Shown here piece after piece: positions 1 through 64,000 of a stretch of DNA of 64,000 bases (position 1 is the first letter of the stretch; each line of letters starts with the position of its first letter). A program made the translations under genes and the position numbers. Source of the DNA: Magallana gigas (lineage: Eukaryota); the NCBI RefSeq assembly GCF_963853765.1, contig NC_088854.1, forward strand, positions 51,522,001 through 51,586,000. The letters run 5' to 3'. The notes beneath the pieces were generated by a model, which saw nothing but the letters and a program-made list of their open reading frames with translations, made no database searches and was not told where the DNA came from.

Positions 1-269
1 ACTGGAGTGATATGAATTAGAAACAACAACAAAGATGCACACATGAGTAATCGATGTCTTTAAAACTGATATTCGCAGTATAAAAACAAGTGAAACATGT
101 AAAGGTATAAATAATTTCCTGGTTTTCACATCAATTGTCATTTCTCAAGTAACACAGGAACACATCATGCATTATGCTATAACTATACAGGGGTTTGGCC
201 CGGAAGCATCACGCATAGCTTCGGTATACGCAAGGGATGTCCGCACTCGGTAGAATCAAAGTCTTGAAA

Positions 270-3236
270 TCACGAAAGTCTCAATTGAACTGTGTTTTCT
301 TAAGCCATCATATCTAAAAGAAGAATAGGAAATGTTTAATTTTTGAAAAACACATAACGATGTTTTAACTTTATGATATGTGGTCTATTACTGGAGATAA
401 TGAAACCTCCACTGTTTTATTGAATCCAGATTTTAAATGTGAGCATCCTTACCCAACATGACAGCCTCTCTGACTGTTTTCGGACAGCACATGGCGCTGA
501 ACTCTCCTGAGTAGAGGTTACAGACCTGACCGACGGGGCAGGCGTTGGGAATGTTAGGCTGGCAGGGTCGCTTCAGACGGCTAGGGGTGATGTCGCACGC
601 CTGGAACTCGGCTAGTTTGTTGTGGCACAGAACGGCACCCTCCATCACCGACAACTCTGGAATACACAACGAATCAAATAGTTAAATAATTCATATTGGA
701 ACTAATTCAATTAATGAGTGTTTAATTTTTTCAAATAAAATTGCAATGTAAGAACTGAGATTGTATATTCGTCAAAAATTTTCTTCACTTTAGCTCTGCT
801 TTGAGTACTGTGAAAACTTACCTAATCCTAAAGTCATTGCTACCATTGAGGCTTTGCCTCCGTCGGCCAACATTTGTTGTACTGTTTCATTCCCTGGTGC
901 TGGCGGCACAATGCCCTTACAAACGATTGGTTTTTGGAGGGGGTTAACATCTAAAAGTAATTAAACGCAAATATCTGTTTAGAAGTCCATAGCATTGTTT
1001 CATAATACTAGTAGACAAACGTATGTGCAAAATTCTAACTCTATCAGTTGATGGGTTTTACCTATGCCTGCTTCACGAGGGTTCATGGCTTCTGCAATTT
1101 TCTGGTTGACTCTAAGTTGAACCATTTGGTTTCTCATCTGCTTCAACTGATTGAGAGGATCCATGGCGGTCATTGCGTTACCAGACATCCAGGAATTGGC
1201 GCTGCTAGGAACCGCAGGGTTGGTGGGAGCGTTTGGATTGTTAGCGACGAGATTGTTTGCGGCGGCGGCTGCTGGTTGGGGTGGCGGCAGATTCTGACCG
1301 AATGCAGCAGCCCCGAGTAATCCCTGGGCCAGCATCGCCGCTGCGCTCTGCTCTGACATCATGTACATTTGTTCGGGGGTCATTTGTGAGAACTGCTCAG
1401 GAACATTGTTACCAAACCATTGAGAGAAATCAGCTTTGGCCAGAGTTCCTGCCCCTGATGTTGCCGCGCTGTTGGCTGCTTGGCCGTTGTTATTTGGGGC
1501 TGCAGGAACCATTGGCTGGGCGTTGACTGCGGTTTCAGGCTGAGACGGGGAAGGGGCAGCTGCAGGAGCAGCTTTTTGCACTGGTGCTGGTAGCGGGTTA
1601 TTGACTATTGGCGCTACCCCAGAAGTTTCTGGACTTGGCTCAGGTTTGCTAGGAGCTGGAGCTGCGTTTGGAGAAAGTTCACCGACTTGAATAGCTTTTA
1701 CAATTTTGGTTTTGAGAGATGACTCAGGAGTAGTGCTATGCGCGCTTTCCTGAACAATTTTTGACTTACCAACGGGAGGTGAAGCAACCTCTTTAGCCTT
1801 ATGTTTGAAGCCAACAAATGTAGCAGCTGGAGCCTGCTGAAGCTTTTGTCTTACACCTTGTCCTTGTGCACCTAAAAATTGTTGAGAATAAGAGGTCATT
1901 TGCTCTTGTCTTTGTGAATCACTTGTTTTGGATTTGTTGTTTGTGGATGGAAAATATACATTTGATCCTCTGTTGCTTATGATGTCTTTCATACTAAAAG
2001 TGGGCCCTAATCCGAGGTTAGAATGTGTTCGTTGGTCGTGTTTTCCACGTTTTAAGTTAATTTGATCTGGCATATGACTAAGACTCTGGCAATTTATATC
2101 TGAAAAAGATATCGGAAATGTCACAAGAAAGGAACTCAGCACTGTCTCAGAGCGTGCGCGCGACGCAAAGGCGACTTGTGACCATGATCGTTCTTATCGG
2201 CGAGGCGCTTGAATTTTTATATCAAATGCCTATATATACAGATTGCAAGGTGCCAGTTAATGAGACATTTGGATAATAGCAAAAAAGCAGAGCACTAATT
2301 ACCTTTTCATATAATCGCCGAATCGCAAAATTTACATTTCAGTAGTGGTAATGAGCATCAGATTTGCTATATATGTTAATGGCTATCGTCAGCTCTCTCT
2401 AAATCACGTTTGATTTGACAATTTGGCGCGCAGTGATCATCTCGAAGTGCTGCATTAATTCAAATTTAATGAGTTAAATTTACTGTTCACTTTTGTTCTC
2501 TCCTTACAGAAAAAGAGAGTTTGTTATGACATAACCATTAATTCTAGTCTACATTGTTGGATTTCCTTATGTCACATCACAGACTTCTAATGAGTTTACG
2601 CTATATTTAATGAAGCAGATTTAAGCGTTTGCGGGAATACATTAAATTAATTTTCCCTTGAGTGTTATTAAGAAAACAACGCAGTATATCCTTATTGTTT
2701 CAAAGTTTCTGTTTGGTTAATTTGAAAAAAAAAGAAAATTATTTTTTGCTTTTAAGGAAATTGAAGTTCTAATCGTTATCATATAGATCTATTTTTTAAA
2801 AATAATCATATAAATGATATATTGCTTTTATCAAATACTGGGGGTAATCGATCCTTACTGTTTCTTTAAAATGACTCTTTAGATAGAAAAATGTATACGT
2901 TTTTATAACTAAGTTGATTTTTTGTGTTGCAAATTCTGTTTGCATTCAAATTGTTGCTTGACATACAGTCATGATTGGTTTGTACTGTTAGAAAAATTAA
3001 ATGATTATGACAATAAATTTTAACTAATATCTTTTGAACATCAATATTTAAGCACTTTAAAGCAATGAAATGAAACTTCAAACTATGTGTCTTCAAAATG
3101 ATTTTAAAAATTGACAATAAAATACATTTGTTAAATTTGAAACTTTTCAAATATCATTTGATAATGAAAAATAAATAAGTAAAAAAAACTTACATGTTAC
3201 ATGGATTAAAGCTAGAAAACAAAATATCCTCTTCAT
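270..3236 (-). CDS. Secreted low-complexity (Ala/Pro/Gln/Asn/Met-rich) protein with C-terminal Cys-rich module, about 477 aa, 5 coding exons
   Basis: Exons 3236-3194 (MKRIFCFLALIHVT, donor GTAAGT), 2099-1062, 950-822, 656-453 and 289-270. All junctions are GT-AG phase 1 and total 1434 nt. N-terminus MKRIFCFLALIHVTYINC looks like a signal peptide. The tail has CQPNIPNACPVGQVCN...MCCP. The last micro-exon (VQLRLS*) is the least certain. Confidence 0.8.
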
Positions 3237-3401
3237 GATTTCAAAATTCGTTAAGTCCCCGTGACACAAAGTAATGTGATCTTTTCTCTTCCTACCCTAC
3301 AATACCACTTGTCAACGAACGGCACAGCGCTCCGTTAAAAAGATGAACAGGTCATTAACATAAACGTGATGTCGGCGCGATTAATTGCTGAAACAAACAG
3401 T
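2966..3401. repeat. Duplicated block A (intron, signal-peptide exon, proximal promoter), copy 1
   Basis: Colinear with 7143-8291 from cagtcatgattggtttgtactgttag to aaacaaacagt. Copy 2 carries an extra insertion at 7213-7916. Confidence 0.95.
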
Positions 3402-4217
3402 GAAATGCATCTATGTTTAATTGTTCTAATTTCTTTCTCATTATGACCCTGTCATCTGACCTCAGTTGTGGTGATCGCCATGACGTCATCTGATAAATTA
3501 CGACCCTGTTAGACAGCGTTTAATTTACATATATTTAATAATTTGAATCACTGAAATAATATTTTATATTTCATTTCAAGAATTTTTTTTTTAATTTTTC
3601 TTTTCGGTTTCTATATTCATATTTTCATAAATAGTTTTACGCTTTTCCATTAAATTTTGTCGCTGTCGCTGTTATGGTTGTAAAGGTTTGTAAATATGGT
3701 TTTCTTATCATTCGTACTATTGTATTACAGAAACCAGTAGATACTGATAGCTACAGTGCTGGAGACTTGGGTGCAGACGTTGCAAAATGGAAAGGCGTGA
3801 GTGCACAAATCAATTAAACGTCAAAACACATACAAGTACGTGTAGATACTTCGAAAACTTTATCTAGTTCAGTAAGATAAGAGTATTTAAACGTAGTTTA
3901 CTCGTTTGTTTCGTGTCTTTCCTAGAACTTTTTACAGGAATTGAACAATCGCATGCAAAGGTCTTTAGTGTCTCGGTGTCTTCATCGAATTAACGTTTCC
4001 CAAAAACTGTCTATGCTGTTGACGTCTCACGTAAAACTTTCACTTTTGGGATCTCAGTTTCAGTTTTCATAGACAGTGTTTTAAGTTTTTGAAAAATAAA
4101 CGTGCCCTGTCCTCTTGTCAACAAGACTCTGGCAATGAAAAAATCTGGATCTGGATCTTTCTATTGTGGAAATAAATTTTACAATGTAGTTATAACAAAA
4201 CAATATTCAATTGTTAA

Positions 4218-4656
4218 AGGTCACGATTTTGGTCAAGAATTATTTTTCCGAATTTAATATTTACAATGCCTCAATAAGGCATTTTTAAAAGACAATCAAA
4301 ATTTGAGGGTCTTTTGTTGAATTATAAGCGAGTTATTGAGTTTAATATTCTTTGTTATGTGAACAAAACTGTTGTTTACATTTTGAATGTTGAAGTGAAA
4401 TTTTGAGTTTAGACCTAAAATGAATGTGTTAAACTTTAAGAACTGTTCATTAATGCTTTAAACATATGTAAACAAAAACAGGACACGAAACTTGTTTACA
4501 TGACAAAGAATTGTAGGCCATTTGTCTTGCTTATAGTTCTATGACTGACTCTCAAATTTCATATGATCATTTGAAATGTTAGAAATGCATTCCTAAAGCA
4601 TAGTGTGTAATAAAAACAAACAAATAAAATTTGACCAAAATCGTGACCATGCCTCT
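4218..4656. mobile_element. TTAA-flanked MITE (Kolobok-like), left TIR partly deleted
   Basis: TTAA at both ends. Right end is cgtgaccatgcctct; left end aggtcacg lacks the ggcatg bases. It sits at the same site in block B copy 2 (16026-16505), so it predates the duplication. Confidence 0.8.
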
Positions 4657-4929
4657 TTAAGGATATGTACAATGATACCATTTCAAAAAATATGTTAATC
4701 GTTGTAACAAGTAAAGTCGATATACATATAGATATACGATTTTAGGAATACTCTCTGATTAAAGATAAATCAGAAACGATGAGATTTCTCGTATGCACTC
4801 TTCTTCAGAACTATTGGAGTCATTTCCCCACAGAGGAGCACGGGTGTTATTATTGCTACATCTGAATAAATTTCATTCCGAATACAATTATGTCCAAGTC
4901 TAGTAAAGATTACATTACTAACAAAAGTA

Positions 4930-5057
4930 NNNNNNNNNNNNNNNNNNNNNNNNNNNNNNNNNNNNNNNNNNNNNNNNNNNNNNNNNNNNNNNNNNNNNNN
5001 NNNNNNNNNNNNNNNNNNNNNNNNNNNNNNNNNNNNNNNNNNNNNNNNNNNNNNNNN
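4930..5057. other. Assembly gap (run of N)
   Basis: About 128 consecutive n characters. Confidence 1.
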
Positions 5058-6641
5058 TGAGCAAACAATCCTTTTTAAAATGAATATAGGGCTATTTGGG
5101 ATTTTGGGTTTAGAGAATATTTGATCACGTGACCAACCAAGTTCATTTCGTAGTGAACCTTTTTATATTGCAATTCATTTCTTAATAGACCTCCAATTAG
5201 TCTGCTAGCATCTCATCCATTATGTGCTACCTTGCATCCTGGAATACGTAAGCTGGGCATTTGCAGTTCATAACATCATGTTCATTGACTAAATTAAATG
5301 TAGTTTATTTAGCTGAAACGAAGGAGGCATGTTTGTGGGATCAAGAATATCAATTAAATCCCACTCTTATTGGAGCTTTATGAAATTAATTTGTTGCTGA
5401 TCCTTTAACGCATTCAACTTCTGATAGTGACGCTAAATATTCACATGATATAGACAAACTTTGAACTTTGGTACCTGGGGGGCTGTTTCAAGAGAAGGCT
5501 AAAAAAGTAATTCCCAGAAAAAGAGGGCGGAAAGAAGTAATGATTATCAAAATGTTCCTAAAAGGCTTTAAAATGGGAATTTATATATAATAGGTATAAG
5601 AGGAGAAGTTGGGGCATTTTTTCCATAGACTTTACCAATATATGATGGTAAAATTGAATCTCACAATTTTGAATGGCTTTCTGGTTTCCGAGTCCTAGTA
5701 AGCAAAAATTGTGGGATCATTGTTTTAATGTATGCAGGTGAAAACTACTGTTGAAGGTGTATTTAGTACCTCTGTAAATGGGATGATATTTCTAGAAAAT
5801 AATATATTAGAGATGTTATTTTTAAATATTAATAATCAGATTTGCATAATGATTGCCTGACCTTTATATATCATGGTCATTTGTATTGTTCACTGCTTTT
5901 TACGATATCAATTAAGGAACAGGGGTCTATCCGGAATAAACCGTACGTCTATAGAAATCTTGTATGACGTTACTCTGTCATAACCACGGGGACACAGGTA
6001 TGAAGGGTGCACGTGTATCAGGTAACTTTAAGTTCAAATAAAATGTCATATCAAACGGTCGGAATGTACTAATACAAAACTAAATTTAAACGACTTCACT
6101 TTCTCTTCAAACTTTCTTTTGACAGATATATGTGTTTTTATTGTATTCGCTAATTTAGGCGCTCACAAAAATGACACAAACGTACAGTTTCACGATCGCG
6201 AGGAATTCATGATAATGACTTTGTTACTCAATTACTGTAAATCACGGAGAAAAATAAAACTTGAAATTTCTTGTCTAAGGTCGTGAAAATTTTAATTGTG
6301 GATAATCATCTATAAGCCAAAACTGCATGATGCGATCCCTGATTAAGCACGCCATGCCGAGTTTAATTAGCACAGATTAATGTTTAAAGACATGCCCTGT
6401 GTTCAATTAACAAAGTGATGGATCTATTTTTACCCACATTTACACCATTATGACATATATTAGCAGGGGTCTGAATCTTCTTGATAGTACATGTACATGA
6501 GCATTTGAGTAATAAATAGTAATAACAATAAAATGTTGTGCATTTAAAGTACATTTATTGAATTTGCTTAATGATAATATTACTATTTTTGTCCTTATAA
6601 TTATCACACGTATTTAGTGGTGCAATTGTAAGCTCAAAGTT

Positions 6642-8122
6642 TCATGGTAGGCCTTCTTTCTCTTGTCCCCCATGTTCCTTTTCCATTTCCCGGTCATCCC
6701 TCTCAGCCATCAAATCCTTCAGCTCTCTAAGAACCGCCTCGCACAGCATGTCTTCATTCTCACTGTCAAACCCCCGATCCTCTATCTTGTCGTCCAAAAA
6801 GCCATCCAGGAAGTCTTTCCCATCCTTGAAATTCCTCTCTTTTTCTTCCTTGACCTCAGTTCCATCATAGACCTTCTCTCTCTTGTCCCTCCTGTTCCTT
6901 TTCTTGTCCCAGTCATCTCTCTCAGCCAGCAAATCCTTCAGCTCTCTAATAACCGCCTCGCACCACAGTCTGTCATTATACTGCTGTTCCTCACTTTCAA
7001 ACCCTCGATCCTCTATCCTGTCATCCAAAAAGCCGTCCACGAAGTCTTTCCCATCTTTTTTTAATTTAGAACTTTCATTTTCAGCTGCAAAATAAGAAAT
7101 CTATTGAATTTCCTTTTCATATACTTGCTTTAAAATGTTTTTCAGTCATGATTGGTTTGTACTGTTAGAAAAATAAAATGATGACAATAAATTTTAACTA
7201 ATATCTTCTGAATGGTCTCGGGTGCGTTCGCCCTATTCACACGTTTGTCTTAGTCCGTTCGCTCTAGGTCCGTTCGCTCTAATTATCGTTCGCCCAAATT
7301 ATCGTTCGCCTTAAAGGGACATGGTCACATTTTGGACAATTTGTTTTCCGATTTTAATGTCTACAATGCTTCAGTAAGGCATTTTTAATAAGCAACCAAA
7401 ATTTGAGTGTCATTTGTTGAGTTATAAGCGAGTTTTAGTGCTAACAATTCTTCGCTATGAAAACAAAGCGTTTGTTTACATTTTGAATGTTGAAGTGAAA
7501 ATTCCAGTTTTAGACCTCAAATAAATGTGTTAATCGTTAGGAACTGTTTATTTATGTTTAATATGAATAAGAAAATAGACAAATCAGCTTGAAAAAGAAT
7601 TTTTACTGGTATATTGAACCTATGTAAACAAAAACAGGGCACGAGCCTTGTTTACATGACGAAGAATTGTGAGCCCTGTATCTTGCTTAAAACTCATCGA
7701 CTGCATGGCACCCAAATTTCATTTTATCATAAGAAATGCATTCATAAAGCATTGTAAATAATAAAAGCAGAAAAATAAAAATTGATCAAAATCGTGACCA
7801 TGTCCCTTTAAACCTCGCTCGCTCCTTGTTTATAAATAAACTATATTATAAGTTATTTCATTAACTTTAAACGGCGTCAAGGGCGAACGCGTTTTAGAGC
7901 GAACGAACAGCCAATCCTTCTGAATTTCAATATTTAAGCACTTTAAAGCAATGAAATGAAACTTCAAACAATGTCTCTTCAAAATGAGTTTAAAAATTGG
8001 CAATAAAATACATTTGTTAAATTTGAAACTTTTCAAATATCATTTGATAATGAAAAATAAATAAGTAAAAAATACTTACATGTTACATGGATTAAAGCTA
8101 GAAAACAAAATATCCTCTTCAT
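6642..8122 (-). CDS. Putative secreted acidic protein with two internal repeats, 161 aa, 2 exons
   Basis: Exon 8122-8080 (MKRIFCFLALIHVT, donor GTAAGT, phase 1) joins the acceptor ttttgcag at 7084 and reads in frame to TGA at 6642 (486 nt total). Repeats DF[VL]DGFLDD[RK]IEDRGF...CEAV[IL]RELKDL[LM]AERDD are separated by KKRNRRDKR. Confidence 0.7.
7213..7916. mobile_element. Non-autonomous DNA element with subterminal gttcgc[ct]c repeats and 8-bp flanking duplication
   Basis: Absent from block A copy 1. CTTCTGAA lies at 7205-7212 and 7917-7924. gttcgccc/gttcgctc repeats at the left end, gggcgaac/gagcgaac at the right end. Confidence 0.75.
7315..7807. mobile_element. TTAA-flanked MITE (Kolobok-like) nested in the previous element
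   Basis: ttaa-agggacatggtcac ... gtgaccatgtccct-ttaa. Confidence 0.85.
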
Positions 8123-8374
8123 GATTTCAAAATTCGTTAGGTCCCCGTGACACAAAGTAATGAGATCTTTTCTCTTCCTACCCTACAATACCAGTTGTCA
8201 ACGAACTTACGGCACAGCGCTCCGTTAAAAAGATGAACAGGTCAAAAACATAAACGTGATGGCGGCGCGAATAATTGTTGAAACAAACAGTCAAATTCTC
8301 GACTTGTACATTCCGATAATGCATTGCGGCGGATGTTAGGGTCAAGCGATGTCAGGGGTAAAGCGCCATTAGAT

Positions 8375-8700
8375 ATTGTTATATCCCTGTAAAACAGTTA
8401 CTATATAACTCTTTACGAAAAAAAGTCCAGCATTTTGACTGTTGGACTGGAACTGTTAGATTGGAACTGTTAAAATCGACTGTTAAAAAAGACTGTTGAC
8501 CTGTGACGTCACATTCCGCGAAAACGTGTTATTGATTAGAAGGGGTATAACAAAAAAGTTGTTGATTGTGGTCGAGGGCAACAGTTGATCTATCGGACCG
8601 GCTCGAAAACTGTTGCCCGCGGCCTTCGGCCTTGGGCAACAGTTTGCGACCCGGTCCGACAGATCAACTGTTGCCCTCGACCCCAGTCAACAACTGTATA
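8375..8700 (-). mobile_element. Hairpin-headed non-autonomous element (Crypton-like)
   Basis: About 140-bp near-perfect palindrome at 8557-8695 centred on ggccttcggcc. Subterminal inverted motif ttgttatatccct / ggggtataacaa. Confidence 0.6.
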
Positions 8701-8711
8701 CTGTTTTCGAA

Positions 8712-11294
8712 ATGGGCAAAAATTACTTTTGTGTTGCATACGGCTGCAACCACCACCGTGCCTACGGGGCAACTTGTACATTCTTCACATTTCCCGAGGA
8801 CCCAGAATATTTTCAAAGGTGGGTCAATGCCTGCAAACGAGAAGTTGTTTACGAAAGTGGCAAGAGAACGAAGTGGACGCCATCAGAATACCAGAAGCTT
8901 TGTAGTTGTCACTTTGAAAACGACCGGTGCCCGGACCCAAAATCAAGAAAATCGGGGAACAAAAACAAAATTCCCACGATATTTTCACACAAGGCAAGAA
9001 CATGTAATATGTATATATTTACGTAGGCAATCACCAATATCATAAATAGGTCAAAACATGTAGGTTTTATATATGATATACAAGTACAATCGAGGAATAT
9101 AACGTTAGACCTAAACATTACGTAGGCTTGTACATGCTTTTTAAACTTTATCTTGTACTTTTGTGCACTGTTTACAAAATTTTAGTCTTATGCATATAAA
9201 GAATAATCCATGAAAAACTGTATTCCCATAATACCACTGGCATGGGTGTAGCCTGGTTCCCGAGGCCTTCCGATTGTGCAAGCACAGAAGGCCTTCTGTG
9301 CTTGCACAATCGGAATGCCTCGGGAACCAGGCTAGCATAGGTGGTGCTACAGTTCTCATTTAAATTTCACATTTCATTTTTTAATTTCTCATTTACATTT
9401 AAAATTGCATGAGTCATTAGTGTTTCTGAACTGATATATACCATTGACTCTTAATGGTCAGTGCCAATAATTCCCTGTGACACAATTACCAGTATTCTTA
9501 TCATCTTTTAAAATAACTCAAATATCTAAATCTAAATCTAAGCATTTTGTATTTTATTCTGTTATTCTTTTATAATTAGGAAAACCAAAGAGAAGACGTC
9601 CAAATAGGATCACATGATAAGCTACAGGAACCATCACCAACTGCATCTTCTTTTTCTGAAAGTACAGGTAATCAGTTTTGCATAATAAGCAGTAAGAGTC
9701 AGCTATTTGTTAGATTTTATTGTCACATTTCATTGAAAAAAAAATACGTTTTATCTAAGGAGCCAATGTGGTCTAATAGATTACTGCATATATTCCAGGG
9801 AATTAGAAGTTAAATGCTCTATTTATTTTTAGCTTCAGTTGACACGGTTTCAGAGACTACCAATCAGCATGAATCTCTCCAAGAGTCATTGAGAGTTGGT
9901 GAAATATATACTTTTTTTCTTGTTTTAAAATTTGTATTTTTGAAAAAAATGACTAGATTTTTAAAAAATGTATGAACAGAATATATATCTGGATCATTTC
10001 GCTGACTTACTCAAACCATATATATTTTAGAGTTATTTTATGCGATTAATAGGTTATTCTATTAATTTTACAGGCACCAGAGAGGAATGGTCATGATTAT
10101 TTACAAACACCGTATGACAGGACGAGTTTCCAGAATTTTGAAGATCTAAGTTTAAGTGACCCTGATTTCACTAAATTTTTCAATTATGTTCAAAAAGACT
10201 CTAAGATTTACCAAGAAATGTGTTCCAAAAATCAGATCTTCAAAATGGAAGTCATACAGCAAAATAAACAATTATTTAATTTTTACACTGGCTTGGATCT
10301 TGATGTTTTCAACTCATTATTTACCTATCTACAACGAAAAGCTTCATCTATGCAGTGCTTCCATGGTGAAAGAACAACATATGTCCAACCATTTAATCTG
10401 GATGGCTTTGGTGTGAAGAGAAAGCCTTGTGTCACCAGGCAGCTTAATCTACAAGGAGAATTCTTCAGTGTTTTGTATCGTTTACAGACAGGACATTTAC
10501 TGGGAAAATGTAGTCTTCGCTTTGGTGTGAGCACCAGTCAGTTCTCCAGAAATTTCACAACCTGGATCAATCTCTTATCTATTGAACTGGAACTTTTATG
10601 TAAAAACGCAGAGCCAGATGAAGATGTTGGACTTGCAAGTTGATTCAAACCATTTCCAAACTTGAGAGATATTTTGGACTGTACAGAACTGTTCAGTGAA
10701 ACACCTTCAAGTGTGGATTACCATAAACAGACTCACAGCAATTATAAACACCACTCTACAATAAAATTTCTAGTTGGGATCCATCCCTCAGGGGCTGTGA
10801 CATACATCTCTAAAGCTTATCCTGGAAAGTCGTCAGACAAACAGATCACACAAGAAAGCTTGGACCTTATTGACTCCCTTATACCAGGACAAAAAGTTAT
10901 GGTGGACAGGGGCTTTACAATTGAAGAGGATCTCCCTTGTGGTGTCAAATAAGTTATTCCTTCTTTCAATGGTGCAAGCAGATAACAACTTACCGCAAAT
11001 GAGCTATCAAAGTCAAAAGTCATCTCCAGGGCACGAGTTCATGTGGAACGATGTATGCGTAGGATTAAGTCTTTCAACATTCTAAGACAAGAACTAAAAC
11101 TATCGCAAGTTGATGTATACGAGCAAATATTCAAAACCTGTGCCTATCTTGTTAATTTTCAAAATCCGTATTTAAAGCTGCTTGGTCCGATTTTTTTTGT
11201 AATTACAGTATCAATTTTTTTTCCATACAAACCATTTATCTTAGACAGCTATGGACTTTCTCCTATTTACACCAGCAGAATCAGTCTCCTTTAA
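8712..11294 (+). pseudogene. THAP-domain DDE (DDE_Tnp_4-like) transposase pseudogene
   Basis: THAP motif MGKNYFCVAYGC...FTFP...W...LCSCHF...IPTIF. Later LDCTE, YKHHSTIKFLVGIHPSGAVTYIS, VMVDRGF and RVHVERCMRRIK. The DDE exon has three in-frame stops (TGA 10641, TAA 10950 and a TAA near 10983). Small intervening exons near 9580-9667 and 9833-9898. Confidence 0.9.
9249..9334. mobile_element. 86-bp palindromic mini-element TAGCCTGG...CCAGGCTA with 9-bp TSD
   Basis: Near-perfect palindrome. Flanks are GCATGGGTG (9240-9248) and GCATAGGTG (9335-9343). Confidence 0.8.
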
Positions 11295-12209
11295 AAGTTA
11301 GAAATATTCAAAGTAAATAAAAATTATTATTTCTCTTTGGGCAAACGAAAAAACAAACCAAAATGCATCACGGGAATGTTTAGAAAAGGAAACCGCTTGG
11401 TTTCGTCCCCCGAATGATTGGGGTTATTCAACCCGCATGATATGCATCGATTGTAAAGAAAGCAGACTTTGGAAATATTAGCAAACAAAACGTACACATG
11501 TTTATTTGTAATTTGTCTGATCATTTCGACCTTTATTTAAAGCGATGACAAAGTCGTAATACAACCATACCCGTCTCGTCGTCAGGGGTGAAATTTAACA
11601 TGAGGCGAAATAACGCGGTACCTTTTAATGTCGTTTGCTTTGTTAGCAATTTTTGTACGTATTTTTCTTCATTGAAATTTGGCATAATTGACGGGTAAAA
11701 CTACTGCAATGTCTATTATTATACATATACTAAGCATAGCCATCGTTTAAAAGCGTGCATAAAATTTGATATAAAATCGGACTAAGCAGCTTTAAAGTCT
11801 GATGATTATGGTGTTTCTGAACTAAAAAATAATGCTGATACATAATTGAGATGCATATATTTTATGTTATGCAAGTTCAACTGTCATTGTCTGATGTAGA
11901 GTATACAAAAGTATTGAGTTGGAAAATAATTCTGCTTAATATACACACCACCAAGTTCTATTTGTGTGATAAATACTTGTACCCTGTATCGTGTTTTACC
12001 GTAATTTCAATTTGATATTAATTTAATAAAAATGAATGGGTTACTTTTTCTATTTATTTCATATTATCAAATACATGTTCATATCACTACAAACTTGTTT
12101 AAAATCATGTTTTAATAAGGTTTGGGGATCGATATTTTTATAATTCAAAACTTCAAGAGCAAAGAAAAATTCAGAATTGATTTCAAGGAAACTGTGAATT
12201 GTCTGACTT

Positions 12210-13933
12210 TTAAAATATTATGTCACAGTTCCTTACACAAGTAGGACAATACCATTGACAATCTAAATCTTCATACTCGTAAGTATAGTAGACACATGAC
12301 CAATGATACCATTTTCTACATACACAGTTGCACTGACATAAAATGCCCTTATCCTTTTCTTTCTCCAAAGATCTTAACCAGTGCCCACATTTGATATTCA
12401 AGTCTGAGAAAGTTGCTGCCTCTGACTCATTAGGACGAGCACTCATCTTGATTAGGTGTGGCCCTAGAAATTTTTCAAAAAAAAGAGATATATTTTCAAT
12501 AACAGTATTCCAGTACATTTGGTCAAATTCAATGACTTCATGAACATAATCAGCAGGTGAACATACAATGAAGTGGGTTTTGTGGATATTCGTCACACCC
12601 ATCTGTACCTGAACTTGAGTGTAATACTTATGGTTTCTGTCCACTGGCGTCGGAAGCAAATTGAAAGTGGGGGGGGGGGGGGGGGGGTGGGGGGGGGGGC
12701 TAGACAAATCCTCAGAAATATTGAGGAAAAAAACCGAATTCCCAAAATCATGGAAATCCTAATCCGTGGGGGGGGGGGGGGGGGGGGGGGGGGATATCTG
12801 TACTTCAAAAAAAATTTTTTTTACCTACCAACATTTTTTCCCCCAAATCATGAAATTCCTAATCCGGGGGGGGGGGGGGGGGGAAGTATGTCTATGACTC
12901 CAACATTTCAATCTTTCAGGGTACATTTAGGAACAATTATCTTTGCTACAAGAAAAAGTGGGGGGGGGGGGGGGGGGGGTGAACCCTCTATGATGCTAGA
13001 TCCCTAATGGTTAGGTCTAACTCGGCAAAAAAAATGGGGGGGGGGGGGGCTAAGCCCCCCCCCTAGCCCCCCCCCCCCCCCCCCCCGGTTCCGACGCCTA
13101 TGGTCTGTTAAGTGTAATCTTTTCATCCCATTTTTTTCAAAAAGAGAGTTTTCTCAAAGTCATGAATATCCAACACAATGAGGATATAATCCTGATTCTC
13201 TCACTTTTGTGTTTACATGACATTTTTTCATGTCTTCCTCAAATTTTCGCAGAGCTACTGGTTCAAATTTGTTGCCATATTCAGTAGCTTTGTTTCCTTT
13301 AAATGATTTTTCCAGGAATGTTTTCAGTAGGCTGCTGACATTTGGGGTTTTCCCTGCTTTTAGACTTACCATGGCAGTTTTAACAATGTGTGCATTTGAG
13401 GCTGTAATAATACCTTTTCTGTAGTCATGCCACCAAACATTTTTTGCCTGGCCTTGAGTGCTTTCTTCAGTGGCACGGATTTCCTCTGGCGTTCGCTTTA
13501 CAAGTTCAATTAAATTTGTCAAGCTATCTGTATTCTGACTTAATTGTAGAGCTGTACCAGGTAGAGATGGTTCTTCTGGCAAATTATCCATTTCAGTGGC
13601 TATTTCTTCTCTGGATGGAACCCTGGGATCACTGCATTCTGTTACAGTATACATATCTGGAAGAGACTGAACTGAGTGTTCTTTGTAAAAAAAAAAATCT
13701 GTCTTCTGGGGGTCTAAATTTAGAGGGTTGGTATAGCTTGTTAATTGGGGCATTTGGTTTACACTCTCTTAAAGAAGAAAACAACTGTAGGCAATCTTGA
13801 AAATGTACTTTCTGGTCATTGGGATGTCGAGGATCATGCTCAAAAGCTCTGATTTTCTTCTTTTTCGGTGCCTTGTTGAATTTCGTCTTGTGAATTGCAA
13901 AGTCATGAAATTGTTTTGGTTTGGATGATGACC
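12210..13933 (-). pseudogene. YqaJ/lambda-exonuclease-like plus PHD-finger protein pseudogene
   Basis: TQGQ...W...RKGIITAS, ATEYGNKFE, ESGL, then NHKYYTQVQVQM and PHD CQCNCVCRKWYHWSC...WYCPTC. Disrupted by a frameshift in an 11-T run near 13690, apparent loss of the SPDG/EIKCP segment, and a MITE at 12641-13103. Confidence 0.85.
12641..13103. mobile_element. G/C-homopolymer-rich MITE with 5-bp TSD
   Basis: Termini CCACTGGCGTCGGAA ... TTCCGACGCCTATGG. TCTGT lies at 12636-12640 and 13104-13108. Removing it restores LNRNHKYY in frame. Confidence 0.9.
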
Positions 13934-15214
13934 CTGAAAGACAGGATAATCAAGTTAAATGTATACTGTAATTCTCAAATGATTACTTCATATAAATGCA
14001 TGCTTTTCTATTACATATATTAAGTGTATAATAAAAGAGTTACATCTCATTGAAAAACATGAACCAGCACGCTTTTCACATTATGTTAAAAATCATGATT
14101 GAGTACAAATATTTAAATGTGGATAATTTTCTCACAACATACTCATTCCTCACTTGATCAAGACCATGTATAAAACTGTACTTACCTTCGCTATTCCACA
14201 TACTTGATTCAAGTCATTGATTAAATTCTTTTCAGTGCATTAGATAACTTTCACAACATTGAAATTGAGCAAATTAACAGCAGCAGTATGATGTCAGAAC
14301 AAATATAAATACATAGACCAATCCACACTTTACAAACGTTATATCCCTTGGCCGCCATCTTTGGGGAAAACCCCATATATTTCTTAGCCTTTGTAGTTTA
14401 GAGGGTTGTAACTTCGTCATTTGATATTAAAAATCCGTTTCCACTGTGAATATTTTTATTGCCCCAAGTTGGGGCAACCCACATATCGAAGGAATAAATC
14501 ATATCCCAAGAGATTTCTTCAGAGGACGCCAAAATATTGGGTTGCTTAAAGAAGGGAAAAGTTGCTTTTTCCCTTTTGCCTTTGGGTTGACCCCGGAAAG
14601 GGGAACAACTTTTGCAGCAAAGTGTGGATTGGACTATTGTCACGTAGATAAATTATTTAGGCAATGATTTGTTACATATACACGAACATCGCTTGAGCAG
14701 TTTATTAAGTCGGCAATTAATTCACCATAAACGAAACCGTTAAATGATTAGATTTTATTGCAATCTATGATTTGGAGAACTAAATGATACTTATCTCAAG
14801 AAGTCGATAGCGCGGTTTTTTTTTAATTTATAAAACAAAGTTGATTTTTTTTATAGCTCAAATCAAGTCCAAGTCTTTAAAATATGTGTTTGATTCATAT
14901 ATGAAAATATATATGATATATGAATTACAACAAATTGAACAGCTAGTAAATTTGCTTCTGGCGCCACTGACATGTATAATGTTCAAGTTCAAGTTCTTTA
15001 TTCCAAGAGACAAATATCTCATAGGTTATATGCATGTGAACATATACATATTAAATAACAAGTAAGACAAAAAATAGTGTACATAATTAATTTTGATAAT
15101 TCACATTAAAAGTTCGATGCTTGTTTGCATAATATAAATATTTACCTTAATTACACAGTTCTTTAGTATTAGATGCAGATGATAACTGAATACCTTTATA
15201 GACACTTGGTTTGG

Positions 15215-18200
15215 CCTCAGTTGTGGTGATCGCTATGATGTCATCTGATAAATTACGACCCTGTTAGACAGCGTTTAATTTACATATATTTAATAATTTG
15301 AATCACTGAAATAATATTTTATATTTCATTTCAAGAAAATGTTTTTTGTATTTTTCTTTTCGGGTTCTATATTCATATTTTCATAAATAGTTTTACGCTT
15401 TTCCATTAAATTTTGTCGCTGTCGCTTTTATGGTTGTAAAGGTTTGTAAATATGGTTTTCTTGTCATTCGTATTATTGTACTACAGAAACCAGTAGATAC
15501 TGATAGCTACAGTGCTGGAGACTCGGGTGCAGACGTTGCAAAATGAAAAGCGTGAGTGCACAAATCAATTAAACGTCAAAACCCATACAAGTAGGTGAAG
15601 ACACTTCAAAAACTTTATGTAGTTCAGTAAGATAAGAGTATTTAAACGTTGTTTGCTCGTTTGTTTTGTGTCTTTTCTAGAACTTTTTACAGGAATTGAA
15701 CAATCGCATGCAAAGGTCTTTAGAACTCGCTCGGTGTCTTCATCGAATTAACTGTCTATGCTGTTGACGTCTCACGTAGAACTTTCACTTTTGGGATCTT
15801 AGCTCCAGTTCTCATACAATTTATTTCCACAAAAGAAAGATCCAGCTTCGTTCGTCGCCTTTGTGCAACCACATAAACCTTAAACCAAGAAAAGATCATT
15901 TTATTATTGTTTGAACATATTTCATTGTAGGGTCTTGTTGACAAGAGGACAGGGCACGTTTACCTTTTAAAAACTTAAAACACTGTCCACAATGTAGTTA
16001 TAACAAAACAATATTTAATTGTTAAAGGGGCATGGTCACGATTTTGGTCAAAAATAATTTTTCCGAATTTGATGTTTACAATGCTTCAGTAAGGCATTTT
16101 TAAAAGACAATCAAAATTTGAGGGTCTTTCGTTGAGTTATAAGCGAGTTACTGAGTTTACTATTCTTTGTTATTTAAACAAAACTCTTGTTTAAATTTGA
16201 ATGTTGAAGTGAAAATTTGAGTTTAAAACCTAAAATGAATGTGTTAAACTTTAAGAACTGTTTATTAGTGCTTAAAATTAACAAGAAGATATCCAAACAG
16301 CTTGAAAAAGATTTTTACTGGTAAATTGAACATATGTTAACAAAAACAGGGCACGAACCTCCTTGTTACATGACGAAGAATCGTATGCCATTTATCTTGC
16401 TTATAGTTCTATAACTGACTCATATGATCATTAGAAATGCATTCCTAAAGCATAGTATAATAAAAACAGAAAATAAAATTTGACCAAAATCGTGACCATG
16501 CCTCTTTAAGGATATGTACAATGATACCATTTCAAAAACCGTTAATCGTTGTTACAAGTAAAGTAGATATGCATATAGAAATACGATATTAGGAATACTT
16601 TCTGATTAAAGATAAATCAGAAACGATGAGATTTCTTATGAACACTCTTATGCACTATTCTTCAAAACTACTGGAGTCATCTCCCCATAGAGGAGCACAG
16701 GTGTCATTAATGTTACATCTGTATAAATTTCAATCCGAATAAAATATTATGTCCAAGTCTAGTGAAGATTACATTACTAAGTATTTATTTTTCCTAGATT
16801 CTTTAGTTCTTTTTTTTTTAATCATAATAGAGTATACACTGTACGCATAAGCAAACAATCCTTTTTAAAAAAATGAATATAGTGCTATTTGGGGTTTTGG
16901 GGTTTAGAGAAAATTTGATCACGTGACCAACCAGCTTCATTTCGTGATGAACCTTTTAATATTGCTATTCATTTCCTAATAGATCTCCAATAAGTCTGCT
17001 AGCATCTTATCCATCATGTGCTACCGTGCATCCTGGAATATGTAAGCTGGGCATTTGCAGTTCATAACACCATGATCATTGACAAACGCGCAATTTATTG
17101 CTGAAATGTAGGAGGCATGTTTGTTGGATCAAGGATATCATTTTAATCCCATTCTTACTGCAGCTTTATGAAATTGATTTGTTGCTGCTCCTGTAAAGCA
17201 TGCAACTTCTGAGGGAGACGCTAAATATACACATGATATAGACAAACTTTGAATTTTGGTACATGGGTGTGGGGTCTGTTTCAAGAGAAGGCCAAAAAGG
17301 TTACTCCATAACAAGAGGGCAGAGAGAGGTAATGATTATTAAAATGTTCCTAAAAAGCTTTAAAATGGGAATTTATATATAAAAGGTCTTAAAGGATGAG
17401 CAGGGACATTTTCTCCCAAAGACTTAACCCGTATATGATTGTAAAATTGAAGCTTAAGGTTTGTTTTGTTGTTATCGTTATCTTTCTGGTTTCTGAGTCT
17501 AGTAAGCAAAAATTGTGGGATCATTGCTTTAATGTATGCAGGTGAAAACAACTGTTGGAGGTGTATTTAGTCCCTCTGTAAATGGGATGATATTTCTAGA
17601 AAATAATATATTAGAGAAGTTATTTTTAAATATTAATGATCAGATTAGCATAATGATTGCCTGACCTTTACACGCCATGGCCATTTGTATTGTTCACTGC
17701 TTTTTACGATATCAATTAATGAACAGGGAATATATCTATAGAGATCTTGTATGACGTTACTCTGTCACAACCACGGGGTCACAGGTATGAAGGGTGCACG
17801 TGTATCAGGTAATTTAAGTTCAAATAAAATGTCATATCAAACGGTTAGAATGGACTAATACAAAATTAAATTTAAACGACTTCATTTTCTCTTCAAACTT
17901 TCTTTTGACAGATATATGTGTTTTTATTGTATTCGCTAATTTAGGCGCTCACAAAAATGACACAAACGTACAGTTTCACGATCGCGAGGAATTCGTGATA
18001 ATGGCGTTGTCACTCAATTACTGTAAATCACGGAGTAAAATAAAACTTAAAATTTCTTGTCGAAAGTCGTGAAAATTTTAATTGTGAATAATCACTTACA
18101 AGCCAAAACTGATGCAATCCCTGATTAAGCACGCCATGCCGAGTTTAATTAGCACAGATTAATGTTTGGAGACATGCCCTGTGTTCAATTAACAAAGTGA

Positions 18201-18421
18201 TGGATCTATTTTTACCCACATTTACACCATTATGACATATATTAGCAGGTGTCTGAATTCTTTTTGATAGTACATGTACATGAGCATTTGAGTAATAAAT
18301 AGTAATGACAATAACATTTTGTGTATTTAAAGTACATTTTCTGAATTTGCTTAATGATAATATTACTATTTTTGTCCTCATAATTATCACACGTATTTAG
18401 TGGTGCAATTGTAAGCTCAAA
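15215..18421. repeat. Duplicated block B, copy 2
   Basis: Colinear with 3460-6639. Confidence 0.95.
16026..16505. mobile_element. TTAA-flanked MITE (Kolobok-like)
   Basis: ttaa-aggggcatggtcacg ... cgtgaccatgcctct-ttaa. Confidence 0.85.
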
Positions 18422-19044
18422 AGACATCAGCACTAAACATGTTGCGGTTTTAACTGAAGGACAGTCATAAATGTTTTAGGTTCAACAAGCTAAACAAGTT
18501 GTTTTTTGTTTTTTTATTTTTTCTTTCCTTTGTACAATCCTTGTTATGTATAATTCAACCTGCTATCTCAATTTTCCATTCTCTAAAAAAAAATCAAACA
18601 AGTCAGATTTACAAACAATAAATATACACATGCATAAGTGTTTAAGAAAAGCAACTAAACGTAAAATATTGTTTTCATATACAGAGAAAATTATTTACAT
18701 GCATATCATAACAGATGAAGAAAAAAAAATCGTTTATTTTTTTTCTTCACATTTTTAATATCATTACTACGTTAATACGAACGATCATTTTAGATGTGGA
18801 TCTCTTAATCAGACCATTCTCAAATGGAGACTGGGCGCGAAATGCCAAGGACCAAACCTATGTCCGCAACGGAAAATTATTTAAAGGCCGCAGCTTTAAT
18901 CTGAAATTTAAAAGTAATATTAACACTTAAGTCTGAAATTAATGCGTGGATTATTGCCTATGTTGAGTCATATCCTGTTGGGAAAAAATTCAGAATATTT
19001 CAGGATTTTATTTGAATACCAAAAAGAGTTCAATCTAATATTAA

Positions 19045-19536
19045 AGGGGTATGGTCACGATTTTGGTCAAATTTATTTTTCTGTTCTTATTATTTGCAAT
19101 GCTTTAGAAATGCATTTCTAATGATTAAATGAAATTTGGGTGCCAGTCATTGAGTTTTAAGCAAGATACAGGGCTCACAATTCTTCGTCATGTAAACAAG
19201 GCTCGTGCCCTGTTTTTGTTTACATAGGTTCAATATACCAGTAAAAAATCTTTGTAAAGCTTGTTCGTCTATCTTATTATTCATTTAAAGCATAAATAAA
19301 CGGTTCCTAACGATTTACACATTTATTTTAGGTCCAAAAGTGGAATTTTCACTTCAACATTCGAAATGTAAACAAACGCTTTGTTTACATAGCGAAGAAT
19401 TGTAAGCTCTGTAACTCGCTAATAACTCATCAAATGACACTCAAATTTTGGTTGCCTATTAAAAATGACTTACTGAAGCATTGTAAACATCAAAATCGAA
19501 AAATTAATTTTTGACCAAAATCGTGACCATGCCCCT
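19045..19536. mobile_element. TTAA-flanked MITE (Kolobok-like), opposite orientation to the 7315 copy
   Basis: ttaa-aggggtatggtcacg ... cgtgaccatgcccct-ttaa. The internal sequence is the reverse complement of the 7315 copy. Confidence 0.85.
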
Positions 19537-21532
19537 TTAAACCCAGTTGCATATCCGCATACATCTTCTCAAGTCAAGGGTTTCTGATCCGCTCCGCTCT
19601 ACATGATCCGCAAATAAAACACAACCAAACAAACAAAACATCCCCCCCCCCTAAAAAAAAAAGACAATCACAAAAACAAACAAACAATAACAGCATTCAA
19701 AAAGAACACATCTGACGGTCATTACAAGATTAAATGAACATTGAACTGTTAAATTGCATGCGAAACTTACATGTATTAACTTTCTATACTCTTGAGTTGC
19801 TTTCCATCTATGCATAAACCAGAACTTTATCAGTTTATTACCAAAACAAAATGTAAGGAGTAGAAAATAGCAGAATATGAGATTGTCATATAAAAACAAG
19901 TAATTCAGATCTTATGACAAGTTTTCCGAAAACATTGTGTTTTACTAAAGCACGTCTTAACAGAACACATTATTGCGTTCTAATGAAATTATTAATGACG
20001 TTCATCAGGCAATAAACCAAACTTGTAAAGCTCAGGATGCTACTCCTCCGGTTGTATAATAACGAACGAAAGCCGTTCCCAGATGTATGAGCATTAATTA
20101 CTGTTAATGAGTGCTTGAAGCATAAAATCTCAATTAAATCTAAATAAGAAAAACATCGTTAAATAACTTTATTTTTTGCACCAGTAGACTATTTATGTAA
20201 CGACATATTCTACACTTTATTATGCTACTTATTTAGACAATTTATTTCTTATAACAGTGATTCTGTCTTCTTTTCTCTGGATTTCAACTTTGTTCTATTT
20301 TTCCATAAGTATAATTTGTCATAAAAATAACTTTAATGTTTTATTTATTCTGTAACTTTGTTTGCAACAGACACAATTTACCACTGGAAATCATAGATCA
20401 TCCTGTGTATATGATGGACAGGATCAAAGAATCTCTCTTCTTTCTATAATATTCTCTTGGGAAGTGAAAAATATAACTAAATGTTGACAAGACTGTTCTG
20501 AAAATAAAAAATCAGTAGAAAATGATAAATATTATGTTTAGAAAAAAACTAAAATGTTTAAAAGTTACACGTATCCAAATTTTGGGTCCAGTGTATACGT
20601 GATCATTTCATATTTTACAAAAAAAATTGTATTGTGTCCTCAATAAAAATAAAAGCTGGCCATTTTTTCAGTCATTGCTACTTGATTGACACAGTATTTT
20701 AGATTCAAGAAGTTTACAGATTTTGTGAAAACTGTTAATATTTCCGGCTTAAATGTATATGTAATTTATTTAATTAATAATGTTTTACATAAAACCATAC
20801 TATGAATTAAAACAGGTGAGCCGTTTTGATATAAGTAAATCCTTAAACATCTTGAATTTTAAAGTGGTTTTTTTTCCACTTTTACTGAAGTGAACAATGG
20901 TGATACACAAAGTCCTAACAAAGTACAAGTATGGGTTTTTGCATCCATTTGTTTGGCTATTTTAATTCTCAATACAATTTACAAAAATTCCAAAAAATCC
21001 AAAAATAAATCAATGAACATTTAATTATTTTTTCCCTAAAAAACTAAATAAACAACCTTTTTGAAATAAAAATCATTTTTACACTTTGTTGTTGTTGCAA
21101 ATTTCACCCTTGACTTTCTTCTTAAATTGATGTATAAAAGGGGAGGGGGTATAAATCTTGTCAAAACGAGGTCGTGTACATTTCCATCGTTGTTTCTGAC
21201 TATTGGGTAGCTTATTCCATTATAAAACGTGTGTATTTTTATATATAGGCTTATTCCTTGCACAATTCTGGATATAAATGCTCATATTAGTTCGAAGTAT
21301 CGAGGCTAAAAGTTTTGTCTTTTTTTTTATTTTATACCATAACTATTTCATTAAATGATCGGGTCTTAACTTTCTGATAAAAGAAATCTATGCTGTCCAG
21401 AAATATCAAGGAAAGCAAATCTATCACACACAAAAAATTACAGAATGATACACAGTAAAATTGGACAAATGACATGCACCCTCTATTCCGTTTCAAGAAG
21501 ATTCTCTCAATATACTGAGACAACTTAGTGGA

Positions 21533-22327
21533 ATGGCCCTCCCCCTTTCTGGTAAAATTCCAACCATTTTTAATATTGCGTATTACATTCGTGTAATTTT
21601 TCCGTTTTTGATGATTGGCTTTGAATTATATGTCATATTACACGTAAGTTCAGTGTTGACAAATCACGAATTGTTTGAAAGTCCGTCCGAAAGACCCCAA
21701 GGAGTTATAAGTTAATGAATAATTTGTTGTCACATCATCTGGGAGAAATGAGGCGGGTGATCTAAAGCGATTGTTATGACAAGTATCACTTGTTCAGGAC
21801 TTTGAGGGTTGTTCGTTTTATGACTCGATTTATCAAAAAAGACATTTCTTCCTGTTTTTCTAATTTCAAAAATAACATAGTTATTGAAATATCGTTCTAA
21901 CTGGCCATCCAGCACTGGTGAGAAGACCTCAAAATAATGTGGAGAGCTATAGTACTAATACTAAATGCTGCAAGTGAGTTATCTAGATTACATATTAACT
22001 TATCTATGAAAAAGTTATATTTACTTACTCATATAAGAATTTTCCTTTAAGACCTTGATCTGAAAACTCTTCTGTGTCATATGCGTATCTACAATGTATC
22101 CGTTTACGATTTTATTTTTGTTTGTCAAAAATTTTCGGATTTAAACAAAAGGAGTGCGAGTTAAATGAAGAGGTAGACGCCAGGACAAAATTAAATCCTT
22201 TGTGTTTATTGTAGGCGTGGCCTGTCTGTTGGGGAGCGATTTCTTCTCCCTGTCCCCGTTTGAACAGCGTGCATTCGAAGGTATACCCGGGATTCCAGCA
22301 GAACAGCTCTATAAAATGGCAGGTAAA

Positions 22328-22380
<53 letters not shown>

Positions 22381-23020
22381 TGGATTTGCTATGACTATAT
22401 CGTATATCATCTACTTCTGTTAGATGGCTCAGTATCTGATGCAATCAAACTGAAGGCCAGGCTTTCCCTGTCCGGTGGGGCGGCTCCAGTGCCCGTTGTC
22501 GTCTCCGGGGGCAGATCTCCGGGCGCCCCTCCCTCTGTCCCGGTCAACCACGGCGGCAGTCTCTCGACCGTTTCGGGAGGATCGCCTGGACGGATTCCCT
22601 CCTACTACTCCCTGTTCCGGCCAAGCCCGTCATTCGGGGGGTTACAGTTGGCCTACATCCACCCCGGGTACCCCCACACAGGTCTCCACCACAACCTGGC
22701 TACAATGGCTTTGATTGGTAAGTCTAATGTCATGCACACTTAAGGAGGCTGGATGAATTAATTATTTTATTTTTAATTATACTTTATTAATCTTCTCTAG
22801 ACGAAGAGCTCTGTATTTATTAAGATAAAGGAAAATTTTAGAATTTCACATCTTAAATATTTGGATTTTTGTTTTTTAATGTATAGTTTGGTATAGCTTC
22901 TTAAATTTATTATTCTAGCATTAAAAATACCGAATCTTTTAAAAATGCAAGAGAATTGGTTTAAAATGTATGTTAACATACAAATGTTTTATCAAACTTA
23001 TGAACTCTCTTTCAGATTAA
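21533..23020 (+). CDS. Uncharacterised Gly/Ser/Pro-rich spliced protein; 5' end uncertain
   Basis: GC-rich exons 22215-22322 and 22424-22717 have strong GT-AG sites, phase 1-1, and one open frame. Tentative first exon 21533-21551 and stop exon 23016-23020. Confidence 0.55.
22331..22378. repeat. (AG)n microsatellite in intron
   Basis: Direct observation. Confidence 1.
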
Positions 23021-23399
23021 CCCAGTGTAGAGGTTGAAAATGTAAATGTTCCTGTAGATTTCAAGTAAATAAACATGTTTTAGCCAGACTTTGAAGTCTT
23101 TATATTCCGATCAATATAACAACTAATGGGACATGCTTCGTCATATGGATTGCTTTTTCAAAGAAATTTTAAATGGGTTTACTTGCATATAAATGCCATG
23201 ACAAACGACCTTGGTTAAATTTGGTCTCTATTTAAGAGTAAACCTCGTGTTGTTGTGGCTTCCTGTAATTGATTGATGGACTAAGTGGAAAACTAGCAAT
23301 TCTAAACAATTTTGTTTTATGGTTGGTTAATTCCTGAAACCTTTTCAAATTATGAAGTCAGCAACATTTTAATGAAGTCAGTTGATGACTTGATCTTAA

Positions 23400-23505
23400 A
23401 GGGGCATGGTCACGATTTTGATCAAATTTTATTTTCTATTTTTATTGTTTACAATGCTTTAGAAATGCATTTCTAATGATCGACCAAAATTTGAGAGTCA
23501 GTCGT
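23400..23505. mobile_element. Truncated TTAA MITE fragment
   Basis: ttaa-aggggcatggtcacg left end with no right TIR nearby. Confidence 0.7.
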
Positions 23506-24003
23506 AGACCTATTCTCATATCAAAATATAAAAAAAATCCTCACTTAGAGTCTGTCCCAAGTTACTGTTGTTTCTGTCACATTTAGACGATTTTAATTTT
23601 TTTTTAAAGTAAAACACCCACACATGTGAAAGAAGTACAATCGAAATTTATGAAAAATAAACTATCCAAGATATCTTCATTGACACATAATCATTTTTCA
23701 TTTGGAAAAATCAGGAACGAAAACAGATTTCTTGCGGAGATTTATAATAAGAAAAGTCGATATCTTTTCTCCATTCGGAAGTCACTCGGAATATCTCGCA
23801 ACGTTATCATCCGGGTACTTTTCATGTCTGTTGCAATGCAAAATCTCCGTAGATTCTTTCATTTTGATTTAGTCGTGTATTATACACATGGCAAGAGTAT
23901 TATATAGTTTAGAGTTTAGTTAAAACTCGCATGTTATACATATATATATATATATATTTAATGTTTGAAAAATGAAAACATATTACATTTTAGGACGGAT
24001 ATA

Positions 24004-24961
24004 ATAGGCGCTGTTTTAATATTTTCGAGGTATTTTCTGATATCTAAAATAAATATTTAATATCAATAATTCAAATAATTGACATCCAATAATACGTTAA
24101 TAAATAATTGATAATCAATAAATAATAGATGATTTTCTGATATCAGAAAATTAAAAATTAAATTTGGTCTATTGATATCAAAATTTTGAATTCTTAATAT
24201 TAGAAAATCATTTCTGATATAAAAAAAATCATATTAAGGTATTTTCTGATATCAGAAAAGAAGACTAAAATTATTATCAACTTACATGTATAATAATGAA
24301 TGCTTCCTGAGATGCAACCTTTGTATTCTCGTCAGTAATTGTGTTTTAAAACCTGTAGATGCATGAATAGAAATAATACAGTTTGTTTTATTTTTATTTT
24401 GGCAAGTTCGTCCATATGCATCGTATATATACAATGATAAGCACTGGCTTTCTTTGCGATTCGCTGGGAGTATTGAGACGATCCTAAAAAAAAAAAGAAG
24501 GCGACGCATAATAATATTCAGGTATTATACAGGCTTTCAGTTTGCACTTTCAATAGTTTAGACAAGAACTTTCAAGAACACTTATAAATTTCTTACAATA
24601 AATAAATCTTTTAATAAAGAAGCAACAACTTTTAAAAAGAAAACAGGACTCTGTAGTTCATATGCAGAAAGGTACGTGATTCATATTTATGAAGTATTTG
24701 ATATCTATTCGGCATTTTATTTGAATACCTGATATCAGAGAAAATAAATATAGTTTGATTTCAAAAACAGTTTTGAATTTCTGTTATCAAAAAATCATTT
24801 TATAATATCAAAAATCGAATATCTCATGGCTGATATCTGAAAATTATTTTTGAAATCAGATATTCGATTTTGGATATATAATATAAAAATATAATTTTTC
24901 ATATTCAAAAATCTCATATCTGATATCAGAAAATGCCTCAAAAATATTTAAAGCATCCTTA
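24004..24961. mobile_element. Degenerate MITE rich in ttttctgatatcagaaaa motifs
   Basis: About 40-bp imperfect inverted termini ending in ...ttttctgatatc / gatatcagaaaa..., with many internal GATATC-centred repeats. Confidence 0.6.
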
Positions 24962-25200
24962 TACGGTTAGGGATCTCCCTGTAGGTTACCGTATTTATAA
25001 AAATAAAGAATTATATTATCCTAAATATGCATTTACCTCATCCTGGTAAAAAATGTACTTTTATTAGTTTACCATGTCATTTGATACTCCTTTGGAGTTT
25101 ATCAGAAGTCTTTTGGGGTTCTTTTGGGTAATTCGTTGCAGCATATTTTCATTGGTAACAAGTCAACTCGGCACCTGGTGAATTCGGCACCTGATTCATC

Positions 25201-28200
25201 ATGGCTTCGGCAGTAAAGAAAATGCGTGTGGAAGATGTGGAAAACTATGACAAGAGACGTTTTTGCATGGCAATATTGGGGCTGTGTGTAGCAGATGCTT
25301 ATAACACGCAAATAACACTTACGCCCCTGAAAATAACAAATTGCAATGCAGCATCGTCCGGCGGTGCATGTTTTTCTAAGGCTTTTTGTGACACTGAATC
25401 CTTTGACGAAGGAATGGTGCTCGGTGATGTTTTTCAAACTGGGATTAAAACTTTAAAAAATTTCGCCAAAAATGGAACACTTCCAGAGGAGAGACGCATG
25501 TTTCTTGCATTTGATAAACTTCTGAACTTTCTAAATGGAGGTATATAACTATAAGTATTGATTTACTCTTACCATCATGACACATACAGCTGACATAGTA
25601 CTTATAGCTAGAGCCTATGATTTTATGCTGCTGTAGTTACTGTCTAGAAATATAAGCGATATTTGGGCTAGGGTAAGAAAACGTGACAGAGGACAAGGCT
25701 TGTCGAGCCCTCTTTTACATTTTCAATCCAAGCCCAAATAAAGCTTATATTTCAAGACAGTTGGCATGTATTCTGTTTATCCTGCAACATAATATCACAT
25801 TTTGGTGGTGGTGGTGGTGGTGGTGGTGGGGGTTGTTGGTTTAACTGAAACATAGAAGTATGCAAGGGAAAATATTTAACAAATTTCTAAACAGCAATTT
25901 GTCTATAAAGAGGTTGAAATTTATCTGGAGACATAATTTGAAACTTATTTGGGAGCATCATCAGGTAGTGTGGATTCCAGTTTGTTCAAATCATGATTCT
26001 GTGGGGTTGGGTACTTGGATGCTAAAAATCCCCCCCCCCCCCCCCCTCCAAAAAAAATTAACTAAATGAATAAATAAAACACCTCTGACTGTTTTGATTG
26101 ATGTAGCGTAGATTTAGTTTGTGGATTCAAACCTTGCACATGATGTTTCCCCTGATTCTATATTTTAGTCTTTTATTTATATGAAAATGCTCCCACTAAA
26201 TTACTTAATCTTCCTTGGCTGATGTGACCCTTCAAATTATATACTGGTTTGAAGCATCATATGGTATCCAATAGTAATAAGCTATATTACATGATATGAT
26301 TAATAATAATAACATACTGTGTAATAAAATATTATCATATGACATTGTATGAAAATAAGAAATGTATAATATGTTTCGATTATTTATTGTATCAAAAAAT
26401 TAATGCATAATAGTGTCTCATAAAGATGATACCTTTTCGAGGTGAGCTTTGTAATCTCTTATAACCTATGGGTTCTTTTTTTATGCTTTAGAAAAGAGCA
26501 TCAGATTTAACAGTCCTCAGAATCTTCATGCCTTGCCTGAAACAGAGCTTGCAGTACTGGTAGCAAACCATTTGTTGGGAAAATTAGCTATTTCATCCTG
26601 CTACTTGGTTGACAAAAATTGTACTGGAAAAAGAGATGGATGTTGTTGTGGAGTAGACTCTTGTAGAATGACAGGAGAGTATGGAGACACAAGTATTGGT
26701 AAATATATTGCAGTATAGACATTGGAAAGTTATCCTCCATTTTGCATCATAAGCAGTTTGTCTAGAATTTAATTGAACATAGAGGTTCTTCTCTGATGTC
26801 TTAAATTACTTGAATAAAGAGAATGAACAATTCAGTTTTTCCTATGTTTCATGAATTCACCTTAATTTCACTGGTGTTACCAATTTTTGTCTTTTATAAA
26901 TTGTTACCAACTTGGAGAGCCTTTATATATTAATTATTATACATGACCAAGATGCTATTAAAAAAGTACATACATGTACATGACATGTACATGTATGTAC
27001 TTTTTTAATAGCATCTTGTCAGGTTTTTGATGCAAAGGTCTTATGAATTTAGGGTGCTTAATTTCTCTTGGCACTTGTAGTATTTAAAAGCTAAAGAGAA
27101 TGAGAATCTTAGTGAACATGATACAGTAAAACTTGTTTTCATTACATGTAGTACAAATACGGATATAGCAAAGTTGTGTGGAGTTCCAGGCAAAATTATT
27201 AACATCTCATCGTTGATGTTAATTTTTACAGTGAAAAGAAATAAATTATAACAAATTCACGGATATAGTCAACTGATTTTGAGTCCCGTAGAGGTGAAAA
27301 ATAATGAAATTCACGTTTTACAAAGAATATTTTTATATAGAGTTAAAAGCTAGCAATATCAATTAACAGAATTGCTTCAATGAATTTATTTCCACACAAA
27401 TTTTTCAATTAAAAATTCCGATTATTGTAGCTTTACAAAGAAGGTATTTTTTATTTAATGCCTCAATAAACACAAATGATAGTCATGTTGAAGAAAACAT
27501 GACTGTATATAACAAATTCTCTATGCTTGTTATTATAAATTCTTTATACAAATATAGCAAATTAATGATATTGCAAAGTAGATCTACTGACCCCTAGGAA
27601 TTCGTTATAGCCAAGTTAAACTGGATGGTAAAATTAAATGCGATACTACTGACATTGCCAATATTTGCATTGTATTATTTAACATTCCAGGAAATTCGGA
27701 GGTGTGGCATGGAAATTTAGACATCATCATCAACGATGATTTGGCTGTGGAAGCAATTGGGAATTCTCTAGACAGTCCAAGAGAAAAATCTGCAGTTGAA
27801 GTTAAATCTAATCTTCAGAGAAACCCCAAAATCATTGCTCAGACTATTGTGTTTTCTTTTCTACAGGAAAAAAGACACCCAGAGCGTGAACATTTCTTGA
27901 CACCTTGCATTGGAATTGGAAATTCAGAATTGATTATTTTGTTTTATGACACAGAACATGATGTTTTGTTAGAGAGTTCTCGTGTTCCCCTTTTTGAAAG
28001 CCCAGTTTCTTGCAAATTCTCCTACTCTTCCATACTTGCATGCTGGCTTGTAGTAAATTACAAGATTTTTTGTTCCGGGTTAGTAGAGGAGTTTAAAATC
28101 TGCAAAAGCAATTTTTTTTCGCATGCTAGAGAAAAAATAAATATATATAAATACGAACTCAAATTTCAGAATGTAAACAGTTTTCAGTCTAATGAGCCAA

Positions 28201-28337
28201 AACTTGTTAAAGTTGCTTCAAAAGTTAAGACTACTCCACTCATGCATGAAACAGAAAAAACAATGTTAGAAGTCCTCTTGAGTTTAGCTTCAACAGATGC
28301 TTATTCCAATAGTGCATCAGGCTCAAACTCAAATTGA
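25201..28337 (+). CDS. Uncharacterised 397-aa protein with PD-(D/E)XK nuclease-like motif, 3 exons
   Basis: Exons 25201-25540, 26492-26698 and 27691-28337, GT-AG phase 1, 1194 nt with no stops. Motif WHGNLDIII...AVEVK...KIIAQTIVFSFLQ. Confidence 0.8.
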
Positions 28338-29850
28338 AAGCATAAAAAGAGTGAAAAAACCAAGTTGTAGTTTCTCCTAAACCTATCAGTATTTTTATCA
28401 CTCGACAAAAATAATGTAAAAATATGCCCATGTTAGTGTGTAGAGCAGCACTGATGGAGGGTGCGTCAATCAAGACAGAGGGAATCCCTGGTTTCTTTGG
28501 TGGTAATTATAAGGACGTAGATTATCTACCATATGTACCGACAAAGTTATATATCCATGTGCTTTCTTTTTATATGTATTGTGGACTGCAATAACACTAT
28601 CAAAATATTACTGGTAGCAAATATTTGGGCATATATTGATCATGCAATTAATGTACCTCTTTGCAGATAAATGTAGATTGATTGGGCCCTATATCCCTAA
28701 AATCTTGGTTGCAGAAAAATCATATAATCAGATGAAATTATTGTGGACAATGGTAAATACTGTTACATGTTCAGTGTATATACACATATTGTGTAATACA
28801 GTATATCTCAAAGCCAAAGACAATCACACAATATTGTTTTTGAGATGTCTTTTTATTCATCAATATCTCTATCTGCTCTGTAAATGGGAGTTTACACCCA
28901 TGTGACAAGACAGAAGATTAAAAAAAAAAAGTCTGCACACAAAAAACCCCCCATATTTGGTACATACAAATAACTGATGATGATGAAAGCTACAAATTGC
29001 AATGTTGCAAATGTTTGTGCAGTGTAAACATAATGGACATCATCGTCAATACCAATAAAAAAATAAAACAACCAACATTTGCTTTGCTTTCATTATTATA
29101 TCTCGGGTGTCATTTGCACATTCTTAAAACATCATGCAGGCACACATTCACACAAATACATATACAATAGATTTAATAATTCTTAATGATTTATTTAAGC
29201 ACCTTTTGTCACTGATATTAGATGTTTTATGTTCATGCTATAAGAACATTAACTCTGATTTCCTTGCTTGTTGAAAAAATGTCGAAAAGTTTGGGCAAAG
29301 AAATCCAGTGATTCTAGGGGTAGTGGAAAGGGCCAATGGCAGCCATCATATGACATAAGTATGCATCCTTTGGGGTGCAACAGTGAAAGCACTAAGTTAA
29401 ATAGAAGATAAATACTGTCCATATGTACAAATATAGCAACAAGATCTCACACAATCTATGAGGGAATTCAATTTTCAATTCACCAGTTGAAGTTTTTATC
29501 TCGAAGCTTTGTCAAGGGAGAAAGAACCCTGCTTTGATATTGAAATATAAAAATTCCATCACAAGTCAAAGGACATTCTTCTTATCACAAGTTTTTACCT
29601 GGTATTTCATTTATACATCATATTTAAAAATGACATTATATGGCAAATAATACACATAATAAATTGTAAGATGGATGATATATACCAGAATTCCTGGTAA
29701 ACATGGAAAGACAACCCCTGCAGTCTTCCCCACAAACATTTCCAATTCTCATTATACAGGGAAACAAGAAAGCTGTAACAGCCCCTTCTTGTATTGCAGC
29801 TAATTCTGTAAGTAATGCCATTTCTACAATCATGTCTGTAAGCATTGCGA

Positions 29851-32800
29851 CTACCACAGATGAGATTCATGCTGGGGCATGCGCACCACCCCCACTCCCC
29901 CTCCAAGTCTGCGATAATTCATCCCCCCACACAACTTCCAGCAGTTCGCATCAGAATCATACACTTCAATTGTCTTTAAGTAAGTTGTTCCATCAAATCC
30001 TCCAATGGCCATAAGTTGTCCATTCACTACAGCTAAACCAACCTAAAAGTATGGAAAAATAAAATAAGAACAAATAATTCTCTCCTTTTCTCTGCAGTAT
30101 AATAGTTCCTTATCCTACTTGATTTTTATCAAGATTTTTAAATGAACAAAATATACTGGCAATTGAATTTTGTGACAGTAGACATCTGACCCAACTTTTG
30201 AGTAAACCACGTACCCCACTCCTGCGTGATGTCATGGCGACCACAGCTTGCCAGGTGTTAGTCTGGGGGTTGTAGCGTTCCGCACTGCTGAGTTCCGTGG
30301 TGTCGTCTCTTCCTCCGACTGCGTAGATCATGTTGTTGTACACTGCCACTCCTAGGTGTTTACGCCGAGTTCCCATGGGTGAAACCGGCGTCCATCGATT
30401 GCTTCTGGGGTCATATCTTTCCACTGCAGAAATTAAAGTGAAAATGAATACATGTAAATCAACAAATTGATACATTTAATTTTCTACAAAGTAGATTTAA
30501 TATTTTTTCTTTCACTGATAATAATTGTAAATTTGTCCATTGTTGGTACAATTAATGCCCTCAATGATAACCAAAAGAATTCCAGTGGTGTTTTCAGAGG
30601 TCTCTCTGTTTATGAAAGTTTCATAATAATAGTTTTCTTTAAAATTTCAGTCGTGATATTTCCTGTTTTTCTGAATAACAGAAAGTTACCACTGCAGTAG
30701 TATAAAATATAGGCTTCTAAATCAAATGTCTAGTCCATTATTTTCAGTTTTCTTTACTACATGTACCAGAACATAAATGAAAATCAATGGACAAGTTCAT
30801 TATGATGTGATAACCCCTTACCTGTGTTTAGGGGTGAAGTCCCATCAGATCCTCCTACAGCATACAAGTAACCCCCCAGGACAGCAACCCCCACCCCCAG
30901 CCTCCTGGTACTCATAGACGCCACCTTGGTCCATTTATTCAGCTGTGGGTCATACCTATCAAAACAAAACCATTGCTTATTACAATGTTCCATGTAAATC
31001 AACACAATATGTATGAATTCTCTTCTTTAACAAGTTTTACACTCCAACATAATTTACAGATTACTCAATCTTATTTGATGACATGCAGTGATGAAGTGGT
31101 CCGATATGTATAAAGGATTACAGTTCAAATTTCCACAAAAGAAATGATTATCAACTTAACTATTGTTGTTGATGTTCTCGATTACAGTGTAAAACATTGA
31201 CTTCAGTTTTACCTCTCTACAAAGTTTAGACAGGAGACTCCATCTTGGCCCCCCACAGCGTACATGTAATTATCCAAGACAGCGACCCCTACACTGGTCC
31301 GACAGGAGCTGGTCGGGGCAACATCTCCACTCCACTGGTTGGTCTGTGGGTCAAATCTGAAGAAAAAAACCCATGAATTATTAAGATATTAATTTTGACC
31401 AGTATGTGTTTCATAAATGGTTCAGACACTTGTCTTCTGAAGTTCTTTTTAATTCAAGAACTTGTAAGTAATAAGAACTAGTTTCTAATCCCTTTGTTTT
31501 ATTAAATGATTTTAAAATAAATATGTTAAAATCAAACCCAAGAAAAATTGAATTCAGGCAATAATTTTGACTACCAAGTTATAATGTGTTCCATATTCAG
31601 ATACTTGTCTTTGCATTACTCCATAAATTAAGAACATTCAATCCATGACCAATTGGTCATTGTAAAGTGTTGCAAACTGGATCTGATGATAAAGTATCTT
31701 ACCTTTCAATGCTGTTAAGATAAGATTGACCATCATGACCCCCAACAGCATACAAAAGGTCATTGAGGACAGCCACACCCACTCCACAACGCCGCTTGGA
31801 CATAGGTGCTACCATTCTCCACTCACTGGTTTGTGGATCAAACCGTTCAACGCTAGAAATGGCATCTCCACTACACCATCCTCCAACTGAATAAAATGCA
31901 GATAAATATAATTTTCTGATATAATATATTATGTAAAAGAACTACATCATGTTATCCTTGTCTGTTGAAAATATAATACATATGTAAATATAAATTGGAG
32001 ACTGCTCATACATAGATCATTTCAGCATTCAATGCACGAGTACATTTTCCGTAAAATGTGATATTGTATATTGGTATTTCAATACACTGTTCTTTAATTT
32101 CTGTAAAATCATCACACTAAATTTAAGAAATCTATGTTTGCTAAATAAATACCGCACAAAAATACAACGAGTGTATAATTTTATAAAAGAATACCTGCAA
32201 ACAGGACTTCTCCACATCTGATTGGTTTACGTGGGCGGGTCCTGGGGCCCTGCATTAGGGGCCGCTCTTGGGGCAGCAGTAGGTAGTTCTTGGCCTCATC
32301 CACCAGATCTCGACACGTGTCATCACTCTTTATAAGAAGCTCAGAGCCCACTGTCCCCACCAGAAATTTGGGGCTCATCAGTGGAAGACGAACATGTTGA
32401 ACAACCTGGAAATCAGGAATATGATGCAATTCAACATTCATGACAAAATACAAAAGGGGAAAACTTCTACTCTACTACAGATTTTTTAGAACTTTTTATT
32501 TTCTTAACAATGAATTTTTTGCACAGAAAAATTGTTTAACAATGAAATTTCTGAAAATTGTGATAAAACAAATAATACAGATGCAACAGACACATTTTCA
32601 TATTAAATTCAACATTGCCAATGTTTTAATGAAACACTTACCACAGGCAGGTGTGATCTTCTCTCGGCAATGTTGAACTTGACCCAGTTAACGACGGCAT
32701 TGTAGACCTGTTCCTCACTGCGTACATTGAGTTCATCACTAGAGATGATGTCAACGAGTTGATTGACAGGCAGTAACAGAAACTCTTCACTCTCCATTAC

Positions 32801-34904
32801 CTGTATATCCACAATAAAAACGTATGTCTCATCACTGACCACCTCTCTTAGGCTTACATATATCATTTAAGTTTAAAACATATACTGCGATTGCTTCAGA
32901 AGTATCTGTCAAAGAACATACTATCTGTACACAGCTGTAGTATGCAAGCTGTCTTTATACGATAATTTATTAATGCATTTCCAAATAAAAGGTCTATTTA
33001 AAAATAAAAACTGAATTTTACCTCCTGGAAATTATGCTGGGTAAATTTATCAGCTATCCTTAGCAGATCTCTGCAGGCATGAGTGTCAGCAAAAGCCCTG
33101 ATGCCCAGGCAGTTAGAGGGGTCCAATTGCCTCTTCAGGAACTCACAACACACGTCCTGTATTTCTGCCAGCTGTAACAGACAGGCTGCAGGGAGTAGGG
33201 TCTGAACATTGCCCTCCTCTACAGTAATGTTAGAGGTGTAACAGAAGTCTATCAGAAGCTCCATCGCTGTCTCGTCAATGTCTCTGATGGTCACCTCTGT
33301 CTGCCTGCTCTCGGCTAACTCTCCAGTAAACATAGCGTGGAAGTACGGACTACAGGCAGATAAGATGACGCGATGAGCGAAGATCTTTTTACTTCCCACA
33401 ATAAGGACCACATCACAAAGCTCTCTGTGTTTGCGCAGGACATTGATGGCCTCCAGGGTGTGTCTGGGATGTTTGTCAGAGGTGTAGGCTAGACGTGCAG
33501 GGGAGGGGGGTCGGTCCATCCCTCCAGTCTGAATCAGGTCCGCCGTCTGTAGGTCACGGCTAAAAAAAATCAACATGCAATGTTAAAAAATTATTTTGTC
33601 CCGCTGGCTTTGAAATACATGTACATTGACACAATAAAGATTAAAATTAGTACAATGACACAATAAAGATTAAAATTAACGAATTTGAATTTCAAATATA
33701 ACAAATCACTGTCTGTAGGTTGCGACTGAAAAATCAACATGCAATGTTTAAAGATAATCATGTTGGACTCACTTTGAAAAATGATGAAACTATAAATTAA
33801 AATTCACAAAATTTGAATTTGAAATATTATCAATTACATGTATCATCAAATATGTGCAAGAACACTGAAAAGGTTTGAATATAAAAATCAATGAAAATAT
33901 TTGTACATTTTCCTTCTCCTACACTTTTTCTTGGGGAGAAATGTAACCCTGCATCGAAAGAAAACCTCATGGGGTGGCATGATACCAATTCCTGCTTTGA
34001 ATGTGGATTTAATGTGCGTGTCTTTATATGTCCTACTATGGGTAAGAATCAAGATTTACTCAATATCTTTGTTTGCTTTACAATTAAATCATATTTACTG
34101 TTGTTCAAACCAATCTTACCATCAAAACAAATGTGATAATTATATCAAGTATTATTATAAGATAATTACATTGTTTGATTGACTCCAACAGAGTTAATTA
34201 CGCAGTGGGAAAAACTGACAATTTCTTGTCAAAACAACTTTCTATTGATAACAACAACAGCAAACAAAAAGATATTCAATGCTTTTAAAAATCTTAATTG
34301 AACATAATATATTAATCAAGAAATCTACAATTTACAAAATGAATTTTAAAAAATAAGTATTTAATTCAGATATGTTGAAAATAGTGACATTAAAAGTCAC
34401 TTAATCCTGTAAGTACAAAAAATACTGAATACCAATCTTCCTAAACACTAATAAAAATATGATATTCCCAAGATGCAATCAATTTATTTTATCATGAAAT
34501 TTCATATTTTTTTCTCTCCATACCTTCTTCTCCCTCTATCTCCCTCTACATTTCAACTTTGTAAAATATTCACCAATTGATCACAGAAACTTTTCAGTAC
34601 TGTCTGTTTAGATGGGATAATAGATGTAATTGTAATGTACAGTATATTATTTCCTGGAAAAACAGATGAATGACTATGAGGCAAGCAATTTAAAAATCTG
34701 TGCATAGCACATTTGCAAGTGTGTTTTTACAGATATCTTTTTTATATGAATAGATTTTCTAAATCCCATTGTGAATATAATGCTAAAGCTTGGAGCTTAA
34801 AATGTGGCAGTGAAAGCTCAAATATCCACACCAAACGTGCTACAAGCTTTCCAATACCTGCTTTGATAACCTGATTTGGGCTGAGAAATGGCCGACACGG
34901 TCAT
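29851..34904 (-). CDS. KLHL20: Kelch-like protein 20 (BTB-BACK-6 Kelch; diablo orthologue)
   Basis: Exons 34904-34858 (tentative), 33559-33022, 32800-32642, 32405-32195, 31886-31703, 31356-31213, 30955-30822, 30423-30215 and 30042-29851, all phase-consistent. Diagnostic sequences [43 protein letters not shown] and C-terminal [14 protein letters not shown]...HESHLW*. Confidence 0.97.
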
Positions 34905-36678
34905 AGGCTTGGGATATAGATGCTATATGTCCTGGAAGGCTATAAACAGACAGTCATGGAAAATCACATAAAGGGTGTACCTTTCCAGTATAAATAATTC
35001 TGAAGACAATATTACACTTAGATGCAGTTTTTATGTATGAGATCTAAATTTTCATTCTAAAATTCAGATCTGAATCATAATTAATGAGATGGATTGGTAA
35101 CTATGTATAAGCTAAGATGTCCTAAATTTTGGGCTGACCTGTCTTGGCTGAGATGTCTTTGGGACAAAATTTCTGTTGACCAGGGTGTTTTGCATTCAAA
35201 ACTGTAGGGTTACAACAAAAAAAATTCTTGCCAAAAATGTTGCACTCAATTAATAATTTAATATTTAATATGAAGAAAATTTATAATTTATCATAAATCC
35301 TAATATACTCTTTCCCAAGATTATAATGCAGCACATTTTTTATAAAATTATCTAATATAAATAAATACCTCAGTTCTAACAAAATATTTCACTAGAGGAA
35401 TATCCCAAAGATTTATACTTTGAAATGCCCCTTTTTCTTTGAGACCTCAAACAGTGATATCTCTAATACTATGGATTTGTCGAAGTGATTTATTAATCCA
35501 AACCAGTTATTTTTTAAGTATTTTACCCTCGATATCTAAAATAATTTGTTATCTCAAAGTTTTTAAACACATTTCAAACTATAGTTCAAGTTAATGAAGT
35601 TTGACTGTACTTGATAGTCAACAAAAATTAATATAAGTCAAAAATTCTAAGATTTCCTTTTTTACATGTCTTCCCTTTATACTCTAAGAAACCCCTAGGT
35701 ACAAAAATATGTTTTTTATGGTTATTTATACAATAGGTAATGGGAAAATCTGACTTCTTTTAACCATTTGGAAATTCTCAGGACTCACCTAAATGTTTAG
35801 CTATTATACGGGTACTTTTAATGTCGTTTGCAATGCAAAATTCTCGCAATCCTTTAGAGGGAGCATTTCAAAACTGGATTTTTTTTCCATTTAAGTGGAT
35901 GAATGTAGCTTGGTCACAAAGGTATGAATTACTGTAATACATGTATGTTTATCAAAATACATTGGCTGTTGGGACAGAGTACATTAGATACATGTATGTT
36001 TCAGAGTCAGGTACACTGGGACAACTGATTGGTTAAGCAGTCACGGGTTTCTTTAAATTTAACATTAGTAAGATTTGCTATTAATATATTTTGTGTTCCT
36101 GTGGGTCATGATTCAACATATCAGTTTACTGGTTACTGTTTCCACCCGGTTTTTAAGCTGACTACAAAGGATAAAGAATACTTACCAAGCCATATTTCCA
36201 AAATATATTTCCTTTGTCCTCAAATTTTTTAAGTCTTTATTGTTTTACTGAAACATTTGAATCCTAAAATAAAATATAACAGTAAGTCGTAAAAATATCT
36301 TCTTCTCTTTTTTCAGGAAATGCCATTAGCACATTAACAGTTGAAAAACTACACGCACAATGTTTCCGGAAAAATAATGGTTAATTTTTTTTTAAAACTT
36401 ATACACCTTAAGTTACTATCTTTTGAGTAAAATTAGATTATTTGTAGGAAAAAAAACACATTTTCAAAAAGGAAATATTTTTTCTCGTCCTAAAGCTTAA
36501 CTTTAATCACGACACTGATCATGTTGGTTTTGTAATTTAGAGACCATTCTGTGTTGATAACAAGCACTCATTGGAATACTTGCTTTCAAACATTTAGAAG
36601 ACTTGTTTATTAGCTACGAAGCTTGGGTGGAAACCGAAAATTTAGTTAGGAATTTTTTTTTATTTTTGAGAAAAAAAT

Positions 36679-38942
36679 ATGACAACAGACGTAGCATCGC
36701 AGCCAGAGGAGCCAGAAGAACCAGTTGAAGTTTTGTTACCGAATGCAAATATCGTTACACATTGCGTTTTGAAAAATGACGTCGAACGTTTGAGAAAATC
36801 TTTTGAGGATGATGAAGATCCATACAAAGAAACTGTAGCCGATTTGATAAACTCCAGAGGTCGTGATGGAAAATCTCCTCTTGACTTGACATCAACGCTT
36901 GGTAGAATAGAACTTGCAAAGGAATTAATACTTAGAGGCGCTGAAGTTAATTCTGCAAATATAAAAGGTATTTTTTTTATTTGTGATCACATATAGGCCT
37001 ATATATAATTTATGTGATTGGGTCTTATTTGTTGAAGGTAACATACCTATGTTTTGATTGAGACCTAATCACTTGTGTTTGTGATATTATTGTAATAGAA
37101 TAGGAGGACGGCCAAATCATAATCTCAGGGAGACTCACCATGTTCACGTACTGAGACTGAAAAAAATTCTGAGACATCATCAGTCAAAATTTTTCAGTTT
37201 TGACAAATCTCTTTCTATTATTAAACCACAATGATGCTTGAACCCAAGACCCTTATAAAGTATAAAAATCAAAACTCTTTTCAGTCTACTGAGTACTGAC
37301 TGAGTTAATAAGTTAATTAACTTACGGGTACTTTTATATAGCTATTGCTAAAAGAAATATGACAGTACTGAGCCTATTATTCACACTATCAATAATATAC
37401 ATGTAATATGTTGAACATTAATATCAGGAAGCAGATTAACAAACCAAATTTTATACATGTGTTAGGGTATACAGCTCTACATCATGCTGCTGCTTGGGGA
37501 AAAGTCAGTCTTTTGAAAGTGTTGGTAGATGCTTTAGCAGATTTACAGCTGAAGACAGCGCATGGAGAAAGGGCTCGGGAAACAGCGTTAAGATACAACC
37601 AAACAGAATGTGTGGACTTCCTAGACTGGGCAGGTAAATGTGTACAATTCTATGACTATATATACACCATCTTTCTAAAATTCACTTTATTGTAATTGTT
37701 ATCTACTTTAGAAAAACAATGTGTTTTTTTCTTTATGTGTAGAGGCAAAATCAGAGCTACTTGAGGCTATCCGAAATCATCAGGAATTTTTGACAGATCC
37801 TGAAAGAAATCAAGGCCGTCTTACCAAAGAAGACAAGGTGAAGCTCTTTTATAGAACAAATAAATAACAGTTCTGTTTTTTCTAAGTGCTAAACAGATTC
37901 TCAGTTTAATATTTTGAATGGCTACATATCATTTTCACAAAGCCTTTAAACAATAGAAATCACGTAATATGAGGCCAGTTATTCATGGTGCCTTTGATTA
38001 CAATCTTTTTTCATTACATCAATCTTGCAATCTGTAACCATTAAAATTCTTTTTATGTAAAGAACATCATTACCAACTCATGTAAAGAAAAAACAGAATG
38101 GGTGGAGAACACCTCTGATGCTACGACACAGGATTTCATATCACAGAGACAAAACCTGGACGAAATCATCACACCAATAATACAGAAACTTAACGAACCA
38201 GGTACTAATAAAATAAAAACTCGAACGATAATTCAAATAATAACTATTAAATTGCCTTTAAATTGCTCTTCTTTATGTATGGAATACATTACACTTTGTT
38301 TGTATACTGTGTCAATACAATGTTTCTAAATATTTTAACAGTAGAAACAGTAAGTATATAATTAGTTTGAGCGCATGTGTGTTCCCCTTTTGTCCACCCA
38401 GAATGACGATATCACTTTTTTTTACTGCCTACACAACATCTGTCTGAACTCATTATTGAACTCCATTAACTCGGAATGTTTGCTGTGATTTAAAGCATGA
38501 CATTAATTTGTTTACCACCACTTGGCAAGTTGTTGTTGGTAGAGCGTGCATCACAAATTAGAAAGGTTTTTAGTTTGTCCGGGTAATGTGGAATGGTGTT
38601 GTTTTTAATTTAATGTGATTAACAAGAATGCATCATGCATCTCCATTACTATTACAATCATCATGTGTTATCAATAAGTTATAGCAGAATTATATTTTAA
38701 TTATATTTCGTGCTCTGCATTTAATTTTTTTTTAACCGTCTAGAATTTTTACTACTCACATTTGGTCTAAAGCAAAATAATATACAATTCATAGTTTTAT
38801 GAATTGTGATATTGAATTATATTTATCTGTAATTCCTGTTGTCATCTAGAAATTATTATCACATGTGCCTACATGTGTATTTCAGGATGTATGATCATTT
38901 CATTTTGTTTTTTTAGCCCCAGAAAAACCAGAAAAAAGGTAA
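36679..38942 (+). CDS. ANKRD45: Ankyrin repeat domain-containing protein 45
   Basis: Exons 36679-36967, 37466-37633, 37743-37837, 38063-38201 (AAG acceptor) and 38917-38942. GYTALHHAAAWG...ERARETALRYNQTECVDFLDWA, KEDK and EW.E...QRQNLDEIITPI match my recollection of vertebrate ANKRD45. Confidence 0.88.
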
Positions 38943-39618
38943 ATAGGACATTTGAAGAGCAGTGCGGCTAGAGACAATATTCATTGTTACCTGTGATAAT
39001 ATATGTATTTTGTGTAAATAAAATTGAATGGTTGAATGCAAAAAGATCTTTTATGTTTTACTTGAAGGATATGTTTGCAATATTCATTTATGTTTGCTTT
39101 AATTTGTTGCACATAAAGATGTATATGAAAAGTGATTCTAAATACATGTACATGCACTGAAAGTGAAATCAGATAAAGCATTTTACAATGAACGTATTAA
39201 AATTTTTAAAAATGGCTGATGCAGTACATGATCAAAGAGTCTAATGTAAGTGTTGATTGATTGATTAAAACCCTATACATGTACTGGACTACTGGTAAAA
39301 TAAAACGCAACAAAAATTTCCATCTACAAATGTGTATTCTTTAAAATTATGAATGCTATAAAAACAATGCTCATTTTCAAAATCATGAGGATTCTATATC
39401 TAAAGTCTGTATATGATCATCACTGGTCTAAGATTTCTGGTTACAATATTAAAAAAATTTTAAGTTTATCAATCCACTTTTCTAATGCTGTATTAGGTGG
39501 CACACCCAGTATCAATCAATTCATTGATGAGAGTCAAATAACAGATGAATTAATCACAGAGAAGTCTCTCTAGAACTTTGACAGAATTGCTGTCCAGTCT
39601 CCATTTAAAAAGCCCATG

Positions 39619-51700: not shown

Positions 51701-53764
51701 TTGTAACAATTTTTAATGTTACCCGTTGCTAAGTGCGTTGCTAACGCTGAGGGTAATAGAAAGGATTATGAACTGCGTCTTAACCAATCAGATTTCAGTA
51801 TTCAACATGAAAGTATAACAAAAAGTCATATTTCCTTTGTAAGTTTAACAGAATACATGAAATTACCGTACGTCCCCATGAACTTGTAAAATTTAAGCGA
51901 TCTACGAAAATTGGCCCCCACGAAATTTTATGATTCCACAGTAATATTCAAAACTACTAAAATACACATAGCAAGAAAAGGAGTATGGGTCCTTCTCAAT
52001 AAAAATTTCCCAAGAAAATTAGGACTTTTTTAATTCAGGAACACAGCACTTAATTCCACTGAGTTATTTAGATCCAAACGAAAATGAAAACTGGTTTTCC
52101 TGGCAAGAGGTTTTTGCATCGTCATCTTCAGAATTATCCAAATTTACCAAAGATAAGCCATTTTTCAAACACATTCAAGGCCTATTTTGTAATAAATTTT
52201 GTGTTTCGGTTTTCCTGACCTTCAATAATATTTCTTCATTCTTATCGTTTTTACGACTGGTCCAAATCTAGAGGCAGTGTTTTCTTTCACTTTGCTCTTA
52301 TGAACGTCACAGTCCATAAATAGTCATAATTTCCCGCAATCAAAGTCGATTGAACAGCTGTCTGCAGCGCCCGCATTCGAATCAGCACAAAAACGAAGAA
52401 TTTGAAGCCCTTTAAATACATGATGCTCTGTCTCTATATATTTGCATATGAGCGATAAGGTAATATCGTCTACTTCGTCCGTTAAAAAATCAAGAGAGCT
52501 TATGTCCATCTTACCCTAGCTGTAGTCAAATATAAACTGATACAGTCTCACGCCATCTGCGGAAATTGTGTAAAAATCATCTAACTCCAATACACTTATT
52601 GACCCTGGAATGCACCTAGGTTTTTTTTCGATACAGTAAGAAGTGAAATTTACATGTCACTGCTATTCAGTAAGAAGTGCCAGATGCTCAATCGTATCAC
52701 AAATCATTTAGAGAACGAGACAGGTTCTCTATGTTTGATACAAAATTGGGGGTGGAATCGTGCGTAGCACGAGTCCACCCTACGCACGAGTCCACCCCCA
52801 AATTTGTATCAAACATAGAGAACCTGTCTCGTTCTCTAAATAAAACATATATATACACAAATATATGATTAAGTGGCTGACAAGAGGTTTGCAGTATTAA
52901 TACTGTACAATATATGAGCTACTCTGTGTTAATTCAAGATAAATAAGTCTTAAACAAAATTAGTGATTAAATAAAATTCTAAACAGCTGTATATGACCAC
53001 TCTTTACCATTGGATCCCTCTCTATAACCATGATTTCGCGCTCTCTATTTGTTTGTTTGTGAGCGACAAAGAAGGCTACCGCTGACCCCACCAGCCCTCC
53101 ACCAACAATCACTAGGTCAGTTGACCTTGGAATCTCTTCTTTTAAAGAGAACATTTTGGATATGGATTCCTTGAAAAACTTCCCCATTTTCCTGTCAATG
53201 TAAGGTCAAAGATGTTACATTAATCTCGGCTGAGATTTGGCTCAGCTTGAAATTTGGACTGATGGCTTCACTGAATCTTTAGGCAGACCTTCATAATTTA
53301 AGTCTGAAAAAATCAACAACCCCAACTTTTGATGAAGGTCTCAGTCCTGAATATCAAGCCAAGCTTCATACAATGTGTAAATTAATATGGGGCTGCTTAC
53401 ACAGTTTACAGGACATAAATTAGACAAAACTGGTTAATTCTTTCTTTAAATTAGGTGCTATTTGATTAATTTCTTATTAAATTTTGCATTTTCATTTTCC
53501 TTGCTAATTGTTTCCTGCAAACTAATTTTTTTTTTTTACAAAAAGAGTGCATCCAGAAAATCATTACCTTGCTTTTCCTGCACCAGGTCTGATTTTTTCA
53601 TTTCCTTCTTCATCATAAATATAGTCGTTCTCATATGAATTACCATCACTCTCATCTTTTTTACCAGAGAAGGATCTAACTCCACTTAGTGACAAAGGCT
53701 GCCATTTCCTTGATGAAGATAGTATTTGTTGCAAATACTTCAGATTTTTAAATGCCAGTCTCAT
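39619..53764 (-). CDS. FOXRED1: FAD-dependent oxidoreductase domain-containing protein 1 (complex I assembly factor)
   Basis: Exons 53764-53568, 53191-53008, 50201-50072, 49884-49785, 49587-49493, 47841-47675, 46013-45868, 44955-44817, 42633-42529 and 39873-39619, all phase-consistent. Motifs IVGGGLVG, EGWFDP, YFRREGLGG, SAWAGYYDYN and SGHGLQQ. Confidence 0.95.
40066..40176. mobile_element. 111-bp hairpin mini-element TAGCTGC...GCAGCTA with 9-bp TSD
   Basis: 25-bp TIR tagctgcaataatgtagccctctcc. AATTTACTA lies at 40057-40065 and 40177-40185. Confidence 0.85.
40560..42165 (+). mobile_element. Helentron-associated (HINE-like) element carrying about 6 copies of a 166-bp satellite
   Basis: Starts acaagaggccc...gctcacctgag. 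The gagaagaagatt anchor recurs every 166-167 bp (41221-41886). GAC/AAC microsatellite near 42070. Ends with the stem-loop gctcacttgagcctttggctcaggtgagc. Confidence 0.8.
42755..44602 (+). mobile_element. HINE-like element carrying about 8 copies of a 168-bp repeat
   Basis: Starts acaagaggcc...ggtcacctgag. The anchor recurs every 168 bp (43339-44347). Ends aggtcacctgagtgactcaggtgacct. Confidence 0.8.
47307..47697 (-). repeat. 26-bp minisatellite (15 units) spanning a FOXRED1 exon/intron junction
   Basis: Unit cttactatgacagaggcgagcacata; on the minus strand ...gctcgcctctgtcata|gtaagtatgt. The terminal unit lies largely within the coding exon. Confidence 0.97.
48682..49250 (+). mobile_element. 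Short degenerate HINE-like element
   Basis: acaagaggcttatgggccacatcactc ... ggctcaggtgagct; one decayed satellite-like unit. Confidence 0.7.
50410..51143. mobile_element. Two hairpin-headed (Crypton-like) elements, one nested in the other in opposite orientation
   Basis: The reverse copy (50410-50519 plus 50884-51143) is split by a forward copy (about 50519-50883). Each has an approximately 140-bp palindrome aaatagtgcctgtttggga...tcccaaacaggcactattt centred on gcgaagc. Confidence 0.85.
51351..51943. mobile_element. TA-flanked MITE (tactgtggaatcat...atgattccacagta) interrupted by a third hairpin-headed element at about 51457-51822
   Basis: 14-bp TIR seen at both ends. The insert is nearly identical to 50519-50883. 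Confidence 0.8.
52150..52850 (-). mobile_element. Decayed Crypton-like element: hairpin head plus tyrosine-recombinase N-terminal remnant
   Basis: 136-bp palindrome at 52706-52841. ORF from 52509 (MDISSLDFLTDEVDD...) continues through a stop and a frameshift to ASRFGPV...IIEGQENRNTKFITK*ALNVFEKWL, resembling the RF...NT..T.WA..F..W motif of Crypton recombinases. Confidence 0.65.
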
Positions 53765-55243
53765 TGTAGGTGCTAAAAACAAATCAAAATTTACAGAATA
53801 TCCTAAAGACTTGAGAGCAAAGAATTCATGTACCTACATGTAATGGTACATATTCTATCTACATTTAGCTGCAAACCTATAGCTCAATTAAAAAAAAAAA
53901 TTATGATAGAGGTTAGAGAGTTTGGAAAGTTTCAGTTTCTTCAATGCAAATCAAAAACACTATTTTTATGCACAAAATAGGAACAAAATAAGAAATCAAG
54001 CTAACTCAAAGTAATTTTAACACTGAATACAGCTTCAAAACCTCTGAGATTTAAAACCTACATGCGTAAACATTTACTGTTTCACAATAAATGTTGCACA
54101 ACATTTTTTCAGGGTAAACTGCTACAATTTACTGAAATATGAGTATAATAACAGCAATTTATTTATAACAAACAACCTATGATATAATCATCTACCTATC
54201 AAACTTTGCCAAACCACCTGAAACCATATACATTTGCCAGTACATGAACCACAGTTGTCATTTAGGGAAATTTTCGAGAAGCATTGTAGGGATCAGTAAT
54301 GATAATGAGTAAATCTTTAAGGCAACATTTATAAAGTTTCTTAATCTACCCGTAAAATGAGAGCTTGATATTTCTAGGAGAAAAAAACAGTATCTTAGAT
54401 TACGATTTTCAACCCAGGTACGAATATGATGCAATTTGAATTTTGAACTCAGTTACAGTGATTCCAGTGGGAAGAGGGTAAAGGATCTTAACTTAATTTT
54501 CAAAATTGTAATGTCAAACTCTATGGTCTTGTTGAATACCTAGCTATTGTATTGTTGAGGTAGGAAATATTGTTTAAAAGATGTGAACAAGATTTTATAA
54601 AAAAATGTATTATCTAAAGTTGCTTGACTTTGGTCTGAATTAAACAATATACTCTCTTCTCATTATATTGCGGGTTCCGTTGTATCGCGGTATGTTCCAA
54701 AAAATAGGATTCCCGTTTTTCGCAATTTTCCACAAGGAGTTCATGCTCCAACTTCAGGATGAGTGCAAAGAAGGTTGTCAAATATATCATGTATATCAGC
54801 AAATAAAATTTTGCTCACAAATTAAAATTTTTCAAGAGAGAAAGCAAGTTCAAAAGTCCACAATGTATCTGATGAAAAAAAACTAAATAAAAAGCATAAT
54901 AAAATGTTTATTTTATTCCCTAACCAGTTTAAGTGACTTTGCTTTCATGAAGAGTCATATTTTATTTTTAAAAAATAAAAACTGTCCGTTATAACTGAAC
55001 CAGGCTTCCAGATTTTCAATGCCACGATACAATGGAACTCTCTAATTTTGAAGGTGAATAAGACTTGTGATTTAAAAATAGCATACAAAATAAACTACGT
55101 AAGTTGGGAAATTGATGTTTCTCAGAGAAGCTGGTCTAATACAAGCTTTTTGAACAGCACTAATGACGTGTGAAAATGATAACTTGGTATATCTTTTTTT
55201 AGGGAAAAAAATAAGTACAGCGATATTATGAGACACATAGAAT

Positions 55244-56172
55244 ATCACACTGTTGTTTTGATCTCAGCCCTGGTATCAGCCTGAGCGGTTGGTATCGGCC
55301 CAAGCCCGAAAGGCGGGGGCCGATACAATCCGAGGGCTGATACCAGGGACGAGATCAAAACAACAGTGTGATGTTGTTTATATCATATATCTAAAATCAA
55401 AGACTTTTATTCAAATTCCAAATAAGGAATATAATTTATCATGAAGAAGCTATAGATTTTTTTTTGGATTTACAAAACTTGTTCGTTTTATTCTTTTTTA
55501 TATGTGTTAAGAACTGTATGAGTTGTCGGACTTTGTTGACAAACTATGTTGTTTGAAATATATAGTAGAAGAGAGTCTATCGTCTGAAATGAAGCACTAT
55601 CTATTAACGAGAGAGAAACTTACATCCTTCCCAACGTCGTAATGATTCAAATTCCCTCACTGGGATTTCGTAAGTTTCCTGTCAGATTCCATTCATAAAA
55701 ATCCATACTGTTAGACCTATAGGGCCTAGCAAGTTGTTTGAGAATGTTCATAAGTGCGTCCATTACTTTAATCACTTAATTTTTACAGTCTTATCTCTGG
55801 TTTTCTAAGATTAAGTCTCGTTCCATCCTTCTCTATATCCTTCATAATTTTAATGTTGAGATATTAAATATAGCATGCTATTGTTCTGAATACACAACCG
55901 TTGTGTAGGTTACCTCCCCTTGCTTAGCTACATATCACTCTTTGGCGCTATTTTTGAATTATTATTTTCAATTTTCAGCAATAAATAAAAATATTCAGAC
56001 GTGTAAGGTGATGCTTTGTATTACATATTTGTTATTCTATCGTTATTTTACAAACTAGTCTTAATTTAAAGCAAAGATATTTGGGAATTAGCGATTTTAA
56101 ATTTGAGGGCAATACACCCTCTTGACGACGGGCTGAGACAGAGAAATATCAGCCCCGAGGGCGATACAGCCC
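55244..56172 (+). mobile_element. Hairpin-headed element (Crypton-like), 3' end approximate
   Basis: About 130-bp palindrome at 55244-55372 centred on gcccgaaaggc, with a smaller GC-rich inverted segment near 56125-56172. Confidence 0.6.
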
Positions 56173-56210
56173 TAGCTTCCAGTTGCTGTCTCAAAACACT
56201 AGTCCAATAC

Positions 56211-57500
56211 CAGGGCTCGAGCTGGGCTGCTTCGCCATTTTCGCCAATGGCGAATTTTTTTCAAATGTGGCGAAAAGAAATTTGAATGTGGCGAAAATCC
56301 TTTTTTTGTAATAAAATGGTATAAAAAATCAGTGTTCAGTTTTCGTTTAAAATATACACCTGTTTATTCAGTCAGTGTGTTTATTTAGTCATTGCACGCG
56401 ACCGGAAATCTCGCGTCGCTCCAGTGCACACAGAACTCTGGCCAGATAATAGCCTCAGGTAATATTTGGCAGCAAGACGTCGATAATTATGTAATCGGGC
56501 ACGAGACTGTTGTATACACGGCTTGTGGTCAATTTTTAAAGCATTTAAGGTCTAACTCATTATACTGTTATCGTCTCCATATTAGTGTCAAATCGTAACC
56601 AGTGCACCGATCGCTAAATAACTGGTTATATAAATGCGTATAATATGTATACATCAATCGTATTCCCGAACATTTGTTTTTGGATAACGTTGAAACTATT
56701 TATTAAAATTTTCTATAATTGGGTTGTGTTTGCTTTTCTCTTATGAAATTTCAAAACACTGCAGTCTGTCGTCATTGATATGGACATATCAACGCAGACA
56801 ATTAATTTTCTTTGATGTCCAGTGCGCTGCGGTATAAATATGATAATCTTGCTTGACCAAATACCCCATTTACTTTTGACATTTGGCTTGTCAATATGGG
56901 GAAACGTAAACTTGTAGCTTCTGACCCTTGTCAGTCTAAAATTCAGAAATTGTCAATGTTTTGTTTTTCTTCCAATTCGGGGTCTGAACATTCAACCCCT
57001 CCTGCTCAAGCATCTAATTCAGTCAAAATAGTCAAACCATCCACTCCAAAACGTAAATTTAACATCAGTTGGAAATTTAACAGGAACTGGTTGAGATACG
57101 ATTCCAAATTGGGCTTGATGTTTTGTGACTTATGCATTTCAGCCAACGTTCAGAATGTTTTCACTGAGGGGTGTAGCATTATGAAGAAAGAGAATAAAGA
57201 GAGTCACTGTAGTGCTTTGTTCTACTGACAGTTTATTTATTATTTATGTAACACATGGGTTATGATATGTTATATGTTTACATGTTTTGATCTGTTATCT
57301 GAATAAAGTATATCAAACAATTTATCTTTTAATCATTTAGAAATAAGTGTTGGTTTATAGTAGATGTTTTACTGGATATTAAGGGATATATATAACATTT
57401 TAACATATTATTCAGTTATATAAGTGTTGGATTTGAAGTATTAGTTAATGAACATATTGCGCCGCGTAACGACGCGCAAAAGTGGCGAAAGGGAAATTTG
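56211..57500 (+). mobile_element. Internally deleted hAT element retaining a TTF-type zinc-finger fragment
   Basis: Starts CAGGGCTCG. Subterminal ttcgcca/tggcgaa repeats. ORF 56896-57228 has KRKFNISW...WLRY...MFCDLC...NVFTEG. Flanked by GTCCAATAC at 56202-56210 and 57501-57509. Confidence 0.8.
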
Positions 57501-57928
57501 GTCCAATACACTTCTTGGTATATGATATAACAGTATAGCAAAATGCGCAACCTTCAATCAAGGTGAAAAAAAACAGTCTAATCACATGGCCATGCATGTA
57601 TTTAAATAAAAAAAACATGTTGGTGTTTTAAGAATTACTTTTACCGGACTGGCAATTAAAATCGACTCTTGAAATACTTACTGATTTGATCAAAATGTTG
57701 CAAAACATGTGATGTTTACGTTAACATGGCTGAATTTCATTTAGGAAACAAAAATGGCACAGTTATGTTGAAAACCAATACGTAACAAATATGTTAATCC
57801 CGGATAATATATGGACTATGTACGAAATACAATGTATGAAAAACTCAGAAAAAATAAATCGATTATAAATTCGGAAGAAAATATTTGTAAGGAAATGGGA
57901 TCGAGGGGGCATCATCGGAAACCCACGG

Positions 57929-57977
57929 CCAGTCTCGCATACGCTTACTGATTATCAGTAAGCGTATGCGAGACTGG
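57929..57977. repeat. Perfect 49-bp palindrome
   Basis: ccagtctcgcatacgcttactgat-t-atcagtaagcgtatgcgagactgg. Confidence 0.95.
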
Positions 57978-58102
57978 ATCCGACGATGGGATGGGGGGGG
58001 GGGGGGGGGGTCAGTCACCAATATCTCGTGTTCTGCGACCCAGTTCAAATTTCAAAATGTTTTATAGATATGTAAAGGTCATTATTTTTAATCGATTGTT
58101 AA

Positions 58103-58624
58103 AGGGACTTGGACACGATTTGACTTAAGATTTTCAAATTTTATTTTTCCATTTTCAATGTTTATACTGATAAATATAGAAGTTTATAATGCTATGTCAA
58201 AATTTGTAACTCAAATATCAAGTTATAAGCAAGATACAGATTTTATAATTCTTTGTTTTGTAAACAAAGCTCGAATATTGTCTTCTTCTTTTTTACATAT
58301 TCGTTGTATTGGTGTAAATTTCAATCAAATGTAACTTTCTTTTGTTGATGATAGTATTTACGAAGATATTGAATTAGTTTTTAAAAATTGTTTTCACATG
58401 TCATTTTTCTAAGAAATGGTAAATCTCTACTTTAATTTTTTTGTAAACAACTATAAGACTCGAGCTTTGTTTACATTACTATCAATTCTTACATCTTTAT
58501 TTCGCTTGAAACTTGACTTTAACATTTAAAATATTTTGGTCAATCATTTAAAATGCACCAACAAACCATTTTATACATAAAAAATAAAAATAAAATTTTT
58601 GATCTCAAATGGTGTCCAAGTCCT
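58103..58624. mobile_element. TTAA-flanked MITE, second subfamily
   Basis: ttaa-agggacttggacac ... gtgtccaagtcct-ttaa. Confidence 0.8.
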
Positions 58625-59762
58625 TTAAACTTCCTTAAGGCATTTTATCATTTGCGCAAAAAAATACTTGAAACTAATATTATCACTAATAAAGGGGTAT
58701 ACCATTTTCTTAAGCAAAATGTGCAAGGGTCGGACATACATTGTATTTTTTATAAGCTGCTGGCATCGGATATCACTTGAAGCATTTGGTTAGGGGGTAG
58801 ACAAGTTAACAATTAATTTTTTTCTGATAGTGAATATACATGTACTTTAATTCCCTAACCAAAGTAACATTAACATGTGTTTTGGTGCACAAAGTAATTG
58901 TATACATGTCTTAAATTCTTGCTGTAAATTTTTTTGGCATTGGGTCTGCTTTGTGTGAATGTATGAATAGTGAAACAGTTTAAGGGGGATGTGTGGTCAT
59001 CTTGTACATGTAAACATCATTGAACTGGCTTGTTTCTGCACACCCACCCACCCCCTCTTCTTTTACGAATTTAATGACTACACATTCTGGTAGGTTTTAA
59101 AATAGTCAGATTATATTTTAGTGTTGAGCAGCAGAAAATTGCTATAGTCAAATCAATGATAAGTACTCAAAAGTAAGACTAAGTGTCTTGTTAAATTATC
59201 CTCTCCACATGAGGACTTTGGTGGGCCTTGTATATTCTTTCCGAATAAATCAGGAATTAGTATAAAGAATGTGCCCTTCAAATATGCATATATCTGAGAA
59301 TTTTTGCAAAAGAGTTACAAATATAAAGATATTGTGATTGAACCTGTGATGCTACATGTAATTATGAATATTTCACCCAACTTTTCCACACACACGACGA
59401 AGGGGGGGGGGGGGCAAGGAGACGGTTCCCCTCATTTTGTCTTAAAATGTCTTCAAATGAACTGGGTCCCAAAAGAGGGAATCTTACGTAAATATATATT
59501 TTTTAGACACGAGGCACAATGACTGAATAACACCCCACCTTTTCTTTTAAAGATTATTTTGGTAGGACTGTACCCACACAAAAACGGTGCTCAGTGTCTG
59601 CCAGAATGTCAGTTCTATCTGACCTAGCTTAGTGTGTCATAGATCCGTATCGAACAGTTTATCATTGAAGAGTTTAGGGGAAAACACTTTCCTCAGCTTT
59701 CCATTTCATCTCCTATTGACCTATTAGCGTCCTAATTTTTGCGGATGAATTTTGTTATAAGC

Positions 59763-59764
<2 letters not shown>

Positions 59765-59853
<89 letters not shown>
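59765..59853. repeat. (CT)n microsatellite
   Basis: Direct observation. Confidence 1.
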
Positions 59854-59857
<4 letters not shown>

Positions 59858-60162
59858 TATAGTAATTTATCATCATGCAAACCAGAAAATCAAAAAACAA
59901 ATATCTAGCTTATCTTTTAAATCTCCGCAAAATTATAATTTAAGAACAAGCCATTTGTAAACCCAGACTACTGGAAGTAAAATTATGATATTAAATAATT
60001 AATGATATGCAATACCGCGTATGCATGAATTAGTTTATGATATATGGCGGTTTGCGGAGCGTCACTCGTCCCTCTGATTAGATAACGTACTATGTGAGTG
60101 GTTTGCTGTTTTTTTCTCCAAGGTTTATTCGACGTTCCAAGATTTTTGACATCTTTAAGACG

Positions 60163-63133
60163 ATGACTATCCGTAGCAGGTAAGAATTTATCCCTACTTC
60201 GATCTGTTCGCTCGATCTTTTTTTCTCTTCAGTCTTTTGGGTTGTATTATTTATATCTTTCCTCTTCGACAGGCAGTATAAATTAAAGATAAATCAAATC
60301 TTAATGTCTGAGATTCTATTTCTATAATAGATTATGTAAAAATATACCTTCTGTGACACCAAAGGTGAAGTTTTTGTCGTAAACGAATAGATCTATGATC
60401 AAATCGGGGCAATTTGTTACCTTTCACACGTGTCAAGCATTCAATTACTCCCACTCTTGCACAAATATATCATAACTTGGGTTATTAAATTGATATCTAT
60501 GGGTGGGGATGTCCTTATTTAATGTAATGTATATATGAGGATTTACATTTTATGCAAATCAGCTTTCATTACGACGATTTTCATGACTTTGTATAATTCT
60601 AATTAATAGCGATGACGATTCAAGGTGTATTCTATGTGGTAAATAAATGTCGAAATGTAAACAACGCCTTCCCCAACACATTTCTACGGTAGAAAAGTCA
60701 GTCTGATAAAAATCAAACTTTCCACCACATGGAATGTCAGGCATTTTCTTTATTCTGCAACAAATTAATTGAGGAAATGTTAACACCTATAAATTTGGGA
60801 ATCTAATGAATACCATAGATTTTGATTCATTAAAAAAATTGTCCATATTTGTTAAAAAATTGTTCGCTCGATTTATTTAATTCCTGTTCTCTTCCTAATT
60901 TGACCCTGCATTTTACATTTGTAAATATTTTTGTTTTGGTTTTTTGTACCTCATCTACCATTGATATGGTTTGAGAGAAATAAACATTCATTTTAAAGGA
61001 TAAAAATCAAACTTTCCACCAGGATTTTTATTGTGATTGTCTAGTGAACACATTTTATTATATATTGATATTATGCATTTAATAACTGCAAATTAAAAAT
61101 TTAAAGTATGTTATTTGCAAACAAAGCAACCATCCATTTTTTGCGGGAAAATATAAAAGAATTTTGTATATCAAAATTCAAGCTTAGGTTTTAATTTATG
61201 AAATAAATATTGATGCAAGTTAGTTTGAAAAATTGTTCAATTTTAATCCTGAGGCTCAAAGAGCTTTTAAAAGGGGTATACGGTTTAAGATAAAAATGAC
61301 CAGTAAGGATGCTATAATAACATGTAGTACCATTGGAATCAAACTAATATATGAAAGCGTTCAAGCATTTCTGGATTATAACCCGAGAAGGGGGGGGGGG
61401 GGGCAAAAAGGGTTTAAACAATGTGCTTATGGACAATTGTATTGTGTCATCTTTTGATGAAGTATTGCAAAGTTATTTAGATGGGATCTACTTTCGGGCA
61501 AAGAATTTACATTTTCTCTGAGGTAAGCGAAGTTACATATGGGTATCTTACAATAATTACCCAATTTTATTCAATACTAGTATTTTCATATTTGTACGTT
61601 GCGTTGTAGGGATTTTATTCTAAACAAATAAACAACGTTTAAACAATGGGCTTACAGGTTGGTTTGATTATAACAATGTATCATCTTATTACGAACATGC
61701 AATATAAATTTTTCCCGACTTTAGACCCTATTTTATTCCAACACGACTTTTTGACGGTTTTCTTTCAGGGCCCACTTTCTAGCAGTGTCCTTCCTCCATT
61801 TGATCTGTGTGTGTTACCCCTGCACCTGTCCCTACAAGCACCCCCAGACGGCGGTCTGTGGGGCCGACTGGGGTAAGTAACATTGAAACAATAAAACAAC
61901 TTCAAAACATCATACTAGGTCATTAACAACGTTATCATCGCCACAGGTGTGTTTGTGAACCAATGTCAGTAGCACCAGGTAGGCATTTGATAATTATCGG
62001 ATTATATTGTTGTTGATGTGGACAGGATGTAAATACACCTAGGACTACATGATGAAAGGCACCATCAGTGCTGCTCCGAATAATACTGACATTCAAATGT
62101 AGAACAAATCTGTTGAGGGATATTTAAAGAGTGGCTGTAAATAGTCTGTAAAGGATAAAGAAAAGTGTACATGAAACTCATTCAATAATTGGAATCTGAT
62201 GCGACCCAATTCAACATGAACGTACGAGTATATTTACCGTATATCCGGTGATTTTTGCGATGACCTAATTTTCGCCTTTTTGCAATCACTTTTACATTGC
62301 AAAATATTAGATGCGCAGAAAGTAAATATCCGGTGTTTTTTCAAGAAGAAAAATTTAAATTGCAAAAATGACTGCTGCATATATAAAAGTTACACATTTG
62401 CCCCATTTTCGCAAATTTTGTGACCACCCCACCCCCCGGATTTCTGGATTTCATGAAATATAAAATAGGCATTAGACAATTGATCCATTTACATTAGAGG
62501 CCTACTAGTATATATATCAAGATTTCTTAAATATCAACTGTGATTTAAAGAAATAAAAAGGAATACAAGCTAGCAAATCTATAATTATTAAAGCAGAAGG
62601 AAAAAAGAATGATAGCCATGGTAAAAAAGGGCGGGATACGAACGGAAAGCAAAGATGACACATCCCTATAATCTGTATTTGATCTGAGTCTCACTGAACC
62701 GTTTGAGACACATTGAAATGGAAAAATATCTTATAACGTTTCTTTTGGATCGCTTTTAGGGACATGGCCACGATTTTTATTAACCCTCCCACCCGCAAAG
62801 TTTATCTTGTAAGTCACTCTAACGTAATTGAAATACACCCTGATCAACAATTGTTGATTAAAGGAAGGTGTAGACCATTCTTTATAATTAATTTATCCTG
62901 TTTTGAATGAAACATGTTTGTCTTTGGCAAGAATTAAATCAAGTTTATTTGAAATCCGATTTGTCATACTTTTGGATTAGTAAACTTTGGTATCTTTAAT
63001 TTGTTTTGCATGTACATATATGGATTCTTTTTTTTCAGCACTACTAGGGACAGTTCAATCATCACAGAATATCACAGGAGACGATGGCAAAGCGAAACAC
63101 AAATACGAAATTTATATTATTAAGGTCATAAAG
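60163..63133 (+). CDS. TIMP: Tissue inhibitor of metalloproteinase, 5' part; gene continues beyond the window
   Basis: Exons 60163-60179, 61769-61872 and 63039-63133, phase-consistent. Signal peptide followed by CTCPYKHPQTAVCGADW...KYEIYIIKVIK, the TIMP C-x-C-xxx-HPQ-xxxC-xAD signature. Confidence 0.88.
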
Positions 63134-63516
63134 GTCAGATTCAGACTCTTATACTATTTCAAAGAGAGCTCAAGGTATATATGAATTAAATTTTTGGATA
63201 AACATTTTGGATGTATTTTGCTTCATTCTAATTTTTTCATTTTAATATAGAATTTCATCCAAACTTCACATAAAAAGTCAATCGCGGTACAACCAATTTG
63301 TATCCCAGATATTTCGGATCCGCCAAAAAATGACAAATTTTGACTAACTTCGCCTAAATTTTTGTTCAGAATTGAATCGGTCAAAAATAATGTAAGAAAG
63401 GAAGGAATGCTTCAAGATGGTATAGCGGGTTTTGATGTAACACCCCGCTCATTCGCAGCTGTGTTGTTTATACATATATTATGCGACATACTTTTGCTCA
63501 CTTTGCATGAATAAGT

Positions 63517-63522
<6 letters not shown>

Positions 63523-63588
<66 letters not shown>
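63523..63588. repeat. (GA)n microsatellite
   Basis: Direct observation. Confidence 1.
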
Positions 63589-63591
<3 letters not shown>

Positions 63592-64000
63592 GAACCAAAA
63601 AACATTCTCTATTTGTTAATGATTCCAATAAAAAGTAGCGACCATTGCTGGAAAAAAATCATTTTATATCTGCAATGTTTGTTGCCTCATATTCTCATGA
63701 ACCGCTTATGAACCGCTGAAGATATCTTTTAAGGAGGCTGGATGGTCAACAAAATACCCATCACAGATACCATAGTCATATCTTTTTTTTTTACCATATT
63801 AGCTAACATTTGTAAAGAAAAAACCCAAATATTTTATAATGAAATTTAAACATTTTCCTTTTTCTTCAAACAAAGCTCTTCTTTTTTAGGCGGTTAAAAA
63901 TGTCACCGACCATCGAATCCTCTTAATGTTTAACTACTATATATGTGTGAACATGTTGTGGATGTCAATTTATATTCATATCGAATATTTCTGTAGGATA

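Follow-up and report, generated by a model that had tools for sequence, protein, structure and literature searches.

The annotated gene LOC105319450 (gene 2) of the Pacific oyster, Magallana (Crassostrea) gigas, is probably a lineage-restricted chimera drawn from three sources, which is the best explanation of the locus as a whole. The parents can be named and the breakpoints are sharp: the 5' part (A') comes from the neighbouring LOC105320276 (gene 1) and ends at 7143, within an intron; the middle part (C) comes from an exon and the flank of a prohormone convertase gene; and the 3' end is provided by a duplicated block, B. All positions refer to the window, i.e. the whole stretch of 64,000 nucleotides that was analysed. 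Spliced models built from the window agree at every residue with the NCBI proteins P0050 (475 aa, isoform X1 of LOC105320276) and P0021 (161 aa, XP_065933206.1). Gene 2 is annotated as a separate gene, and its protein has been deposited as XP_011415683.1, K1PRI1, A0A8W8LHW9 and XP_065933206.1, entries that differ in date and source.

The duplicated signal exon and its surroundings

About 3.7 kb (B plus A) are present twice in tandem; they span the upstream region, the 5'UTR and signal exon 1 of LOC105320276 and reach 228 nt into its intron 1. The main features are as follows.

300-3236, minus strand: gene 1 coding span, with exons 3236-3194, 2099-1062, 950-822, 656-453 and 313-300
2966-3406, minus strand: block A, the parental copy, containing 170 nt upstream of gene 1, its exon 1 (3236-3194) and 228 nt from the start of intron 1
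3457-6638, no strand: block B, adjoining C and gene 1, both 3' flank or UTR of gene 2 and upstream region of gene 1; includes the masked run 4930-5057
6555-6560, minus strand: canonical AATAAA in copy B, 82 nt past the gene 2 stop
6642-7084, minus strand: gene 2 exon 2 with its TGA stop (6644-6642); 146 residues and a split Ser codon
7085-8079, minus strand: gene 2 intron 1, 995 nt, derived from A' (7143-7212 and 7917-8079), a MITE-like element (7213-7916) and convertase flank (7085-7142)
7213-7916, no strand: nested MITE-like insertion of 704 bp that interrupts A', with a 9-bp target-site duplication (CTTCTGAAT); copy A lacks it
8080-8122, minus strand: coding part of gene 2 exon 1, 14 codons and 1 extra nt (MKRIFCFLALIHVT), then a GTAAGT donor; identical to 3194-3236
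8123-8296, minus strand: upstream part of A', a copy of the gene 1 5'UTR and core promoter region, aligned to 3237-3406
8297-15211, no strand: X, 6.9 kb of transposon DNA between A' and B', with a Harbinger/PIF-like element (THAP, HTH_Tnp_4, DDE_Tnp_4) and a YqaJ-like exonuclease open reading frame
15212-18421, no strand: block B', adjoining without a break the unduplicated flank Y upstream (from 18422 on)

The 49-nt string that runs from the ATG to the GTAAGT donor has exactly two occurrences, at 3188-3236 and 8074-8122 on the minus strand, without a mismatch and with a chance expectation of none. As the earlier note had proposed, in the gene models copy 1 heads gene 1 and is joined in phase 1 to exon 2099-1062, and copy 2 heads gene 2 and is joined in phase 1 to exon 7084-6642; both models are those of NCBI. 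All introns of gene 1 are in phase 1. RNA contigs also carry the signal exon at the head of gene 1, and L007-L009 contain the splice between its exons 1 and 2. Block A (2966-3406) and its counterpart A' (7143-7212 plus 7917-8296) are 94-95% identical, and B (3457-6638) and B' (15212-18421) 81-92% identical by BLAST, with a substitution divergence of 5.3-10.4%. Only 50 nt separate A from B, versus the 6.9 kb between A' and B'.

In the reference assembly of C. angulata the locus is collinear with the window and reads Y-B-A-gene 1: A and B each occur once, and both C and the A'-C arrangement are missing. Because this reference is single-copy and lacks A'-C, gene 1 was concluded to be the parent of the signal exon, the ancestral state being that of one C. 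angulata assembly. The direction of transfer, which had been left open, is thereby settled, and the core of the original proposal holds: through a local tandem duplication, an unrelated exon came to lie behind a copy of the 5'UTR, signal exon and initial intron sequence of gene 1. The history of the locus is more complex, however, than a simple recent duplication confined to M. gigas. B' is nearer than B to the single C. angulata copy and groups with C. angulata rather than with B, so the simple version is oversimplified.

Two further suggestions of the earlier note fared less well. The invariance of the signal exon had been taken as a hint of selection, but the adjoining intron is just as invariant: the identical run of A and A' over the exon measures 66 nt and the following intronic run 72 nt, and at the 3.9% divergence of A and A' an invariant stretch of 43 nt has a probability of about 0.18. 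The assumed duplicated promoter and co-regulation of the two genes are likewise unsupported. Directly upstream of the ATG the two genes have only the 174 nt of 8123-8296 in common, at least 118 nt of which are 5'UTR in gene 1 transcripts, as revealed by RNA contig L009; beyond them gene 2 is preceded by 6.9 kb of transposon DNA.

A convertase tail as the source of the second exon

Block C (6639-7142, 504 bp) lies exactly between the end of A', within intron 1, and the start of B. It is unique within the window, in agreement with its description as non-duplicated, and the gene 2 stop (6644-6642) was correctly said to sit 3 nt away from the breakpoint of B (6638). C is built from the locus of a PC3-like (PC1/3-type) prohormone convertase and has two parts, an inverted piece of the 3' flank and a head-to-tail array, about 2.2 copies long, of a 222-nt segment from the last coding exon, which encodes the tail that follows the P domain.

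7056-7142, plus strand: convertase 3'-flank piece, from about 1 kb beyond the convertase stop, inverted relative to the coding units
6905-7058, minus strand: unit 1, a partial tail-exon copy in the convertase frame, 82-83% identical to L011/L012
6684-6903, minus strand: unit 2, the complete 222-nt segment, in the convertase frame, 82% identical, starting with the multibasic KKRNRRDKR
6639-6683, minus strand: unit 3, limited to the initial 45 nt of the segment, with 45/45 positions matching the convertase exon; encodes the last 15 codons and the stop

The protein encoded by exon 2 matches the last exon of the convertase at E=1e-15 to 1e-16, and the exon that precedes it there encodes the P_proprotein domain. 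The matched protein of 757 aa, named 'PC3-like endoprotease variant B' by NCBI and with furin and kexin as its nearest solved relatives, contains an S8 pro-domain, Peptidase_S8 and P_proprotein, and the match covers residues 643-737 of its tail. An exhaustive search of 1.84 billion representatives returned only the gene 2 cluster, the 757-aa convertase, a convertase-tail fragment and one low-complexity protein. In C. angulata the convertase donor is located on CM046780.1 and gene 1 on CM046782.1, i.e. on different chromosomes. The exon that the earlier note had called unrelated to gene 1 thus has a parent of its own, the tail exon and 3' flank of the PC3-like convertase.

The flank piece is 89% identical to L001 2398-2462 and 76% identical to C. 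angulata L012 20747-20828, over a matched length of 65-85 nt. Read on its antisense strand, it contributes the AG acceptor with a polypyrimidine tract as well as the 9 codons with which exon 2 opens, and the antisense sequence tgcag/ctgaa is already present in the convertase flank of C. angulata. With a GTAAGT donor, a ttattttgcag acceptor and phase 1 on both sides, an in-frame fusion is possible. A 1-nt insertion at the joint of units 2 and 3 causes unit 3 to be read one base out of frame and creates the TGA that ends 3 nt before B.

C was probably picked up at the joint of the duplication, either through template switching in the course of replication-based repair or as the reverse-transcribed 3' end of a convertase mRNA. 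In the resulting gene, exon 1 of A' would be spliced in phase 1 to the exon in C, as in the NCBI annotation, and B would supply the 3' flank, including the AATAAA private to this copy.

By-product, older exon or artefact

It is possible, if rather unlikely, that the DNA structure is real and gene 2 nevertheless a neutral by-product, i.e. an open reading frame at the duplication joint with little or no transcription and no function, a proto-gene or future pseudogene. Among the transcript contigs examined, none contained the 8080/7084 junction, so the splicing of gene 2 rests on annotation pipelines. In the protein collection, the 161-aa product occurs in no Logan-derived cluster member, whereas gene 1 is represented by many assembled transcripts. 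Arguing against a mere by-product are gene models with exactly this splice under accessions of varied date and source, and the good splice sites with their compatible phases. The A'-type 5'UTR was also found in RNA, in one contig, where it is joined to exon 2 of gene 1.

The coding sequence gives a similarly divided picture. The reading frame of gene 2 is intact in all seven sampled sequences, and the two indels seen in comparison with the convertase have lengths divisible by 3; in simulations, however, the frame would have stayed open by chance with a probability of about 0.17 (about 0.1-0.3). The dN/dS ratio, 0.44-0.87, is not significantly below 1 and fits neutrality. Against the convertase it is 0.57-0.87, compared with 0.07-0.09 among convertase orthologues, which shows that the parental constraint has been released. 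No sign of purifying selection on gene 2 was seen, and all five polymorphic sites in exon 2 are non-synonymous. Unit 3 has already been truncated by the frameshift, but the units in frame have been altered far more than this out-of-frame unit. The transposons of X part A' from most of the parental upstream region, and the C. angulata reference lacks the gene without visible consequence. On the other side, the canonical AATAAA past the stop exists in copy B only; the same site reads AGAAAA in B' and AAAACA in C. angulata.

An improbable alternative, which the earlier note had allowed for with its 'or the reverse', is that C predates the duplication, having existed as a convertase-tail exon elsewhere or in a local arrangement since lost, and that the duplication merely added the first exon. 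The divergences do disagree in date: units 1 and 2 differ from the convertase by 15-18%, B from B' by 5-10%, A from A' by 3.9% and unit 3 from the convertase by 0%. The value for units 1 and 2 (pS about 0.2) exceeds the B/B' divergence by a factor of two to three. Moreover, these units have 11 derived changes in common, from which it follows that their divergence from the convertase preceded the internal duplication. The place that C occupies, exactly where A' gives way to B, however, arises only through the tandem duplication, and the junctions Y-B' and B-A are unbroken and free of C in the window as well as in C. angulata. Further evidence against an older C is the perfect identity of unit 3 and the confinement of the units, across the representatives searched, to gene 2 and the convertase apart from the low-complexity match. 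In addition, no protein of 88-281 aa other than gene 2 carries its N-terminal 40 residues.

The earlier note had envisaged that long reads might expose the arrangement as a misassembly, two alleles of one locus set in tandem by the assembler. Oyster genomes are highly heterozygous, B differs from B' by as much as two haplotype classes might, with B' near the C. angulata allele, and the C. angulata reference is single-copy. Five short-read genomic contigs from other sequencing runs, however, span both A'/C and C/B and continue for 0.4-1.6 kb into B-type sequence, with B-type states at 91/96, 128/132, 40/44, 20/24 and 19/24 diagnostic sites; a sixth contig, L010, crosses both joints as well. Since independent contigs span both junctions, the duplicated arrangement with C between A' and B is not a misassembly, and a haplotype join is very improbable. 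C is allelic to nothing at the locus, and the gene 2 accessions stem from several dates and sources. The N run at 4930-5057, in B about 1.6 kb 3' of the gene 2 stop and about 1.7 kb 5' of the gene 1 ATG, does not alter this conclusion. In B' its flanks recur in unchanged order and orientation (4921 to 16780, 5060 to 16850), and they are collinear in the C. angulata orthologue too. The public record L002 is equally long at this place, and its 128 mismatches to the window are exactly as many as the Ns, which identifies the run as a masked stretch and not a true gap; as neither gene model has an exon that touches it, no reading frame is at stake.

Descent of both genes from one ancestor, with second exons that are diverged homologues, has been refuted: nothing but the shared first exon was found to speak for it, the homology ends abruptly at 2966/7143 in the intron, exon 2 of gene 2 has its parent in the convertase tail, and exon 2 of gene 1 has its own orthologues in other oysters, with identities down to 53% and no similarity to exon 2 of gene 2.

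The predicted product and comparable systems

As a chimeric gene, LOC105319450 would encode a 161-aa precursor that sheds a signal peptide of about 15 residues and enters the secretory pathway as a 146-aa protein. By eye, the N-terminus consists of MKR, a hydrophobic core of 10 residues, V-T-S and an acidic body, and fits the -3/-1 rule. The predicted mature protein would be acidic (55% charged residues, pI 4.6) and largely helical or disordered; structure prediction was of low confidence (pLDDT 43). It would comprise two convertase-tail modules split by the multibasic sequence, a possible convertase cleavage site. Pfam yielded no family match for the gene 2 protein, neither the S8 catalytic domain nor the P domain. 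Gene 2 was therefore rejected as a proprotein convertase, both domains being absent, and is instead a derivative of the tail. For gene 1, the Lustrin_cystein match of exon 4 (shell-matrix type) scored 17.8 bits, below the cut-off of 27, and is a mere lead.

The antifreeze glycoprotein gene of Antarctic notothenioid fish reportedly arose from a trypsinogen gene, as described by Chen, DeVries and Cheng in 1997. There, as in the oyster, a signal-peptide exon and an intron were recruited, the body stems from a fragment of a protease gene expanded by internal tandem duplication, and some of the new coding sequence was formerly non-coding DNA. In the fish, signal exon and body come from one parent, whereas the oyster gene combines an unrelated neighbouring gene with the convertase tail of another chromosome. 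The fish repeat of 9 nt is present in many copies, that of the oyster, 222 nt long, in about 2.2. Function and selection have been demonstrated for the antifreeze gene; gene 2 is a putative gene known from sequence.

Chimeric genes formed by partial duplication or exon shuffling, such as jingwei and Sdic, are familiar from Drosophila. Gene 2 resembles them in the partial tandem duplication, the intronic breakpoint, the union of the 5' part of one gene with foreign coding sequence, the compatible splice phases and the occurrence in one taxon but not in its sister. It differs in that the foreign part is a 504-bp composite at the duplication joint and not a whole retrocopy or neighbouring gene, that the acceptor stems from antisense flank DNA and that the transcript is predicted.

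Exon 2 of gene 2 is homologous to the middle of the oyster PC3-like tail, with 57-60% amino-acid identity and an amino-acid-changing divergence of 15-19% from this parent. The free tail peptide of PC1/3 modulates the activity of the enzyme in vitro. Unlike PC1/3, gene 2 lacks the pro-domain, the catalytic domain and the P domain and contains the tail module twice. Mammalian PC1/3 loses its tail of about 135 residues through cleavage at a dibasic site, and this tail has been suggested to take part in sorting to the regulated secretory pathway (PMC3174183). Gene 2 was rejected as a granule-sorting tail of this type: the last approximately 20 residues of the oyster tail are absent (alignment A3), and with them the terminal segment in which the amphipathic helix at the extreme C-terminus would lie, sorting by this segment in oysters itself being putative. 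Small acidic proteins of the secretory pathway that bind convertases, proSAAS and 7B2, as well as granin-like proteins, contain internal multibasic sites. The predicted gene 2 product resembles them in its putative signal peptide, its acidic, largely disordered or helical body, its multibasic sites and a possible link to convertases, but not in sequence. Its most likely role, a speculative one, would be that of a cargo or modulator of secretory cells that resembles a convertase tail but stands on its own; any interaction with a convertase is conjecture.

The identifiable parent of the foreign exon is the new point beyond the earlier note. With it, LOC105319450, a gene by annotation, becomes a clean case of an already known route by which genes are made.

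Two gene models on a duplicated signal exon

The signal exon of LOC105320276 (gene 1, coding span 300-3236, minus strand) is present twice in the window. The 49-nt string from its ATG to the GTAAGT donor occurs only at 3188-3236 and 8074-8122, both on the minus strand, with 0 mismatches, as the earlier note had claimed, and the splicing proposed there for each copy agrees with the annotated models. The first copy is joined in phase 1 to an exon at 2099-1062, with three more phase-1 introns downstream; the second is joined in phase 1 to the exon at 7084-6642, whose TGA lies 3 nt short of the breakpoint of duplicated block B. Scripted splicing of the window yielded exactly NCBI XP_011416832.3 (475 aa, LOC105320276 isoform X1) for gene 1 and XP_065933206.1 (161 aa) for LOC105319450 (gene 2). 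An older accession under the latter symbol, XP_011415683.1, is 98% identical to the gene-2 protein. The exon 1-2 junction of gene 1 is present in three RNA-derived contigs. A 206-aa alternative model of gene 2, K1PRI1, was discarded since its first 60 residues are encoded nowhere in the window.

The retrieved records name both genes only 'uncharacterized protein', except for one older gene-1 record, 'POU domain class 6 factor-like', a name that looks like a low-complexity artefact. Pfam gave no hit above threshold on gene 2 and on exon 2 of gene 1; a Lustrin cysteine-rich domain on exon 4 of gene 1 stayed below threshold (17.8 bits, cut-off 27). Neither gene turned up in the literature searched, and a paper on oyster ganglion peptides lacks the peptide strings looked for.

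Block A (2966-3406), with the 5'UTR, the signal exon and the start of the intron, matches A', which spans 7143-7212 plus 7917-8296. Block B (3457-6638) matches B' (15212-18421). The non-duplicated stretch of about 500 bp that had been noticed between B and A' is block C (6639-7142, 504 bp), which has no second copy in the window. A', within intron 1 of gene 2, carries a nested insertion with relatives nearby:

7213-7916, MITE-like insertion, 704 bp, with a 9-bp target duplication CTTCTGAAT
4219-4660, related copy
16022-16509, related copy
19041-19540, related copy
about 23395-23513, related copy

The inner MITE-like element has TTAAAGGGACATGGTCAC-type termini, and at least five copies of the family lie in the first 24 kb of the window. 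A 69-nt stretch of B (4072-4140) is inverted relative to B' (15987-15920) at 91% identity. B also contains an exon-like stretch on the plus strand at 3731-3789, 59 nt long and open, flanked by a polypyrimidine-cag acceptor and a gtgagt donor; it was duplicated along with B, and its B' equivalent lies near 15487-15545. Elsewhere in the window are:

about 29850-33580, minus strand, exons of a BTB-BACK-Kelch (KLHL-type) gene (BTB E=1e-33, Kelch_1 E=1e-22)
40899-42029, satellite array, period about 166 bp
42950-44406, satellite array, period about 168 bp
47256-47749, satellite array, period 26 bp
50398-51824, long direct and inverted repeats in a dense cluster, with arms of up to 269 nt and 96-100% complementarity

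The invariance of the signal exon had been taken as a hint of selection. This argument fails: the exon lies in a 66-nt identical run, but the adjoining intron has an identical run of 72 nt.

Construction of the locus and the source of exon 2

At the reference locus of C. angulata the sequence aligns in one path, consisting of the unduplicated flank Y (22000-18422), one B, one A and gene 1, and in the one assembly aligned there is no match to C or to a second A. The ancestral order is therefore Y-B-A-gene 1. The order in the window, Y-B'-X-A'-C-B-A-gene 1, corresponds to a tandem duplication of B and A with C exactly at the joint. The core of the proposal, that a local duplication placed a signal exon ahead of a foreign exon, is supported and extended. 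The transposon-rich filler X (8297-15211) occupies the place of the 50 nt between A and B and contains the following:

8557-8695, near-perfect 68-nt palindrome
8733-9026, plus strand, THAP domain of a Harbinger/PIF-like element
10218-10643, plus strand, HTH_Tnp_4 of the same element
10662-10952, plus strand, DDE_Tnp_4 of the same element
12210-12707, minus strand, PHD-like ORF
13160-13753, minus strand, YqaJ-like exonuclease ORF
12669-12793 and 13050-13090, long poly-G/poly-C tracts flanking the two preceding ORFs

A protein search with exon 2 of gene 2 returned the annotated oyster protein and short ORFs from assemblies of sequencing runs (E=1e-12 to 1e-16). On one such contig (L001) the matching ORF forms the final exon of a gene, and the exon before it codes for a P_proprotein domain. 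An exhaustive search across 1.84 billion representatives matched only four clusters: gene 2, a 757-aa convertase, a fragment of the convertase tail and a low-complexity artefact. The 757-aa protein consists of an S8 pro-domain, Peptidase_S8 and P_proprotein, and its tail residues 643-737 align to exon 2. NCBI names it 'PC3-like endoprotease variant B' in both M. gigas and C. angulata; its nearest solved relatives are furin and kexin. Since the catalytic and P domains are absent (Pfam), gene 2 is not a convertase. Block C is made up of pieces of the convertase gene:

7056-7142, opposite orientation, inverted piece that matches the 3' flank roughly 1 kb beyond the stop of the convertase gene
7058-6905, minus strand, unit 1, copy of a 222-nt segment of the convertase tail exon, 82-83% identity
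6903-6684, minus strand, unit 2, copy of the same 222-nt segment, 82-83% identity
6683-6639, minus strand, unit 3, partial copy of the same segment, 45/45 identical

The sequence tgcag/ctgaa is already present on the antisense strand of the convertase flank in C. angulata, so the gene-2 acceptor pre-existed as a cryptic site. The convertase reading frame is kept in units 1 and 2, and an extra base at the joint of units 2 and 3 causes a frameshift that supplies the last 15 codons and the stop. The gene-2 protein therefore has four parts, with 14 residues contributed by gene 1, about 9 by antisense DNA that used to be non-coding, about 122 by the convertase tail, a portion that occurs twice, and the 15-codon frameshifted end. 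In C. angulata the convertase gene (CM046780.1) and gene 1 (CM046782.1) are located on different chromosomes. The PC3-like tail exon and flank exist in two clearly different forms among sequencing runs, L001 (SRR14864979) and L011/L012, with 83% identity in the exon and 3' flank, 88% in the upstream intron/exon stretch and a tail dS of about 0.4. The inverted flank piece of C is nearer the L001 form, the coding units nearer the gigas/angulata form.

Template switching during replication-based repair leaves composite inserts of this kind, two pieces of a single distant locus in inverted orientation, at duplication joints, and C may have been captured in this way. Alternatively, C might have arisen by reverse transcription, with an inverted and direct pair derived from the 3' end of one mRNA. 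Both routes would fit, and we prefer neither.

Continuity of the assembly and conflicting ages

The arrangement is not a misassembly. The A'-C and C-B joints are spanned by five genomic contigs assembled from other runs (L003-L006, L014), which extend 0.4-1.6 kb into B and there have the B-type state, not that of B', at 19/24 to 128/132 of the diagnostic sites. A sixth contig, L010, spans both joints as well; it was considered as evidence of a polymorphic MITE insertion and set aside, since 32 nt of A/A' identity before the C joint allow a 31-mer assembly to switch copies. Gene-2 proteins are recorded under accessions from several dates and sources. The public M. gigas record (GCA_963853765.1, OY970746.1, near 51.52-51.54 Mb) equals window 1-18122 except at exactly 128 positions, which is also the number of Ns in the run at 4930-5057; with equal length in both records, the run is masked sequence rather than an assembly gap. 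It lies in B between the genes, about 1.6 kb downstream of the gene-2 stop and about 1.7 kb upstream of the gene-1 ATG, and leaves the exons untouched. Its flanks are collinear and co-oriented in B' (4921 to 16780, 5060 to 16850) and in the C. angulata orthologue, with an unaligned stretch of about 67-69 nt between the flank matches in both. Continuity and reading frame are unaffected.

On age, the divergences disagree. A and A' differ by 3.9% substitutions and B and B' by 5.3-10.4%; from the C. angulata copy B' diverges by 1.3-5.2%, B by 5.5-10.4%, Y by 2.0% and the gene-1 body by 2.6%. These values give the tree ((B', angulata), B) in distal and mid B. B and B' may derive from two deeply diverged haplotypes, and such haplotypes do occur at this locus: the gene-1 protein of M. 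gigas exists in two deeply different forms (3 and 16 differences from the window in 475 aa), and the M. gigas record A0A8W8LBZ9/XP_011416832.2 has the angulata-like state at 13/14 of the positions at which C. angulata differs from the window. Another possible reading is that the duplication is older than the coalescence of B' and the angulata copy, with A'-C-B later removed from the C. angulata reference haplotype through unequal recombination. Units 1-2 differ from the convertase by 15-18% (pS about 0.2); they share 11 derived changes and have 6-7 private ones per 141 nt, whereas unit 3 has zero changes in 45 nt. Faster-than-neutral in-frame change combined with concerted evolution of units 1-2 could account for the contrast, as could an older C in which unit 3 was converted later. 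The ages derived from dN/dS and three-way site patterns conflict.

Coding status and predicted product of gene 2

We consider the account of structure and origin, the annotated splice included, to be probable. Several observations favour a working gene: good splice sites with compatible phases, models with the exact splice annotated under several accessions, an ORF that is open in 7/7 sequences, and two indels relative to the convertase that both keep the frame. Against it stand the polymorphisms of exon 2, of which 5/5 change the protein, a chance of about P 0.17 that the ORF would have stayed open, and an upstream region in which only 174 nt before the ATG are common to both genes, at least 118 nt of them 5'UTR. 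Transcripts of gene 1 are many, but no transcript with the 8080/7084 junction was found, which also counts against a working gene 2; all Logan contigs encoding the exon-2 ORF (L003-L006, L010, L014) are genomic and retain the intron; a search with residues 1-40 of the gene-2 product found only the known cluster. On the favourable side there are also a 5'UTR of A' type in one RNA contig and the dN/dS ratio, 0.57-0.87 for gene 2 and 0.07-0.09 for the convertase, whose strong constraint has been released in gene 2. Equally favourable is an AATAAA at 6555-6560, 82 nt past the gene-2 stop, which exists only in copy B; its counterparts are AGAAAA in B' (about 18340) and AAAACA in C. angulata (L013, about 6830). 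A point change later than the duplication may have created this poly(A) signal.

One RNA contig bears on the A' promoter. Positions 1-165 of L009 (SRR12564931; window 8074-8240 / 3188-3350) represent a gene-1 transcript with 4/4 of the A'-diagnostic 5'UTR variants, while the sister contigs L007 and L008 are of the A type and start exactly at the A/A' indel. L009 was not accepted as proof of splicing from A' exon 1 to gene-1 exon 2, since the 66-nt identity permits a chimeric contig and an allele is possible too. The A' promoter could be active with splicing that skips the exon in C, the transcript could come from an allele formed by A'/A recombination, or the contig could be a chimera.

If translated, gene 2 would yield a pre-protein in which about 15 residues of signal peptide precede a mature part of 146 residues. 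The mature part would have a pI of 4.55, 55% charged residues, a cysteine in each of its two modules and a central KKRNRRDKR. AlphaFold2 (9-row alignment) gave helices at low confidence (pLDDT 43). The free PC1/3 tail modulates the enzyme in vitro. In mammals the tail is cut off at a dibasic site and has been proposed to sort the enzyme to the regulated pathway (PMC3174183). Compared with the oyster convertase tail, gene 2 is without the last 20 or so residues. Our best guess is a secreted or granule-directed polypeptide resembling a convertase tail, perhaps processed at the multibasic site, but that it has some function at all is doubtful. It is improbable that it is a functional, fast-evolving secreted protein that imitates the convertase tail as a free-standing double module, borrows a signal peptide and either tunes the activity or sorting of a PC1/3-type convertase or is cleaved at KKRNRRDKR into two bioactive peptides, with an effect in M. 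gigas and not in C. angulata, and with the excess change of the in-frame units over the out-of-frame unit 3 as a trace of positive selection.

Gene 2 belongs to a known class, the chimeric genes formed by partial duplication and exon capture; the origin given here seems not to have been reported before. The closest textbook case is the antifreeze glycoprotein gene of fish, which arose from trypsinogen. In both, the body stems from a protease, the signal exon was recruited, the sequence was amplified internally and non-coding DNA became coding; gene 2 differs in that its parts come from three loci and its function is putative only. A source can be named for each part. The neighbouring gene contributed the 5'UTR, the signal exon and the donor; non-coding DNA, read on its antisense strand, gave the acceptor and nine codons; and a protease tail exon of another chromosome, enlarged by internal duplication, became the body. 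A frameshift created the stop, and only one of the duplicates has the poly(A) signal. As M. gigas assemblies contain gene 2 and the sister reference lacks it, the age, the population frequency and any fitness effect of the gene can be tested, in a species that is farmed and genetically tractable. Should its product act on the neuroendocrine convertase, gene 2 would show how a regulator is made from a piece of its own target.
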